Virus record (IMG/VR): IMGVR_UViG_3300045999_013174
Length of the DNA stretch: 64,000 bases
Reading direction: 5' to 3' (one strand)
From: a virus
The position numbers and the translations under genes are program-made. The notes beneath the pieces were generated by a model. The model made no database searches, was not told where the DNA came from, and was given only the letters and a program-made list of their open reading frames with translations. Positions 1 through 64,000 of this stretch are shown here, piece by piece; within the stretch, counting starts at the first letter, position 1; each line of letters opens with the position of its first letter.

Positions 1-834
1 AATGATTATGAGCATTGCGTTAGGTCGTTGGTTCAGTTCCATGGGGGTAAGTGGGTATCTGACATGAGTTATGAGGAATACCGCAAGGCTATGGATTTTG
101 TTGACCGGCATTTTGTCATCATTAAAAACACCTCAACCTATAGCGCGTCCGAGGCATGCGCCTTGGCCGAGTATCTTCATCTTGACCCGAATGTTGGGCC
201 CTTTAACGCTTTTGTGATTGACCCGTATAACAGCCTGGTTGCTGAGACTCGCATAAGCGAGGGGCTTCGCAAGGTGCATTCTACAAAGCACGACCTCGAT
301 TATGAGGTGATGAGTGCTTTCCGGGGCTTTTGCAAGCGCACCGGCATGGCTTTGTATCTTAACTGCCATACCGGAACCGAGAAAGCGCGGAATGTGCAGT
401 CCACCGGAAAGGCTCCCAATATGTACGATGTTGAAGGTGGTGGTAAGTTTGCCAACAGGGCAGATGATTTTATAACCACCCATCGCAATACAAAAGACTC
501 CGAGCGCAGTATGATAACCGAAATGCATGTGGACAAGATTAAAACAACCGAGACCGGCGGTAGGCCGACGTCGGCCGATGGTCCTGTGGAGTTTTTTCTT
601 TGGTTCTCAAAATACCGGTTTGTGATTCTTGACCCTTCAAGCGGATATGCTGTAGACCCTCTTGAGATAGCACTCAAAAGAGGGAATGGTATGTATCCGA
701 AGTCTATGCTTCGTGTTTCATTCTCAGCAGAGACCGAGCCTGAACCCCAGCCTGAAGATAAGATTGGCGCCATGCAAGCCATTCCTCCAGTAAGCTTCTT
801 TGATTCATCATCAGATGATGGCCTTGATTTTTAA
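1..834 (+). CDS. replicative DNA helicase, C-terminal part (DnaB/gp4-like); 5'-truncated by window edge
   Basis: Reading frame is open from nt 1 with no stop before the TTG at 28 used by the ORF track. Motif YDVEGGGKFANRADDFITTHR resembles the DnaB-family H4 region. Acidic C-terminus. Confidence 0.4.
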   Translation, partial: NDYEHCVRSLVQFHGGKWVSDMSYEEYRKAMDFVDRHFVIIKNTSTYSASEACALAEYLHLDPNVGPFNAFVIDPYNSLVAETRISEGLRKVHSTKHDLDYEVMSAFRGFCKRTGMALYLNCHTGTEKARNVQSTGKAPNMYDVEGGGKFANRADDFITTHRNTKDSERSMITEMHVDKIKTTETGGRPTSADGPVEFFLWFSKYRFVILDPSSGYAVDPLEIALKRGNGMYPKSMLRVSFSAETEPEPQPEDKIGAMQAIPPVSFFDSSSDDGLDF

Positions 835-854
835 TAACTTTACACCCAAACAAC

Positions 855-1283
855 ATGACAGAAGAACAAAAAACAGAACAGCTTATTGAGCGGCAGATGC
901 AGCTTGATACAGCATTTGAGCAAATGCTTGAGCGCATTCATGATGTAGTTGGCAAGCAATGGTTTACCGAGTATGAATTGGCCGAATGGCTATCGGTGCC
1001 AAGGCAGGAGGCGAAAGACCTTATCTGCATGTACGAGAAGGCCGGGATAATTTTGCGTCACGACAAGAAACCGAAATATGCCTTGACGATTCATGTCTAC
1101 AACGACTATGATGCGACGCTTTCCCATATTCAATCAAAGGTTCAAGAGCACTATGAGGCAATTGGTTTGGCTCAGTCTGCAGAACGGCTTTTGATTTCTG
1201 CAGCCCAGCATGCTATAGTGAACAAGCATTCTGAACAGTTAAACACAGAAAGCCATGGCGAAGAAGAAGAGTCCAATCAATAA
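855..1283 (+). CDS. hypothetical protein
   Basis: 142-aa ORF, co-directional and tightly packed with neighbours; no recognisable motif. Confidence 0.4.
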   Translation: MTEEQKTEQLIERQMQLDTAFEQMLERIHDVVGKQWFTEYELAEWLSVPRQEAKDLICMYEKAGIILRHDKKPKYALTIHVYNDYDATLSHIQSKVQEHYEAIGLAQSAERLLISAAQHAIVNKHSEQLNTESHGEEEESNQ

Positions 1284-1707
1284 GGCCGGCATTGGTCACA
1301 ATGGCACCCCGTTTTCACGGGAGCGATATGCCGAAATTGAGGCGATGCTTAAAGGAGACCCTGATACAGCTTTTGTGTGGAGCATGTTTGTTGGGGTTTA
1401 TAATCCGGTTGTTATACACGCCTATCGGGAAATGCTTGAGACCCAAAAGTTCTTTGTTGAGCTTTTGGCCTCTGCTCGTGAGAAATTCACCGGTGAGCTC
1501 GATAAAGAGGATTTGAATCTTGCCGAAGAAATGACTGCTTGGATAAAAAGCTTGCAGGGCACAACGACTGCCATTCTTGAAATGCGTCAGTCTTTGTTGT
1601 CCAAAGAACAGGCCGACGAAATTGAAGGTTCAGTAGATGCTAAGTCAAGCAATATATCCATTGCCGATGAATTCGCGGCTAAAGCCAGGAAAGGGGGTTC
1701 AAAATGA
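1255..1707 (+). CDS. hypothetical protein
   Basis: 150-aa ORF overlapping the previous gene end by 29 nt; no motif recognised. Confidence 0.4.
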   Translation: MAKKKSPINKAGIGHNGTPFSRERYAEIEAMLKGDPDTAFVWSMFVGVYNPVVIHAYREMLETQKFFVELLASAREKFTGELDKEDLNLAEEMTAWIKSLQGTTTAILEMRQSLLSKEQADEIEGSVDAKSSNISIADEFAAKARKGGSK

Positions 1708-2102
1708 TAAAGACACCCCTTAGTTACTCTCCGGGTCTTTCGATAACCGGCTTGGAGAATGGAATTGTTATAGAACGAGGTTCTTTGCTGACTATTGCCG
1801 GAGAGGAGCTTGCTGTTGTTGGTGTTTTTGCTGCAGTAGACCTCATCGACGAGCAGTCCACATTTATCGTTCGCCTATCAGACGATAGCTTTCTGTACTA
1901 CGTAGCCAGGCAAGAACACTCCGAGGCTGTAAGGATTCCTAAGACCAAGTTCCTTGCTATGGCCGAGCTTTTCGCAATAGGGTCAGCCCAGCTTAATTTA
2001 CCGACCGGGTTTGTGAATGAAAATCACAACATCTGTTTTGATACAGCTCTTACAGTTCAACCAACACCAATGGACCAATGCCCAACATTAGACGACCTAT
2101 AA
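1704..2102 (+). CDS. hypothetical protein
   Basis: 132-aa ORF with a 4-nt overlap to the upstream gene (ATGA-type coupling). Confidence 0.4.
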   Translation: MIKTPLSYSPGLSITGLENGIVIERGSLLTIAGEELAVVGVFAAVDLIDEQSTFIVRLSDDSFLYYVARQEHSEAVRIPKTKFLAMAELFAIGSAQLNLPTGFVNENHNICFDTALTVQPTPMDQCPTLDDL

Positions 2103-2392
2103 GCATCCCTTGTCTTTTCTCCAATGGCAGCCCGATAAAATCTTCGCAGCATAAACAAGGCAGCGAGCCGGTTTATATCTGCTCTGTTGTCTTTATGCAT
2201 CTTGATTACTTCTTCCCGATGGCGGAGCAAATGTGTGTTGTTTCGTCCGGGGGGGTTGACTTTTTAGCTCAGATTGATATGGATGCTCTCGTTGATATTC
2301 TGTTTTCGGCATTTAATGAAGACAATGGCGGGGATAGCGTTTCTGTTGACTTGTTAGATTTTAGCGTGAGTTCAACTTTGGGAAATATGTAA
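2078..2392 (+). CDS. hypothetical protein (position compatible with small terminase subunit)
   Basis: 104-aa ORF immediately upstream of the large terminase gene; positional inference only. Confidence 0.3.
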   Translation: MPNIRRPISIPCLFSNGSPIKSSQHKQGSEPVYICSVVFMHLDYFFPMAEQMCVVSSGGVDFLAQIDMDALVDILFSAFNEDNGGDSVSVDLLDFSVSSTLGNM

Positions 2393-2402
2393 TCGAAATC
2401 TC

Positions 2403-4319
2403 ATGGAGAATCATTCCTTTTATGTGAACGATAGCAAGCCAAAGGAGCTTTTTTCCTGGGAAGGCATGCCTGACTTTGACAAAATGAGCCGCATTGAGGC
2501 GGCGCGTTGGTATGAGAAGCAGCGTAAGCGATGGGAGGAGGGCTACGGCGGCCTAAATGGTCTTCATTATTTCTATGCGACAATCGGGACCCTGAAAAAC
2601 GCAAGGAATAAGTACATAAAGCCTCGGGTTCGAGACGGGGATATTTTGGTTTTTGAAGCCTATATAGAGGCTCAAAAAAGACAGCGAGACCTCTTCATTG
2701 CAAAGCGAAGGGGTTTCGCTCTTTCTTCAATATTCGGAGCCGGTGTGCCGTTTTATCACGCCTTGCTTGAGGGCGGCTCTGTTAATCTGATGACCTCTGC
2801 CGACCAAAAGCGTCTAAATGCTTTGTATCGTGACAAAATCATGCCGTTTTACAACGGTCTTCCCGACATTATAAAGCCTGGTGTTATCTCCGGCCAGCAG
2901 AAGAACCTTCTTCATCTTGGTAGTAGAGAGGGCAAGACTGTATCGGGGCTCGACTCCCTAATCATGGGTGTTCCGACTGCCGGTTCTTATGATGAAGCGA
3001 CAGCCTTTGAGGCTTATCGTGCCACTTCGATTTTCATAGATGAGGTTTTCCTTCATGACTACGCAAAGCAGGTTCTTGCTTCGGCCCAAGCTTCAATATC
3101 GGATGACCTTGTAAAGATTAATCCTATTGTGATGGGTGGTAGTTGTGGCGTTGCCTCAAGCAAGGCCGCAGTTGAAATGCAAGCTCTTTGGGAGGACTCT
3201 GTTGCCGAGAAGGTTCTTACCGTTTTCATCCCGGGAACAATGTGTGTGGAGTCTGCTCCTGAAATAGGCGCAGACGGGGAGCCAACGGGTCGGATTCTTA
3301 ATTTTTGCGAGAACGGTATTTCTGACCAAAAGAGGGCAGAGGAGTGGATTGACAGAACTCGAGAGATTTACGACAAGGCCACCAATAAGACCAAGCTGTA
3401 TCAGTTCATTAAGGCATACCCAAAAACCATTGGCGAGGTTTTCGAGTTTAACACCGTTGGTGCATTCTCGCAGGATGTTATGGATGCGTTGACTGATATC
3501 TCTACGCGCATAACCAAGCAGAATGACTTTGTTGTGCCGGTTCGTATATCAGAGGCTTATGAGGGTGGCGCTGTTAGGGCTACACCTATCCCTTCTAAGA
3601 ACTATACTGGGGACAAGAGCGGGTTCTTTATCCTGAAAAATCCTGAGCCGAATGTGATTTATGGGCTCGGGAATGACCCTATTCCGTTTACGGACAACTC
3701 TCAAGATGGCAAGCGCTCTGACCTTGTCTCTATTGTCGCAAGAATGGACACGGCCGAGCCGGTCGCTTACTATCGAGAGAGAACCCACGACCCGGATATT
3801 GCTGTTGAGAACACCTTGCTTTTGTCCCGGCTTTATAATGACGCCAAGATTATGATTGAAATGAACCAAGGGGGCGTTTTGTCTCACAAAATTCGAGACC
3901 TTGGATTTAAGCACTTATTGGCTCCTCAGCCGATTTGTTTTGGCGGGGGTGTTTTCAAGAAAAGAGAAGGGTATGGATGGTGGAAAGGAACAAATGCCCA
4001 GGAGGCATACGCCGAGCTGGTCCGGATAATCAAAACCCAGGGTCAGTACCTAAACATGAAAGACCTTGTTGACGAGCTTAAAAAGTTCCTCGTGGTTAAT
4101 ACAGACTTGGCGGATGCTTATGTCTCCTTCTTGGTTTACAGGATGGACTATCTTCATCGAAAAAAGGCCGGCGAGCTTCGGCCGAAAATCGAAAAGGAGA
4201 TACCTCAGGCCGTTTGGAGGAACGGCCGGCTTGTAACGGAGTGGGTTAAGGTGTATGTTGACGCAGAGGGCGTTGAACCTGTTAATAAAAACCCGAGTAG
4301 CATGTATTATGGCCGTTAG
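2403..4319 (+). CDS. terL: terminase large subunit
   Basis: 638 aa with Walker A-like LGSREGKT and Walker B-like IFIDEVF, then a nuclease-sized C-terminal half. Sits upstream of portal. Confidence 0.8.
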   Translation: MENHSFYVNDSKPKELFSWEGMPDFDKMSRIEAARWYEKQRKRWEEGYGGLNGLHYFYATIGTLKNARNKYIKPRVRDGDILVFEAYIEAQKRQRDLFIAKRRGFALSSIFGAGVPFYHALLEGGSVNLMTSADQKRLNALYRDKIMPFYNGLPDIIKPGVISGQQKNLLHLGSREGKTVSGLDSLIMGVPTAGSYDEATAFEAYRATSIFIDEVFLHDYAKQVLASAQASISDDLVKINPIVMGGSCGVASSKAAVEMQALWEDSVAEKVLTVFIPGTMCVESAPEIGADGEPTGRILNFCENGISDQKRAEEWIDRTREIYDKATNKTKLYQFIKAYPKTIGEVFEFNTVGAFSQDVMDALTDISTRITKQNDFVVPVRISEAYEGGAVRATPIPSKNYTGDKSGFFILKNPEPNVIYGLGNDPIPFTDNSQDGKRSDLVSIVARMDTAEPVAYYRERTHDPDIAVENTLLLSRLYNDAKIMIEMNQGGVLSHKIRDLGFKHLLAPQPICFGGGVFKKREGYGWWKGTNAQEAYAELVRIIKTQGQYLNMKDLVDELKKFLVVNTDLADAYVSFLVYRMDYLHRKKAGELRPKIEKEIPQAVWRNGRLVTEWVKVYVDAEGVEPVNKNPSSMYYGR

Positions 4320-4701
4320 TCTTCAGAAAAGCAAGCTCAGAAAGGTGGAGTACATCGCCCTTGACAACTCAACAAAAGTTGGTTGGTTTCATTGCTTTGT
4401 CGTAAGGAAGGGGGATTACGTGGGATACTCCAAAGGCGCGATGGTTGAGGCTGCTAATGGGAAGCTTATAATTGTAAAGGTTGGTGAATTTAGGTTTGTA
4501 GACCCGCCTGTTCGTAAGCATAGAAGGCTTATTTTTGTGAACGATAAAGGAGCCACTGAGGTTGCTTTTTTTCATGTGTGGATAAGGCGTAAGGGTGTCT
4601 ATGTCGGTATAGACACCTTTGCCCTTATTGAGAAAAAGAGCGGCGAGCTTCTTGTCAGGCCTTACAACGAGATAACATTTATTGACACAGAATCATCATG
4701 A
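4309..4701 (+). CDS. hypothetical protein
   Basis: ORF track gives 4255..4701 (TTG start). An in-frame ATG at 4309 (ATGGCCGTTAG) overlaps the terL stop and is the more plausible start. Confidence 0.4.
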   Translation: MAVSLQKSKLRKVEYIALDNSTKVGWFHCFVVRKGDYVGYSKGAMVEAANGKLIIVKVGEFRFVDPPVRKHRRLIFVNDKGATEVAFFHVWIRRKGVYVGIDTFALIEKKSGELLVRPYNEITFIDTESS

Positions 4702-5171
4702 CAGAACAAGCACAGAAAATTTACATTGGATGCGACCCCGGTCTTTCGGGCGGGTTTGTTGTCCTTTCTGAGACCGGAGCCGTTATCGAGGTCTTTAAGA
4801 CCCCTGAGACAATTCAGGCGTTTGCCGAATCGCTCGGGAAATATGGCGACCCTGAAAAATATGTAGTCACCTTGGTAAAAGAACGAGTGCACTCTATGCC
4901 AAAAAACGGGGCTAAGTCCAACTTCACTTTTGGTTATACTATAGGGGTATTGGAGTCTGCTATCTCGTTTTATCGCATTCGTCATTTTGACATTACGCCT
5001 CAGACCTGGATGAAGTATTATATGATGAAGAAAGACCCTTCAGAAACGGACACCGCTTGGAAAAACCGCCTCAAGGCCCGAGCAATGGGCTTGTTCCCTC
5101 AGTCAAAGATTGCGCTTTGGAATTCCGATGCTTTCCTTATCGCGGAGTACGCGAGGCAGGTTTACAGATAA
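4698..5171 (+). CDS. RuvC-like Holliday junction resolvase
   Basis: N-terminal IYIGCDPGLSGGFVV matches the RuvC catalytic-Asp motif (GIDPG...G). Mid-protein acidic residue and C-terminal NSDAFLIAEYA (D..D..) match the RuvC fold pattern. Confidence 0.7.
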   Translation: MTEQAQKIYIGCDPGLSGGFVVLSETGAVIEVFKTPETIQAFAESLGKYGDPEKYVVTLVKERVHSMPKNGAKSNFTFGYTIGVLESAISFYRIRHFDITPQTWMKYYMMKKDPSETDTAWKNRLKARAMGLFPQSKIALWNSDAFLIAEYARQVYR

Positions 5172-5182
5172 TGTCTACTGGT

Positions 5183-5216
5183 TTTGGAGCAGTGTAAATA
5201 AACGCTTATAAATTTG
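5183..5216 (+). promoter_or_regulatory. Bacteroidota-type promoter (-33 TTTG / -7 TAAATTTG) upstream of portal gene
   Basis: TTTG at 5183-5186 and TAAATTTG at 5209-5216, spacer about 22 nt, 17 nt before the ATG. Confidence 0.35.
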
Positions 5217-5232
5217 TTCACCAAAAGCTAAG

Positions 5233-7479
5233 ATGGATTTATTCAAAGAAGGATTGACAACGAGCTCTTATTCCGCCCCTCGGAATGACATTCCGATGGA
5301 CGAGATAGAGAAAGTCTATGGCTCTGTCGAGGCTTGGATTGCAAAGAACATTCGATACATATCGACGTTTTACAACCAGCGTCAGAGTTACAGCAACTCT
5401 TTTTTTGGCCAGGCTCGCCCAACAGATTACAATACGATGCGATACGCTCCAGGAGCGTCGCCGGTTACCCGAATGCAGGAAAATTATCGGTATTACCTTG
5501 GAGAGCAGTTTAACTACAAATACTCATTCTTGGAACAAGCCCCCGACGGCTCCACTGTTCCTTCCCCATTCATCCCTGGCCAAAGAGTCTTCCAGGTTAT
5601 TGAGTTTCTGAAGGGTTCTTATGCCAGTGTGGTAAGAAACGCAAAGATTCGTTGCCAGTCTACCAGTAGAGACGCTCAGACTTACAGAGAAAAGATGATT
5701 GCTCTCGCGCTCCTTAAGTATGACCTTTATGAGAATGTCGCCGAAATGGAGGGTATGGGTGTTAAGATTGAAACCCCGTTCGATGGCCTTGAGGTTAAAG
5801 ACAAGAAAGACCTGTTGAGAAAAGCCCAGGAGACTCCGATAGAGCGCTCCGAAATGCTTGGTAATGAGATTTTGGCTCGGGTTGTTGACAAGTATCAGAT
5901 TTTGTCTAAGGCTATCCGTTCTTGGACAGACACTCGCATAGCTGGCCCTACTGGAATGATTTTTCGTAGGTTTGGAACCAGGGTTGATGTTCAGGTTATT
6001 CCGCCGACCCATCTTATAGTAGACAATCGAGTTGACGACGAGTTTAATCGCGAGGCTCGCTTCAGGGGGTTTATAGAGTTTCTTACTCCTGAGGAAATTA
6101 TGGAGCGTGGTTATTCCGGAGTCGGAAGAAAGGAGCGCGATGCTCTTTTTGCCATGGTTGCCAATGAAGCCACCGGTAGCGCGTCCCTTATGGGAACCAA
6201 CATGAACTTTATGTGGTCAAAGCCGCAGACTCGAGAGATTGCTTGCGTTACCGGATATTTTATCTATTTGAAAGACACTCGCCTTGTTTATCGCAGGGAC
6301 TCTAAGGGTAATATCCGACTGCCGTATTCTTACAAGCGACTAAAGGACTCTGACCCTCGTTCGGGTGAAATAATGAAGCCGGTCATTTATTACGGCACTC
6401 TTATAGCGGACCGCTTTCTTGTCGATTATGGCCAGGCTGACGAGACTCTATATGACCCGCTTGACTCCGATAGGCCTTTATTCCCTATTCACGTATTCCT
6501 TCCCGGTATAACAAATGGGATTATTCGGAGCGCCGTTGACCGCCTCCGTGACCACCAGGATATGCATGATGCAATCTCTCTTCGTATCCGGCAGCGGCTT
6601 GCGCGGGCTCACGGGAAGATTCCGGTAATAGATGGGTCTCAGTTTGATGGCAATAAGACTCCAAAGTCTTTTATGCAGGATATTGTCACCCTCGGGTTCA
6701 CTGTTGCCAACCGGGCAAATGGCGAAGAGTTTGACCCCTCGCTTCAGAGAAGAGGGGCGATGGCGGAGTATTTGGATTTTACCTTTGATGCTGACGTTAG
6801 GCAACTCCTTGAGCTTAAGGTTGAGGAGGAGCGCTTGATGAACGAAATGTTTAACACCTCGCCGGTTGTTATGGGAACAAACAGGACCTATGTTGGCTAT
6901 AACTCTCAGCAGCAAAGTATATCCCAGGCGACATTATCATTGGCAAACGACTATGAGAACCACATGCAGTTTGTTACCAACTTTCTGCAGCATCTTCTTA
7001 ATTATCTAAAGAACTACTTCCTTACAGAGCAAGGGAGGAAGGAGGCAGAGCTGTTTTTGTCTCCTCGGTCGCTAAACATGCTTTCATCAACAGAAGGCTT
7101 GGCTTTTGACAACCTTGCCACATCTGTAAACATGAGAGACAACATGAGCGACATTGAGCGACAGCAGATAATTGGAATTGCTCAGACCGTTCTGCCTACT
7201 GGCAACATTGAAGCACTGTTGGCCCTCGTTAAGATTCAGTCTGCCGCAACGAAGACCGATGTTGTCAACGAGCTTGAGTATTTCGCTGAGCGGAAAATGA
7301 GAGAGGCTGCCCAAGCCCAGCGTGACCAAATGATGATGCAAGCTGCACTTTCTCAGCAAAACCAGCAAGGTAGGCTTGATGAGGTGGCGATGAAAAATCA
7401 GGGTACCGTTGACGCTAAGACTGTTGAGGCGGAGGGCAAGCTTGCTAATACTATGCTCAAGGAGGGGATTTCACAATAG
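5233..7479 (+). CDS. portal protein (putative)
   Basis: 748 aa directly downstream of terL and the resolvase, followed by scaffold and capsid genes. Size and synteny only. Confidence 0.5.
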   Translation: MDLFKEGLTTSSYSAPRNDIPMDEIEKVYGSVEAWIAKNIRYISTFYNQRQSYSNSFFGQARPTDYNTMRYAPGASPVTRMQENYRYYLGEQFNYKYSFLEQAPDGSTVPSPFIPGQRVFQVIEFLKGSYASVVRNAKIRCQSTSRDAQTYREKMIALALLKYDLYENVAEMEGMGVKIETPFDGLEVKDKKDLLRKAQETPIERSEMLGNEILARVVDKYQILSKAIRSWTDTRIAGPTGMIFRRFGTRVDVQVIPPTHLIVDNRVDDEFNREARFRGFIEFLTPEEIMERGYSGVGRKERDALFAMVANEATGSASLMGTNMNFMWSKPQTREIACVTGYFIYLKDTRLVYRRDSKGNIRLPYSYKRLKDSDPRSGEIMKPVIYYGTLIADRFLVDYGQADETLYDPLDSDRPLFPIHVFLPGITNGIIRSAVDRLRDHQDMHDAISLRIRQRLARAHGKIPVIDGSQFDGNKTPKSFMQDIVTLGFTVANRANGEEFDPSLQRRGAMAEYLDFTFDADVRQLLELKVEEERLMNEMFNTSPVVMGTNRTYVGYNSQQQSISQATLSLANDYENHMQFVTNFLQHLLNYLKNYFLTEQGRKEAELFLSPRSLNMLSSTEGLAFDNLATSVNMRDNMSDIERQQIIGIAQTVLPTGNIEALLALVKIQSAATKTDVVNELEYFAERKMREAAQAQRDQMMMQAALSQQNQQGRLDEVAMKNQGTVDAKTVEAEGKLANTMLKEGISQ

Positions 7480-7530
7480 AATTTACACGCAAATGATAAA
7501 AAAGGTATCATTGGCTACATAATAACCAAA

Positions 7531-7538
7531 TAGATTTG
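7531..7538 (+). promoter_or_regulatory. -7 box TAGATTTG immediately upstream of scaffold-gene ATG (leaderless-type)
   Basis: TAnnTTTG ends 5 nt before ATG 7543. Confidence 0.3.
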
Positions 7539-7542
7539 CACC

Positions 7543-8565
7543 ATGACAGAACAAAATCAACCCGGGACGCCTCCTGTAGAACCAGTAGGTACCCCTCAGG
7601 CGAACAACAACCCTTCAGCTCTTCCGGCGCCTCCGGTAGACCCTCCGGTAGACCCGGCACAGGTCTCGACCGATGACGTTGAGCTTGACGGGAAAGTTAT
7701 TCGCCCATCGTTCCTTGAAAACTTAACAAACAAACCAACTGAGCCCGGGTCTCTTCCCGATGACATTCGCCAGGAGCTTGAGCGTCTTCGTGGAATTGAG
7801 GCCAAGTATAACGAGCTCACAAGTGACACATTGTTTTCCGCTGTCTCTGCTTATAAACAGGCTGGCGGAAGCGATATTAATGTGTTCATTGAAAAGGTGT
7901 CGGGCTCTGCGCCTGACCCGGAAAAAATGACTCCTCTTGAAATCTTTGAGTATGACCTCCGAAACAATCTTGCCAAGGAGGCTCAGATGTCCGAAGATGA
8001 AATTGAAGAGGCTATTCAATACTTCGCAGAAAAGCCTAAGTTTGAGCAAGTGCATCAAATTAAGGATGCGAAGAAGCGATTAGCAGAAGCAAGAGCCAAT
8101 CATCTATCAAAAGTCAACACCGAGCTTAGCGGTCAGGCTGCGCAACAGTTGCAGAATTCCGAGGAGCGCGCAAGACAGGAGAGAGAGGCGGCATCTGCGT
8201 TTGAGAACACGTTGGATTCTTTAGTAGGTAAAACATGGCACCGTTTGCCCGTCACCAAGGAAAGGGCTGATGAGGTTAAGCAGCTCGCTCAGTTATACTG
8301 TATACGGAATCCTAAAACAGGTCTGCCTGATGTTGAAGCGACTATTCAATTCGCGTTGCCATTCCTGTATCTCGAAGAAATACTCAAGGCCAATATTCGC
8401 TATGGGCGGGACCGGGGTCTTGAGGAAGGCGCCAACATTGGTAAGGGCTCGAACGGCGTAACGAGGAATGTCGTGACAAGACAAAGTCCTCCGACCGACC
8501 CGGACAACGACCCTTATGAACGATGGAAGGCAGCTAAACAGAAAAAACAAAACAGCCCAGCTTAA
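7543..8565 (+). CDS. scaffolding protein (putative)
   Basis: 340 aa, Pro-rich N-terminus, long charged helical/coiled-coil-like middle. Lies between portal and capsid genes. Confidence 0.4.
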   Translation: MTEQNQPGTPPVEPVGTPQANNNPSALPAPPVDPPVDPAQVSTDDVELDGKVIRPSFLENLTNKPTEPGSLPDDIRQELERLRGIEAKYNELTSDTLFSAVSAYKQAGGSDINVFIEKVSGSAPDPEKMTPLEIFEYDLRNNLAKEAQMSEDEIEEAIQYFAEKPKFEQVHQIKDAKKRLAEARANHLSKVNTELSGQAAQQLQNSEERARQEREAASAFENTLDSLVGKTWHRLPVTKERADEVKQLAQLYCIRNPKTGLPDVEATIQFALPFLYLEEILKANIRYGRDRGLEEGANIGKGSNGVTRNVVTRQSPPTDPDNDPYERWKAAKQKKQNSPA

Positions 8566-8581
8566 CCTCAACTAAAAAACA

Positions 8582-9952
8582 ATGGCAAATAGCATTTCTC
8601 CATTGTCGTTAGAGACCAACCTTATCTCTCGACGACTGACAGACCGAAACGACTTTTCGGCACCGCTTGACCTTACCGGAGGTTATTCCAAATTGATGTC
8701 TCTTATCAACATCATCAACAAGGAGTCCGGCCCAAAGAGCATTAATACTGAGAAATACGAGAAGTCGTTTATTGTAAACGACTACGTAATCGCAATGATT
8801 GCTGCTCCTCCTGCAGTAGTTGGTAACTCTGTTATCGTTACTCTTGCAGACCCGTCTTATAACAATTTCCGCGAATGGGATTTGGTTACAGGGGCAAACA
8901 CTGAAATCCAGGGTATTGTTACCTCAAGTGCTCCTGGTTCTGTTACCCTTGAGCCGGCACCTGGCGGAACAACCGTTGCCCAGCTTGCCGCTGAGTTTGT
9001 TGCTAACACCTACATCAAAGTGTATGGTTCTGCACACCCTCTGCGCAACTCAACCGGACGTAAGCCTTTGTACATCTTCCCTGATGTAGACTTTAACTAC
9101 ACTCAGGTTGTTCGTGAATCTTACTATGCTTCTCGTCGTGACAAGATTTCAACTCGCGTTTCTTATGACGGAGAGCTGTGGTCAGCCGGCCAGCAGAAAG
9201 AAGCTATCGACCGTTTAATGAAGAACATGGAGCACATGGCTCTTATCGGACGTCGTGGTCAGTCTACCGTAAACGGAGAGCTTGTTAATCAGGCTGGAGG
9301 TATCGAGTGGGCTATTAAAGAGCGCCCTATTGGTCAGGGTGTGTATTATGGACAGCCTACACTCCCTTCTCTTGGAACCTTTGAGCGTTTTCTTGCCGAC
9401 GTGGATGACCGTCGTGTTCGTAAAGGGCCAAAGTTCCTCGCTATGGGTAAAGGGGCTCTCTCTCACATCCAAAACACATTTACTTCAGGTTTCGTAGAAG
9501 CTGCTGGTAAGCTTAACACTTTTGGTGGTGAGGATGTTTCCGGATTGAACATCATGCAATATCATGTTGCCGGCATGGAGTATTACTTCATGGAGCTTCC
9601 TTTGTTGAACGACCCAACTTATTTCCCTGAAGCAACCACTGCTCCTGGAGCGATTTACCGTCGTAAGCAGTATTCTATCTATTGCCTCGACCTTGACCCA
9701 ATTCCGGTTCGCGGAGGCTCGGGCACGGCGCCAGCTATCGAAAAGATTTACTGGGGCGACAGCGAGTTCTACGAGTGCTTCGTTGCGGGTATCGACAGCT
9801 CTCCGTCTGCCGGAATTAGTGACGACCGCATTGTTGAGCTTTCGGCTATGCGCACAGCTACAGACGTGGACAACAGTTCTTACCACGTTCTTACCGATTG
9901 CGCGCATGACATGGTGGGTCAGTTCTCCGGAATGTTTGAATTAACTGCTTAA
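8582..9952 (+). CDS. major capsid protein (putative)
   Basis: 456 aa following portal and scaffold. A strong terminator closes the operon after the next gene. Synteny-based call. Confidence 0.5.
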   Translation: MANSISPLSLETNLISRRLTDRNDFSAPLDLTGGYSKLMSLINIINKESGPKSINTEKYEKSFIVNDYVIAMIAAPPAVVGNSVIVTLADPSYNNFREWDLVTGANTEIQGIVTSSAPGSVTLEPAPGGTTVAQLAAEFVANTYIKVYGSAHPLRNSTGRKPLYIFPDVDFNYTQVVRESYYASRRDKISTRVSYDGELWSAGQQKEAIDRLMKNMEHMALIGRRGQSTVNGELVNQAGGIEWAIKERPIGQGVYYGQPTLPSLGTFERFLADVDDRRVRKGPKFLAMGKGALSHIQNTFTSGFVEAAGKLNTFGGEDVSGLNIMQYHVAGMEYYFMELPLLNDPTYFPEATTAPGAIYRRKQYSIYCLDLDPIPVRGGSGTAPAIEKIYWGDSEFYECFVAGIDSSPSAGISDDRIVELSAMRTATDVDNSSYHVLTDCAHDMVGQFSGMFELTA

Positions 9953-9973
9953 TAACCTCAAAAACACCGAAAA

Positions 9974-11026
9974 ATGGACTCATTAAAGCCCACATATCAA
10001 ATCATCAACTCTCTCGCAGCAACTGCGGGAGATTTGGTTGTGAATGACAAAAACCTTGTCATTGGCCCAACCGCCAACCAAAGTCCTGTGATTAATTTGT
10101 CTCAGGATTGTAAACTCACCCGTATTTACTCTGTAAAAGAGACCCCAGCCGTATTCACTTACACCCCTGGCACTCTTGCTGCAAACACCAGGTACGGGTT
10201 TACGCTCATGCAAGTAATTGACGGCATGACCAAAGTTACTGTTGTTGAGTTCAACGCTGTAACTGCCCCTGGCTCAGCTACAATTGTTTGCGACGCGCTT
10301 CGTACAGTGCTTGCTAAATACGTAGCCAACGGGCGTGTTAAGGTTGTTGGTTCAGGAACCGCTACTGTTATTGTAACCGGTGCCGCTGGGTTCCCGTTGT
10401 TTAGTATGGCAGCTCCGCAAGGAGGAACTTCTGCCGAGACCCTTGCAACCATTGCTCTGAACGCGACACCTGGAACAGCGGTTGCTCAGTCATCAGGAGT
10501 TGTTACGGTTACCGCCGCCTCTGCCCATGGTCTTTCTACCGGAACCTTGGTTAGCTTAAGCACCGTGACAGGTATGACGTTTACCCGTAATGGCGTAACA
10601 ACAACCGCCGCTATCGACAACGCTCGCATCCATGTAGCCTCGTCTACCACCTTCACCCTTACCGGTGTGGTTGGCTCAGGCACCAACACTGGAACGTCCG
10701 TTCTTACTGTTAAGCCGTCTGAGGCTGCGGGTTCTTACAGCTTAGTTCTTGCTGAGACTGAGAATCAGGGTGCAACCCTTGCTCCTGTGTCGGGCCGCCA
10801 ATACTCAAAATACATTTTTGAGTACGCGAATCCTGTATCTTCTCTAAACAGCATTGCTCGTTTCCAGGAAGGAACTCACATCTTGTTTGTAGATGACTTG
10901 TTTGATTCTGCAACTCCAACCAATTTCACAAACTTCAACAACCGCGTAACGCAGATTGTGGGAGGCTTGAATTCGGGAGGAAACGTAGACGCAGAGCTGT
11001 TGTCTATTCCAAGCGTAAACAACTAA
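9974..11026 (+). CDS. Gly/Thr/Ala/Val-rich structural protein (capsid decoration or Ig-like protein, putative)
   Basis: 350 aa with repetitive T/G/V/A beta-rich composition. Immediately followed by a strong intrinsic terminator at 11043-11069. Confidence 0.35.
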   Translation: MDSLKPTYQIINSLAATAGDLVVNDKNLVIGPTANQSPVINLSQDCKLTRIYSVKETPAVFTYTPGTLAANTRYGFTLMQVIDGMTKVTVVEFNAVTAPGSATIVCDALRTVLAKYVANGRVKVVGSGTATVIVTGAAGFPLFSMAAPQGGTSAETLATIALNATPGTAVAQSSGVVTVTAASAHGLSTGTLVSLSTVTGMTFTRNGVTTTAAIDNARIHVASSTTFTLTGVVGSGTNTGTSVLTVKPSEAAGSYSLVLAETENQGATLAPVSGRQYSKYIFEYANPVSSLNSIARFQEGTHILFVDDLFDSATPTNFTNFNNRVTQIVGGLNSGGNVDAELLSIPSVNN

Positions 11027-11042
11027 TTGTTCTCACTTATGA

Positions 11043-11069
11043 AAAGCCCGGCAAGTCCGGGCTTTTTTT
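11043..11069 (+). terminator. rho-independent terminator after capsid/decoration operon
   Basis: AAGCCCGG-caagt-CCGGGCTT hairpin followed by TTTTTTTA. Confidence 0.8.
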
Positions 11070-11081
11070 ATCTATAAACTC

Positions 11082-11390
11082 ATGAAGAAGACATCATCTG
11101 TTGCAAAAAAAGCAGCCGCAGCCGTTAAAAGAGCCGGGGTCTCAGGGGTGAATAAGCCAAAGGCAACCCCTACGCACCCAAAGAAAAGCCATATAGTAGT
11201 CGCAAAAGAGGGAGCTAAGGTCAAAACAATGCGATTTGGAGAGCAAGGCGCCAAGACTGCCGGAAAGCCTAAGGCCGGAGAAAGTGATAAAATGAAAAAA
11301 AAGAGAGCTTCATTTAAGTCTCGTCACGGTCGCAATATTAAGAAGGGCAAGATGTCCGCAGCTTATTGGGCGGACAAGGTAAAGTGGTGA
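11082..11390 (+). CDS. lysine-rich histone-like basic protein
   Basis: 102 aa, about 30% Lys/Arg, low-complexity AKK/KPK runs. Stand-alone gene right after the capsid terminator. Confidence 0.5.
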   Translation: MKKTSSVAKKAAAAVKRAGVSGVNKPKATPTHPKKSHIVVAKEGAKVKTMRFGEQGAKTAGKPKAGESDKMKKKRASFKSRHGRNIKKGKMSAAYWADKVKW

Positions 11391-11441
11391 TATGCTTGGT
11401 ATTTATAATCCTTTCTCTATTTTTGCATAAAGAGATTCAAC

Positions 11442-12428
11442 ATGACAAGAGAAACACTTATTCTACGCCCCTTCAATATGACATCGTCAAGAAGGACTGC
11501 GTTTTCATTCTCGTACCTCGATAAGCGGACGAGAAAGCAATTTTCGCTGCTCTCTGACGGCGGTTTTTATGAGGGGCCGCTCGTGGCTCGCGACCAGCGC
11601 TCTTTGGATGAGAAAAAGATTTTCTTTGACAAGGACAACTTTGAGTATAAGCTTGAGTTTGATGCCGAAATGCTCGACTCTATTCTCGATGGCTCTCTTG
11701 ACCGCAAGCTAATGTATAACCTTGCGCCTGACGTGCGCGAGGCTATTGCTATTCTGCGCCATCCTGACGTTTATCACACAACCGGAGCTCAGTCATACAA
11801 CCACAACCCCATCGGCAAAAAGTGGATTGTTGAACTTCGGCGTGAGCGGTTGAATTCCGATTTTAAGACCTCTCTTATAAAGATGCAAGCTATCAACCGG
11901 TTCTTCTCTGAAGACCCTATGGTTTGGAGAGAGCTTGCATTTTATTTTGGCGTTAATCCGATTGGAAAAGACCCTGATGAGCTTGCGAATATCATGGCCT
12001 CTCCTGATAAAGGGGCGATTGTGGTTACTCGCGAAACTGCAGAGGAGTTTATGGAGTTTGTTCAGTCGTTCGACGCTCGAATCCCCCGGGTTGTTTGTCA
12101 GAAAGCCCTTGCTCTTGGTGTGATTCATAAAGACCGAGAGCAATACATGTATCTCGACACACCTCTTGGCAAAACGGTTGCAGAGGTTATTGAGGTTCTG
12201 TCAAAAGACAAAACCGTCAACATGATGGTTATTAAGGCTACCGAGGATTATGACGCTGACATTGTTCGCTACCAAGAGGGGTGTGACCGCGTCGCTCGCG
12301 TTATCAAGGAGACCCTTAGTGGCAAAGACAAAAAGAAGCAGCCTTCTGTGAAGGGACGCGCTGAGATTGTAACTCCCATCGCCTCGCCTAAAACATCGCC
12401 CCCAAATACCGTGGCTGAACCGGCTTAA
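11442..12428 (+). CDS. hypothetical virion-module protein
   Basis: 328-aa ORF followed by intrinsic terminator 12455-12492. Confidence 0.45.
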   Translation: MTRETLILRPFNMTSSRRTAFSFSYLDKRTRKQFSLLSDGGFYEGPLVARDQRSLDEKKIFFDKDNFEYKLEFDAEMLDSILDGSLDRKLMYNLAPDVREAIAILRHPDVYHTTGAQSYNHNPIGKKWIVELRRERLNSDFKTSLIKMQAINRFFSEDPMVWRELAFYFGVNPIGKDPDELANIMASPDKGAIVVTRETAEEFMEFVQSFDARIPRVVCQKALALGVIHKDREQYMYLDTPLGKTVAEVIEVLSKDKTVNMMVIKATEDYDADIVRYQEGCDRVARVIKETLSGKDKKKQPSVKGRAEIVTPIASPKTSPPNTVAEPA

Positions 12429-12454
12429 TGATACTTCCTTTTTACATTTTGATA

Positions 12455-12492
12455 AAGCCCCTCTTTATGAGGGGCTTTCTTTTTAATTTTGC
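12455..12492 (+). terminator. rho-independent terminator
   Basis: AAAGCCCCTC-ttta-tGAGGGGCTTT hairpin then CTTTTTAATTTT. Overlaps the TAATTTTG box of the next gene. Confidence 0.7.
12484..12491 (+). promoter_or_regulatory. -7 box TAATTTTG immediately upstream of ATG 12496
   Basis: TAnnTTTG motif 5 nt before the start codon. Confidence 0.3.
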
Positions 12493-12495
12493 TTT

Positions 12496-13620
12496 ATGAC
12501 GACAGGGGCTGATATCTTAAAAATTTATGACAGGGAGATTGACCAGGCCTATACGGACTTTGAATCCACCGAGCAAAAGACTGATAGGATGCGTGTTGCG
12601 ATGGTCAATGTGGTCGAGCGGATATATCGCTCTCTTGACTCTCAGAAGGACAATGATGACATCCGGGACATGATTGTCGTTGAGCGCCGCCTTGAGCTTC
12701 CTCAAGGAGAGTTGCGTTTGGCTCCTTTTTCTGTGCTTAATGCCATTTTAGCGCAGAATATCCCTTTTGGTATAACTACCGTTACAATTGAAACAGAGAC
12801 GCCTCACTTGCTACAGTCGGATGACCTGGCTAATCTTGTGTTCCGGAATTCTTCCGCCTCCGGGCTTGGTGTAGATTTTAATTCTGTTTCTTGGTCTATA
12901 CTATCTCCTACCCAGTTGCAAGCTATATTCCCGGTTTTGATTTCGGGAACTTATAATCAGGGTTCTGTCCTGGTTTATTCATCAAGGACGACTGTTGGCA
13001 ATTACTCACACTTGATTGCGGTGAAGCCTGAATACTATCACCCAATGCTCCCGAAGCTTTCAAAGATTGTTGCAGTGTCGGGCTCTAAGATTCGATTCCT
13101 ATTCTCGACTCCGCTTAGAACCGGAGATAAAATCAGAGTAAAAACATCTCCTGTAATCCAGGCTTATGAGACTGATTATTACGTTCAGCGCCTGAACGTG
13201 TTTGAGTTTGAGCTTTACATGGATGAAGCGTTGACAATGCCGGCGAGCTTGTCTTCTATTCCAAAAACCACTAAGTATTCGGTGTTTTTTGCGATTTCTG
13301 AGTATGCAGAAAAAGCTTCTCCTCATGAATTGGTTAGCCGATTCATAGGGGCCTACGAGGCTTTCCCGGGGTATCTTATTGACTCCAATAAAATAATTTT
13401 TAGACCGAAGTCTCCCGCGCCTGAGAGTGCGCTTTTGAGTTATATTCGCTCAGATATTGAGTTTTTTGATTTGGGGAATTCCACTAAGGATTACGAGGCT
13501 TACTACAGCAGGAAGTTCATTCAAAGAGTTATTGATGAAGCGGTTTCTGATTTCAACAGAAGCGTCCGTGACTTTAATGCTCTTGGAGCAGAAAATAATC
13601 AAATAATGACAAACCCATAA
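12496..13620 (+). CDS. hypothetical structural protein
   Basis: 374-aa ORF with TAATTTTG -7-like box 5 nt upstream of its ATG. Stop overlaps the start of the next gene. Confidence 0.45.
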   Translation: MTTGADILKIYDREIDQAYTDFESTEQKTDRMRVAMVNVVERIYRSLDSQKDNDDIRDMIVVERRLELPQGELRLAPFSVLNAILAQNIPFGITTVTIETETPHLLQSDDLANLVFRNSSASGLGVDFNSVSWSILSPTQLQAIFPVLISGTYNQGSVLVYSSRTTVGNYSHLIAVKPEYYHPMLPKLSKIVAVSGSKIRFLFSTPLRTGDKIRVKTSPVIQAYETDYYVQRLNVFEFELYMDEALTMPASLSSIPKTTKYSVFFAISEYAEKASPHELVSRFIGAYEAFPGYLIDSNKIIFRPKSPAPESALLSYIRSDIEFFDLGNSTKDYEAYYSRKFIQRVIDEAVSDFNRSVRDFNALGAENNQIMTNP

Positions 13621-14312
13621 TGCCGGTCGTTCATCAGTATCTTCAGCCCCTACAGGCTATTTTTGGTTCAGGGGGAATCGTCTCTACTGACAGTCGGGTT
13701 TCAGCGGCCTTTGCTATGAGAATGCTCGATGAATTAAGAGCATCTGCTATAGTTGAGTTTTTTAGGCAAAAGTTGCATTTGCCTGAACAGCTATATCAGA
13801 CAACATCTTTGATTTACGATGAGGACTATCAGACAGGTGATGATACTGGCAAGTGCATTTATTTGTATCCGGTTCCCGCGATTATTCCGGTTTCTGCGAC
13901 TCATGATGGAATTACTTATGTAGGAGTAAGAAATGGCGAAAACCTCAACAGGATAAAAAGCCAGTCTGTCTTATCCAACTATAAAAAGAACTACATCACC
14001 CGAAAAATTGTTGAAGACCAGCCGTGGGTTATGTACCAGCCGGATTTTTCCGATGTGCTTTTTCATAAGCCATTCGGAGGCCCGGCAAAAACGCTCGTTG
14101 TCAGGGCGATTTTTGTTAGGCCAACGCAATTGCCTGAGTACAATATTCAGAAGGATGAGTATCCAATAACAGATGAGATTTACAATCTTGTCTTGCGCAT
14201 GGCCCAGGAGCTTTATTCAAGAGGGGTCCTATCCTCCCAGCCTGAAGCTATTGCAAATGCGGCAGAAGATGCTTCTTTGCCGCCCATTAACCAGCAAAAC
14301 AACAACTCATGA
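13620..14312 (+). CDS. hypothetical structural protein
   Basis: 230-aa ORF, translationally coupled (stop/start overlap) to flanking genes. Confidence 0.45.
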   Translation: MPVVHQYLQPLQAIFGSGGIVSTDSRVSAAFAMRMLDELRASAIVEFFRQKLHLPEQLYQTTSLIYDEDYQTGDDTGKCIYLYPVPAIIPVSATHDGITYVGVRNGENLNRIKSQSVLSNYKKNYITRKIVEDQPWVMYQPDFSDVLFHKPFGGPAKTLVVRAIFVRPTQLPEYNIQKDEYPITDEIYNLVLRMAQELYSRGVLSSQPEAIANAAEDASLPPINQQNNNS

Positions 14313-14992
14313 GCGAAGGTCGTGGTTTATACAAGGCTATCTCTCTTGATAGCGCGGTTTCGTCAGCAAAGGACATGCTTGGCATTGAGGATACCTCTTT
14401 ACACGATACTGTTCTTAAGAAATATGGAGACGAGGCAATTCGTCGCATTTTCGGACAAAAAGCCTTGGTAAAAACAACCAAGTGTTTTGATATTGAAAAT
14501 GGCAGAATTCCGCTTCCCGACGGATTCCAAAGGCTTATAGCCGTGCAGCTTGATAACTCGGCTGTAGATAACCGGGCTTTTTATGTCGACTCAGACTTTA
14601 TAGAGGGTTTGGCTTGTTTGTCAGACGACACCATGAACATAAAGCCCTTGAGGAATAATGTTGAAATAGTCAATGAGCATTTGGTTTTTAGTACAAACAT
14701 CCCGGCAGAATCTGCTACTATAACATATCGAGGGTACAATATCGGAGACGATTGCCTTATGGCAATGTATGACCACCAGGAAGCTGCTGTGGTTGCGTAC
14801 ATGTGTTGGCGTTTTACGCAGAAGCACTTTGTCCAGTATCCAAGGGATATTCGAGAAGCGTACAAGAACGAATACATTTCTCAGAAGCACTTTGTGAGGG
14901 GGCATGAGTTTGTAAGTCAGTTTGAGCAACAAAAAGCGGAGATTGGAGCTATCTTTACAGCTCTTTTAATTGACCGAAATCAAGATGTGTAA
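14309..14992 (+). CDS. hypothetical structural protein
   Basis: 227-aa ORF, ATGA overlap with upstream gene. Confidence 0.45.
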   Translation: MSEGRGLYKAISLDSAVSSAKDMLGIEDTSLHDTVLKKYGDEAIRRIFGQKALVKTTKCFDIENGRIPLPDGFQRLIAVQLDNSAVDNRAFYVDSDFIEGLACLSDDTMNIKPLRNNVEIVNEHLVFSTNIPAESATITYRGYNIGDDCLMAMYDHQEAAVVAYMCWRFTQKHFVQYPRDIREAYKNEYISQKHFVRGHEFVSQFEQQKAEIGAIFTALLIDRNQDV

Positions 14993-14994
14993 AT

Positions 14995-17900
14995 ATGCCT
15001 GAAGTAAAACTGCAAGGGTTTGTTGGTATTAATTCTGACGATGAGTATTTGCTTGTCCCGCAGCCTGACACGACGTTGGGTCAGAATATTTCAATACAGA
15101 CAGATGTGCAAAGGGAGGGAGGGAGTGTAAAACCCAGGCTTGGAGACCTTTTTAAGTGCGAGATTTCTCCGGTGTCCCCGAGCTCAAAGGTTTATGAAAT
15201 AAGAACAAGCTCTTCTTCTGTTCATCTTAAGATTGTTACTCCAGCTCAGCAGTTTGTCCTTGCTGAGGCATCTGCCACGGGCCCGTTTGCTTTGCAGTTG
15301 GTCGTTGATGAGCTTTCTTTTCTGACTAACCAATACCCTTCGTTAGTAGGGAGCTCGTCTTATGTCTTGTTTGATGTCGAATACTTGATTGATAACCAGG
15401 GGCCATATATTCGGATTTCTCTCCCTGCTTTTGTAGGGCAGGGCGGTATTGCGACAGAGAACCCGAATCGCTATTTTGATTATGATGTCGTTGCTGGGAA
15501 TGATGAAGCATATAGTATTGTCTGTACAAGTGACAATATTTACCCGTCTATGGGTGGAGACCTTCGGGTTATAGGCAGTGTGGACCATCTTGGTAACACA
15601 TTTGTTTTTTCGACAACAGAAGACCGCCGTCCGTCTTCTATAAAAGCTCAGAGTGTAACTTATGTCTCCGCCTATTTTGTCGGGCCTAATATCGTGGCTT
15701 CTCAAACGATTGTAGAGTTGCCCGACCATGGGTTATCTGATTTTGATGCTGTTTCGATTGCTGTTTCAGATAATCGTTTTTACTCAGGCACCTATTCTGT
15801 TACGGTTATTGACCCTGACCGGTTTTATTTGAATGGATATCCGTATACTGTTCAGAATAATGGTCCGATAGCATTCCAGTCTACTGATTGTGTGGTTGTG
15901 TATAACCCAATAGCGATTGGGCAGATTGGTGTTTTGTTTGTTGATGTTTCGGGGCAGGAGCAGTATATTCCTCTTTTAACTTCCCCTGAGCTTAATTTCA
16001 GAACGTATCATCAGATTGATGTCGACGCAGAGGCTTTCCTAAATAAGATTGCTCTTTATTTCACTGACTTTAATAACGACCCTCGTGTGTTTTATTATGC
16101 CGGGGATTTTGTTGAGAACGGGGCTCTTGAGTTTATTAATCCTCAGAATCCGTATAAATATGGGACTATTGCTCAGCAGACCCGGTTGGTCAGCGCTCCA
16201 CAATCTTTGACAGTTCGTTTTGTTGAGCAATTGCAAACCGGAGGCACATTGTTTGCCGGGAATAAGCGATATGTAGCAAGGGGTGTTTCTGCGGACCTTA
16301 CTCCCGGGTTTTGGAGCGAGGCTACTGGCGTTGTTCCTGTTTATACGGCTTCGACAATTGTTTCGCCTCGTAAAATAAAGGGCAATACAACTGCTACTCA
16401 AACCGAGAAGGTTAATGTTATTGAAGTATCGGGAATTGACACCTCGATTTACTTTTTTGTGGAGATTGGTGTTATTGAATATCTCGATTCAGGATATGAG
16501 GCGGTGTTACTCAATCGTGTGGCCTTAAATGGCCGCTCTTCGCTTTTGTATTATCATGACGGTAAAGAAACCGAGCGTCTTGTTTTGCCGGCCCAAGAGT
16601 TTAATATTGACGACCGGAGTGTAAAAAAGGCACTCAATGTGTGTATTCTTGATAATAGGCTTCTGCTCTCTAATGTTGAATTTCGTTCTGAGCGAGGGCT
16701 TGAAGCTGTTCTTGATACTGTAAAATACCGGCTCAAACACTTTGCCCTTCCGAAGCAGGGGCGGGAGCTGGGGCAGTTTTATTTTGATGCGTCAGGGCTT
16801 GATTTTGCCGAGTACCAAAAGCCTGAGAATGTGAGCAAATACATTGGGTACATGCCCAATGAGACTTATTTGTTCGCTGCTCGTTTTGTGTTTAAGAACG
16901 GGTCTAAGTCAAAGCCTGTCCCGTTCTGTACTGTTAAGTTTGACACTGAGTCGACTTCTGCGGATGGTCGTCGTCTTGAGGGGTTGCCTTCTTATGATAC
17001 AATTAGGGGGCACCAATACAATCCGGCTTCGCAATTATATGACAAGGGCGAAATTCTCATTAATCACATTGAGTTTTCAAGCTTCAATTTCAATGCAATA
17101 ATCGACGGCGTTCCGGCAAGGGATATTATTGAGCGTATTGAGATAATGAGAGCAGAGGTTGTGAATCCAACGGTGCTTGGGTGCGGTCTTGCCGTACTTG
17201 CCATAAGGGCAGGTGCAGAAAGTCTTGCAAACACAACTTATCCTGTTTACAGGCCAACTCCTTTTGTTGGAGTTCCGACGGGTTTTGGCCCTCTGTTCTT
17301 TGACCCTGGGTATATGCAGATAGGCCTGGTAAGGCAACCTGATGTTGCATCGTTATACATCCCTGATTTTTTATACACAGGGGCCGATATTTCCTCTGTT
17401 GGCGTTGGTGCAAAGCTGGTTGTTTTTGGTAGTCATGACTATAACGCTCATAAGGATTCTTATGTACAAGCATTCGGCGCTCCCCCGACTGCGTTCCCTT
17501 ATGGAGGTTATATTCATTATGGCGGAGATTCAGGTTGGGGTGGAGCTGGGTTCTCTCCAGTGGAGTACGGTATTGATGAGTTTGGTAGTATAGCTGACGA
17601 TGGGTTTAAGATTTTCGCTGAAGGCTCTCAGTTCCCGTTTATTTTTAGGAACAGGCATTTTATACTGCCGAATAATAACAGGTGGACTCGCAACTTGACA
17701 GTTCGTCTTGATTCTCCTGTACTAACAGAATCTGACCATCAGTGGCAAGAGCCTGATACTCAAGGCGGTGAAACCTTCCTTGCGGGAGACAGGGGTCTTC
17801 GCTATGTTCAGATATACCGGCCAAATCCGGACCAATATAACGACATTGACATCACAAGCGCTATTTACACCCTTGCGAGTATTTCTCCATCTGACACATT

Positions 17901-19494
17901 CGTTGATGTGTTCGGGGGTGATTGTATGTATCAAAGGACGACGTTGAAACTGATGTCTTGTAATGCGCCAAATGTACCGCTAAATACTGGAGCTCCGGTG
18001 TGTGTTGACTTTTATAGCCATAACAGAATAAACGTCCAGCTTAGGGGTAGTGACGAAAATATCGACGCGGCTTACCCAATGGAGTTTGATACAATAAGCC
18101 AGTGGATGCTTCATCCGTTTTTTGACGAAATTGCTTATAGCCGAGCATACACCCCAAGGCAAGAGGCGCAGTCGAAGTTGGTTTTTAACCCAAATCTTCC
18201 GGATGACACAAAGCAGCCAACGACGATAGTTTACTCCCCGGTAAAGACCCGCGGCTCTGTCCAGGACTCGTATCGGCAGTTTTCTTATGCTGACTTCACT
18301 TCCCTTGACACGACATTTGGCCCTATTGTGTTTATGAGGCCCTTTAACGGGGAACTAATTACGCTTCAGGAGCGAAGGGCTCAGCGACAGTTTTTTAATA
18401 CAAGAGGTGTTTTAACTACCTCAGACGGAGCTACAGCCCTCATTGGCGATGGCGCTGCTTTTTATAGAGACGGCTCTACTCTTAGTTCGTTTGGTTGTCG
18501 CCATAAGTGGTCGGTAGTTGTCGGCCGGTCTTTTGGCGGGAATGATGTTTGGTATTGGTATGACGATGTTAATCGTGTTATTTGCCGGTTTGGTGCAGAT
18601 GGTCTTGTTCCTATTTCGTCAAGGGCAAAGTTTAGGACGGAAATCCGTTCGCTGACAGAGTTGGCCTCTGATTCTTTCACTCCTGCAGACGTTTTTGGCA
18701 TTAGCGGGGTTTGGGATGAGGCTTTATCTGAGGTCGTTTGGAGTTTTAAGCTTGCAAGAGGTTATCGGGGGCATTGGACCCCCGGCCTAAACGTGAAGCA
18801 GGGTGAGCTTTATAGCGTAAGGGGTCGGAACTACCTCGGTGTATTTGAGGACGTGCCTGTTCTTTACAGGGCTATTTTTAGTCATGAGGCCTCCTCGTTA
18901 AACGGTCCTGATTCAGACGACCCAGCATGGCAAGAAATTCCATACGGAGACCCTTCGTATATGAAGTTCTTCGGCTTGGTGTTTTCTGAGTCTCAAAATC
19001 GCTTTATATCAGTTGACGAAATCTACCCGGCTATCTTTATAGCCAACAACAGAAATGTTTACTACCCAAGAGCCAAGGCTCCATACGGACTTATTTATAA
19101 GCGAAACGCTGGAGAGCCGTTGGTGTTTTATGACTACTTTGGTGACAGAAAAACTGTTTTTGGTGCTGTAGAGAGCGTGTTCAATATCGACGCCAATATC
19201 CAAAAGAAGGCAGCGGCTTTAAGGGTTAATTGCACTCTTGTACCCCATAAGATTGAAGTTAGGACAGAACTTAATCAAACATTCATTCTTGCTGAAGACT
19301 TTAAGGGTCGCCTTAATCAGTGGGATTCGCCAGTTAATAAGGACTCTCAGGACGAGCAGTCGCGAAAGCAGGGAGAGGGTGGAATATATGGCACTTATGT
19401 CCGGGTAAAGTTTATCTTTGCACCTGAGCAGCATCAGCGTTTAATCAACATGGTTCTTAAATTTAGACCTGTGTCAAGAATGTATACAACATGA
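14995..19494 (+). CDS. large virion protein (tail tube/nozzle-like, putative)
   Basis: 1,499-aa uninterrupted ORF in the structural block. Beta-rich, many Gly/Tyr/Asn. Position corresponds to tail tubular proteins in T7-like order. Confidence 0.5.
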   Translation: MPEVKLQGFVGINSDDEYLLVPQPDTTLGQNISIQTDVQREGGSVKPRLGDLFKCEISPVSPSSKVYEIRTSSSSVHLKIVTPAQQFVLAEASATGPFALQLVVDELSFLTNQYPSLVGSSSYVLFDVEYLIDNQGPYIRISLPAFVGQGGIATENPNRYFDYDVVAGNDEAYSIVCTSDNIYPSMGGDLRVIGSVDHLGNTFVFSTTEDRRPSSIKAQSVTYVSAYFVGPNIVASQTIVELPDHGLSDFDAVSIAVSDNRFYSGTYSVTVIDPDRFYLNGYPYTVQNNGPIAFQSTDCVVVYNPIAIGQIGVLFVDVSGQEQYIPLLTSPELNFRTYHQIDVDAEAFLNKIALYFTDFNNDPRVFYYAGDFVENGALEFINPQNPYKYGTIAQQTRLVSAPQSLTVRFVEQLQTGGTLFAGNKRYVARGVSADLTPGFWSEATGVVPVYTASTIVSPRKIKGNTTATQTEKVNVIEVSGIDTSIYFFVEIGVIEYLDSGYEAVLLNRVALNGRSSLLYYHDGKETERLVLPAQEFNIDDRSVKKALNVCILDNRLLLSNVEFRSERGLEAVLDTVKYRLKHFALPKQGRELGQFYFDASGLDFAEYQKPENVSKYIGYMPNETYLFAARFVFKNGSKSKPVPFCTVKFDTESTSADGRRLEGLPSYDTIRGHQYNPASQLYDKGEILINHIEFSSFNFNAIIDGVPARDIIERIEIMRAEVVNPTVLGCGLAVLAIRAGAESLANTTYPVYRPTPFVGVPTGFGPLFFDPGYMQIGLVRQPDVASLYIPDFLYTGADISSVGVGAKLVVFGSHDYNAHKDSYVQAFGAPPTAFPYGGYIHYGGDSGWGGAGFSPVEYGIDEFGSIADDGFKIFAEGSQFPFIFRNRHFILPNNNRWTRNLTVRLDSPVLTESDHQWQEPDTQGGETFLAGDRGLRYVQIYRPNPDQYNDIDITSAIYTLASISPSDTFVDVFGGDCMYQRTTLKLMSCNAPNVPLNTGAPVCVDFYSHNRINVQLRGSDENIDAAYPMEFDTISQWMLHPFFDEIAYSRAYTPRQEAQSKLVFNPNLPDDTKQPTTIVYSPVKTRGSVQDSYRQFSYADFTSLDTTFGPIVFMRPFNGELITLQERRAQRQFFNTRGVLTTSDGATALIGDGAAFYRDGSTLSSFGCRHKWSVVVGRSFGGNDVWYWYDDVNRVICRFGADGLVPISSRAKFRTEIRSLTELASDSFTPADVFGISGVWDEALSEVVWSFKLARGYRGHWTPGLNVKQGELYSVRGRNYLGVFEDVPVLYRAIFSHEASSLNGPDSDDPAWQEIPYGDPSYMKFFGLVFSESQNRFISVDEIYPAIFIANNRNVYYPRAKAPYGLIYKRNAGEPLVFYDYFGDRKTVFGAVESVFNIDANIQKKAAALRVNCTLVPHKIEVRTELNQTFILAEDFKGRLNQWDSPVNKDSQDEQSRKQGEGGIYGTYVRVKFIFAPEQHQRLINMVLKFRPVSRMYTT

Positions 19495-20102
19495 TTGGTG
19501 AAATGATACTTGGAGTACCTCAGATGGTTATGGGGTTCCAGCAGATGAAGCAATTAAAAAACGTCCCTCGGCCAAACTTCTCTGTCTCTCCGGAGTTGCA
19601 GAAGAGCTACAATCGCGCAGAGACCATGGCTATGCAGGGTTTAACTGCGGCAGAAAGAGCGGCGATGGAAACTCAGCAAGCCGGACAGATAGCTTCGCAG
19701 GTTCGGGCGGGGTTCGCTCGGACTGGCGGAAATATGGCTGGGGCTCTTGGTGTTATTTCGGGAATGGGGCAGTCTCAGTTTACTCTTGGTTTAGGAAAAA
19801 TGGATGCTGATGTTCGGCGCTCAAACATAAGATATGCGGATAGCATTATGCGAGACATTAATCAGGTCCGTATGATGCAGCAGCGTCTTGATATTGAGCG
19901 CGACCAGTCTCGTAGAGACTCTGCCGCCGCCCTGCTTAACATGGGCATGCAGAATATTGCCCAGGGTATAAGCAGCGCAGAAGATAATGTCATGTATCTT
20001 GCCGGCTTACAGATGGGTGGTGGAATGGGGAGCATGCCAGGAATGCAAGACGGAGGCGGTAACTCATACGTTAAGCGGCCTTATACTCGTTATAAGTTAT
20101 AA
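19491..20102 (+). CDS. Met/Gly/Ala-rich internal virion protein (putative)
   Basis: 203 aa, Met/Gln/Ala-rich helical composition with MGGGMGSMPGMQDGGG tail. ATGA overlap with the 1,499-aa gene. Confidence 0.4.
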   Translation: MIGEMILGVPQMVMGFQQMKQLKNVPRPNFSVSPELQKSYNRAETMAMQGLTAAERAAMETQQAGQIASQVRAGFARTGGNMAGALGVISGMGQSQFTLGLGKMDADVRRSNIRYADSIMRDINQVRMMQQRLDIERDQSRRDSAAALLNMGMQNIAQGISSAEDNVMYLAGLQMGGGMGSMPGMQDGGGNSYVKRPYTRYKL

Positions 20103-20108
20103 GTTAGG

Positions 20109-31000: not shown

Positions 31001-34000
31001 TTATGACCTCAATGAGAAGAACCGGCTTAACCCTGGCGGAACCCGGATGGTTTACCGCTTGCCGGGTAACAGGGTTATAAAAGTGATTGGCGATAACACC
31101 CAAGCTGGTCGGGTTCAGAATCTCGCAGAAGGAATTGAGGATTTTACGCCTATGGTTTACGAGTCCGGGCTGGACTATGTGATTGTAGAGGAGCTTCCTC
31201 CGCCTTCAAGCGCAAATTTCAAAAACTTCGCCTCTTGGCTTAGCAAGACAAAGGCTGAGGACTGGATAAAGAAGCCTGAAGCGTTCCGAGAAAAGCTTGC
31301 TGAGTTTGGTCTTGAGAAAATACTTGACAAAGGATATTCTCTTGCTTATGGAGATATTACTGCGATTGAGAATTGGGGAGAGCGCGACGGCAAGATTATG
31401 CTTGTCGATGCGGGAAGCCTTGTTGCCGGATACCAAGTGTCGGGCAGTCTTGATAAGGCAGAACAAGTTCTCGCAGAGAAGACTGTTGCGACCAAGGAGG
31501 TGTTGGCTACAGACGCTCCGAAGGCTACGGTTTTGTTCCAAGCTGCGGCCCCCTTGCCGCCTTCTCCATGGCAGAATCTTATTGCTACGAACCGCCAGGC
31601 TCACAAGGCGGTTGTCAAGATGACCAAGAAAATCATCAAGGCTAACGGGAAGGTCGCAAATGATGTTGCTAATATCCTTATCGACACAATAGCTCAGGGG
31701 TTACCTGATATGCCGCCAATGCCAAAAGACATAGCGTTTGATTATGTAATCAAGGGTATGTCTGAACTTGGCATTCAGCCTGATTATACAGGTATGGCGG
31801 TGCAGCCTGATGAGATTGAATTGAGTGTTGGAGACCTCAATGTAAAGACGGTTTTCACCCGGGTTCAGCAATCAAAGAAAGTTTCCGGCCGGCTCCGCCA
31901 GGCGCTTACCCGTGCGGGAAGGCTTTATGACGTAGAGAACCAAGGCCTCGCTTCTGAGCTTGCTAATGCTATTATTGAAGAGTATGGCCCAAGGGCTGCT
32001 ATGGCGATGGTTAAGGCCGGAATTATAAAAGGGGCGACAAGCTCATTTATTTACGGTGCCGTCATTGATAAAATGTCTTCTGAAGGCTCTAAATATTCAG
32101 AGATAGCAGAGGTTATAAATGACTTTGCGCTACATCAGCGTGAGCTTGGTCGCGGGATAGCCGCCCTTAACGAGGTTTATGTAAGAAGCCCACAGGGTCT
32201 GTATTACATGGCCCTCCACGCGATGAATCAAACAAATGCTGTAGCAACTGCCTCGGCTACCGGGGCGGCCACAGCTCTTTCCGGTCAGCTTGCTGCAGCC
32301 CAGCAATCCGCAGCGGCTACCGTGGCTACTAATATTGCTCGTGGCGCAACATCCGGAACCAGCAGGATATCAACCGACATTCCGGATTTGATAATCATGG
32401 GTCAGCAGGAGAAGATGAAAGCCTTGAAAAAAGAGGCGAATGATATCCTCCGTCAGCTCAAAGGGCTCGGCTCTCAACTTCCATTCGCGGCTCCTACAGG
32501 ACGAATCCAAGCCCTTCAATCGCTTGGCAAGCTCGACCTTGTTGTTTCCCTCGGTGCAAACTTTATCAAGAGGGGCAATGTTCAGTTTAGTATTTGGGCT
32601 GCGCGGTTTAAGAAGTCACTATCATCAGCAGGTATAACCTTTGACAAAGATGACTTGCAATACGTTTGGGAAACCGCCGAAGTTAAGAAGACTCTTCAAG
32701 ATACTCTTGATTCGGGCCTTGCTCCTCTCGACGGCCCAATCAGGGATTACCTTCGCTCTACCCAAACGAAGCTTGCTGCTATTGTGCGGAAGCGGGCTGC
32801 CGACCGGACGATAAGCCTTCAGAATTTGGCTGACGATATTGCAGCCTCTCTTGCTGTAGACCCTGTGGTTGCCAGCCGTCTCTCTGCCGCTATTCTTGCC
32901 GACATTGACAAGATGTCTAAGGCTATGCAGCAGAAAATTGTTGAGAAGTTTCATAAGAATCTTACTAAGAAATTCGGCGGCAACAAAGAGGCTGCCGAGG
33001 CTTCCTTAGCAGACTTGGTGAATCTTGTCAACATGAACCAGGCCAACCCGCATGACATCGCAGAGGCGATAAAATTTGCTTTTGGCGGTGTTTCTATGTC
33101 GGACTCTCAGTCGGACCAGTTTATCAAGCTTGCCGAGGATGTGTTCAAAACCCGGGAGGGCTCTCGAAATCGTCAGATTGCTCAGAAGCGCCTTGTTGAG
33201 TTTACCAACAGTTTATACAAAACCAAGTTTGGAGACTTGTTTTGGATTTTCTTTTACCCAAATCAGCTTGCCGGCATCAGTACGCAAGTGGTAAACACCA
33301 TTGGAAACTTCTACAACACTCTCGCTCAGATGCTCATTTATGCTCACACAGACATACGCAATGCTGTCCGTATGGGTCTTGGGACATCTTTGATTAATTC
33401 ATTGTTGGAGCTTTCTCAGCAGGTTGGCACAGGGCTGCAGAGCGCGAAGCTTGTAATGGAAACGGGTATCGCTGGCTCCGGGAATAAGTATGCAGACCTT
33501 AAAGCCGCCACTAAGAATTCAAAAACCATCGAGGATGACCTTGGTTATAAGATTCAGAGTTTTAGCGGGCTTTCTACAGCGGAGGTGTTCCCTGTTGCGG
33601 TACGAAACCTGTTTAACGGATTCATGCTGCTTAATCAAGCGTTCTTGAAGTATTTCCCGGTGAGGTTTATGACCGCTGTGGATAATGCCTTCTATCAGGC
33701 TACATACGAGAAGTCTATCCGCAGACAGTATATCAACGAGCTTTATGAGCAAGGGTTTCGTGGAAAAGCGTTACGCGATGCTGTATACGAAGCAATGCAC
33801 GGAACTGATACGGATGTTCAGACCGCTGCTCAGGAAGCGTATGCTGAAATGGTCGACGCGCAAATCCCATTCTTCGACAATCAGAAGCTTGCGGATTATA
33901 TCCTGGCGAAACAGCTTAGCGGTGAGATTAAGGCTGCTATAAATAGTGCTATTGGCGCGGGTTCTGGAACTTCTCCTTTGCCTCCTCTCGCCGAGCTTAT

Positions 34001-35819
34001 GAATATGCTCGGGTCAGAGACCACTGGGCCTCTAATGTCTGCTGCGTTAATACAGGCGGACCCGAGTATTTTGGCTGAGCGAAGCTTGTGGTCTACGGCC
34101 GCGAAGGTTGCCGTAAGGGAGATTATTCACTCCCGCTCGATTCCTGAACACATTGCCGACAGGGCTTCGCGCCAGTCGATGTATGTGACATTGAAAAATA
34201 CGCCCGAAGGGTTTCTTGGGGTTATTGCCGCCGTTACGTCGATGGCCGTAAATACATTCGCTCCGATTCGATTCCTGGTTCCGTATGTTAATGTCCCGTT
34301 CAATATCGCCAATATGTTCCTCGATTGGTTCCCGCTAACCTCTGTGCCCCGCGCAGCCGGCTTGTCGCTATCGAGGATGTTTGGACCAACGTTCCTGCAG
34401 CGATTTGGTGTTAAGCCATCATCGTATTCTGAGGGAACGGCGGTTCAGTATGGACTGGAATACGACCCTGTTATGCATCAGGAGCAAAAGGTCAGGGCTA
34501 TGTATAGTACCCTTATTGGTATCTCGACATTTGCATACTACGTCTCGAAAGCACTTGGGGATGATGAGGAGGAGGAAGGCCCGGCAATAACCGGAGGTCT
34601 CTTCAATGTGAGATATGACCGCGCCGGGAAGACCCAAAAGCCTTACACCATAAAGATATTTGGCGAGGAGTTCTCTTATGAGAACACGCCTTTATACCTC
34701 GTCCTTGCCTCGGTAGGCAACACGTGCGACATAATCCGTCAGCTTAAGGCTGAGGGTGCTGAGCAAGGTGGTGTGAGTTTCGATGCTTTAATAAGCAACT
34801 CGTTGACCTCAATGACTTACACAGCGTTGTCCTTGTTTGATGCCTTGCCTATCAGTGGCCTCGAGGGGATAATGGGGATTCTCTCTTCAAGGGAGAAGGG
34901 GGCTGCGTCCATGGGACTTAAAGAAAAGGCTCTTTTGAGAACAGCCCAGGGACTTATAAAATCCCTGCTTACTCCGGTTCCTATTGTGGGCAACAACTTT
35001 GTGAAGCAGCTTGAGCAATTTAATGACCCACGCAAGTACGTTAATGATGTGTACGACCCTGAGGTGTTTCTTGCGAGAGCAACTGGTCACGTATTGATAA
35101 ACACCCTGTCAGACGGGTCTCTTGTTATGAGAGATTATCTTGGACGCGAAGTTGTTCAATATCCTGGCGCAAGGAATATCAAGACTCTTGAGATTGCTGA
35201 GAAGTCCGACATTGACCGCTACATCTACTCTAAGCATCTGAATTTTATTCCGGTATCAAAGGATTCCGAGGTTGCGGTTATTGCTAAGGGGCCAAATGGT
35301 CGGGAATCCGGGACCCTTGTGAAGCTGACTGATGATGTTCAGCTTTTTAACGAAGCTTACACCGCCGGTGGTACTATTATGCGAAAGTATCTTGGTGAGT
35401 TTCTCCCTCTGCTGAAGTCGCTTAACGACACTCAGCTTGAGAGAGAGATTATCAACCAGGCGAATGAATGGCAGCGAAAGTATGTTATTGAAAAAATAGA
35501 AGACGCCGAGTTTTCCAAAACGAAAGAAGGCTTTAAGGCCTCTTCGATTCCTGACGATATTTCTGTTGTGTTCTCCGGCTGGGGGCGCAACCGCGAATAT
35601 GCCGATGGGGTTACCCGGATTTCCGAAAATGGAAGTATCCTAAATATCCTTCGGGATATTAATAAATCACCGGTTTCCGCAAGGGAATCTAAGCTCAGGG
35701 ATTTGCGCGCTGTTCTCAATGTTAAGACCGAAAGCGAGAGGGTTAGGGATAAGATTCGGGAAGAGGCAGAACGTCGAAACTTAAATGTCAATAATTTGGA
35801 CATCGTAGTTCCTGAATAA
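22026..35819 (+). CDS. giant multidomain virion protein (4,597 aa), putative ejected polyvalent protein
   Basis: Single stop-free 13.8-kb frame. Coiled-coil N-terminal quarter. Pro/Ala linkers, including (PA)n at 26395-26487. A small domain repeated three times. HExxH...E zincin motif at 30060. Gly-loop/VDAG kinase-like segment 30920-31450. Multiple hydrophobic helices 33240-34900. Confidence 0.8.
   Translation: [4597 protein letters not shown]
26395..26487 (+). repeat. coding (Pro-Ala)n low-complexity tract inside the giant gene
   Basis: Translates to [31 protein letters not shown], a linker. A second P/A-rich linker lies at about 30590-30683. Confidence 0.7.
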
Positions 35820-35891
35820 TGGATAAATTCGCAGCAACAACAAGCCAAAAGCCTATGTCCTTAACTGGGCGTAGGCACAACAACTTCAGAT

Positions 35892-36458
35892 ATGCCTCTA
35901 ATTCCAAAGTTCGCGTTTAAGGTCTCAAAGGATGGTAAATCGCTCCGGGTTAAGGATGTGACAGGGCCCTTCTCTGTGTCATCGCCTGGCGGATATGGCA
36001 CACCGAATGAGGCTATTTCCGCGATAGCTTCCTCAAGCGTAACAATAAAAGACCCTGAGGGGAATGCTTATACTATTACGGGGATAGCATCGGATGTTTA
36101 CGCGGAGACTACAATCCCGCAGACCTCAATTGGAGTGCCGCCGGGAGAAAGTATTCCTGATGGGGTTTACGACGCTACATTTTCTATTGTCGGAGCTCTT
36201 GCCACATACACATACACGACCAAGTTTTTTGTAACGTGGAACGTGGAGTGCTGCTTTGAAAAAGCTCAGGCTGCTGAGTCGGCAATTCCTGCCGAAGGTT
36301 GTGGTTGCTCTTGTAAAGGCGGCTCTAATGTCGCGGATTATTTCTACATGATATGGTCTGCGAACAAGGCTTTTTATTGTGGCAAGATAGAATCGGCCAA
36401 GGCAATCTTGGAGTATCTAAAACAGGCCTGTAAAACACTCTCATGTTCAAACTGCTAA
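35892..36458 (+). CDS. hypothetical Cys-rich protein
   Basis: 188-aa ORF. C-terminal Cys cluster (CCFEK...CGCSCKGG...CSNC). Confidence 0.4.
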   Translation: MPLIPKFAFKVSKDGKSLRVKDVTGPFSVSSPGGYGTPNEAISAIASSSVTIKDPEGNAYTITGIASDVYAETTIPQTSIGVPPGESIPDGVYDATFSIVGALATYTYTTKFFVTWNVECCFEKAQAAESAIPAEGCGCSCKGGSNVADYFYMIWSANKAFYCGKIESAKAILEYLKQACKTLSCSNC

Positions 36459-36459
36459 T

Positions 36460-37560
36460 ATGCCAATAACATTTTATGACGACTGCGAGTCGTTGCAGAC
36501 CCCCTCGGGGCTCAACGGGGTTGACGGCCTTTCATCGGTAAGCCAGGTAAAGGATTTTGTTACTACAATCCCGCAAATAGACCCCTCCAACCTGTATCTC
36601 TCAGGCATTGTATACGCCTCCGCTGTTGGCGCATACGGCGTCGAGTGGCTACAGGTTGGTGTGTTTTTCACTTTGCCTCAATATGGAACGTTTGAGGTGG
36701 TTCAAATTGGCACAGCGACCCCTACCGAGACGATTATTTTCTATAAAAACAGAGGCGCGTCAGGGAATGCCCCCCAAGGAACCACTGTTCCCGCAGGTAC
36801 GCTTATTATCCCTGCCGGGACCCCCGGGGCAAACGGCGCCCCAGGCTCTGCTATCATTAATGGCTCAGGAGCTCCTTCATCAGGGCTCGGTTCTAATGGT
36901 GATTTTTATCTCGACACAGCGACCAATGAGATATATGGGCCGAAAACATCGGGCTCATGGGGGGCGGGCGTATCTCTTGTTGGGCCACAGGGTCCACCAG
37001 GAACCGGCACCGCCATTATACAGTCTTCGGGTGCTGGCCCTGTCAGAACAGGGGCAACAGGAGCCTTCTCTTTGCGTAGCTCGGCGATTTCTGTTGCAGC
37101 TAACCAGCTTTGCCCGACCAACGGCTCCGCGGCTATTTTTCATGCTGTATTAAGTGCATGGGAACCAGCGCAAACCGGCTCCGCCGCAAGACTTAAGTTT
37201 TCCTTCAGAATCAACGGAAACGTAGCGTCTAACAATCCCGATACGACAACAGACCCAACAAACCCCTTGTTCTCCAGCGTCCCCTCAGTGGTTGGTGCAC
37301 TTGCCCCCACAATCAGCTACTTTAAGCTGGAGGTGAGGATTCAAAGGGTTACCCAAACGTCCGCTATCGTTACCGTGACATTCATAAATAACTTCCAGGC
37401 TTCGGCGCGAGTTTATTCGGCAGACGTGTCCTCTGTGGTTTTCGATTTTGCTGCAGCGACAACCTTAGAACCATACGTTGAGTTTGTGTCAAGCGCACCA
37501 TTCAACCAGCCGATTCGTGCCTCTATTGTCAACTCTTGGATTGAACTCTTCACACAATAA
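36460..37560 (+). CDS. tail fibre protein with collagen-like Gly-X-Y repeats
   Basis: 366 aa. GAPGSAI..GAPSSGLGSNGDFYLDTATNEIYGPK..GPQGPPGTGTA resembles the widespread phage tail-fibre G-x-x tracts plus a DFYLDT..IYGPK motif. Confidence 0.55.
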   Translation: MPITFYDDCESLQTPSGLNGVDGLSSVSQVKDFVTTIPQIDPSNLYLSGIVYASAVGAYGVEWLQVGVFFTLPQYGTFEVVQIGTATPTETIIFYKNRGASGNAPQGTTVPAGTLIIPAGTPGANGAPGSAIINGSGAPSSGLGSNGDFYLDTATNEIYGPKTSGSWGAGVSLVGPQGPPGTGTAIIQSSGAGPVRTGATGAFSLRSSAISVAANQLCPTNGSAAIFHAVLSAWEPAQTGSAARLKFSFRINGNVASNNPDTTTDPTNPLFSSVPSVVGALAPTISYFKLEVRIQRVTQTSAIVTVTFINNFQASARVYSADVSSVVFDFAAATTLEPYVEFVSSAPFNQPIRASIVNSWIELFTQ

Positions 37561-37563
37561 GAT

Positions 37564-38739
37564 ATGACTTATCAAACGTATACTCTTACCTCATCGGGAG
37601 GGACGATAAATTTTCTTGGAGAGCGGGGACAGTACACCCCCTTCAGAATATATTCGGCAGCGCCGGTAACCCTCGCAGCTTCATTTTCAATTGTTGACCC
37701 GTATCAGCTTGTTGGTGTTCCCTCTATAGTTCGATGGGAGACGGCTGTCACCCTCGGGGCGTTTTCTGTCACTATAAATGGTGTGGCTATGTCGCAGGAC
37801 AGGGTGAACCAGCCGGGTACCTTTGTCAGCGTTTGGGATGGAGCCGCTTATTCTGTTCAATACTTTCCTGATTTCTCAGGGAAGCCGCAGGAGGACCCGG
37901 GGGTTGATTTTGTGAGCGTCCCGGCAACCGGTTCAAGGACAATCAAGCCTGGAGCAGACAAGGCTACTATCGTTCTGCAGGGTTCCCCAACCACGCTCAC
38001 CGGGAATTATACCGTAAGCTTTGAGACAACGGGTGTTACGGAAGGGACAATCCAGCGCGTTATTATCGGCGGCGATATCGACCTGTCGGGAAACCTGCTC
38101 ACTGTTGAGGGTAATGTGATTTCTCTGTATGATGCGGACAAAGGCAACGCCATGATATATGGCCTTTTTGGTGCCGGCGGATGGAGCACCGTATATGTTA
38201 ATGCAGACGTTCCGATCGGGAAGCTTGATACCGCTGGTTACGGCTCGGCTGATGATGGCAAGCTCGTTAATTACGACGATACCACCGGTAAGTTTGAGCC
38301 AAGCTTTATCAGGGCAGAGAATTTCTCCGGGGCGATTATTCCTTTGTACAAGACAACCGTTTTAATCCCATCGTCCGAAGTTCTTGACCTTAACTCTACA
38401 CCAAAGCTCGGGGTTTCCGCCCCAGGACTCGGGAAGGCCATTGAGATAATCCATTGCTCTGCGAAAATCACCAATGTTACAACTCCATACGCTTCGTTTA
38501 CAGGGCTTAGGGTTAGGTATGTAGGAGCAAACTTCGCTATTCGCTTCCAAAATGACATACTGTTGTCGACTGCGGATAGAACCTTGAGGATGGACGGAAT
38601 TGTTTCGACCTCGTCAGGGACAACAAACCAGCAGGTTATGGAAAATGTCGGCATTCAGATTTATGTTGAATCCGGAGACCCCACCGCGGGTGATGGGGAT
38701 TTGGCGGTGAATATTTGGTACACCATAGTAGACTATTGA
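37564..38739 (+). CDS. hypothetical tail/fibre-associated protein
   Basis: 391-aa beta-rich ORF between two fibre-like genes. Confidence 0.4.
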   Translation: MTYQTYTLTSSGGTINFLGERGQYTPFRIYSAAPVTLAASFSIVDPYQLVGVPSIVRWETAVTLGAFSVTINGVAMSQDRVNQPGTFVSVWDGAAYSVQYFPDFSGKPQEDPGVDFVSVPATGSRTIKPGADKATIVLQGSPTTLTGNYTVSFETTGVTEGTIQRVIIGGDIDLSGNLLTVEGNVISLYDADKGNAMIYGLFGAGGWSTVYVNADVPIGKLDTAGYGSADDGKLVNYDDTTGKFEPSFIRAENFSGAIIPLYKTTVLIPSSEVLDLNSTPKLGVSAPGLGKAIEIIHCSAKITNVTTPYASFTGLRVRYVGANFAIRFQNDILLSTADRTLRMDGIVSTSSGTTNQQVMENVGIQIYVESGDPTAGDGDLAVNIWYTIVDY

Positions 38740-38741
38740 TT

Positions 38742-39071
38742 ATGAACCTGGATACCCAGCAATTAAAAACTCGGTTGTTTTATGCTGACGCATGCCAGGC
38801 TAATGTTGCTCTTAAGGCGATTGAGGCTGATGCTAAGGGTGAGTATGACCGGTATAAGCACCTGATGAATGTTATTCGGGGTTTGCATTGGAGAATAGCT
38901 TCTTTGAGGTGCTTGCAGATGAGTGATGGGGTTTTGGTAAATGAAGATGCCCAGTGCCTGAGTACCGCTGATGTGTACTCAGTGCTGGATTGGATTAATC
39001 AGGTTTGCGGCACAGAATGCTGTAGCTGCACCTCTGTTCTTGAAGAAAACATCCCTCCATTGCTAATGTAA
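38742..39071 (+). CDS. hypothetical Cys-rich protein
   Basis: ORF track starts at a TTG at 38715. The ATG at 38742 directly after the upstream stop is preferred. C-terminal CGTECCSC. Confidence 0.35.
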   Translation: MNLDTQQLKTRLFYADACQANVALKAIEADAKGEYDRYKHLMNVIRGLHWRIASLRCLQMSDGVLVNEDAQCLSTADVYSVLDWINQVCGTECCSCTSVLEENIPPLLM

Positions 39072-41599
39072 TGCCTCCTGTAAAACGAATAGAACTTCCG
39101 ATAAGACCTGATGACCTGTTTAAGGTAATCAGGTTTTTTAACTCAAAACAGGACGAGCTTCATGTTTCGTTCAGGAATCTGCTCACCCAGCTTAAGAGTG
39201 AGCTTCAGCCTGGAGGAGGAGCATCTTCGCTTGATGAGTTGAGCGATGTAACCGTATCGAGCCCGGCGGGCGGGGATGTATTGACTTACAATAATCTAAC
39301 GGGCCAATGGGAAAACGCAACCCCTTCGGTTCAATTATTGGAAGTTGAGGACGAAGGCGTGAGTGTAGATGCTTCTGTTTCGGTAATAAACTTTGTTGGC
39401 CCAGGGGTTACTGTAAATCCAATAAGCCCTGGGGTTGTGGAAGTGGACGTCTCTTCTTCCGGAGGAAGCTCTCAGCTTAATGAGCCAACAGGCGTACTAT
39501 TCGGTGGCGTCTTGTCTGCTTCAATAGGAGGAACCACCTTTAGCCTAACAGCAGGTATCGGTCAGATTGTTACTCAGACATCCACAATATCAGGGGTATC
39601 AACAACGGTAACTCCTGTTTCTTGGGCCGCTGCAACAGCAGTTCCTATAACCAACATATCTACTGCTCCATTTACCTATGTTTTAATTAACAGCACAGGT
39701 GCTATAATTCAGCAGACAACACCATTTACCGACGCTCAGTACAAAACGCATATTGTTATTGGTATTCTGTGCCATATCAACCTTGCTACTGTAAACCTTG
39801 TAACCAATACTCAGAATGTAGCCTACCAAGACCCCTATAGGCTTGTTGAGTTAATAAGACTGTTTGGTCCTATTAAGAAAACAGGGCTAACTATAGGCCC
39901 TAACGGGGCCAATCTTCGTGTAAACAGGGCGTCGGGGGAGGTTTTCAAGATAGGCTCCAACTACACCACAGCAGCATTTGAGCCTGATGTGGATACTATA
40001 TCAGCAGTAACGCCTGCTCAGTTGTGTAGGGTTTACAGGGATGGTTCAGGAGGATTTGTATTTGACACCAATGGAGGGTTGTTTTATACCGATATAGCGC
40101 CTAACTTATGGGATAATGGTTCGGGAACTCCTCAAGCTGTTCCGTCAAACAGATGGACAGTACAAAGGCTTTTTATGTTTCCTGATAACCCTAATGACAT
40201 TATTTGTTATTATGGCATTCAGCTTTACAACAACTTTAGTGAAGCAAGAGCAGGTGTTGAATTTGAGCAGTTTGATGAAGCTCAGATAACTGCTGAAAAT
40301 GCCGTGTTCCTTGGGTTTTTATTTGTAAGACACAATGCAACTGCTCTTAATAATCCTTCACAAGCAGCTTTTCTTCAAGCTGGTTTGTTCAGAGGTATCC
40401 CTCCTGGTGGCGGAGGCTCAGGTGGCGCTGGAACGGTAACAAGTGTTGGCGCGACTGTTCCAAACCCAGTTAACCCTGCTTTTTCGGTAAACGTAACCAA
40501 CCCAACAACTACTCCATCGGTAGACATTACCGCAAACGGAGACCCAACTCAGTATGTTGATGGAGAAGGAGCATTGAGGCCGTTCCCGATAGTTCCGCCA
40601 CCGGAGTCTGTTTACCCTTACCAAAGACGGCAGTATTTTAATCTCGGAGACGGGCGTTCTTTAGGGTATTACCAAAACAAACTGTTTATAGTCAACAATA
40701 CAGCAAATCAAATTAGGGTAGTTGATACTGAAACAAACACTACCTTGCTTTCAACCATATTGAACCTTGCCAACACTTCGCAGATAATAGATGATATTGC
40801 CACTCCTGAGCATTGGTGTACATCAACTGGCGGGGCGGTTCAGATAGCAAGGCACAACGCTATTACAGGCGCCTTTATAGCAAACTCTACACCTACGGGT
40901 GTTGTAACTTCTGCGATACAGTCAAGGTTTGTTTCTTTTAGCTCAACAAAAACAATAGGGGCAAACTTAACCAATGTTTACACCATAAACCCTTCAACTT
41001 TTGTCACTGCAAATCTTACTGCGCATGGTTTAGGTACTTTAATGGTTTATTTGGCTGTAAACAAAAACCCATCCTCTCTGCATAATAATCTTTGTATGGT
41101 TGGGGGTCAAAATGGAATTATGCTGTTCGATTGCGTGACCAACACAACTACCTTGGCGGCAACAAATTTAGGAGGAGTTTTGGGTAATGTTTTAGAAGTG
41201 GCTTATGATGCTGTAAATGACCTTTGGTTTGTCGCAACTATTGTTTCCACCGTATTCAGAATTATTGCCTTGCAGCCAGCAAGCCCTACTACATTTAACA
41301 TCATTTACAATAAGTCAGATATATCCTCCAATGATTTTACACTTACTGGAGGTAACGCAAAACAAGTTTCATTAATCCCAATTCCGTCATTAGGGCAATT
41401 GTACGTATGCTTAAATAACCTTATTTACCCCTGTTCTATACTTACGGGTCAGGTTGTTAAAAGCGTAAACTTAATATCTCAGATAGGAACAGTGCGCCCA
41501 ACTAACGTAATTCTTGATGCGGTAAATAAAAGAATGTTTTATGTTACTGCCGGCTCAGGTAATACTACCGTATTTGAAATAATTTATGATAAGCCATGA
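39071..41599 (+). CDS. tail fibre / receptor-binding protein (putative)
   Basis: 842-aa beta-rich, Asn/Thr/Gly-rich ORF, last large gene of the structural block. ATGA-type coupling to upstream gene. Confidence 0.5.
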   Translation: MPPVKRIELPIRPDDLFKVIRFFNSKQDELHVSFRNLLTQLKSELQPGGGASSLDELSDVTVSSPAGGDVLTYNNLTGQWENATPSVQLLEVEDEGVSVDASVSVINFVGPGVTVNPISPGVVEVDVSSSGGSSQLNEPTGVLFGGVLSASIGGTTFSLTAGIGQIVTQTSTISGVSTTVTPVSWAAATAVPITNISTAPFTYVLINSTGAIIQQTTPFTDAQYKTHIVIGILCHINLATVNLVTNTQNVAYQDPYRLVELIRLFGPIKKTGLTIGPNGANLRVNRASGEVFKIGSNYTTAAFEPDVDTISAVTPAQLCRVYRDGSGGFVFDTNGGLFYTDIAPNLWDNGSGTPQAVPSNRWTVQRLFMFPDNPNDIICYYGIQLYNNFSEARAGVEFEQFDEAQITAENAVFLGFLFVRHNATALNNPSQAAFLQAGLFRGIPPGGGGSGGAGTVTSVGATVPNPVNPAFSVNVTNPTTTPSVDITANGDPTQYVDGEGALRPFPIVPPPESVYPYQRRQYFNLGDGRSLGYYQNKLFIVNNTANQIRVVDTETNTTLLSTILNLANTSQIIDDIATPEHWCTSTGGAVQIARHNAITGAFIANSTPTGVVTSAIQSRFVSFSSTKTIGANLTNVYTINPSTFVTANLTAHGLGTLMVYLAVNKNPSSLHNNLCMVGGQNGIMLFDCVTNTTTLAATNLGGVLGNVLEVAYDAVNDLWFVATIVSTVFRIIALQPASPTTFNIIYNKSDISSNDFTLTGGNAKQVSLIPIPSLGQLYVCLNNLIYPCSILTGQVVKSVNLISQIGTVRPTNVILDAVNKRMFYVTAGSGNTTVFEIIYDKP

Positions 41600-41817
41600 A
41601 AGCCTTAATCGACTTCTCAACCGACACGATTCTAAGCTGGGGGAAGCTATACGAAAGCGACCCCGAGGCCGTGGACGTACCCGATGACTATTCCCCCGAA
41701 AGTTATGACTACGTTCCTGAAATTCCCGGGGTGTATGACCCCGATGGGTTCATTCAAAAGCCTATCTTGGCTGAGCAAAATAACATTTGTCCAATTTGCC
41801 AACGCGAATTAAAATAA
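41596..41817 (+). CDS. hypothetical acidic protein
   Basis: 73-aa ORF, Asp/Glu/Pro-rich, ends with CPICQ. Confidence 0.3.
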   Translation: MKALIDFSTDTILSWGKLYESDPEAVDVPDDYSPESYDYVPEIPGVYDPDGFIQKPILAEQNNICPICQRELK

Positions 41818-41896
41818 CAACGAACCATGAAGACAAGACACGCTGACGGATACGTCGGAATTCGCGAAATCACTCTTTTTGCTATCCCGATTTGAT

Positions 41897-42307
41897 ATGA
41901 GCGGCATTAAATTCTGCGGGCAAACACTGGTGTGTACTCCAATAAAGTACACGCTCGCCTGTTCTAAGAAGGAATACCAAAAGGTTCTTCAAGGAATAGG
42001 CTATGAGGATTGGCGCAAAGAGGCTTTTACCCCGAACGAAACCACAGCATGCGTTCACACATTTACATCCGACAGCGGGCAGACAATAAAGATTGTGTGC
42101 ATCGACCATCAAGCCACAAAGGATTGGCCCATAGAGGAGGCTTATGCTGTGCTTGTTCATGAGGCGGTGCATATATGGCAAGACACAAGAGTCCAGCTCA
42201 ATGAGGCGCAGCCGAGCAGTGAATTTGAAGCGTATAGTCTGCAGAATATTTGCGCCGAACTTTTTTACCTTTACTCGAACTTTGCCAAGGAGCAGCAGTC
42301 GCCCTAA
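41897..42307 (+). CDS. small HExxH protein (putative minimal zinc metallopeptidase)
   Basis: ORF track start 41879 is a TTG; ATG at 41897 preferred. Contains VLVHEAVHIWQD (HExxH) with downstream SEFEAY as possible third ligand. Confidence 0.4.
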   Translation: MSGIKFCGQTLVCTPIKYTLACSKKEYQKVLQGIGYEDWRKEAFTPNETTACVHTFTSDSGQTIKIVCIDHQATKDWPIEEAYAVLVHEAVHIWQDTRVQLNEAQPSSEFEAYSLQNICAELFYLYSNFAKEQQSP

Positions 42308-42345
42308 GCCCAGCCTAACCCACTAATAAAACGAGGACAAATAGT

Positions 42346-42729
42346 ATGAGCGTAGCAAAAAAGACTAACCCTAAGCTTTGGGAAGCGGCTAAGTCTAAAG
42401 CAAAGGCCCGGATGGGAGGGAAGCACTCTGCCAGGGCGATGCAGCTGGCGGTGTCTATTTATAAAAAAGAGGGGGGCGGATTTGAAGGAAAGAAATCTTC
42501 ATCCAATAAGTTATCCAAGTGGACAAAGCAAAAGTGGCGGACGAAGAGCGGGAAGCCTTCAGGTGAAACCGGAGAGCGGTATCTCCCTGAGAAGGCTATC
42601 AAAAACCTGACGAGCGAAGAGTATGCGCAAACAACAGCGGCCAAAAGAAAGGGCTCAAAAAAAGGGCAGCAGTTTGTAAAGCAGCCAAAAAAAATTGCTG
42701 AAAAAACAAGGCGATACCGCAGTTCATAA
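42346..42729 (+). CDS. small lysine-rich protein
   Basis: 127 aa. N-terminal PKLWEAAKSKAKA..SARAMQLAVSIYKKEGGGF resembles a widespread uncharacterised small-protein family (recalled, not searched). Very basic C-terminus. Confidence 0.45.
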   Translation: MSVAKKTNPKLWEAAKSKAKARMGGKHSARAMQLAVSIYKKEGGGFEGKKSSSNKLSKWTKQKWRTKSGKPSGETGERYLPEKAIKNLTSEEYAQTTAAKRKGSKKGQQFVKQPKKIAEKTRRYRSS

Positions 42730-42767
42730 TAAACATCTTACCTTTCATAACCAAAACAAATCCAATC

Positions 42768-42998
42768 ATGCCAAACAATCCAAAACCTAAATTCCCTAAA
42801 ATCGACAAGAAGCTTGGGCCTCATTTCGGCGCCGGAGCCATCGGCACCTTTGCTGCCGCGTACGCTCCCGAAATCGGAGCTGCCGTTAAAAGAGGCGCCA
42901 AGAAGGCTAAAAAGGCTATCAAGAAGACTGTTTCAAACATTAAAAGCAAATCTGCCAACAGGCGGACGGCCGATGGTGTGGTGAAGCGCAAAAAGTAA
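42768..42998 (+). CDS. small lysine-rich protein
   Basis: 76-aa ORF, about 28% Lys/Arg. Confidence 0.4.
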   Translation: MPNNPKPKFPKIDKKLGPHFGAGAIGTFAAAYAPEIGAAVKRGAKKAKKAIKKTVSNIKSKSANRRTADGVVKRKK

Positions 42999-43017
42999 CC
43001 GGATACTCCGGCTGCAA

Positions 43018-43037
43018 TCAATCACAATCAATCACCT
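43018..43037 (+). repeat. tandem direct repeat 2 x AATCAATCAC
   Basis: GCAATCAATCACAATCAATCACC immediately upstream of the 43-aa lysine-rich ORF. Confidence 0.4.
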
Positions 43038-43050
43038 AATCTCAAAAACC

Positions 43051-43182
43051 ATGTACAACAACTCAGACAAAAAAACAATGCCCCTTGCCAAGAAGAAGAC
43101 ACGCAAGACAGGCAGCAAAAAACCTGTAGCGCAAAAAGGCAAAATGGCTAAAAAGGCCATGGCTATGCGCAAAATGAAGTAA
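43051..43182 (+). CDS. very small lysine-rich protein (43 aa)
   Basis: ATG-initiated 44-codon ORF below the ORF-track cutoff (MYNNSDKKTMPLAKKKTRKTGSKKPVAQKGKMAKKAMAMRKMK). Preceded by a tandem 10-mer repeat. Confidence 0.3.
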   Translation: MYNNSDKKTMPLAKKKTRKTGSKKPVAQKGKMAKKAMAMRKMK

Positions 43183-43202
43183 CCAGCAAACCAAGCAGAC
43201 CG

Positions 43203-43469
43203 ATGGCCCGCAACAAATTAGCAGGTAAAGGCACCGGCCGGTACAATGAAAGTACCGGCCGTGACTATTCGTATGACAAGAAGTATCAGGCGAAGAAAAA
43301 GCAAAAGAAGTATCGCGCAAAACTAAACAAGGCCAATCGAGACAGCGGCACCTATGGAAACGGAGACGGTATGGATAAAAGCCATACTAAGAGCGGAAGG
43401 CTCGTTAATGAGAAACAAAGGTGGAATAGGGCTCGTAATGGAGCAAACGGAAAATCAACTAAAAAATAA
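43203..43469 (+). CDS. small basic protein
   Basis: 88-aa ORF rich in K/R/N/G. Confidence 0.4.
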   Translation: MARNKLAGKGTGRYNESTGRDYSYDKKYQAKKKQKKYRAKLNKANRDSGTYGNGDGMDKSHTKSGRLVNEKQRWNRARNGANGKSTKK

Positions 43470-43474
43470 CCGTT

Positions 43475-43957
43475 ATGAAAACAGATGCGATTACTTTGTC
43501 AAGGATTGAGCTTATGCACCCGAAGGTTCGAGAAGAGGTTCGGCGCATGTATGAATCAATTTGCCAGGCTTTAACCGGTAGAGCTCTTTGCCGATTCACG
43601 CACACCTTAAGGACATTCGAGGAGCAGAATGCATTATTTGCACAAGGGAGAACAGCTCCCGGGAAGAGGGTCACTAACGCCCGGGGTGGAGCGTCGTTTC
43701 ACAACTATGGGCTCGCCTTTGATATTTGCCTTATTGTTGACGGGAAAACCGCCTCGTGGGACATGAAGAGCGATTTTGACCAAGATAGAAAGTCTGATTG
43801 GATGGAGGTTGTTGCTATCGCAAAGTCATTTGGGTGGGAATGGGGCGGAGATTGGAAGAAATTCCCGGATGCTCCGCATTTCCAAAAGACCTTTGGTTAT
43901 ACAACCAAAGAACTCATGGGGCTACGCAAGGCGAATGCGACATATCCTGATATTTAG
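43475..43957 (+). CDS. endolysin, peptidase M15 family (L-alanyl-D-glutamate peptidase type)
   Basis: SFHNYGLAFDI (H-x6-D) and DAPHFQ (D-x-H) zinc-ligand motifs typical of VanY/M15C phage endolysins. Confidence 0.8.
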   Translation: MKTDAITLSRIELMHPKVREEVRRMYESICQALTGRALCRFTHTLRTFEEQNALFAQGRTAPGKRVTNARGGASFHNYGLAFDICLIVDGKTASWDMKSDFDQDRKSDWMEVVAIAKSFGWEWGGDWKKFPDAPHFQKTFGYTTKELMGLRKANATYPDI

Positions 43958-44005
43958 CGCTCACTAAAGATGTCAAAATATAGTGCGTTTTAGGTATTAT
44001 CTCTT

Positions 44006-44599
44006 ATGTCGAGAGCGTACCTTTACTGGGCGATGATTCCAGCAAGCTTACTTTTAGAAAACTCTCTTAACTGGTTCTTTTTCAGGTCTGACGACGCTGG
44101 CAAGATTGTCTATTGTAATGAATTGTTTGAGTCTTACATTGACCATATTCAGCCAAACACGGTTGGAGACCTTGTAAAACTTGAAAAAGACAAGGATAAG
44201 GTGGAGTCTGCGATGGAAAAGGCGAAGGCTATTTCGCCCTTTCCTGTTCGTGTTCAATGCAGGATTTTACAAAACACAGGAGCTTACCGGTGGTCAACAT
44301 GGGAAATCTCTTATGGAGACAACCTGCATCACTGGATTGGCGTACAGTTATTTGACGTAGTTTCCATTGCCGCACACGAGCACGAAGAACAAGCTCGCCT
44401 CCTTGAAAAAATAGCCTGGCACCACAGCCACAAAATCAGGCGGCCCTTATCGAACATTCTTGGGGTTTTGGGGCTAATGGAAAAGTCGACAGGCCCGGCG
44501 GTTGAAGAGCTTGTCCCAATGCTTTCGACTGCTGCAAAAGAGCTTGATGAGGAAATAAAAAACATCGTGAATCTAACAGCAAGACCAAAAGATTCATAG
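44006..44599 (+). CDS. PAS-HisKA protein lacking an ATPase domain
   Basis: 197 aa. N-terminal PAS-like segment (..GAYRWSTWEIS..) followed by H-box AWHHSHKIRRPLSNILGVLGLM. The ORF ends before any HATPase_c N/G1/G2 boxes. Confidence 0.55.
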   Translation: MSRAYLYWAMIPASLLLENSLNWFFFRSDDAGKIVYCNELFESYIDHIQPNTVGDLVKLEKDKDKVESAMEKAKAISPFPVRVQCRILQNTGAYRWSTWEISYGDNLHHWIGVQLFDVVSIAAHEHEEQARLLEKIAWHHSHKIRRPLSNILGVLGLMEKSTGPAVEELVPMLSTAAKELDEEIKNIVNLTARPKDS

Positions 44600-44628
44600 A
44601 TTAGTGCTCACCCAAAAGGGTTATTGCA

Positions 44629-44868
44629 ATGCAAAAAAAATCAGACCTTTCAGCAGTATCGGCGACCGATTTGACAGATGAGCAGTACAACTCCAGGCTC
44701 ATCAGAGTTTTTATAGAAGGCGCTATTGAGGAACGTTATGACACCGAGCAAATTCCTGATATGCTAAGCTCTTTATGCAGATGCGCTGGCGATAACGCAG
44801 TCAAGGGTAAGAGAGAGCTGATTGCCCAGTTTTTTTATGAGAGTCGCATTGCGGGCCTCTCTGTTTAG
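44629..44868 (+). CDS. hypothetical protein
   Basis: 79-aa ORF. Confidence 0.3.
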   Translation: MQKKSDLSAVSATDLTDEQYNSRLIRVFIEGAIEERYDTEQIPDMLSSLCRCAGDNAVKGKRELIAQFFYESRIAGLSV

Positions 44869-44909
44869 AATGTCAATTTTTATATCTTTATCGCCCCAGG
44901 CCGATAAGG

Positions 44910-45356
44910 ATGTCGACAGACGAGTTAACGATATACATTATTGATAATTATGGGCATTGCGCAATAAAGCCGGATGGGTCTCCCAAAAAAGGCTTTATGC
45001 TCAATGTAAACTATCGCGATGTAATAGACGCTATAGATGCCATCTTGCCGTTCAAGGACGACGGCTCATACAAAAAATGCATTGAGGTTCAGCGCAAAAC
45101 CATCATGTCTGTGATACTAACTCGGCACGTATCGTCCAAACTGCTTCTGAAAAGGGTAGCCTATCTCCTTAATGTATCAAGCCATGCGCTTATTGTGCAT
45201 TACCGTAGGCAGCACGATAAAAAAATGCAAAGCATAAAACTGGAAGACCGGGATTATCAGCGTTCATTCGCTGTGGTTATTGACACCCTTTCATTTCAGA
45301 GCGACAAAAATAAACAACGAATTGACAATCTTTTATCGGGCAAAATTTCGCCTTGA
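44910..45356 (+). CDS. hypothetical protein
   Basis: 148-aa ORF followed by hairpin terminator 45391-45430. Confidence 0.4.
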   Translation: MSTDELTIYIIDNYGHCAIKPDGSPKKGFMLNVNYRDVIDAIDAILPFKDDGSYKKCIEVQRKTIMSVILTRHVSSKLLLKRVAYLLNVSSHALIVHYRRQHDKKMQSIKLEDRDYQRSFAVVIDTLSFQSDKNKQRIDNLLSGKISP

Positions 45357-45390
45357 CAATATCTTTGAGCCGTTCTGTTCTGTTATGTTG

Positions 45391-45430
45391 AAAGGGCGGC
45401 TCATCGAAAGGTGTCCGCCCTTCTCTTTTC
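45391..45430 (+). terminator. candidate intrinsic terminator
   Basis: AAGGGCGG-(16 nt)-CCGCCCTT stem followed by CTCTTTT. Confidence 0.5.
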
Positions 45431-45433
45431 ACC

Positions 45434-45745
45434 ATGCAACAATCCCTATTTGACCACGAACGGATTCAATCCTGTAATAAAGACGGAAGGAAGCCCACAG
45501 CTATTAATGTAAAATCCTTTTTTAAGGCCCCGGAATCTATTCGGCTTGGGGACCTATATGTAAGTTATACCGGTAGGGTGATGCTTGCAATGAAGTATGT
45601 TGTTGATGGCAAAAATGACCTTGGAATGCCGGTTGTTAAACTTCAAGTAAGAGAGGGTAGGGAGAATCCATTTGAATACAAGCTGGTGTCCGTTGACTCA
45701 TTCGCAAGAGCCGTAGAGTCTAAAAAGCTTGTTATGGTAGTGTAA
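45434..45745 (+). CDS. hypothetical protein
   Basis: 103-aa ORF. Confidence 0.4.
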   Translation: MQQSLFDHERIQSCNKDGRKPTAINVKSFFKAPESIRLGDLYVSYTGRVMLAMKYVVDGKNDLGMPVVKLQVREGRENPFEYKLVSVDSFARAVESKKLVMVV

Positions 45746-45799
45746 GGTCGGCGCGGTTATGAATAGAAACAATCGCTCTTATTGTGCGTAATAAAGGTC

Positions 45800-46570
45800 A
45801 TGAAGACCTTTATCTTTATTTTGATTATGTGTGTAGGCGGGAGCCTCATTGCTCAGTGCAACATCCGAACCGCACCGACATTCCTCGCTCTGCCGTCCTT
45901 TTTCGGGTTATTCCTGAATGGTCATTGCGTATCGCAGAATATGGCCGACACAACTATCTGCGTGAAGTTTCCACCCACCGCAACGGGAAGGGTGGCGGCA
46001 TTCTCAGTAAGTTCCCCGAACGGCTCTCCGGCATTTATCACCTCATACGCTCAGTACAACGAGCAATGCGTATTCATATCCAACTCCCCGCTTATTTGGC
46101 CGTCATCCGACACCACTACCGTGTGCTACACCATTCAAACAGCACTCATTGACAACTTCTGCCCGTACGCCCTACAAGTGTCCGGCCTTGCCGTTGAGTG
46201 GTGTGGAGTTTCTGCTACCATGCAAGGAGCCTATATAGACATCAGATTCTCCACCTGTTCCAACACAGGCACCGACAAGTTTATAATCCAAGCAAGCCAT
46301 GACCTAATCACATGGCAATCGTTCGGCAAAGTTTCGGCGCAATACCCTAACCACCCCGACAGGCTAAATTACCAAGTCACACTACCGCCCTGCATCGCGG
46401 GAAATCAGTACATCAGAATTGTTGAGTTGGACTTGAACGGTAATACGCAACCGTCCGAACCGGTGTTTGTTTCGGTGCCTTCTCCGGCGGTAACCACCAA
46501 AGGGTCATTTGATATCTTAGGGCGTGTCATTAGCGCCGATTCACCGTACCTTTACCGCGTTGGCAACTGA
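45800..46570 (+). CDS. secreted protein with N-terminal signal peptide
   Basis: ATG at 45800 gives MKTFIFILIMCVGGSLIAQC.. (classic Sec signal); the 45782 start in the ORF track is a TTG. Cys-rich beta-rich body. Confidence 0.45.
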   Translation: MKTFIFILIMCVGGSLIAQCNIRTAPTFLALPSFFGLFLNGHCVSQNMADTTICVKFPPTATGRVAAFSVSSPNGSPAFITSYAQYNEQCVFISNSPLIWPSSDTTTVCYTIQTALIDNFCPYALQVSGLAVEWCGVSATMQGAYIDIRFSTCSNTGTDKFIIQASHDLITWQSFGKVSAQYPNHPDRLNYQVTLPPCIAGNQYIRIVELDLNGNTQPSEPVFVSVPSPAVTTKGSFDILGRVISADSPYLYRVGN

Positions 46571-46572
46571 CT

Positions 46573-46830
46573 ATGACATCCGAAGAATTTAACAGCCTTA
46601 AACGCAAGCTGGAACTTATATTCCACTACCTCGGGCGTACCGTTGGCCTGCTCATTTTGGTTAGCGCCTATTGGGCTTCCCGCGCAGGTGTCATCAATAC
46701 CGCATCGGGGCTTTTATGGGTGTTCGTGGCGGCGGCAATAGGACTGTTCGGGAATAAGGTTAACTTTGAGTTCTTAAAACACATCCTTCCAATATCCAAG
46801 AAAGGAGGTAACGATGAACACAGCAGCTAA
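46573..46830 (+). CDS. small membrane protein (holin-like, speculative)
   Basis: 85 aa with two predicted TM helices and a charged C-terminus. Confidence 0.35.
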   Translation: MTSEEFNSLKRKLELIFHYLGRTVGLLILVSAYWASRAGVINTASGLLWVFVAAAIGLFGNKVNFEFLKHILPISKKGGNDEHSS

Positions 46831-47155
46831 TGATACTTTGCCTTATGTGGTTGTCAATGGTGATACCATCTACCTCGATGGCACTTTTGCACCGGCATAC
46901 ATTCGCACCTTTGAAGAGCCTAAGCAACTTACCGCTTTCGACACCATTCAGCCATGCGACATAAAGCTGCTTGAGGTTGGTGATACCGCCCGCTCGGCTT
47001 CCTTCGTTGGCACCATTAAGCCCAACGTGTGCGCCGGATATTCGCCAAGCCCTGATGATATCTCCATCACCTGCACCGATTCTATAATGTGGGCGTTTAC
47101 CACCTACGCCCTGCTAAAGCTATGCTTCAAAGTTGCGTTTTGGCCGAGGGCGTGA
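46814..47155 (+). CDS. hypothetical protein
   Basis: 113-aa ORF, last gene of the plus-strand block. Confidence 0.35.
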   Translation: MNTAANDTLPYVVVNGDTIYLDGTFAPAYIRTFEEPKQLTAFDTIQPCDIKLLEVGDTARSASFVGTIKPNVCAGYSPSPDDISITCTDSIMWAFTTYALLKLCFKVAFWPRA

Positions 47156-47183
47156 GGGTTATTCATCCAATAATCGACTACTA

Positions 47184-47245
47184 AAACCAAGGCTATTCAT
47201 TATTGTTTTCTTGGTTTCTTTAGGCAAATCTGCCTCTAAAAAAAT
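47184..47245. terminator. candidate bidirectional terminator region at the convergent strand switch
   Basis: Two hairpins, AAACCAAG...CTTGGTTT and AGGCA-aatc-TGCCT, flanked by T- and A-runs between the converging gene blocks. May overlap a 57-codon minus-strand ORF. Confidence 0.3.
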
Positions 47246-47455
47246 GGTAAGCTTATTTTCAACAAGCCATTTAGCCAAATGCTTATAGGCTAAATAGTTT
47301 TTTAAGGCAGGTAGTTTATCCTTTGCGGTCATATTTCTGTTTTAATCCTTACTGAGACCCGCCAGCGCGGTAAGCGGTGTTTATCAACCATTCGGAAATC
47401 CCGAACAGTTGGGGTGCAATTTTGTGAAGCGAATAAAGTGGCGCAAACACGGTAG

Positions 47456-47737
47456 TTAGGCGAGATTGCCAACAGCATCCTCAACCAATTTACGGATTTT
47501 CTTTTTGACTGATTTTTTAAGTTTCCTATACTCATCTTGGTAGTTATCAGCACACCAAACTTCATTAACATATTTTACAGCTTCATTTTTAAAAACCGTA
47601 GCATACCATCGCATTTTAAAGCCATTTGCAGTTACCATTACCATATATGTAGTTTGGCTTGAAGAGAAAGCAACCTCGCCTAACAGCACATTTGCAATAG
47701 GCGGGGTTTCGTGGTTTAATGATGTTTCGTGTTCCAT
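47456..47737 (-). CDS. small protein, MEHE-family paralog 1
   Basis: 93 aa starting ATGGAACACGAAAC (MEHET). N-terminal 30 aa paralogous to the gene at 48645-48848. Start codon bracketed by inverted repeat arms. Confidence 0.5.
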   Translation of the reverse strand: MEHETSLNHETPPIANVLLGEVAFSSSQTTYMVMVTANGFKMRWYATVFKNEAVKYVNEVWCADNYQDEYRKLKKSVKKKIRKLVEDAVGNLA

Positions 47738-47806
47738 ATAAAATTTTATTTTAAGTTGAATAATTCGTTTTCAAAAGTCCCGCCCATCGCAAATCTGCAA
47801 AACGTT
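47676..47806. repeat. imperfect inverted repeat (arms about 47676-47712 and 47771-47806) bracketing the start codon at 47737
   Basis: + strand ..CTAACAGCACATTTGCAATAGGCGGGGTTTCG.. versus the reverse complement of ..AAAAGTCCCGCCCATCGCAAATCTGCAAAACGTTAGTGGC..; arms share TAAC..ATTTGC.AT.GGCGGG..TT. Confidence 0.5.
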
Positions 47807-48107
47807 AGTGGCTATTGTAGGGACGCAGCCATCCCATACGAAAACCGTGTAACATTTTTTGTGTTGTTTCTTGTTCGTTATTATCTTCCAAGTAAGTGTA
47901 ATTCTGTTTTATCCATTGACCGCTTACCAAGTCAAGAACCTCATACAAATCTTTATGCTGTAACTTGCTTACAAAAGCGATAGCATCTGTATGTGAATGT
48001 TTGTAATGCTGTTCAAATTCGGGAGAACAACAGCCGCTAACACACGTTTGGCGCAAGCGGGGCTGACGTGCAAACATCAACTTTAGTTTTTCAATTAATC
48101 TTTTCAT
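47805..48107 (-). CDS. hypothetical Cys-containing small protein
   Basis: 100-aa ORF. Start bracketed by inverted-repeat arms 48030-48068 and 48127-48170. TAAATTTG box upstream. Confidence 0.45.
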   Translation of the reverse strand: MKRLIEKLKLMFARQPRLRQTCVSGCCSPEFEQHYKHSHTDAIAFVSKLQHKDLYEVLDLVSGQWIKQNYTYLEDNNEQETTQKMLHGFRMGWLRPYNSH

Positions 48108-48170
48108 GTTATATCAAATTTAGTTTTTCAAAATCCCCGCCTGTCGCCAAGCGTGGGAGCGTTAGCAGCA
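48030..48170. repeat. imperfect inverted repeat (arms about 48030-48068 and 48127-48170) bracketing the start codon at 48107
   Basis: + strand GCCGCTAACACACGTTTGGCGCAAGCGGGGCTG versus the reverse complement of CCCCGCCTGTCGCCAAGCGTGGGAGCGTTAGCAGC. Same motif family as 47676-47806. Confidence 0.5.
48116..48123 (-). promoter_or_regulatory. -7 box TAAATTTG (minus strand) upstream of gene 47805-48107
   Basis: Minus strand reads CTAAATTTGATATAAC-ATG. Confidence 0.3.
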
Positions 48171-48173
48171 ATT

Positions 48174-48530
48174 TTAAGGCTGACGTTCATCAATATACTT
48201 TTTGCTCGACATGACACCAAATGTAAATATGTTACGAAGAGCTTTGCTAATCAAAAATCCTTCTACAATTTTCAAATCTTCACTTTCTTTAGGTATGTAA
48301 CTTTCTCTAAATATGACCTTTCCATCAACACCTACTTCAACAAACCAAGCCATTTTTCTTTCTGTTGGAATTGATTTAGTTGTGCCTATGTGCATCATTG
48401 GTAAATAATAATCAGAAGGTTTTAACCCGCTAAAAAATTCAACGGTTCTTCTTTGGTTTGTTTCTTTTCGCTCATTCAATTCCCTTTCAAGATTTGAGCA
48501 AAGGTCTTGTAAAATACGTTTCTGTTCCAT
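48174..48530 (-). CDS. hypothetical protein
   Basis: 118-aa ORF starting ATGGAACAGAAA (MEQK). Upstream intergenic region is a 100-nt imperfect palindrome. Confidence 0.45.
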   Translation of the reverse strand: MEQKRILQDLCSNLERELNERKETNQRRTVEFFSGLKPSDYYLPMMHIGTTKSIPTERKMAWFVEVGVDGKVIFRESYIPKESEDLKIVEGFLISKALRNIFTFGVMSSKKYIDERQP

Positions 48531-48540
48531 AAATAAAACT

Positions 48541-48641
48541 GCTGCTAACAGCGTGTTTATGCAAGCGGGCGGACAGCTTGCTGTTAATAATTAAGTTCGT
48601 GCTATGCCCGCCTGACATAAACACGCAAAACGTTATGTGCC
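48541..48641. repeat. 100-nt imperfect palindrome of the same family (arms 48541-48580 and 48601-48641)
   Basis: CTGCTGCTAACAGCGTGTTTATGCAAGCGGGCGGACAGC / GCTATGCCCGCCTGACATAAACACGCAAAACGTTATGTGCC. Shared core CATAAACACGC and GCGGGC. Confidence 0.5.
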
Positions 48642-48644
48642 ATT

Positions 48645-48848
48645 TTAAGACACCTTTGCAATCTCATACACTTCATCAATAAAATGATAATGTGTTGCAA
48701 ATTCTACCATTGCATCATTTAAGCTACTTGCTTCTATATATACCATCAAATCTTTACCCATACTTCGGTATTGGAATAAAAAACGGCACATAACAGCCGT
48801 TTGCTGCAATGGCGGGTTCTGTGGTGTATTTATGCTTTCGTGTTCCAT
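48645..48848 (-). CDS. small protein, MEHE-family paralog 2
   Basis: ORF track gives 48645..49037. Internal ATG at 48848 (ATGGAACACGAAAG, MEHES..) matches paralog 1 at nucleotide and protein level. A perfect palindromic terminator lies between 48848 and 48910. Confidence 0.45.
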   Translation of the reverse strand: MEHESINTPQNPPLQQTAVMCRFLFQYRSMGKDLMVYIEASSLNDAMVEFATHYHFIDEVYEIAKVS

Positions 48849-48874
48849 TGGAATTTTATTTGAGTTTTCCTGAG

Positions 48875-48900
48875 AAAAGGCTCCCCTAAGGGAGCCTTTT
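48875..48900. terminator. perfect palindromic bidirectional terminator-like hairpin
   Basis: AAAAGGCTCCC-CTAA-GGGAGCCTTTT, flanked by A- and T-runs, between two minus-strand paralog genes. Confidence 0.6.
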
Positions 48901-48909
48901 GGCTGTTTT

Positions 48910-49173
48910 CTAAAAAAGATTCCCGTTGTTCCATTTCGCCTCCGTTTTATCCGGGTCTCTGATGTACTCAAAAAGCCGGTCCAAAAGTTCGTCTTTGGTG
49001 CTGAATGCAAAAGCTTGGCATCCCACTCGGACGACAAATCCTCTGCTCAATTCCTCGATGCGCATGTCCTTGATTTTGTTTGCTGATAGGGCTCGGTCAG
49101 CTACATTTACTGGGGTCGGCTCTCGTAAAGTCTCCAAGAGCGTTCCCCCACGCCCGTCCTGTTCATGTTCCAT
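48910..49173 (-). CDS. small protein, MEHE-family paralog 3 (divergent)
   Basis: ORF track gives 48910..49206. Internal ATG at 49173 gives MEHEQDGRGG...; shares the conserved start ATGGAACA(T/C)GAA. Confidence 0.4.
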   Translation of the reverse strand: MEHEQDGRGGTLLETLREPTPVNVADRALSANKIKDMRIEELSRGFVVRVGCQAFAFSTKDELLDRLFEYIRDPDKTEAKWNNGNLF

Positions 49174-49216
49174 TATGTTAGATTTGGGTTTTACAAAGCC
49201 GCCCAAGGCTATGAAG

Positions 49217-49441
49217 TTACTGTTCGCTAAAAAGACTCAATTGGGTATACCTCCTTCTCTTTCTGCACCTGCAGTCGCGCAGCGTTACGGTATTATCAGC
49301 TATTACTTCAATCTTGTCTCCTCTTCGGAAATATCGACGCAGCCGGCGAAGCCAAGATTCGTCAGTATAACAAAGCGGCTCAGCGCATGCGGCAAAGATT
49401 GCTCCGCAGCATTTTCGTTTAACGACTTGAATCATACGCAC
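49217..49441 (-). CDS. hypothetical Cys/Arg-rich small protein
   Basis: 74-aa ORF. Confidence 0.3.
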   Translation of the reverse strand: MRMIQVVKRKCCGAIFAACAEPLCYTDESWLRRLRRYFRRGDKIEVIADNTVTLRDCRCRKRRRYTQLSLFSEQ

Positions 49442-49448
49442 TATGGTT

Positions 49449-49799
49449 TTAATGAGGCCCTATTGGGTCTCCGTTTGGGTTACAGCGAAGTAGTCCAGGT
49501 ATGATATCGGGGCGAAAAAACAACTCCCTACCACAATTGCTGCATTTGTACTCGTAAAGCGTTTGTATTATCTGCCTGTCCGGAAGCTTCGTTTGGTGTC
49601 TGTTTACAAACGACTTACTATGAACAAGCTCGTTACCGCAGTCGCAAAAAACCATTGTATGCCATTTCCCGTCCACGTCAATGACCTTCCCTTTGTGGTA
49701 TCTGCGAATATCCATCCATTCTCCGTCAACATTTACAAAGGTTTTGCTGGGCCAAAGGCTTCTGAACCATTTGTGTTTTGCAAGATTTATCATAGTCAT
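49449..49799 (-). CDS. zinc-ribbon protein
   Basis: 116 aa with CDCG..(24 aa)..CSNCG, the spacing of a Cys4 zinc ribbon. Confidence 0.4.
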   Translation of the reverse strand: MTMINLAKHKWFRSLWPSKTFVNVDGEWMDIRRYHKGKVIDVDGKWHTMVFCDCGNELVHSKSFVNRHQTKLPDRQIIQTLYEYKCSNCGRELFFRPDIIPGLLRCNPNGDPIGPH

Positions 49800-50206
49800 C
49801 AGGGGTTTTCCACAGACGGAGTGGAGGTTATAAGACCTGGGTTGTAAAGAGCATTGTGAAGCATCCCTTTTATCCTTAAAGGGTCTGCTAAAGCAGAAAA
49901 TATATGCTCAACCTTTACCGAGCCTTTTCTTGTATCTGTAACGGCAAGGATAACATACTCGCTTGACCCTAAAATTGAGTTAAGCGCATCTATCTTATCA
50001 AGCGGAAATGGAAACATAAGCTCAACCTCGTTTGAGAGAAACCCAATGTCGCCCGAGTGGCCATAAGGCCTTACGAAAACAAAGTCTCCATCGGAAATCG
50101 TCACAACTCCGAGGTCATTTTTCTTTAGCTTTCGCCCACTGGAGAGCTTGTGCCCCTTGTAGCTTCCGGTAATCTTTACAATGTCGAATGGCTTGTATGC
50201 GCTCAT
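49799..50206 (-). CDS. hypothetical protein
   Basis: 135-aa ORF; start overlaps the stop of the upstream gene. Confidence 0.4.
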   Translation of the reverse strand: MSAYKPFDIVKITGSYKGHKLSSGRKLKKNDLGVVTISDGDFVFVRPYGHSGDIGFLSNEVELMFPFPLDKIDALNSILGSSEYVILAVTDTRKGSVKVEHIFSALADPLRIKGMLHNALYNPGLITSTPSVENP

Positions 50207-51003
50207 TAGTTCAAAATTATTGGGGTTCGACCATCGGTGATAATCACTTTGTTGTTGGTTGTTTTTATGGCCTCAATCCACTGCTGCTGAAGAATTTCTT
50301 TGGTTAATCCCGAAGACTCCACCCTGTTTCTCTCAGCGTCAATACGAGCCTTCTCGAGCAGCATCTTCGATGTGGCAAGCTGGTTCTCCACGGTTGCAGC
50401 TTCCTGGATGGCGTTGTTCTTTTTCTCAATCGCCTGAAGCATAGAAGTCGAGGGTTTAATACCCGAGGTAAGGTCGCCCATGTCAAAGTGTTTTACATTG
50501 AATTCGGTCTTAAGCCTTAGTTCAACGGCTGACTCCAGTGACCTGATGTTATACAGAAGACTGTCGTTTGTGAATCGACTCGCCTCTTCTCGGTAGGCAT
50601 TCAGCACAAGCCGGTTAAGGATGCCCTTTTCGATATTGTCCATAAAGGCTTCGCCTGTTCCAAACTGCTTGTATGAGAAAACGATATCGACACCCTTGCC
50701 GCGCATCGCGCTGTATGTGTATGTGGGGTCTACCGTGAACCGGCCACCGTCTTTGGTAACAATCTCCATCGCCTCAGGGTCTGCAGATTGCTCAAACATC
50801 GGAACTTGATAAAGTTCAGACCCGGGGCCAAGTATACCTTGACTTCCGGTTACCAAGGAGAAGTCGCCCTTGCCATTTCTTCCGTATTTCTTCATCAGGA
50901 CACCCTCATAATTCGGGGCCACTGAGTTGCAGGATGTGCATGATTGTAAAATCATTAGGCCATACACGGCAATTGCGGTCAATAAGAATTTAGTTGCTTT
51001 CAT
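50206..51003 (-). CDS. SPFH/Band-7 (prohibitin/stomatin-like) domain lipoprotein
   Basis: Signal peptide plus Cys (MKATKFLLTAIAVYGLMILQSC) typical of lipoproteins. Central domain and the C-terminal ..QQQWIEAIKTTNNKVIITDGRTPIIL resemble SPFH family proteins (HflC/prohibitin-type ending). Confidence 0.55.
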   Translation of the reverse strand: MKATKFLLTAIAVYGLMILQSCTSCNSVAPNYEGVLMKKYGRNGKGDFSLVTGSQGILGPGSELYQVPMFEQSADPEAMEIVTKDGGRFTVDPTYTYSAMRGKGVDIVFSYKQFGTGEAFMDNIEKGILNRLVLNAYREEASRFTNDSLLYNIRSLESAVELRLKTEFNVKHFDMGDLTSGIKPSTSMLQAIEKKNNAIQEAATVENQLATSKMLLEKARIDAERNRVESSGLTKEILQQQWIEAIKTTNNKVIITDGRTPIILN

Positions 51004-51214
51004 TTTGGTTTTTTGTTTTTGTTTGGGTTTTGGATTTTGATGTTTCGCTGAAAAAAATCTGCTTGTAAGGAAGGGCTATCAGGGAGACGGTCAAGACTAC
51101 AAGTATCGCCCATGCCAACAATGGGTACGGAGACTGAAATACCTCTATAATACCCATGCAGATTACAAAAAGTGCTGCAAGCATGAGCACTGCGGTTATT
51201 GCTTTCTTTTTCAT
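50990..51214 (-). CDS. small integral membrane protein (possible NfeD-like partner of the SPFH protein)
   Basis: 74 aa with two hydrophobic helices. Overlaps the SPFH gene start by 14 nt (operon). Confidence 0.4.
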   Translation of the reverse strand: MKKKAITAVLMLAALFVICMGIIEVFQSPYPLLAWAILVVLTVSLIALPYKQIFFSETSKSKTQTKTKNQNESN

Positions 51215-51215
51215 T

Positions 51216-51518
51216 TTAGTCGTGGTTCATTAAGAAAATGTTCTTGTTCTTCTTGCGCTCCTCGAGCACCTTTTGAAGCTTCTTTTTGTTGGGGTCTAAG
51301 GATTTGTACCCAATAACCGAAAGAGCATCCTCTATACGGGTGAGAATTTTTACTCCAAAATTCTTCCTCCCGCTCATGAATTTGCTCATGTCAGCCTTGT
51401 GTACATTAGCCCTTCGGCGCAACTCAGAAGTCGAAAGAAGGGTATTTTGGGAGAGGTATAACCTCAGCCTTGCGTTCCATTCATCAAGGCGCTTTCGTTG
51501 CGTGTTGTTCATTCTCAT
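51216..51518 (-). CDS. helix-turn-helix (XRE-like) transcriptional regulator
   Basis: LSTSELRRRANVHKADMSKFMSGRKNFGVKILTRIEDAL fits HTH_XRE architecture. Confidence 0.55.
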   Translation of the reverse strand: MRMNNTQRKRLDEWNARLRLYLSQNTLLSTSELRRRANVHKADMSKFMSGRKNFGVKILTRIEDALSVIGYKSLDPNKKKLQKVLEERKKNKNIFLMNHD

Positions 51519-52255
51519 GGCATTGCAGAATTGGCTATAAACCCTGCTCCAAAAAGGGCTGCAGCGCCCAGTATTTTAACACCTAATGGGACTTTCTTTT
51601 TCCCTCTTACGGTGTATTCCCGGAAGCTTATCGCTTCGTAATATGGGCTCTCTATAGAAACCCTTACAACGGGGCTTTGCCTCTTAAAAGACAGCGGTTT
51701 TCTTGGTGTAACATCATCAATCTGCACTTGCCCTGTGCTCAAATTTAGGGTGTCAATTAGTATTCCTGGGCCAATTGGCGACTTCACAATTGAGCCTCTA
51801 AGGTCAAACCACAGGCTGTCCTTATAAGCGAATCGTGCCGGCGTAGGAATACATGCTGTATCGGTTGAAGCAAGGCCTCCTGTGTCTATGGGAATAAACA
51901 CGCTGTCTACCGAAGCTTTAAGGCTCATCATGACAGAACGTTCAAGGTTTTTGTATCGCCTCGCCTCAGCTCCTAACCTTTGCTTAAAGTCTTCCGAAGC
52001 GGATTTCTCAGACACAATCAGCCTCTCAAGCTCATACACCTTGCGCCCCGAAGCCTCGACTTTAACAAAGGCGTCGGCGGCCGACACCTCCGCTGATATA
52101 GCCCTTTGCTCAGCCTCTTCTAATGAGGCTTCAAGAGACCGATTTGCGATGCCACCGAGCCACTCGGAATAAATAAACCCTAAAAGGACGCCAATGGCAA
52201 TTCCGGCGGCAATTAAGGCAGCTCGCTCCATGGACTTAAAAGTCTGACTGGTCAT
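51515..52255 (-). CDS. membrane-anchored coiled-coil protein
   Basis: 246 aa. N-terminal TM helix (AALIAAGIAIGVLLGFIY) followed by a charged helical region. Confidence 0.4.
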   Translation of the reverse strand: MTSQTFKSMERAALIAAGIAIGVLLGFIYSEWLGGIANRSLEASLEEAEQRAISAEVSAADAFVKVEASGRKVYELERLIVSEKSASEDFKQRLGAEARRYKNLERSVMMSLKASVDSVFIPIDTGGLASTDTACIPTPARFAYKDSLWFDLRGSIVKSPIGPGILIDTLNLSTGQVQIDDVTPRKPLSFKRQSPVVRVSIESPYYEAISFREYTVRGKKKVPLGVKILGAAALFGAGFIANSAMP

Positions 52256-53210
52256 AATAAAGCCCTATTGTTGGTTGCCCAAGTTCAAGAACACCTTCAT
52301 AGAGTCGGCGCTTTTTGGGATTACTGCCGTATTCGCTAAAGAACAGTGACACGCGAGACTTGATATTCAAGTCCATAACCTTGTCTGTTTGCTCTGTCAG
52401 TAAAAACGAAGGCTCGGTCCGCCACTCTTTAGGAGACCAATTGAACAGCTTAACAGGGAATTCATCGCAAAGCTCCGGGTAGTGCTCACGGAACAGCATT
52501 TCCGCCATCTTTAGCTGCAATTCATTGTCTCTGTAAAACCCATGGCGGCCGCTCTTAAAGTCGACAAGACCGATTACCCGAACATCATTATAGGACTCCT
52601 TCATGGAGCCTTTCTGCGGGCCAGTCTTGTAGACCTCGCCCCAATACCCTTTGACCCTTAAGGTCATCTTGCAGGGCATATCAAGCGTTCCGGCAAATCC
52701 AAGGTTCGCGCTGGCTAATGGCAACTCTAGAGCCAAGGGCTCAACTTGGTATTCATTAAAGAACGCACAGAAGGACAGCAGGTCGGAATAAGTATCCTGC
52801 TCAAACTTAAAGAAGACCTTATGGTTAAACCCTCGGTTGTTCATTCCGATGTCGTCCACAACCTCCCTCTCAAATGGAATCTTTACAGATTTATTCCTGA
52901 TGAAATACCCGATGATAATGTGGAGGTTGGTTCCGTAGTCTGCCCGTTCCTCAAGGTACGCTCCCCACGCCTCTTTCCCCATCTGAATCATCTTGTCGAT
53001 TATAAAAGGGGAAAGCGGGGAGGTGTTCCTTATTATGGTGGTGATTGATGGGAGGACGATTGGCTCTGACTCTTCATCGCTATCTTTGCTCCTTACCATA
53101 TAATGCCTTCCGGATTCCGCAGAGACGCGGGATATGTAATAGGGAGGCGTTTTGATTACTGCTTCGTCAATATAGTCCGGCAGTAAGAGTTCAAGTTGTT
53201 GTTCTGTCAT
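52236..53210 (-). CDS. putative PD-(D/E)xK nuclease (exonuclease-like)
   Basis: 324 aa with ..GFAGTLD.. and ..VIGLVDFKSG.. resembling motifs II/III of PD-(D/E)xK nucleases (YqaJ/lambda-Exo-like). Adjacent to SSB and NinB-like genes. Confidence 0.35.
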   Translation of the reverse strand: MTEQQLELLLPDYIDEAVIKTPPYYISRVSAESGRHYMVRSKDSDEESEPIVLPSITTIIRNTSPLSPFIIDKMIQMGKEAWGAYLEERADYGTNLHIIIGYFIRNKSVKIPFEREVVDDIGMNNRGFNHKVFFKFEQDTYSDLLSFCAFFNEYQVEPLALELPLASANLGFAGTLDMPCKMTLRVKGYWGEVYKTGPQKGSMKESYNDVRVIGLVDFKSGRHGFYRDNELQLKMAEMLFREHYPELCDEFPVKLFNWSPKEWRTEPSFLLTEQTDKVMDLNIKSRVSLFFSEYGSNPKKRRLYEGVLELGQPTIGLYYDQSDF

Positions 53211-53255
53211 GTTAAAAGGGGGTTAAAGCCCCTCCCGTGAGGAAGGGGCTGTTTG

Positions 53256-54005
53256 TTAAAATGGAAGGTCATCGTCCTCTCCGCCCATAAGAGGCGGCGG
53301 TTCTGTTGCTTGGGCTGCGCTCGCCTGGGCGCGAGCCCTCTCAATGGCTCCTACTTTGAAGGACTCATTTTCGCTTGGCGGCTGCTGCGCAGGAGGCTGA
53401 GAGGGCTGCTCTTCATTGGGAGCCTCTGAGGCGGGAGCCGGCGAAGGCGAGCCTGTAGAGCCGAATTTCGCAGTAAGGTTGTCGATTACCGTATGGAAAA
53501 AATCCACAACGGCAGAGTCGTCAACAACCTTCTTCTTGCCTACCATCCCGATTTCGGGGCGGGGGATTTCGTTTACTGGGATAGCCCAGTCAACCCTGTT
53601 GCCCTCAGACTCCACATAAGCTGAGGCATAAAACTTACCATCATTCTTTGATTGGCGCGAATAAACGCGAATACGTACAGGTTTGCTTTTATCAAGCGAA
53701 AGCAAGCTGTTCAAAATAGAATACGTCAAGGAGTTGTAGGTCGCCTCCACTTGGAATTTTTTGGTTGGCTCTTGGTCATCTACGAATTTAACCCTTACGG
53801 AGTAAATTGGATTCCCTTGCCATTCCCCCTCCTTGCGGGAAACACCGATAACATACCCGGAAACTTGGTCGAAGCGACCATCTGTTCCCCATTTACCATC
53901 TGCACCCTTGACAGCTAATGTGAAAAAAGGCGAGTTCGATTCATCAGTCTTAGCATTAAGCTTAAGATAATCAATCTGTTCAGAATTTGAATTTGAATAA
54001 CCCAT
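53256..54005 (-). CDS. ssb: single-stranded DNA-binding protein
   Basis: 249 aa. Pro/Gln/Ala-rich flexible tail ending with the canonical SSB acidic tip DDDLPF. Confidence 0.7.
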   Translation of the reverse strand: MGYSNSNSEQIDYLKLNAKTDESNSPFFTLAVKGADGKWGTDGRFDQVSGYVIGVSRKEGEWQGNPIYSVRVKFVDDQEPTKKFQVEATYNSLTYSILNSLLSLDKSKPVRIRVYSRQSKNDGKFYASAYVESEGNRVDWAIPVNEIPRPEIGMVGKKKVVDDSAVVDFFHTVIDNLTAKFGSTGSPSPAPASEAPNEEQPSQPPAQQPPSENESFKVGAIERARAQASAAQATEPPPLMGGEDDDLPF

Positions 54006-54025
54006 TGGTTTAAGATTAGAGTTGC

Positions 54026-54033
54026 AAAGTTAG
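54026..54033 (-). promoter_or_regulatory. -7 box TAACTTTG (minus strand) upstream of ssb
   Basis: Minus strand reads CTAACTTTGCAACTCTAATCTTAAACCA-ATG. Confidence 0.3.
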
Positions 54034-54061
54034 ACAAAAACCCACTAACGTAGGTCGTTAA

Positions 54062-54544
54062 TTATAAACAATCCGAACTTGGCTCGGGTATTATCCAGTC
54101 CATATTAAGTTCATAATACTGACGGATAGCCTCGAGCCTTTCTCCGAATTCTTTGGTGTTGTAGAGCGTCGTTGAGGTTGGGATATTAATCGTCTCTCCG
54201 GTCGCTCCATTGAAGATTGTCACACAGAAAAAATTCGCCTTATTGAACTCATGCATCTGCTGCTTTGATAGTTGTAGCCCGTGCCTTTCCTTGTGCGCTT
54301 TAATCTGCTCTGCGACAACAACGCCATAGTAATAGGCGTTTTGAGCAAGGGAGCGCTTATCGCTATCAAAAACGCTAAGTTCCATCACCAATGTAGAGCC
54401 TTTGAATTGCGATACGAATTCATTAAAAGCCTTTCTGTTGATGATTTTAGCAACCCCCGTGTCGCTATCGACACGGAGGAAGAATCTGTTCTGAAAGCTT
54501 GACAGCTCCTTAATCGACCTCATTGGCATCAGGCTTAAGCTCAA
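54062..54544 (-). CDS. NinB/Orf-like recombination mediator
   Basis: 160 aa. SDKRSLAQNAYYYGVV resembles the lambda Orf (NinB) core ERNRSLDQNRKLWACLGDV, from memory of the family. Confidence 0.45.
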   Translation of the reverse strand: MSLSLMPMRSIKELSSFQNRFFLRVDSDTGVAKIINRKAFNEFVSQFKGSTLVMELSVFDSDKRSLAQNAYYYGVVVAEQIKAHKERHGLQLSKQQMHEFNKANFFCVTIFNGATGETINIPTSTTLYNTKEFGERLEAIRQYYELNMDWIIPEPSSDCL

Positions 54545-55310
54545 GCTGGCGGGCTGGAAGTTTGTTCAAGATATTAATCTTTCGCTCAGCGAAAACCTCG
54601 CTACGAACTTCTGAATAGAGGCTGTTTGAGAGAATGTTCTTAACAGTGCTACCGTACCACGTTTTGTTCCTCTTGGAAGGAATACCCCTACGGGAAAGTT
54701 CGGTGGCGATATACCCCTGCCCGCGCCCATTAAGGGACATAGAGATTATCTCTTTGATGATTTTAATCTCCCCTTCGTGGCGAACAAGGTTACCATCGGC
54801 GTCTGAGACGAATCCATAAGGGTCTTTGCTGTACTTTTTGCGTGACCGCTTAAGCTGCGCCATAGCATCGGAGGTTCGCTCTGAAATACGGGCTGATTCA
54901 AATACGGCAAAGGAGAGCATGAGCGTAAAAAGTAGCCGGCCCGTAGAGGATTGCGTATTGACAATGTTGCCGGCGACATCCGTTGTGTAAAGGCTAATGC
55001 CTTTTGAAGACCATTCATCGACAGTTGTCAAGCCGTCAACATCATTACGAAAAACGCGGTCAACCCGAAGTCCTATAACCCCTACAACATCGGGGTTTTC
55101 GCTAAGATATTCAAGCATCTTGCCGCCCTCGGGCCTCTCTTTAAGAGGTTTGCGCCCGGAAACATCGCTGTCGGCAAAGATTTTTACAGGGAAAACATTA
55201 AGGAACTGGCAAAAGCTGTAAATCTTTTGGTGCTGAACCTCTGTGGATAGGTCTTGGTCGTCAGTGCTTACCCGTATGTAAGCAACAACTTTTTTGATTG
55301 GCTCAATCAT
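54510..55310 (-). CDS. serine recombinase (resolvase/invertase family; possible integrase)
   Basis: N-terminal VVAYIRVSTDDQ catalytic-serine motif, then VIGLRVDRVFRN. 266 aa, shorter than typical large serine integrases. Confidence 0.8.
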   Translation of the reverse strand: MIEPIKKVVAYIRVSTDDQDLSTEVQHQKIYSFCQFLNVFPVKIFADSDVSGRKPLKERPEGGKMLEYLSENPDVVGVIGLRVDRVFRNDVDGLTTVDEWSSKGISLYTTDVAGNIVNTQSSTGRLLFTLMLSFAVFESARISERTSDAMAQLKRSRKKYSKDPYGFVSDADGNLVRHEGEIKIIKEIISMSLNGRGQGYIATELSRRGIPSKRNKTWYGSTVKNILSNSLYSEVRSEVFAERKINILNKLPARQLELKPDANEVD

Positions 55311-55411
55311 AAGTCAAAGGGTTAAAAGGAAAAGTGAAAAAAGGATTGAAAAAAACATTATCAGAAAGGCTGCCAGCCAATAAAGTATAAAGGCCAGCAG
55401 CCAGCGTGTGC

Positions 55412-55672
55412 TTAAACCGGCATCTTGTTCCATTGCCGTAGCGCTTTAGTTATCGCCCATGTTAACTCTGAGGCGTCAAGGTCGTCTCCCTTTATGGGGA
55501 GCTCTATCATTCGAGAGCCTTTTGTATCCTGCAATTGAATACTAATGGAATCCTTAGAATTCCATTTCTCCCTGGACTCTATGTGGATAGCAAATACAGG
55601 GCAGGTGTCTTTCTCGGGATGGCTTGGGTATGGCGGTGCACTTGCTCCGCCCTGACTTAAAAGCTTTACCAT
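55412..55672 (-). CDS. hypothetical protein
   Basis: 86-aa ORF. Confidence 0.35.
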   Translation of the reverse strand: MVKLLSQGGASAPPYPSHPEKDTCPVFAIHIESREKWNSKDSISIQLQDTKGSRMIELPIKGDDLDASELTWAITKALRQWNKMPV

Positions 55673-55674
55673 GA

Positions 55675-56010
55675 TTAGGAGCGCTTAAAAAAGTAAGTAC
55701 CATCGGAGCGAACATAAACGTCGTCGTCCTCGTATTCCTCTTTTGGCCATAGATAAGCAAGCACAGCGTTGCGTATAGAGGCTCTGAAATTAGCGAGGTT
55801 GCCGAACACGTAGAAAGCGATGTCGTAGGTAGAGTTGTCAGGCTCGGTTGCTTTTACTCCGGCTGTTAATACAGCCCATCCTTTAGACTTCTCGTCATGC
55901 ACCAACGAGGGGGATTCTCCCCCTGCGACAAGCGCTTGAAGCGCATCTTCGGCTGTGACCCTCTCTTTGAGAAGGCGCACGAATAAATCTGTTTTTTCGG
56001 TTCTGTTCAT
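55675..56010 (-). CDS. hypothetical protein
   Basis: 111-aa ORF, co-directional packing. Confidence 0.4.
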   Translation of the reverse strand: MNRTEKTDLFVRLLKERVTAEDALQALVAGGESPSLVHDEKSKGWAVLTAGVKATEPDNSTYDIAFYVFGNLANFRASIRNAVLAYLWPKEEYEDDDVYVRSDGTYFFKRS

Positions 56011-56020
56011 GTGTGATTAT

Positions 56021-56641
56021 TTATTTAGGGTTAAGAAGCTTGTTTGTCGTAGCGGAACAATAAAGCCCGCCGAAGAATTGATTTATAGCCTTATTAAAAA
56101 CATCCGCACCCTCTATACCCCACCCGGGGGAATTGTCGCGCTTGAGGGACTGGTAGGCTTTGTCAAAAAGGGTTATACAGGAGCGTAGCTTCATACAATC
56201 GACAAAGCCGAACATATCCAATAGCTGCTTGGAAATGTCTTTGTTTGTAAAGGTTCTGAGCATATAGGACAATAAGTCCACAAGCGCCTCCCTCAATTCA
56301 TCATCGAGAAGGTACTCTTTTGCTTCCTTCATGCCTTTAATGCCGTAGAAGCGGGATATTCTGCTTTTGCCGAGACCTCTTATCTGCGGGTACATAAACC
56401 ACATATAGCACATGCTCTTTTTCCCTGCTGCAATATCAGCTTTTGCAAATAAATGCATACCCGCGGAGGCAAGCTTAAAGCGGTCAAGCCCTACCCCTGC
56501 AACGGTGTTGAATACGTGCCTTGCTGCTTCGTAATAATCGGAGCCGCGAAGTTCCTGGGCGCCAATATACGCCTTGATGAAGACCTCAAGGTCGAGGTCG
56601 TTTTCCCTCATTAGTTTGAGGGCAAGTTCTGATTTTTCCAT
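56021..56641 (-). CDS. hypothetical protein with conserved WFMYPQIRGLGKS motif
   Basis: 206-aa ORF. The motif is reminiscent of a DUF-type family (recalled, unverified). Confidence 0.4.
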   Translation of the reverse strand: MEKSELALKLMRENDLDLEVFIKAYIGAQELRGSDYYEAARHVFNTVAGVGLDRFKLASAGMHLFAKADIAAGKKSMCYMWFMYPQIRGLGKSRISRFYGIKGMKEAKEYLLDDELREALVDLLSYMLRTFTNKDISKQLLDMFGFVDCMKLRSCITLFDKAYQSLKRDNSPGWGIEGADVFNKAINQFFGGLYCSATTNKLLNPK

Positions 56642-56664
56642 TTTTGCTCATTTTAAGGGTTTGT

Positions 56665-56746
56665 GGTCAGGACAGGACTCGAACCTGCATCAGAGGTGGC
56701 AGAGTTTACTACATCACCTTGCTTTATCCAATTACGCCACCTGACC
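56665..56746 (-). tRNA. tRNA-like gene with aberrant anticodon arm (identity undetermined)
   Basis: Minus-strand sequence GGTCAGG..AGGTG[16 nt]CACCT..GCAGGTTCGAGTCCTGT CCTGACC A. Perfect 7-bp acceptor stem, canonical GGTTCGAGTCC T-arm and a 5-bp anticodon stem, but a 16-nt anticodon loop instead of 7. Confidence 0.45.
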
Positions 56747-56824
56747 AATTCCCCGCGCTCCGTTATTTCCCAAAATCATAGCGCGGGGGATAAAGAACTA
56801 ACCGGATACCGCCGGCACGGTAAT

Positions 56825-57304
56825 CTATTCATCTGAAATATCGGGATAGTCGGGCGAAAAACGCCTGAAAGCCCTGTATTCGGTTGGAAGCATAAAGAAG
56901 CCTTTCGACCTGTGCGGGTCTGCTACCATATAAAGCACAAAGCCGTTCCCCATAAGGCCATCCTGCTCATAAGTTCTCATGTGCAGAATGGTTTCTGTAT
57001 CGGTTATTACATACCGATATGCCGACACGGCTTGCGGGGATATAACCTCATGGGTAAGAACCTTTGCTCCCGCAAGCCTTGGAGCCATGGTCTTAGACTC
57101 GGTTAAGTTAATGTATGCATGCACAAGCCAAAACGCATCATACTTTCGCAGGATATACTCAGCGCCATCGCTTAGGATAACGCCGTGATACCTCAGGTGA
57201 CGAGGATACCCTATAAAAGTCTTGGCATCTTCGTCCTGCGCTACAGCGTAGAACCGTGTTGGTATCCTCAGCTTATCCTCTTGCATGGCACAAAGATATA
57301 TCAA
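56825..57304 (-). CDS. hypothetical protein
   Basis: 159-aa ORF. Confidence 0.4.
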   Translation of the reverse strand: MIYLCAMQEDKLRIPTRFYAVAQDEDAKTFIGYPRHLRYHGVILSDGAEYILRKYDAFWLVHAYINLTESKTMAPRLAGAKVLTHEVISPQAVSAYRYVITDTETILHMRTYEQDGLMGNGFVLYMVADPHRSKGFFMLPTEYRAFRRFSPDYPDISDE

Positions 57305-57717
57305 ATTTCTAATTTACCAACATAAGTTGATTTTTTTAAGTCGACAGTCAGCTTAACCCAAACAGCTTTCTTCATTGTTTCCGTAGGAATCTTGTGGAGC
57401 ATATCGTAAATCATTTTGCAAAGCACAAGCATATTCTTCGGGGTTGCGCTATCGGTCTTCGCCATAACCTTCGTTATGTAGACGGCGCGGGGCAGCCTTC
57501 TGTCCTTGAAATAAATGTATCCATATCCCTTTGCCTTGTAGCAAATTGTACCAACCTCTATAAATTGATAGAAGGACAGGGCTGACCATGTATGGTTGGC
57601 GTACTTTCCGGGGGCATACCTAAAAGGAAGCTCGCCCTTGATTATATCAAGGGGGTCGGGGTCGGTCATGCCTTTCTTTCTGCCTCTCTTGCGGGGGGTG
57701 TCACTATCATCAAGCAT
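57301..57717 (-). CDS. hypothetical protein with basic N-terminus
   Basis: 138 aa. N-terminal PRKRGRKKG (AT-hook-like). Confidence 0.4.
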   Translation of the reverse strand: MLDDSDTPRKRGRKKGMTDPDPLDIIKGELPFRYAPGKYANHTWSALSFYQFIEVGTICYKAKGYGYIYFKDRRLPRAVYITKVMAKTDSATPKNMLVLCKMIYDMLHKIPTETMKKAVWVKLTVDLKKSTYVGKLEI

Positions 57718-57718
57718 A

Positions 57719-58126
57719 CTATTCCGTGTTGTTTTGGACGGTTAAATTAAAACGTATGTAATCAAATGCTGCTGAATAGGCTTCTTGTGGTGATTTATGT
57801 TCTCCTAATCTACTAGGTAATTCTACCATATCTCCAAAAGTATGTTGTATACAAGCATACCATATTTTTCCATTAGTATAACTGTAAACCCAAATACCAT
57901 GATTAACTCTTAACCACTGAACAACTTGATGTTGTTCGGGGGCAATGAGAAGATTTGTAGTATTATAGTATCCTCCATCTTCTTTAATCCATTTATTTGT
58001 AACAGAAGCTCTTTTAAGCTTCTTGTTTGTATCGTAACAGTGATTACAGTAGTCTGAATCAAATCCATTTTCAAACAACCACTTGGCTTGTTCAAAGGTT
58101 ACGTATGTTGGTTCGACTGTTTTCAT
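57719..58126 (-). CDS. hypothetical protein
   Basis: 135-aa ORF. Confidence 0.4.
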   Translation of the reverse strand: MKTVEPTYVTFEQAKWLFENGFDSDYCNHCYDTNKKLKRASVTNKWIKEDGGYYNTTNLLIAPEQHQVVQWLRVNHGIWVYSYTNGKIWYACIQHTFGDMVELPSRLGEHKSPQEAYSAAFDYIRFNLTVQNNTE

Positions 58127-58806
58127 AGTATTTTGGTTATTTTTATTTTACCGTTGGTGAGTTTGGGTTGTTGTATCTCAGGGTGCTTACAACCTTCATA
58201 TTTTTGACAACCAAATAAAATACAATCTTCACTTCCGCAAAACTTTTCAATTTCTACCTCCCAACACTTAGGTTGAGATAGAGATTGAGCAAACATTTCT
58301 ACTATTTTATCAGGAGTAGTACGATGAACTATTTGAGCTTCTTCTAAAGGTTTAGTTGGGCCGTAAGACTTTTTTAACCAGTAGTAAAATTTTAACATAT
58401 CCTCCTCGGTAAACCTTCTGTCAGACAGGAGTTCGAGGGCTTTTTGGAAGCCTGCAATATAATTTTTAACCTGATAAAAGCCTTCTCTATCGTAAATTTT
58501 ACTTGGCATTTCTCCAAAATAATCATTATGATGCAGTGCCAATTTCTCAATATCAATCCACCCAATCTCTCTCAGTTTCTCTTCGGGAATGTCATCGGAG
58601 AAGGTTAGTTGGTGTTGTTGGGCTATTATTTTTTTGGTATTTTTAGCCCAATAAGAGTCATCAGCAGTTCTCAAACATTTAACAATATAAAGCTGATTAT
58701 TATAACCGGGACTACCTTCTAAATCAAAACATAAATCATCTTTTATAGGTTTTTCATCAGAAGTAACAATAAACCCTTCGGGTAACTTGTGTAAGTGCGT
58801 TTTCAT
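58123..58806 (-). CDS. hypothetical protein
   Basis: ORF track extends to 58872, which would run into the terminator hairpin of the upstream gene. ATG at 58806 (MKTHLHKL..) preferred. Confidence 0.4.
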   Translation of the reverse strand: MKTHLHKLPEGFIVTSDEKPIKDDLCFDLEGSPGYNNQLYIVKCLRTADDSYWAKNTKKIIAQQHQLTFSDDIPEEKLREIGWIDIEKLALHHNDYFGEMPSKIYDREGFYQVKNYIAGFQKALELLSDRRFTEEDMLKFYYWLKKSYGPTKPLEEAQIVHRTTPDKIVEMFAQSLSQPKCWEVEIEKFCGSEDCILFGCQKYEGCKHPEIQQPKLTNGKIKITKIL

Positions 58807-58837
58807 TTCGTAAAGTTTTGAGTCGTTGTTCGGGTTA

Positions 58838-58880
58838 AAAAGAAAAAGCCCGGCTGTGACACGAATACACAAGCCGGGCC
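58838..58880 (-). terminator. rho-independent terminator (minus strand)
   Basis: Minus-strand GGCCCGGCT-(loop)-AGCCGGGC followed by TTTTTCTTTTT. A second GC hairpin (58881-58911) is adjacent. Confidence 0.6.
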
Positions 58881-58936
58881 GGGCGGTCGCACCCTTTACA
58901 AACGACCGCCCTGTTTCAACCTACGTTGCAAAGATA

Positions 58937-59557
58937 TTATTTCTTATTAGCATTGTCTTCTGAATTGTACCAATTCAAGAACTGCCAAATAGCCTCAACC
59001 GTAGATTGCTTTTTGTTTGGAGTTGAGGTATTGGCTATGCTTGAAATATCGACAGCGCACCCTTCTATTTTAACCCAAGCAAAGGACTTTTCAATTTTCT
59101 CAACAACTGCCATAATGCAGTTCCAGTCTTGGGTAAACATATTCGTATGGTTAGCCTCTAACATAGTCCTAACCAAAGGGGAGTTGTTGCTATCTAAACC
59201 AAGAGGCACTCCTTCGCTGTGTGTATAAAAGCAAAAGTCAGCATCTTCGCAGGTCTTATGAAAGCCTAATAGCTCAGCGCACATACTATTGTACTTCGCC
59301 AAGTTAAAATTGGATTTTAACGAAATGCTCTTCACTGCCTCATAAAGAGGAAGCGGAATCTGAGCAAAGTCAAACCAGCCATCGTATGCTTCAAGCAGGT
59401 CTATGGCATCGTCTTTTTCAGGGTCAAAGCGCACGATGGCGCAATGCGTATTATTGATTCGCTTAGCGAGAGACTCTACAGTCTCTTTGTCGTCGTTCCA
59501 ACAGTTGTAAATTTTACACGCCTCTTTTCCAAAGAGGTAACAGGTTGTCTTGCTCAT
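58937..59557 (-). CDS. hypothetical protein with N-terminal YLFG-EA domain
   Basis: 206 aa. First ~75 aa paralogous to the entire 77-aa product of 59596-59829. Confidence 0.4.
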   Translation of the reverse strand: MSKTTCYLFGKEACKIYNCWNDDKETVESLAKRINNTHCAIVRFDPEKDDAIDLLEAYDGWFDFAQIPLPLYEAVKSISLKSNFNLAKYNSMCAELLGFHKTCEDADFCFYTHSEGVPLGLDSNNSPLVRTMLEANHTNMFTQDWNCIMAVVEKIEKSFAWVKIEGCAVDISSIANTSTPNKKQSTVEAIWQFLNWYNSEDNANKK

Positions 59558-59595
59558 GGTGTTTAGGGTTTAATGATGAATCTTATACGTAAGAT

Positions 59596-59829
59596 TCATG
59601 GTTTCAAAAGTTCGTAAAGGTCGCCTTCGATTTCAGCAAAACCACCCCAGCCACAAAATTCATTAAGGAGCATTGTTGGGTGCATTTCTGATTCATCGTA
59701 CATGAATACATAGTGTCCAGCAACCTTTATGCGCTCTGCAAGCTGCTCGAATGATTCTGTTTCATGGTCATGGTTAAGATAAACGTCCACGGCTTCGCTG
59801 CCGAAAAGGTAATAGATAGGTTCAATCAT
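59596..59829 (-). CDS. small protein, stand-alone YLFG-EA domain
   Basis: 77 aa. YYLFGSEAVDVY...LAERI...GWGGFAEI..LYE aligns to the N-terminus of the 58937-59557 product. Confidence 0.4.
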   Translation of the reverse strand: MIEPIYYLFGSEAVDVYLNHDHETESFEQLAERIKVAGHYVFMYDESEMHPTMLLNEFCGWGGFAEIEGDLYELLKP

Positions 59830-60089
59830 AACGAAGGGGTGTTAAATTTAGATTTAAGGTTCATTGCTTGGGCGACTTCGTCAATAATAAAGTTTATTTC
59901 GCCCATAATGAAGGCGTTTTGCAGAGCAGTATTAGCAACCTCAAGGGCTTGCTCTTCGGTGCAATCGTATCGGTACGATACATCTTGTGCACACCACAAA
60001 TTCTCAACGGCATAACCTGCGCGTCTTAACACGTCACGCGCGGAATCTATATCTGACTGAGTAGGCTTGTTTTGCTTGTCTCTTCTCAT
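59826..60089 (-). CDS. hypothetical protein
   Basis: 87-aa ORF, ATGA overlap with downstream gene. Confidence 0.35.
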   Translation of the reverse strand: MRRDKQNKPTQSDIDSARDVLRRAGYAVENLWCAQDVSYRYDCTEEQALEVANTALQNAFIMGEINFIIDEVAQAMNLKSKFNTPSL

Positions 60090-60109
60090 GGTAAAAGTGT
60101 AAAGGTTTG

Positions 60110-60182
60110 TAGCTTCGGCAGGAATCGAACCTGCATCTTCCGTTTAGGAAACGGACATTCTATCCATTGAACCACGAAGCCT
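60110..60182 (-). tRNA. tRNA-Arg (anticodon CCU)
   Basis: Minus strand folds by hand into a cloverleaf: AGCTTCG TG GTTC AATGGATA GAAT G TCCGT TTCCTAA ACGGA AGAT GCAGG TTCGATT CCTGC CGAAGCT A. 7-bp acceptor, D-arm, perfect 5-bp anticodon stem, loop U-U-CCU-A-A. CCA not encoded. Confidence 0.75.
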
Positions 60183-60191
60183 GAGTTTAAC

Positions 60192-60716
60192 TCAAAAGAC
60201 TGGCGTGAACACTTGTCCATTCGGAAACAACGAAGGGGTATCGCACCCGTCAGAAGGAGAGTCGCCACCCCATGAAGGGGTGGCTTTCTCAATAATCGCC
60301 ATAATGTACAGCAAATAAGAAATGCGATACACCGAAGCATTTCGCTCTATCTCCCAATTAAAACCGCAGGTTTTGGTTAAGCCTTCGATGATGGTCTGCT
60401 GTGGCTTGTCCTTCGTTAAAGAAGAAAGATGGGCGTTGTAAAACCACTCAAGGAGGCCTTGCTGAACAAGCTTAATCATAACCATACGCCGCTGATTTTC
60501 TTTGATAACAGAAAGGAACCTACTTTGAATCGAGGCTTCAGTTACAACGGTTACATTATCCCAATTTCGTTGAACATCATCATCTTTAACCAGGAGCCAT
60601 TCGAGCGATGGGTATAGGCTTAAGATGTGCGCTCTTAAATTAGCGCGAGACCCATCATTGGTCTTAAACATGGATACGGGAATCCTGTACCCTTCGGGCA
60701 AAAAGTTTTTTCTCAT
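60192..60716 (-). CDS. hypothetical protein
   Basis: 174-aa ORF between the GATase gene and tRNA-Arg. Confidence 0.4.
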   Translation of the reverse strand: MRKNFLPEGYRIPVSMFKTNDGSRANLRAHILSLYPSLEWLLVKDDDVQRNWDNVTVVTEASIQSRFLSVIKENQRRMVMIKLVQQGLLEWFYNAHLSSLTKDKPQQTIIEGLTKTCGFNWEIERNASVYRISYLLYIMAIIEKATPSWGGDSPSDGCDTPSLFPNGQVFTPVF

Positions 60717-60777
60717 AGATTGAAAAGATTAAGCCCTCCCCATAACAGGGAGGGCGAGGTTAAACATCAGGTTGGAA

Positions 60778-61923
60778 TCAGGACACCACGGGGTTGTTTA
60801 CACAACAAACCCGCTCATAGTTATCCATCGCTGTTCGCAAGATTTCAGAATCAAGCTTGTAAAAAGTATCGTTACCCTTGTTGAACTCGGTCAGGACGTG
60901 ACCTAATAGGTCTTTGTCATAGATAGCAAAGGGCAAAATTTTCGCCGAGGATAACTCTTTAGAGAAATCCTTGAGACAGGTAACAGTCTTGTCCCCAATG
61001 GTAACATTGACAGACTTAAAGTTGCTCGACTGCTTGTTGTCGGGCATGAAGTAAGTAACGCCATCAGCAATCAACTCCGCTGCTGTGCCGTAATACTCCG
61101 CTGAGCTTAAAGCTTCGGTTGCCCAGTTTTCGTATGATTCGATAACTGTTGAACCCATGATGGCAGTGTAAGCGTAGCTGCTTTTAGACATAAAGCCTAT
61201 ATCATGAAGCTTATTTTCAACCTTTATGGATAAGCCTATAACCTTGTCCTGAGTTTTGTCGGCTCCTGAAGTAGCGCCCCAATCATCCCACGCTTTTCCG
61301 TGAGATTTGCTATCGGTGCTGTATGCATTATTAACCGTGCTGCGGTCAACCATCTTACCGCCGTAGTTAATCTTAGAGCTATAGCTCTTGTATGAGGTGT
61401 TGGAGTACCAATTGTCCTGATGCCAATGACCGTCACGCTCATTCACGATAGACCATTTATGGTCTACATCGAGCATCACAAACTTAGACCAGCCTCCGAT
61501 TTCCTCAAGGAAATTGTGCACACCTTCCGAGTGTTGCCATCCATCGGGAAGCTTTGCCAAGAACTCCTCGCAAAGGAAGCGAGTATCGCTGCGGTGGTCA
61601 CGGTAAGAGTGACCTTTAAGGTCAACCATGCCGTTGTGGATAAAGGCAACCTTGTCGTTTATAACGAAGGGATGAAGGTTGTCCTTGGTAATAGTCCCGT
61701 GGGTTGAGATACGGAAGTGTAACAGGAACGGAACGTCAGGGTTCTTTTTGCGGGCTGCTTTGTAAGCTTTATAAAAAGCTGTCGCGCCCTTATCTGTTTT
61801 GAACACGTTGATTTTTGAGCCATCGCTGTAAGCGAAGCCGGCACCGTGATAATTGTTCTCGTAAGAGTTGAAGATATACTCACGCTTGATTGTGTTTTTG
61901 ATGTTGAGGATTGCAATACACAT
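60778..61923 (-). CDS. class-II glutamine amidotransferase / Ntn-hydrolase family protein
   Basis: Starts Met-Cys (MCIAIL..), the nucleophile position of Ntn/GATase-II enzymes. ..LHFRISTHGTITKDNLHPFV.. and ..AFIHNGMVD.. match the conserved H-x-R-x-(A/S)T and HNG motifs of the family. Confidence 0.6.
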   Translation of the reverse strand: MCIAILNIKNTIKREYIFNSYENNYHGAGFAYSDGSKINVFKTDKGATAFYKAYKAARKKNPDVPFLLHFRISTHGTITKDNLHPFVINDKVAFIHNGMVDLKGHSYRDHRSDTRFLCEEFLAKLPDGWQHSEGVHNFLEEIGGWSKFVMLDVDHKWSIVNERDGHWHQDNWYSNTSYKSYSSKINYGGKMVDRSTVNNAYSTDSKSHGKAWDDWGATSGADKTQDKVIGLSIKVENKLHDIGFMSKSSYAYTAIMGSTVIESYENWATEALSSAEYYGTAAELIADGVTYFMPDNKQSSNFKSVNVTIGDKTVTCLKDFSKELSSAKILPFAIYDKDLLGHVLTEFNKGNDTFYKLDSEILRTAMDNYERVCCVNNPVVS

Positions 61924-61978
61924 AAGAAAAAAGGGATTAAAGGGTTAAAAAGGAATTGAAAGTTGAAGCTGCTGCACA

Positions 61979-63865
61979 TTACTGTGCAGTAGCCATTGAT
62001 TTTGGAAGCTGCAATACAACGAAGTTGTACTTACGAGAGTTCTCGATAAAGTTCATAGCGGTCTTAAGCATAAACCGCTGCATACCTTTCTCTCCATTGC
62101 GACCCTCTACGGTACGGTAGTAAGACCGAAGGTGAGCAGATAATGTACTCTTGCGATTCGCTATAAGGCGAAGAACCTCAATCTCAGAAGCACCGTAATA
62201 CTTGGTCAAGGCAAGCTGCATTAAACGAACGCGCCACTTAAGGTCAGCCACATTGCGAACAGCATCAAAGATTCTAATCTCAAGAATCTTATCGTTCTTG
62301 GTGTACGCTGAGGAATACTTGGTAGGAGACTCTGTAAGCATCGTCAAGGACTTAGCTTCGCAGTAGGAATTACGCATACGCTCAGGATAAAGGGCGTAAA
62401 TCAGCGGGAGGAAGCCCCGTAGAGCCTGTAATAATTCACGGGAACTAACCCCAACCATTGACACATTAAAGTGTCCACCGCAGCTGTCTTCGTAATCTGC
62501 GTTCACAAGGTTCCTGACGATGCTGTTTTCCATGTCCTTATTAAAAGCGGTCAGGTCAACAAGGTCATATACAGGGCTTATAGCCTCAAATCCACCTTCG
62601 TTTAAGCTGCCGTCGTGCTCTTTACCCCAGCCCGTTTCCTTAAGAACGTAGTCGAAAGTGTTTTCCTCCTTAACGTAATTGTCCTCTTTCTCTACCTCTA
62701 CGCCAAAGCTGATTGTTGTGCTACCTGAGGTCTTATAGACCGTATCGAGTTCGCCATAGCTGGCAACCCACCTACGGGGAGGACACCAATCGTCACCATC
62801 GTATTCCAAGCCGTTGTCTTCAGCAATACTTGCTGAAATATAATACTCGTCACGATATTCAGAGAAGACGTAGTCTTCGCTGTCCATGAAGTACCCCTGT
62901 CCTCCCGACGAGTTTACAACTCCGTACTTAAGTACGTCAGAATCCTGATAGCCGTATCCTCCCGAGTACCTTCCGTTAAGGGGGACAAGGTTATACCTTT
63001 GTTTTGCCCTGTAAGGTATTGGCAAGTCATAGTTCTCAGTAACGTCGTTAACGACGCGCTCGTCATCGGCAACGAAACCTGATTCTGTTTGGATGGCGTG
63101 CTCCATAAGAGCAATTTGCCCGGCATACTCAGAATCATCGCACAGGGTAACCGTTTCATCAGAAACATGGCAGCAAGGTGTGCCGCCGTTAGAAGTTATG
63201 TACATCGCTTCGCTGAGGTATACTACCTCTTCTGCGGGAACGGATTCGCCTTGGCGTTTGCCGTCAGAGAGCATTACAAGCTCTACGTTTTCTTCTGCTT
63301 TCATTGCTGTAAAGGGATTTGGGTTTGTTATAGGGTTATTGATTCCGAAATGTTCCAGCATATTAAATGCTGTAGCAAGGCTCGATATGGCATTCTGATA
63401 GCGCGGCGCAAAGCTTGCCAGCATTACATTATGATTAGCAAACTCCCAAAAAGAACCGTCAGTAAAATCCCTGAGGATAACCTCAGGTTGATTTATCGCA
63501 TCGCGGACAAGCTGTATCCGTGACGCTGAATCACGGCAAAAATCGAAGTTTGCAATAAAATTATAAGCCGTGTAGAAAATATTAAGATTTTCAGGGCATA
63601 CGTCTTCTGAGTTAATTAGAAACTCAGCAGCCTCAATTTCATCGCGCCTCGAATTTAACATATACCAAAACCCCCGTCCTTGCGGAGTTGTCGACCATGT
63701 TAAGGCATAGTCAATCATACGGCGGAAGTCGCCATAATAACTACCGACATGACATTGTACCTTCTGCTTTAACAGGAGGTTCATAAAGCTAAACGACTCT
63801 TCAGAGGTTTGCTTTCTTTTAATGTACTCTACAAGTACATCGGTTATTAATTTTCGTTTTCTCAT
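61979..63865 (-). CDS. putative glutamine-synthetase-like amidoligase (Amidoligase_2-like), N-terminally extended
   Basis: 628 aa. C-terminal half contains ..EHDGSLNEGGFEAISPV.. and ..SCGGHFNVSM.. resembling the Glu-rich and G-x-H-v-H motifs of the GS-like amidoligase family (pattern recall). Immediately upstream of the GATase-II gene. Confidence 0.4.
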   Translation of the reverse strand: MRKRKLITDVLVEYIKRKQTSEESFSFMNLLLKQKVQCHVGSYYGDFRRMIDYALTWSTTPQGRGFWYMLNSRRDEIEAAEFLINSEDVCPENLNIFYTAYNFIANFDFCRDSASRIQLVRDAINQPEVILRDFTDGSFWEFANHNVMLASFAPRYQNAISSLATAFNMLEHFGINNPITNPNPFTAMKAEENVELVMLSDGKRQGESVPAEEVVYLSEAMYITSNGGTPCCHVSDETVTLCDDSEYAGQIALMEHAIQTESGFVADDERVVNDVTENYDLPIPYRAKQRYNLVPLNGRYSGGYGYQDSDVLKYGVVNSSGGQGYFMDSEDYVFSEYRDEYYISASIAEDNGLEYDGDDWCPPRRWVASYGELDTVYKTSGSTTISFGVEVEKEDNYVKEENTFDYVLKETGWGKEHDGSLNEGGFEAISPVYDLVDLTAFNKDMENSIVRNLVNADYEDSCGGHFNVSMVGVSSRELLQALRGFLPLIYALYPERMRNSYCEAKSLTMLTESPTKYSSAYTKNDKILEIRIFDAVRNVADLKWRVRLMQLALTKYYGASEIEVLRLIANRKSTLSAHLRSYYRTVEGRNGEKGMQRFMLKTAMNFIENSRKYNFVVLQLPKSMATAQ

Positions 63866-63891
63866 TTGTAGAGGGTTTGGTTTGGGGCTTG

Positions 63892-63957
63892 TCTGAGAAT
63901 CTCTACTCTCTCTAATCCTGAGAATCTCCCCTCGAAAGAAATCGGGGAGTTCTCAGG
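63892..63957. repeat. direct and inverted repeat cluster upstream of the amidoligase gene
   Basis: TCTGAGAATCTC (63892-63903) repeated as CCTGAGAATCTCCCC (63917-63931), which is palindromic with GGGGAGTTCTCAGG (63944-63957). Confidence 0.4.

Positions 63958-64000: not shown

Follow-up and report, generated by a model that had tools for sequence, protein, structure and literature searches.

A candidate non-decoding tRNA mimic from a phage family of tRNA-Leu-like RNAs with hypervariable centres

The window analysed here is a 64,000-nucleotide stretch of viral DNA (IMG/VR record IMGVR_UViG_3300045999_013174) with the phage hallmark genes portal, tail fibre and virion structural protein. Its minus strand carries a tRNA-like gene that is best read, with a probability of roughly 55%, as a stable tRNA mimic that does not decode. 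As a paralogue of a phage tRNA-Leu, it would have kept the acceptor with A73, the elbow and the U8-A14 and A15-U48 contacts, and a longer bulged hairpin devoid of an anticodon loop would have replaced the anticodon arm. In this reading the tRNA body would see to maturation and possibly leucylation, with the variable arm acting as effector, a function that we infer from the comparisons below. Without a 5-bp stem closing a 7-nt anticodon loop, an RNA cannot decode. The element has the chassis of a large phage family that combines a near-invariant tRNA-Leu-type chassis with a hypervariable structured centre. No description of this family was found in Rfam or in the searchable literature, and it was apparently undescribed until now.

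The anatomy of the element is given in Table 1. An earlier note on this DNA had described a 7-bp acceptor stem, a T-arm and a further stem in the anticodon position. The acceptor is present base for base on the minus strand, the T-arm is as described, and the AGGTG/CACCT stem is backed by compensatory changes and by the Rfam tRNA model RF00005, whose alignment uses exactly this stem and places 13 extra nucleotides in the loop (41.7 bits, gathering score 29, E = 2e-6). The note had the length and place of the enclosed 16-nt segment right, but this segment is not an open loop; it is predicted to fold as a bulge, an inner stem and an apical loop. The D-arm, which the note had called weak, is so thermodynamically and carries a G.A mismatch, yet the D-stem with its mismatch is invariant in 8/8 members of the subtype, which vary only at D-loop positions 20-21. 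The D-loop is normal and keeps G18G19, and the T-loop is the family consensus, TTCGAGT/TTCGAAT. L137, the closest relative, has the G+C-rich hairpin that precedes the RNA with 100% identity. This hairpin could serve in processing or termination, and it is uncertain whether it is part of the RNA.

Table 1. Features of the tRNA-like element and its flanks in the window
Feature	Coordinates	Strand	Remarks
Whole tRNA-like RNA gene, 83 nt	56664..56746	(-)	G1 = 56746, discriminator A = 56664
Acceptor stem 5' strand GGTCAGG	56740..56746	(-)	paired 100% in 8 relatives
D-arm GCGT-AATTGGATA-AAGC	56721..56737	(-)	4-pair stem, one G.A mismatch; A14, A15, G18, G19 present
Outer stem 5' strand AGGTG (anticodon position)	56715..56719	(-)	partner = 56694-56698
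Enclosed 16 nt ATGTAGTAAACTCTGC	56699..56714	(-)	within outer stem
2-nt bulge AU	56714-56713	(-)	minimum-free-energy fold
Inner stem GUAG/CUGC, 4 bp	56712-56709 / 56702-56699	(-)	minimum-free-energy fold
Apical loop UAAACU, 6 nt	56708-56703	(-)	minimum-free-energy fold
Outer stem 3' strand CACCT	56694..56698	(-)	partner of AGGTG
Variable loop CTGAT, 5 nt	56689..56693	(-)	last T (56689) = U48-equivalent, Levitt-pair partner of A15
T-arm GCAGG-TTCGAGT-CCTGT	56672..56688	(-)	G.U closing pair; paired 100% in 8 relatives
Acceptor stem 3' strand CCTGACC	56665..56671	(-)	discriminator A next, 56664
3' trailer CAAACCC	56657..56663	(-)	CCA not encoded
3' half of element, GCAGGTTCGAGTCCTGTCCTGACCA
G+C-rich hairpin CCCCCGCGC...GCGCGGGG	56751..56789	(-)	ends 4 nt upstream of RNA 5' end

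The fold is supported by an alignment of eight sequences of the same subtype, namely the window element and seven relatives from different contigs. The whole cloverleaf is 93.5% paired in this alignment, compared with 25-46% when the 3' partners are slid. The acceptor, T-arm and D-arm helices are 75-100% paired, and acceptor pair 1:72 covaries between G-C and A-U. In the outer 5-bp stem 92.5% of the cells are paired, and at two of the five pairs both partners have changed in compensation (C-G/G-C and U-A/A-U). The unpaired cells all come from a single relative, L136, whose 4-nt variable loop shifts it by one column. The loci L134-L140, L136 and L137 among them, stem from lakes. The outer stems of the relatives enclose 15-20 nt, within which the inner stems covary as GCAG/CUGC, UAGG/CCUA, UGGG/CCCA, UUGG/CCAG, UUGG/CCAA and UGG/CCA. 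The phage of L137 is 93% identical overall to that of the window, and the chassis of the element is unchanged between the two. The sole two differences in the element, 56711 T->C and 56708 T->C, both fall within the 16 nt: the first turns a U.G pair into C-G, keeping and slightly improving the inner stem, and the second lies in the apical loop. The same changes convert the GTA of the window to GCA and remove its TAG and TAA triplets, so the GTA and TAA that the earlier note had pointed out are both gone in the closest relative. A mini-ORF or tmRNA-like reading of AUG-UAG-UAA was also rejected, since it is lost in L137, where the frame is unrelated.

Pattern scans of viral contigs, in which positions 2-12 and the T-loop were fixed and the sample is biased accordingly, found at least 180 copies of the family in at least 122 loci, comprising at least 146 distinct sequences and at least 107 non-redundant centres of 28-99 nt. 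The members share an acceptor of the AGTCAGG/GGTCAGG type, the T-arm RCAGG-TTCGART-CCTGY, a discriminator A (94/107 non-redundant members) and a U48-equivalent T directly before the T-stem (96/107), and the window element conforms to this chassis. The D-arm of the main family is the tRNA-Leu form GCGGAATTGGTAGACGC. The window subtype does not have the class II architecture of the main family, which consists of a 3-bp GCG/CGC D-stem, a Leu-type D-loop and, in the place of the variable arm, a hairpin abutting the T-arm; it has instead GCGT..AAGC, the 5-nt variable loop CTGAT and a hairpin in the position of the anticodon arm. The element is therefore a distinct subtype, short and class-I-like, rather than a typical member, and since it differs in its 4-pair D-stem, its 5-nt variable loop and the position of its arm, its function could differ as well.

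A covariance model (R1) built from 56 members, with the subtype of the window left out, scores the window element at 62.4 bits (E = 1.5e-13), the tRNA-Arg of the same phage at 29.2 bits and the tRNA-Leu of T4 at 35.7. The general tRNA model reverses this order, with 41.7 bits for the element and 68.9 for the tRNA-Arg. R1 also gives 56.4 bits to a genuine tRNA-Leu in locus L081, and thus cannot tell the family apart from genuine tRNA-Leu genes whose chassis is similar. The kinship is visible within a single locus, L089, where a genuine tRNA-Leu(AAG) built on the identical chassis, with the same acceptor AGTCAGG/CCTGACT, lies about 150 nt from an anticodon-less copy.

Members of the family are often arrayed. 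Up to 5 copies occur per fetched locus, and the centres within one array are unrelated; gaps within arrays go down to 39 nt, and about half are below 230 nt, judged by gap length alone. Ordinary tRNAs lie within 1 kb at 31% of the listed loci. Carriers include a 735-kb huge phage, podovirus-like genomes and the cultured Bacteroides phages BS-TP2 and BS-TP3, whose members, at about PQ571275 19550-19657 and PQ571276 27702-27811, are unannotated. BLAST of a family member against GenBank phages returned no full-length copy, and members were recognised by inspecting partial matches. Among 185,579 bacterial and archaeal species genomes, a scan for the family chassis, rather than for the exact GGTCAGG/CCTGACC variant of the window, gave 6 matches, all on short MAG contigs. 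Judged by these genome sequences, the family is phage-specific and almost absent from bacterial and archaeal genomes.

The centres show no sign of decoding. A canonical anticodon arm is found in 3/107 centres, at chance level given about 1 in shuffled centres, and anticodon-like 7-nt loops number 2 against an expected 1.6. A long-armed decoder was considered and rejected, as anticodon-like 7-nt loops are not enriched at the hairpin tips. The centres are more structured than their shuffles, with a mean minimum free energy of -9.39 versus -7.20 +/- 0.20 kcal/mol, and within sub-lineages they are conserved or covarying. One pair of loci (L077/L101) keeps the apical loop with changed stems, a second (L089/L104) keeps the centre with a changed D-arm, and L016/L011 provide a third example. 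The centres have no universal motif: TGGTA, the best 5-mer, is present in 23/107, and a GGTAA/GTAGTAA motif picked out by eye was not upheld. Their complementarity to nearby DNA of their own phage is not in excess of shuffles (mean z = 0.1, n = 122); an antisense or guide action on neighbouring phage genes was accordingly rejected, and no target of the arm came to light. When 56 centres and that of the window (4,019 nt) were compared with phage DNA, only their own source records matched, which led to the rejection of spacer-like capture from other phages, and the exact 29-nt arm sequence had no match in viral contigs. Some centres carry GNRA-like and T-loop-like motifs, features that hint at tertiary contacts, or at contacts with a protein, and not at antisense pairing.

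A gap of 183 nt separates the co-directional ORFs of a DUF6876-like and a DUF1810 gene. The element sits in this gap and stops about 22-35 nt short of the following start codon, an arrangement like that of the phage's tRNA-Arg. This genuine tRNA-Arg(CCT) also occupies a tight gap between co-directional ORFs, and in both genes the trailer CAAACC directly follows the final A, which argues for shared 3' processing. Around the locus, a scan for sigma-70 promoters found none and only weak terminator-like hairpins were seen; the host probably relies on promoters of another type. No protein accompanies the family: among 1,714 ORFs clustered from within +/-3 kb, the best cluster was present at 11/113 loci, and Pfam and PHROGs identified no RNA-processing or tRNA-binding proteins among the roughly 20 ORFs neighbouring the element. 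Searches for syntenic relatives in viral contigs through the downstream DUF1810 protein found none, and the 3-kb neighbourhood had no nucleotide match in GenBank phages.

In the proposed mechanism, the RNA would be co-transcribed with its flanking genes and excised by host RNase P at the 5' end, 3' trimming and CCA addition, as for the real tRNAs of the phage; it is from the common trailer and the tight gaps between co-directional ORFs that we infer maturation through the tRNA pathway. The tRNA body would confer stability and possibly recognition by leucyl-tRNA synthetase, which ignores the anticodon. The variable arm would be a lineage-specific effector that binds a putative host or phage partner, and the outcome would be a natural "tRNA-scaffolded" small RNA. 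A bare scaffold role would not obviously require that the Leu-type D-arm be kept so strictly. A tentative extension, which we regard as possible but doubtful, is a previously unrecognised modular RNA system in phages, many of them probably Bacteroidota-infecting, in which a constant, host-matured and perhaps leucylated Leu chassis carries a hypervariable, lineage-specific arm, several cassettes are held per genome, and each arm has a different RNA or protein target in the host or a rival phage.

A rather unlikely alternative is that the RNA is a decoy or sponge, whose tRNA-Leu body competitively binds a host factor such as leucyl-tRNA synthetase, a toxin that modifies tRNA or a defence tRNase directed at class II tRNAs. 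The chassis and tertiary core are strongly conserved in sequence and the centre is free to vary, as such a role would have it. The family is phage-specific, and the anticodon arm is absent, so that a decoy would not normally be usable or cleavable. There is ample documentation of defences that target tRNA and of the tRNA-based means by which phages counter them (PMC10264068, PMC11464382, PMC13056530), but no decoy of this kind was found in the papers searched. This reading also leaves unexplained why one phage holds several copies with unrelated centres and why centres covary and are conserved within sub-lineages.

The fold might instead be mRNA punctuation, an RNase P and RNase Z site that splits a polycistronic early transcript so as to part the DUF6876-like gene from the DUF1810 gene, as mitochondrial tRNAs do, and releases an RNA with no role of its own. 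The gap of 183 nt and its tRNA-Arg-like arrangement fit this idea, as does conservation limited to the top half of the tRNA, the part that these enzymes recognise. It is nonetheless improbable: arrays of 2-5 copies with gaps down to 39 nt are hard to explain as cleavage sites, the centres are structured and conserved within lineages, and any tRNA would serve, yet the Leu-type chassis is kept across very different phages.

That the element is a genuine decoding tRNA, either a class II Tyr(GTA) or an Arg(TCT) whose 9-nt insert is removed post-transcriptionally, is very improbable. Its score under the Rfam tRNA model exceeds the gathering threshold. By the earlier note's own standard, a tRNA finder that called a normal tRNA with a different fold would count against its reading. 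Formally ARAGORN does so by default, reporting tRNA-Tyr(GTA) built on a different stem, but that fold fails on the relatives. Its anticodon stem forms 3/5 pairs in the window and pairs in 37.5% of cells among relatives with no covariation, its "variable arm" is the 3' strand of the covarying outer stem, and its GUA is not conserved, being GCA in L137. In intron mode ARAGORN reports Arg(TCT) with a 9-nt insert, a perfect cloverleaf with A20 and C35. Applied to the seven relatives, which have a common chassis and mostly the same discriminator, the same intron rule yields TCT, CCA, CCA, CCA, CCC, CCC and GCC, that is, four different anticodons on one chassis, and position 37 is a pyrimidine in 3/8 members of the subtype. 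The element has no bulge-helix-bulge motif, with one 2-4-nt 5' bulge and no second across a 4-bp helix, and inserts of 9-13 nt are far too short for a group I intron. Furthermore, the SD-poor genes and the relatives among Bacteroides phages indicate that the host is a bacterium, and a bacterium would have no tRNA-splicing endonuclease. Known decoders have anticodon stems of 5-6 bp and loops of 7 nt (PMC7609411). With no 5-bp stem bearing a 7-nt loop and no anticodon conserved among relatives, a canonical decoding tRNA was rejected; inconsistent anticodons, the missing bulge-helix-bulge and the short insert speak against the intron or insertion that the earlier note had proposed.

The same note had raised the possibility of a decayed tRNA, here a functionless pseudogene with an insertion in its anticodon loop. 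The disrupted loop and the D-stem mismatch would suit such decay, but the reading is just as improbable and, as the aligned sequences indicate, is already contradicted by covariation. The eight subtype members, on different contigs, keep every helix through compensatory changes, the mismatch itself is invariant, the chassis is identical between two phages that are 93% identical overall, and the element belongs to a large family with structured centres.

Least credible is the note's att-site tRNA fragment, an attP site or remnant in which a partial copy of a host tRNA gene would be used by a nearby serine recombinase. The recombinase gene is indeed there (54510-55310, 1.35 kb from the element), and tRNA genes are integration sites for many phages, but the element is a full cloverleaf and not just the 3' part of one, the host scan with the family chassis gave no more than the 6 short MAG contigs, and the family occurs in multi-copy arrays and in genomes as different as the huge phage and the podovirus-like ones. 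The recombinase, at 266 aa and the same in L137, does not have the C-terminal domains of large serine integrases, for which, to our knowledge, tRNA genes are not typical targets. Among the options that the earlier note had listed, the evidence thus favours a tRNA-like regulatory RNA in kind, and the regulatory role itself is a candidate one.

A comparison of the family with known systems places this tRNA mimic in context. Phage class II tRNA-Leu shares with the family chassis the D-arm, the T-arm, A73, U8-A14 and A15-U48. The family differs from it in the absence of a 5-bp stem with a 7-nt anticodon loop (present in 3/107), and in the subtype of the window a 4-pair D-stem and a variable loop of 5 nt have in addition taken the place of the class II D-arm and the long variable arm. 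The rnaC and rnaD genes of T4 (species 1 and 2 RNA) are likewise phage RNAs of unknown function among tRNA genes, and rnaC ends in a T-arm of tRNA type, CCGGG-UUCGAAU-CCCGG, its long non-tRNA centre being closed by an acceptor-like helix. The likeness of rnaC to the family is anatomical only, however, and does not extend to sequence: its D-arm is not recognisable, and R1 scores it at 23.6 bits, below ordinary tRNAs, and finds no match in rnaD. Neither T4 RNA is known to form a family of many copies whose centre is hypervariable.

Murine gammaherpesvirus 68 has tRNA-linked small RNAs which, like engineered tRNA scaffolds, use a tRNA body for processing and stability, with a foreign hairpin that replaces or follows the anticodon arm. 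They may serve as a working analogy for the proposed mechanism, although neither has an evolutionary relationship to the family: the scaffolds are synthetic, and the viral RNAs are eukaryotic-viral, carry their hairpins downstream of the tRNA and depend on RNA polymerase III and tRNase Z. The tRNA-like domain of tmRNA and the tRNA-like module of the bacterial Y RNA YrlA are also non-decoding mimics of the acceptor, T-arm and elbow that have no anticodon arm. An ARAGORN tmRNA search of the element found none, and Rfam gave no tmRNA or YrlA match. The element differs from tmRNA in its length of 83 nt and in having no conserved tag reading frame. YrlA is circularly permuted relative to tRNA, whereas the RNA of the window has normal tRNA topology. 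The pseudo-tRNA 'tRNA-Other' of Bacillus cereus is tRNA-derived and stands outside normal decoding. The same is true of irregular tRNA polycistrons, allo-tRNA-like RNAs from soil metatranscriptomes, some of which are arrayed (PMC7609411). Unlike the family, these RNAs are built on a chassis of 8/4 or 9/3 acceptor/T geometry, or on that of an ordinary class I tRNA, are bacterial rather than phage-borne, and do not have the design of a constant chassis with a hypervariable centre.

These findings bear on how phage tRNA genes are counted and understood. tRNA finders miss genes of the family or mislabel their isotypes: ARAGORN makes no call for 134/180 listed copies and gives most of the others assorted isotypes or '???', and the element of the window is called 'tRNA-Tyr'. 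Inventories of phage tRNAs, arguments from codon usage and inferences of suppression or recoding are therefore open to contamination by the family. The cultured phages BS-TP2 and BS-TP3 grow on Bacteroides salyersiae BG8, which makes the family open to experiment now. What tRNA genes do for phages is a long-standing question, on which the family also bears. It shows that the 'tRNA-like' genes of phages include a sizeable class that no longer decodes yet stays under selection, which points to tRNA mimicry to some other end: the RNA could be a scaffold for an effector, act as a decoy or serve as a signal for processing. A constant chassis joined to a hypervariable arm and held in several cassettes is unusual among bacterial and phage non-coding RNAs. 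If the reading as a modular system is true, such phages would carry a repertoire of tRNA-disguised effectors and not components of translation.

On the minus strand from 56746 to 56664, the element reads GGTCAGG TG GCGT AATTGGATA AAGC A AGGTG ATGTAGTAAACTCTGC CACCT CTGAT GCAGG TTCGAGT CCTGT CCTGACC A. The perfect 7 bp acceptor stem and the T-arm (loop TTCGAGT) described earlier are present, and one G.A mismatch was found in the D-arm that had been called weak. The tRNA tools conflict on the fold, so relatives were required to choose. By default, ARAGORN reports a class II tRNA-Tyr(GTA) with two mismatches in the anticodon stem and a 14-nt 'variable arm' without structure; its intron mode retains the 5 bp stem AGGTG/CACCT and reports tRNA-Arg(TCT) carrying a 9-nt insert. 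The Rfam tRNA model (41.7 bits; gathering score 29) also retains this stem, with 13 additional loop nucleotides. Besides the element and a tRNA, no other RNA families were found in the window.

Searching with the element's 3' half brought up a single viral contig that has the same ends and ~57 nt replacing the anticodon arm. Viral contigs and metagenomes were then each scanned with patterns anchored on the D-arm and T-arm signatures of the window's subtype, and the two scans together yielded seven more distinct members sharing the architecture of the window element. In the alignment of these eight sequences, the 5 bp stem is paired in 92.5% of cells and shows compensatory double changes at two of its five pairs (C-G/G-C and U-A/A-U), with unpaired cells confined to the one-column-shifted member in locus L136. 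The cloverleaf as a whole is 93.5% paired, compared with 25-46% when the partners are slid. ARAGORN does call a normal tRNA with another fold, but the stem of that tRNA-Tyr(GTA) is only 37.5% paired in the same relatives and lacks covariation.

The closest relative, in locus L137, lies on an 82-kb metagenomic contig with 93% identity to the window across 9 kb. Only two positions of its element are changed (GTAGTAA to GCAGCAA), which abolishes the GTA 'anticodon' and, in the predicted inner stem GUAG/CUGC, replaces a U.G pair with C-G. The GTA and TAA triplets to which the earlier note drew attention are present in the window, but both, along with the other stop triplet, TAG, are lost in L137. 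In every subtype member the arm inside the outer stem consists of a 2-4-nt 5' bulge, a covarying inner stem of 3-4 bp (GUAG/CUGC, GCAG/CUGC, UAGG/CCUA, UGGG/CCCA, UUGG/CCAG, UUGG/CCAA, UGG/CCA) and an apical loop of 4-7 nt (UAAACU, CAAACU, UGAAACC, UGAAAAU, AUAU, AAUUGG). The stem first proposed and the length of 16 nt were therefore right, but what was described as a 16-nt loop is in fact a longer arm with a bulge.

These relatives also bear on the other readings. tmRNA and YrlA were ruled out for the window element by the ARAGORN tmRNA search and Rfam, and an insert of 9-13 nt is too short for a group I intron. An intron or insertion in a true tRNA, as the earlier note had suggested, is opposed by the outcome of the intron-mode rule: on one common chassis, whose discriminator is identical in seven of the eight members, it gives TCT, TCT, CCA, CCA, CCA, CCC, CCC and GCC, with a pyrimidine at position 37 in three; a bulge-helix-bulge motif is absent. 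Decay of a tRNA is countered by the covariation and by the unaltered chassis in L137. The arm encloses a bulged helix and is thus unlike that of a decoding tRNA, since the natural decoders known so far have anticodon stems of 5-6 bp and loops of 7 nt (PMC7609411).

The element belongs to a much larger set. A gapped pattern fixed solely on GTCAGGTGGCG and GGTTCGAGTCC matches at least 120 viral loci. Apart from about eight ordinary tRNA-Leu(GAG) and a few unrelated sequences, the matches listed share the near-invariant chassis AGTCAGG TG GCGGAATTGGTAGACGC centre (A/G)CAGG TTCGA(G/A)T CCTGT CCTGACT A, with centres, which replace the anticodon arm, wholly unlike each other. A relaxed scan over every retrieved locus gave at least 180 copies in at least 122 loci, representing at least 146 distinct sequences and at least 107 non-redundant centres whose lengths span 28-99 nt (median 51). 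Variant acceptor stems with matching 3' strands also exist (Table), two of them in BS-TP2 and BS-TP3, cultured phages of Bacteroides salyersiae that carry one unannotated member apiece. About a third of the loci are multi-copy, with 2-5 copies each; successive copies are spaced by a minimum of 39 nt, about half by less than 230 nt, and centres within one array are no more similar than those of different phages. Ordinary tRNAs lie within 1 kb in 31% of loci. Existing tools largely miss the family: Rfam gives only weak, over-long tRNA matches (33-58 bits, up to 131 nt), and ARAGORN is silent on 134 of the 180 copies, assigning assorted isotypes or '???' to most others.

A covariance model, R1, was built from 56 family members with the window's subtype left out. 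It scores the window element at 62.4 bits, the BS-TP2 member at 59.1, a genuine tRNA-Leu in locus L081 at 56.4, the BS-TP3 member at 36.3, T4 tRNA-Leu at 35.7 and the window's own tRNA-Arg(CCT) at 29.2, and it does not distinguish the family from true tRNA-Leu built on a similar chassis. For the two window genes the general Rfam model inverts the ranking (41.7 for the element versus 68.9 for tRNA-Arg), so R1 measures likeness to the chassis. Judged by sequence and predicted fold, the window element is a family member of a distinct subtype, with a 4-pair D-stem, a 5-nt variable loop and its hairpin where an anticodon arm would be; in most members the hairpin abuts the T-arm, after a short first segment. 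Over-long tRNA-like elements of 105-177 nt on other chassis (e.g. acceptor CGGGGAG; R1 26-38 bits) also occur in four of the retrieved loci (L122, L135, L136, L140), so tRNA bodies with an expanded centre probably extend beyond the AGTCAGG chassis.

The family also argues against an att-site fragment. The window element is a complete cloverleaf, family copies are arranged in arrays, and a scan of 185,579 species genomes for the family chassis, not specific to the window's acceptor variant, found it in just six short MAG contigs. The serine recombinase near the element was confirmed, 1.35 kb away; it has 266 aa in L137 too, which rules out an assembly frameshift, and carries a Resolvase domain with only part of a Recombinase domain. 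The end of its gene overlaps the start of the next ORF, which has a faint NinB-like match only (E = 0.044).

The family descends from a phage tRNA-Leu, as shown by a textbook tRNA-Leu(AAG) that has the identical AGTCAGG chassis and lies ~150 nt from a copy lacking the anticodon. A 5 bp stem with a 7-nt loop at the canonical position occurs in three of 107 centres, versus about one in shuffled centres, and two of the three, this tRNA-Leu(AAG) among them, are plausible true tRNA-Leu; anticodon-like loops are not enriched at hairpin tips of the centres (2 versus 1.6). Real centres are more structured than shuffles (mean MFE −9.39 versus −7.20 ± 0.20 kcal/mol). The T directly before the T-stem, the U48 partner of A15, is kept in 96 of 107 members and discriminator A in 94, indicating that the tRNA tertiary core is retained. 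Within sub-lineages the centre is either conserved or covarying: the apical loop is constant and both stems altered in L077/L101, the centre is constant and the D-arm different in L089/L104, and a single-stranded segment and loop motif are constant with an altered hairpin stem in L016/L011. Some members add a G+C-rich hairpin inside the D-loop (L024, L027, L076, L082, L030; e.g. GAGCGTGGTGTCCACGCTC), and some centres hold a second T-arm-like hairpin (GGAGTTCGAATCTC in L039, TACGGTTCGAATCCGT in another).

The window is that of a tailed phage. Its largest ORF encodes 4,597 aa; in the Manatee Spring podovirus, a family carrier, an 11.6-kb ORF adjoins the copy. Shine-Dalgarno-like motifs are depleted upstream of window genes (3 of 60, versus 12.6% of random 16-mers), and these regions are A+T-rich (65% versus 54% overall). 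The scarcity of SD motifs, the members found in Bacteroides phages and the MAG contigs from Bacteroidota together suggest a Bacteroidota-type host. The RNA gene and its two neighbours, a DUF6876-like ORF and the DUF1810 ORF, are co-oriented, and the gap between the two ORFs that holds the RNA measures 183 nt; a 1-nt indel relative to L137 places the DUF1810 start at the second ATG (~56629), ~35 nt past the RNA, rather than the first. Just 4 nt separate the RNA from a G+C-rich hairpin upstream. The genuine tRNA-Arg, in an equivalent gap, has the same 3' trailer (A followed by CAAACC), which suggests that both are matured by a common route. It also has a hairpin a few nucleotides upstream, and the hairpins and CAAACC trailers may serve both genes as processing signals. 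A promoter of the sigma-70 type was not found around the locus. About 1 kb upstream of the RNA, two ORFs form a local divergence hotspot, 74-79% identical to L137 with a 150-nt indel in surroundings of 96-100%.

Table. Features of the window, and family members and related elements elsewhere
Feature	Source	Position (strand)	Remarks
Portal gene	Window	5233-7479	
Virion structural protein	Window	14995-19494	
4,597-aa ORF	Window	22026-35819 (+)	
Tail fibre gene	Window	39071-41599	
ORF with faint NinB-like match	Window	54062-54544 (-)	
Serine recombinase, 266 aa	Window	54510-55310 (-)	Resolvase domain and first half of Recombinase domain
DUF1810 protein gene	Window	56021-56641 (-)	Directly downstream of RNA; Pfam E = 3e-29
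tRNA-like RNA gene	Window	56664-56746 (-)	83 nt
G+C-rich hairpin	Window	56751-56789 (-)	
Divergent ORF	Window	57719-58126 (-)	Hotspot 57719-58872 (-)
Divergent ORF	Window	58123-58872 (-)	
Hairpin upstream of tRNA-Arg	Window	60182-60196 (-)	
Acceptor AGTGCAG/CTGCACT	Manatee Spring podovirus MW202828		Unannotated stretch
Acceptor AGTTAAG/CTTAACT	735-kb phage LR756501		Unannotated stretch within tRNA array
Family member, acceptor GGTATCG/CGATACC	Bacteroides phage BS-TP2, PQ571275.1	~19550-19657 (L131 2495-2602)	Unannotated; intergenic, between DUF2303 and NinG genes
Family member, acceptor GGGTAAT/ATTACCC	Bacteroides phage BS-TP3, PQ571276.1	~27702-27811 (L132 2428-2537)	Unannotated; intergenic, upstream of large terminase gene
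Over-long elements	L122	5671-5813, 5825-6001	Other chassis
Over-long elements	L135	4838-4955, 5072-5214	Other chassis
Over-long element	L136	1253-1377	Other chassis
Over-long element	L140	4358-4473	Other chassis
CCCUCCUCU hairpin loop	L139	620-697 (whole member)	
CCCUCCUCU hairpin loop	L140	2957-3034 (whole member)	

Sequence comparison shows a family confined to phages and present in multi-copy repertoires, in which a conserved tRNA body, able to take the L shape but lacking an anticodon loop, bears a structured, lineage-specific arm. Such an RNA would be excised by RNase P, processed at its 3' end and given CCA; the tRNA fold would lend it stability and the arm would act as the specificity element. 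Bacterial LeuRS recognizes A73 and the tertiary core, not the anticodon, and because both are present in the element the RNA may be leucylated. Some centres contain GNRA-like or T-loop-like hairpins, and those of L139 and L140 have an anti-Shine-Dalgarno-like hairpin loop, CCCUCCUCU, the sole centre with an obvious candidate seed for mRNA binding. Both protein or tertiary contacts and base-pairing are thus possible for the arm. The centres show no excess complementarity to nearby DNA of their own phage and no motif common to the 107 non-redundant centres, the 56 searched together with the window's match no other phage DNA, and no protein was found co-localised with family loci within 3 kb on either side.

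Two main rivals, a decoy titrating a factor that binds tRNA bodies and a pure RNase P/Z punctuation signal, would each account for the conserved top half of the tRNA, but both leave the diversified arrays and the lineage-conserved arms unexplained. Of the four readings in the earlier note, a tRNA-like RNA, possibly a regulatory one, is the sole survivor. Support is good for the family and for its modular design; the function proposed here is hypothetical.

By descent the nearest relative is phage tRNA-Leu. By anatomy it is T4 rnaC, in which a long centre is enclosed by a closing helix and a T-arm, although a sequence relationship to the family is absent (R1 23.6 bits). By proposed mechanism, the nearest are engineered tRNA scaffolds and the small RNAs that murine gammaherpesvirus 68 makes linked to tRNAs, both by analogy only. 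A large-scale survey of structured viral RNAs mentions only a few generic 'tRNA or tRNA-like' candidates (PMC10690425). No published description of the family was found in the full-text literature searched, which leaves out most subscription journals, so that an earlier description is possible. This family of tRNA mimics, phage tRNA-Leu-derived and anticodon-less, is widespread and apparently undescribed, and BS-TP2 and BS-TP3 offer an entry point for experiments on it.

Follow-up and report, generated by a model that had tools for sequence, protein, structure and literature searches.

A two-gene amidoligase and class-II amidotransferase-like module, with a clade-specific third gene, in a crAss-like phage

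Gene layout of the locus

We analysed a 64,000-nt stretch of a crAss-like phage genome (IMG/VR record IMGVR_UViG_3300045999_013174), hereafter the window. Near its right end, neighbouring minus-strand genes encode a 628-aa protein (the ligase), a 381-aa protein that begins MCIAIL (the glutamine amidotransferase, or GATase) and the 174-aa ORF174; the ligase and GATase genes are separated by 55 nt. The features of the locus are as follows.

61979-63865, minus strand: ligase (628 aa)
63296..63865, minus strand: orphan helical N-terminal domain of the ligase, aa 1-~190 (AF2, BLASTP paralogue)
62756..63283, minus strand: beta-rich middle region of the ligase, aa ~195-370 (AF2 strands, subfamily alignment)
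61979..62755, minus strand: catalytic GS-like amidoligase domain of the ligase, aa ~371-628 (AF2, Foldseek, invariant residues)
60778-61923, minus strand: GATase (381 aa)
61339..61923, minus strand: class-II (Ntn) GATase-like domain, aa 1-195, with Cys2 as the predicted nucleophile
60814..61260, minus strand: C-terminal alpha/beta domain of the GATase, aa ~222-370, found in the 'long GATase' clade only
60733..60755, minus strand: terminator-like hairpin in the GATase-ORF174 intergenic gap (consensus scan only)
60192-60716, minus strand: ORF174 (174 aa), directly 3' of the long GATase, with no family annotation
63904..63970, minus strand: long hairpin upstream of the ligase (inverted-repeat and RNA folding computation)
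63862..64000, minus strand: 3' end of an upstream ORF whose frame is open to the window edge
60109..60181, minus strand: tRNA-Arg(CCT), adjoining the module and no part of it

The leftward (minus-strand) operon that carries the module also carries recombination genes, and in relatives the module is promoter-proximal. About 7 kb of the phage genome lies beyond the window; the same part in relatives holds only a Prim-Pol gene and small ORFs.

The upstream ORF continues past the window edge, and its 3' end shares the sequence ATGA with the start of the ligase gene. It is 244 aa long in relatives, where the full homologous ORF is found at L006 7329-8063. The original prediction had placed an operator-like cluster of inverted repeats in this region. 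We found that the inverted repeat is real (arms 63904-63924 and 63950-63970, 90% complementarity), but that it forms a single long hairpin inside coding sequence: the RNA hairpin (dG -40.7 kcal/mol, z = -6.3, stem of ~25 bp) ends ~40 nt before the ligase start codon, within the 3' coding end of the upstream ORF. In relatives it represents an 83-nt element that is present twice, and a search for further copies elsewhere found none. The tRNA-Arg gene, which had also been listed with the module, lies just outside it and is unlinked to it beyond close relatives. Among 60 related loci scanned, 12 carried tRNA genes within ~6 kb of the pair, assorted in kind and at varying distances, and tRNA-Arg(CCT) itself was near the pair only in the close relative L006.

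The ligase and the GATase

A GS/amidoligase fold of the 628-aa protein had been set beforehand as the check that could overturn its assignment as an amidoligase, and this fold was recovered. The AF2 model is of high confidence over aa 270-628, with pLDDT of the catalytic domain mostly >90. Foldseek against the PDB matched GS, GmaS, YbdK and PafA (best E = 5e-5); PafA and Dop were matched at E of ~2e-3 to 8e-2, and naphthylamine-GS was also among the matches. Similarly, a structure search of BFVD matched phage proteins named 'amidoligase enzyme' (best E = 3e-17). Across 33 sequences, residues E390, E392, D418, S420, E427, H465, R496, E529, R531 and R545 are invariant; from what is known of GS, this E-x-E / D-x-S / E / H / R / E-x-R series would correspond to its metal, ATP and phosphate ligands. 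The predicted Glu-rich motif is present as FGVEVEKED (E390, E392), but the predicted G-x-H-x-H motif is absent, and C-G-G-H-(F/I)-N is conserved instead. From the structure searches and the conserved catalytic residues, we conclude that the 628-aa protein carries a C-terminal GS-like amidoligase domain.

The window ligase had no direct Pfam match at E <= 1. PF12224, however, was matched by 9 of its 33 homologues (best 3.2e-5), one homologue carries a precomputed PF12224 annotation, and PHROG 7469 ('amidoligase') matched aa 380-503 of the ligase at E = 2e-3. Transitive and structural evidence together place the ligase in a divergent branch of the Amidoligase_2 superfamily.

The description of the ligase as twice the usual length, through an extra N-terminal domain, was only partly apt: members of the subfamily span 367-727 aa, and most already have an N-terminal extension. 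The extra part exists, but it consists of two regions rather than one. The middle region (aa ~195-370) is predicted to form beta strands, with pLDDT of 50-94 that climbs toward the catalytic domain; it can be aligned in most subfamily members, Y370 is invariant, and tblastn matches in related loci often begin at query residues 175-340. The N-terminal domain (aa 1-~190) is helical, with low pLDDT and a W-x-x-TPQG-x-x-FW motif. It had no Pfam match and only 3 non-self matches among 1.84 billion representatives, and its paralogue is the 244-aa product of the gene immediately upstream in relatives (BLASTP 2e-9). Thus the beta-rich region is common to most of the subfamily, whereas the helical domain is an orphan.

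The 381-aa protein bears out the Met-Cys start and Ntn/GATase-II motifs ascribed to it. Among 55 homologues, R71, N97-G98 and S112-D113-T114 never vary and C2 almost never does. The block HFRISTHG...HPF...HNG aligns to GlmS, whose glutaminase domain gave a profile match at 7.6e-6, and Foldseek with the GATase model matched GlmS, PurF and EgtC. Other models scored low: glmS models matched weakly, GATase_4 reached 18.8 bits (curated cut-off 23) and GATase_6 reached 19 bits (curated cut-off 27); PF13230 or PF13522 is precomputed on many homologues. Sequence and model together identify a class-II (Ntn) GATase domain whose glutamine/gamma-glutamyl pocket is intact and suited to a gamma-glutamyl moiety that has both its alpha-amino and its alpha-carboxyl group free. 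The C-terminal alpha/beta domain (pLDDT 67-94) gave no convincing match in a PDB structure search; it is present in homologues of 366-437 aa (90-98% query coverage) and missing from forms of ~210-340 aa.

Conservation of the pair, the ORF174 family and related phage systems

In all related loci with both flanks available (~83 loci), the ligase and GATase genes are adjacent and on the same strand, as the original prediction of synteny required. Gaps between them are mostly -54 to +174 nt, and the larger ones reflect inserted homing endonucleases or a frameshift. No other gene is conserved throughout the 88 loci compared. The ligase subfamily was found in 140 viral contigs, as against 2 MAG contigs among 185,579 bacterial and archaeal species genomes. 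PADLOC defence models matched none of the ligase, the GATase, ORF174 or the 244-aa paralogue. We are highly confident that the pair forms a virus-restricted two-enzyme module, composed of a predicted ATP-dependent GS-fold carboxylate-amine ligase and a free-standing class-II GATase-like amidohydrolase.

ORF174, put forward as a candidate third component, had no match in Pfam, PHROG, NCBIfam or PADLOC. Positional homologues are present in loci L001, L002 and L006-L011, and in three independent test loci (L093-L095) the ORF174 HMM gave the top non-training matches (E = 1.2e-4 to 1.6e-21). The family lies directly 3' of the long GATase in 11/11 long-form loci and is absent from short-GATase loci; most loci of the two-gene type have no such third gene. 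These data support ORF174 as a clade-specific third component of long-GATase loci; the candidate role thus holds for that clade but not for the short-form loci. The protein is probably an adaptor, a regulator or a substrate. The terminator-like hairpin that precedes ORF174 has a T-rich tail after a 10-bp stem, 7 pairs of which are G-C.

The pairing of an amidoligase with a GATase is already known computationally, from phiEco32, LUZ24-like phages, RIO-1, Marvin, OM43 phages and the crAss-like phi14:2 (PMC10580990, PMC5498523, PMC11945000); these papers agree with the original prediction that the pairing had been noted and its product not identified, and we found no experimental function for the pair in the literature. 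In PMC5498523 and PMC11945000, the 'peptidoglycan-modification' cassette of phiEco32, LUZ24-like phages, RIO-1/PSA-HP1 and phi14:2 is traced to Iyer et al. 2009 and Hardies et al. 2013. As in the classic five-gene cassette, the GS-like amidoligase of our phage has the same ligase fold and adjoins a class-II GATase amid early or replication genes. In phi14:2, g040 is the GATase and g041 the amidoligase, and an ATP-grasp protein, a COOH-NH2 ligase and a gamma-glutamyl cyclotransferase are all present. In contrast, the crAss-like phage examined here lacks these last three: none was found among the window proteins or the recurrent neighbours of 80 loci. It has instead an extra GATase C-terminal domain, an ORF174-family gene and the orphan ligase N-terminal domain. 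The sequences are highly diverged from those of phi14:2, and profile-to-sequence comparison was not significant.

The arrangement also recalls OM43 phages MEP401/MEP402 and mycobacteriophage Marvin (PMC10580990), where a stand-alone pair sits near the start of the early region, the ligase gene directly upstream of and overlapping the GATase gene. In the cultured MEP402 (gp06-gp07), the GATase N-domain is 33-35% identical to that of the window and the ligases match with an hhalign probability of 90% (E = 1.6e-6). MEP402 differs in its short GATase (291 aa), its lack of an ORF174-family gene and its other ligase N-terminus; it belongs to the Zobellviridae, whereas the phage here is crAss-like.

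Candidate functions of the pair

As the likeliest mechanism, we tentatively propose that the ligase makes, and the hydrolase cleaves, a gamma-glutamyl-type amide bond. We infer this chemistry because, to our knowledge, all characterised GS-fold ligases activate the gamma-carboxylate of glutamate, and because the Arg and Asp of class-II GATases bind the free alpha groups of the glutamyl moiety, as known from GS, GlmS and EgtC. The pairing of amidoligases with gamma-glutamyl cyclotransferase in other phages also speaks for it. The ligase would phosphorylate a glutamate-type gamma-carboxylate and join the activated carboxylate to an amine on a host or metabolite acceptor, yielding the amide; the Cys2 hydrolase would cleave a bond of this type, or glutamine. 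The two enzymes could thereby put on and take off a gamma-glutamyl handle, or turn it over, in parallel with EgtA/EgtC, GmaS/N-methylglutamate synthase and PuuA/PuuD. In the long-GATase clade, the hydrolase has acquired its C-terminal domain and is always followed by the ORF174-family protein, and the ligase has acquired the orphan N-terminal domain, which may direct it to a target.

In both the ergothioneine enzymes EgtA/EgtC and the GmaS/N-methylglutamate synthase pair, a GS-fold ligase forms a gamma-glutamyl amide that a class-II Ntn amidohydrolase breaks at a later stage, and the structural matches include EgtC for the GATase and GmaS for the ligase. These systems differ in belonging to cellular metabolism, where other enzymes act between ligation and cleavage, and no orthology is evident at the sequence level. 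Several observations weigh against our proposal. A ligase and a hydrolase acting on the same bond, with no enzyme between them, would run a futile cycle unless separated in time, space or substrate. The tight one-to-one adjacency is also a hallmark of glutaminase/synthase subunit pairs, the window ligase lacks a direct Pfam match, and the terminator-like hairpin sits between the GATase and ORF174. In five-gene cassettes (phi14:2, Xanthomonas phage DES1), GATase and gamma-glutamyl cyclotransferase occur together, which weakens the case for the GATase as a mere alternative 'eraser'.

A possible but rather doubtful alternative is a two-subunit glutamine-dependent amidotransferase, in which the Cys2 protein hydrolyses free glutamine and the ammonia passes to the ligase, which phosphorylates a target carboxylate and turns it into an amide. 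The strict co-occurrence, adjacency and frequent start/stop overlap of the two genes are as expected of glutaminase/synthase subunits; the pocket residues suit free glutamine, the best structural matches (GlmS, PurF) are glutaminase domains of true amidotransferases, and the variable GATase C-terminal domain could serve docking. We know of no GS-fold ligase that takes ammonia from a partner glutaminase, and this counts against such a reading. Class-II glutaminase domains, moreover, normally share one chain with their synthase and do not stand alone, and no ligase-GATase fusion was found among ~83 loci, although the usual ligase-first order would bury Cys1 in any fusion anyway. The target might be D-isoglutamate or diaminopimelate of peptidoglycan precursors, following the logic of MurT/GatD. 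The folds of MurT (Mur-ligase fold) and GatD (a class-I, triad glutaminase) are unrelated to those of the ligase and GATase here. The likeness lies in a two-gene operon that pairs an ATP-dependent carboxylate-activating enzyme with a glutaminase (PMC3267633), and the cell-wall hypothesis for the phage cassette (PMC5498523, PMC11945000) is compatible with it, but a cell-wall target is hypothetical.

The remaining readings carry far less weight. Several phage-genome papers treat the pair as an auxiliary metabolic gene set (PMC10580990), and a module that acts on free glutamine/glutamate or small amines such as polyamines, redirecting host nitrogen, would fit the GS-fold and glutaminase chemistry (GmaS and naphthylamine-GS are among the matches) and the frequency of the module in aquatic phages. 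We consider this quite unlikely: typical auxiliary metabolic genes derive from hosts, but cellular genomes hold almost no members of the subfamily; recognition of a macromolecule is suggested by the dedicated third protein and by the extensions of the ligase and the GATase, which are long, variable and orphan; and a cycle of glutamine synthesis and hydrolysis would be futile. It is highly unlikely that the pair helps the phage to escape restriction by modifying its DNA or nucleotides, adding or amidating an amino-acid-type group on a hypermodified base. Pfam domains for amidoligase and amidotransferase have been reported beside thymidine-hypermodification genes in viral contigs (PMC8989533), and the module lies amid replication and recombination genes in many loci, but the pair is self-contained, and Pfam and PHROG searches of the window found no dUMP hydroxymethylase, 5-hmdU kinase (5-HMUDK), aGPT-Pplase, TET/JBP, PLP or radical-SAM enzymes; the recurrent neighbours of 80 viral loci likewise lacked them, with only one ThyX seen.

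Equally improbable is pupylation-like tagging, in which a glutamine or glutamyl end would first be deamidated or trimmed by the hydrolase and its glutamyl carboxylate then joined by the ligase to a lysine of a target protein, the ORF174-family protein or the 244-aa paralogue being tag, adaptor or target. The structural matches to PafA and Dop, the dedicated small protein positionally conserved in the clade, and the free-standing paralogue of the ligase N-terminal domain encoded just upstream all speak for it. Like the ligase here, PafA and Dop are GS-fold enzymes, which couple a glutamyl gamma-carboxylate to an amine and also catalyse its deamidation or cleavage; in pupylation, however, both enzymes are GS-fold, whereas here the partner is an Ntn hydrolase and no Pup-like tag is evident. 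ORF174-family C-termini are poorly conserved, with no conserved terminal Gln or Glu, most two-gene loci lack the third gene, and the hydrolase pocket needs free alpha groups that a protein C-terminal residue does not usually offer. A broader version, a self-contained three-protein system of ligase, long GATase and ORF174 that attaches a glutamyl-type group to a protein in a pupylation-like phage conjugation, is unlikely; the modified protein would be a host target picked by the orphan N-terminal domain, or ORF174 itself.

The amidoligase-GATase pair as such is already known, with annotations across many phage genomes from 2009 onwards, and the finding alone leaves the current picture unchanged. 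What is new is a stripped-down form in a crAss-like phage, in which the ORF174 family is recognised for the first time as a third partner: within a divergent subfamily restricted to viruses, the system comes down to two obligatorily linked genes, or three in one clade. The two-gene form is the smallest test object for what amidoligase-GATase enzymes make, and cultured phages are at hand for such tests in OM43 phage MEP402, which carries the pair, and Cellulophaga phage phi14:2, which carries the full cassette.

An amidoligase fold and a class-II amidotransferase

The original prediction read two neighbouring genes as a GS-like amidoligase (the ligase) and a class-II Ntn glutamine amidotransferase (GATase), an observation that we found to be real and correctly interpreted in its core. 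The features are encoded as follows:

60192-63865, minus strand: three consecutive ORFs (ORF call), namely the 628-aa ligase (61979-63865), the 381-aa GATase (60778-61923) and the 174-aa ORF174 (60192-60716)
60109-60181: tRNA-Arg(CCT), after the three ORFs
14995-19494: crAss muzzle-like protein, 1499 aa (PF25731 at 1e-31)

The 628-aa protein contains the motifs FGVEVEKED and C-G-G-H-F-N; a G-x-H-x-H motif that had been claimed for it is absent from its sequence. Pfam and NCBIfam scans of the protein were empty, PHROG 7469 ('amidoligase') weakly matched aa 380-503, and a tblastn search with the ligase returned one uncultured phage and nothing more. Among the 34 ligase homologues that we found, one carried PF12224, and scanning 33 homologues singly gave matches to this family in nine. 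The alignment contains a set of invariant residues (E390, E392, D418, S420, E427, H465, R496, E529, R531 and R545), which we take to be the textbook set of residues that bind metal, ATP and phosphate in glutamine synthetase. Searching the PDB by sequence with the ligase profile gave no match; fold search alone succeeded. The AlphaFold model, confident over aa 270-628, matched glutamine synthetases, gamma-glutamylmethylamide synthetase, YbdK and PafA/Dop in the PDB, as well as dozens of phage models named 'amidoligase enzyme', among them models from the crAss-like phages phi14:2 and cr108_1, from Pseudomonas phage tf and from Salinivibrio phage CW02. The fold matches, the conserved residues and the PF12224 matches of homologues therefore bear out the GS/amidoligase fold, on which the prediction had been staked beforehand.

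The catalytic domain of the ligase occupies aa 371-628, and the beta-rich region before it (aa 195-370) is common to most of the subfamily. Residues 1-190 are predicted, with low confidence, to be helical, and are a paralogue of a 244-aa ORF that is encoded free-standing directly upstream in relatives. An exhaustive HMMER search of this N-terminal domain against 1.84 billion representative proteins gave three weak matches, none with an annotation, which makes it a near-orphan. The domain (63296-63865, minus strand) carries a W-x-x-TPQG-x-x-FW motif that is repeated four times in P0123 and P0124, two unannotated 400-aa proteins.

The 381-aa protein begins with Met-Cys, and across 55 GATase homologues C2 is near-invariant and R71, N97-G98 and S112-D113-T114 are invariant. 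Its profile matched the GlmS glutaminase domain in the PDB, and its model matched GlmS, PurF and the Ntn hydrolase EgtC. Class-II GATases such as GlmS and EgtC use an Arg and an Asp to anchor the glutamyl moiety by its free alpha-carboxyl and alpha-amino groups, so that, by analogy, the substrate here should be glutamine or a gamma-glutamyl amide. Residues 222-370 form a separate domain with no PDB counterpart, which is confined to 'long' GATases of 366-437 aa.

Conservation and genomic setting of the pair

The ligase and GATase genes are adjacent in five metagenomic loci and four close relatives, and a scan of IMG/VR yielded 80 further loci. Of the 78 loci in which a ligase was called, HMM searches placed the GATase beside it, on the same strand, in 74; in the four exceptions a contig end cuts the relevant side. 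Gaps between the two genes are mostly -54 to +174 nt, and the order is ligase then GATase apart from six loci. Larger gaps contain GIY-YIG homing endonucleases, a frameshifted ligase or a small ORF. In two loci, L059 (6691-7323) and L064 (6945-7535), the GIY-YIG gene sits exactly between ligase and GATase, paralleling the HNH endonuclease at the same junction in Pseudomonas phage UFV-P2 (PMC3890496). L025, L029, L030, L038 and L039 have two ligase paralogues, the second amidoligase being ~3 kb from the one that recruited the locus, and the 87 loci together contain 101 ligase ORFs.

All-against-all clustering of neighbours identified the ligase (87 loci) and the GATase (83 loci) as the universal families, with no others; the next family occurs in 20 loci. 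Recurrent neighbours of the pair are replication and recombination genes, and include no ATP-grasp, COOH-NH2 ligase, gamma-glutamyl cyclotransferase or base-hypermodification enzyme; the same holds in the window. When the pattern scan used on IMG/VR was applied to one genome per species across 185,579 bacterial and archaeal species, two MAG contigs were the only hits, and the ligase subfamily is therefore essentially viral.

The amidoligase-GATase pairing has been described in phiEco32, LUZ24-like, RIO-1/PSA-HP1, Marvin and OM43 phages, in papers that trace the idea of a cell-wall or superinfection-exclusion role to Iyer et al. 2009 and regard the function as still to be explored (PMC10580990, PMC3890496, PMC5498523, PMC11318856, PMC11945000). 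We found no experimental characterisation of the pair in the literature, and these papers agree with the earlier statement that it is known computationally, without an identified product. The OM43 phage MEP402 resembles the window in having the bare pair (gp06-gp07), whereas the crAss-like phage phi14:2 has a full five-gene cassette in which GATase g040 lies beside amidoligase g041, together with ATP-grasp, COOH-NH2 ligase and gamma-glutamyl cyclotransferase genes. PADLOC gave no defence or counter-defence match for the module, and we rejected its assignment to a known family of either kind.

No DNA-level similarity of the window to deposited phages was found; its metagenomic relatives are 69-82 kb, with a GATase 91% identical. 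Its crAss-like virion genes comprise the muzzle protein, a weak match to tail ring protein 1 and, downstream of the muzzle-like protein, a single 4597-aa ORF (22026-35819, plus strand) with no Pfam match, which is a candidate giant virion or cargo protein. The relatives' module is part of an operon that begins in a divergent intergenic region, with small ORFs before the module and recombination genes after it. In the close relative L006, this region, between the Prim-Pol operon and the module operon, contains three tandem 23-nt repeats (TTTTATTTTTAGACAAGCCTAAA) and a fourth, degenerate copy (4633-4707 and 5052-5080), which are candidate iterons or promoter elements. Genes for a DUF1810 protein (56021-56641, minus strand; E = 3e-29) and a serine recombinase/resolvase (54510-55310, minus strand) belong to the same leftward operon in the window; the latter hints at a capacity of the phage for integration or inversion.

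The third gene and flanking elements

ORF174, proposed as a candidate third component, had no family match in domain-family and PADLOC searches, and a word-indexed homologue search recovered one 96%-identical cluster only, after which homology was built from positional ORFs. In L001, L002, L010 and L011, the ORF immediately following the long GATase has an N-terminal pattern in common with ORF174, and leave-one-out HMMs of these ORFs retrieved each other, weakly, as top matches among 4,885 ORFs. As an independent test, the post-GATase ORFs of three further long-GATase loci matched the HMM at E = 1.6e-21, 3.3e-11 and 1.2e-4, and no short-GATase locus did better than 0.019. Thus, the ORF174 family and the GATase C-terminal domain co-occur in 11/11 loci from about eight independent lineages, and the proposed component is supported as a clade-specific partner of the long GATase. 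Between its GATase and ORF174 genes the window has a terminator-like hairpin, so their co-transcription may be partial.

Upstream of the ligase, the inverted repeat previously described as an operator-like cluster is real, but it forms one long hairpin. An open frame enters at the window edge, crosses the hairpin and ends in a stop codon overlapping the start of the ligase (ATGA), and this frame matches the C-terminus of the relatives' 244-aa ORF; the repeat is therefore inside coding sequence, and it is duplicated 1.2 kb upstream in relatives. We accordingly rejected an operator cluster. Each close relative has two copies of this 83-nt element (stem ~25 bp; 63889-63972 in the window, 6743-6825 and 7957-8039 in L006), the first between small early ORFs and the second where the 244-aa ORF ends. 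Rfam gave no match to the element, an exact scan of IMG/VR gave no copy, and it is absent from the other 87 loci; it may serve in RNA processing or attenuation, or be a small mobile repeat.

The grouping of tRNA-Arg with the module was not borne out: in 60 related loci scanned, tRNA-Arg(CCT) near the pair was limited to close relatives, and 12 had assorted tRNAs within ~6 kb at varying distances. Elsewhere in the window, an 84-nt tRNA-Tyr(GTA) (56663-56746, minus strand) corresponds to tRNA-Cys(GCA) in relatives (L006 15123-15206; L008 ~10785-10870). The two tRNAs differ at the middle base of the anticodon and at one further base, 3 nt downstream, and are otherwise identical, as if a single tRNA scaffold had switched its anticodon.

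Proposed chemistry of the pair

It is well supported that the two proteins are a GS-fold ATP-dependent amide ligase and a class-II Ntn amidohydrolase that form an obligate pair. We tentatively favour a chemistry in which the pair would form and cleave a gamma-glutamyl-type amide, because the characterised GS-fold ligases, to our knowledge, activate the glutamyl gamma-carboxylate, because the hydrolase pocket fits a gamma-glutamyl group, and because EgtA/EgtC and GmaS/N-methylglutamate synthase, like the window's two proteins, pair a GS fold with an Ntn enzyme and are known to follow such make-then-cleave logic. The main rival, to which we give a somewhat lower probability, is that the two proteins are the subunits of a glutamine-dependent amidotransferase resembling MurT/GatD, and the strict adjacency of the two genes fits it well.

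Other roles are less likely than formation and cleavage of a gamma-glutamyl amide. Amidoligase and amidotransferase domains have been found near thymidine-hypermodification genes (PMC8989533), but DNA modification is less likely here and has no contextual support, no base-hypermodification enzyme being present in the window or among the recurrent neighbours in viral loci. Roles in nitrogen metabolism or protein tagging are likewise less likely. The amidoligase-GATase phage module was already known, and functionally unsolved; what is new here is its reduction to two genes, to which one clade adds a third partner, and its orphan accessory domains.
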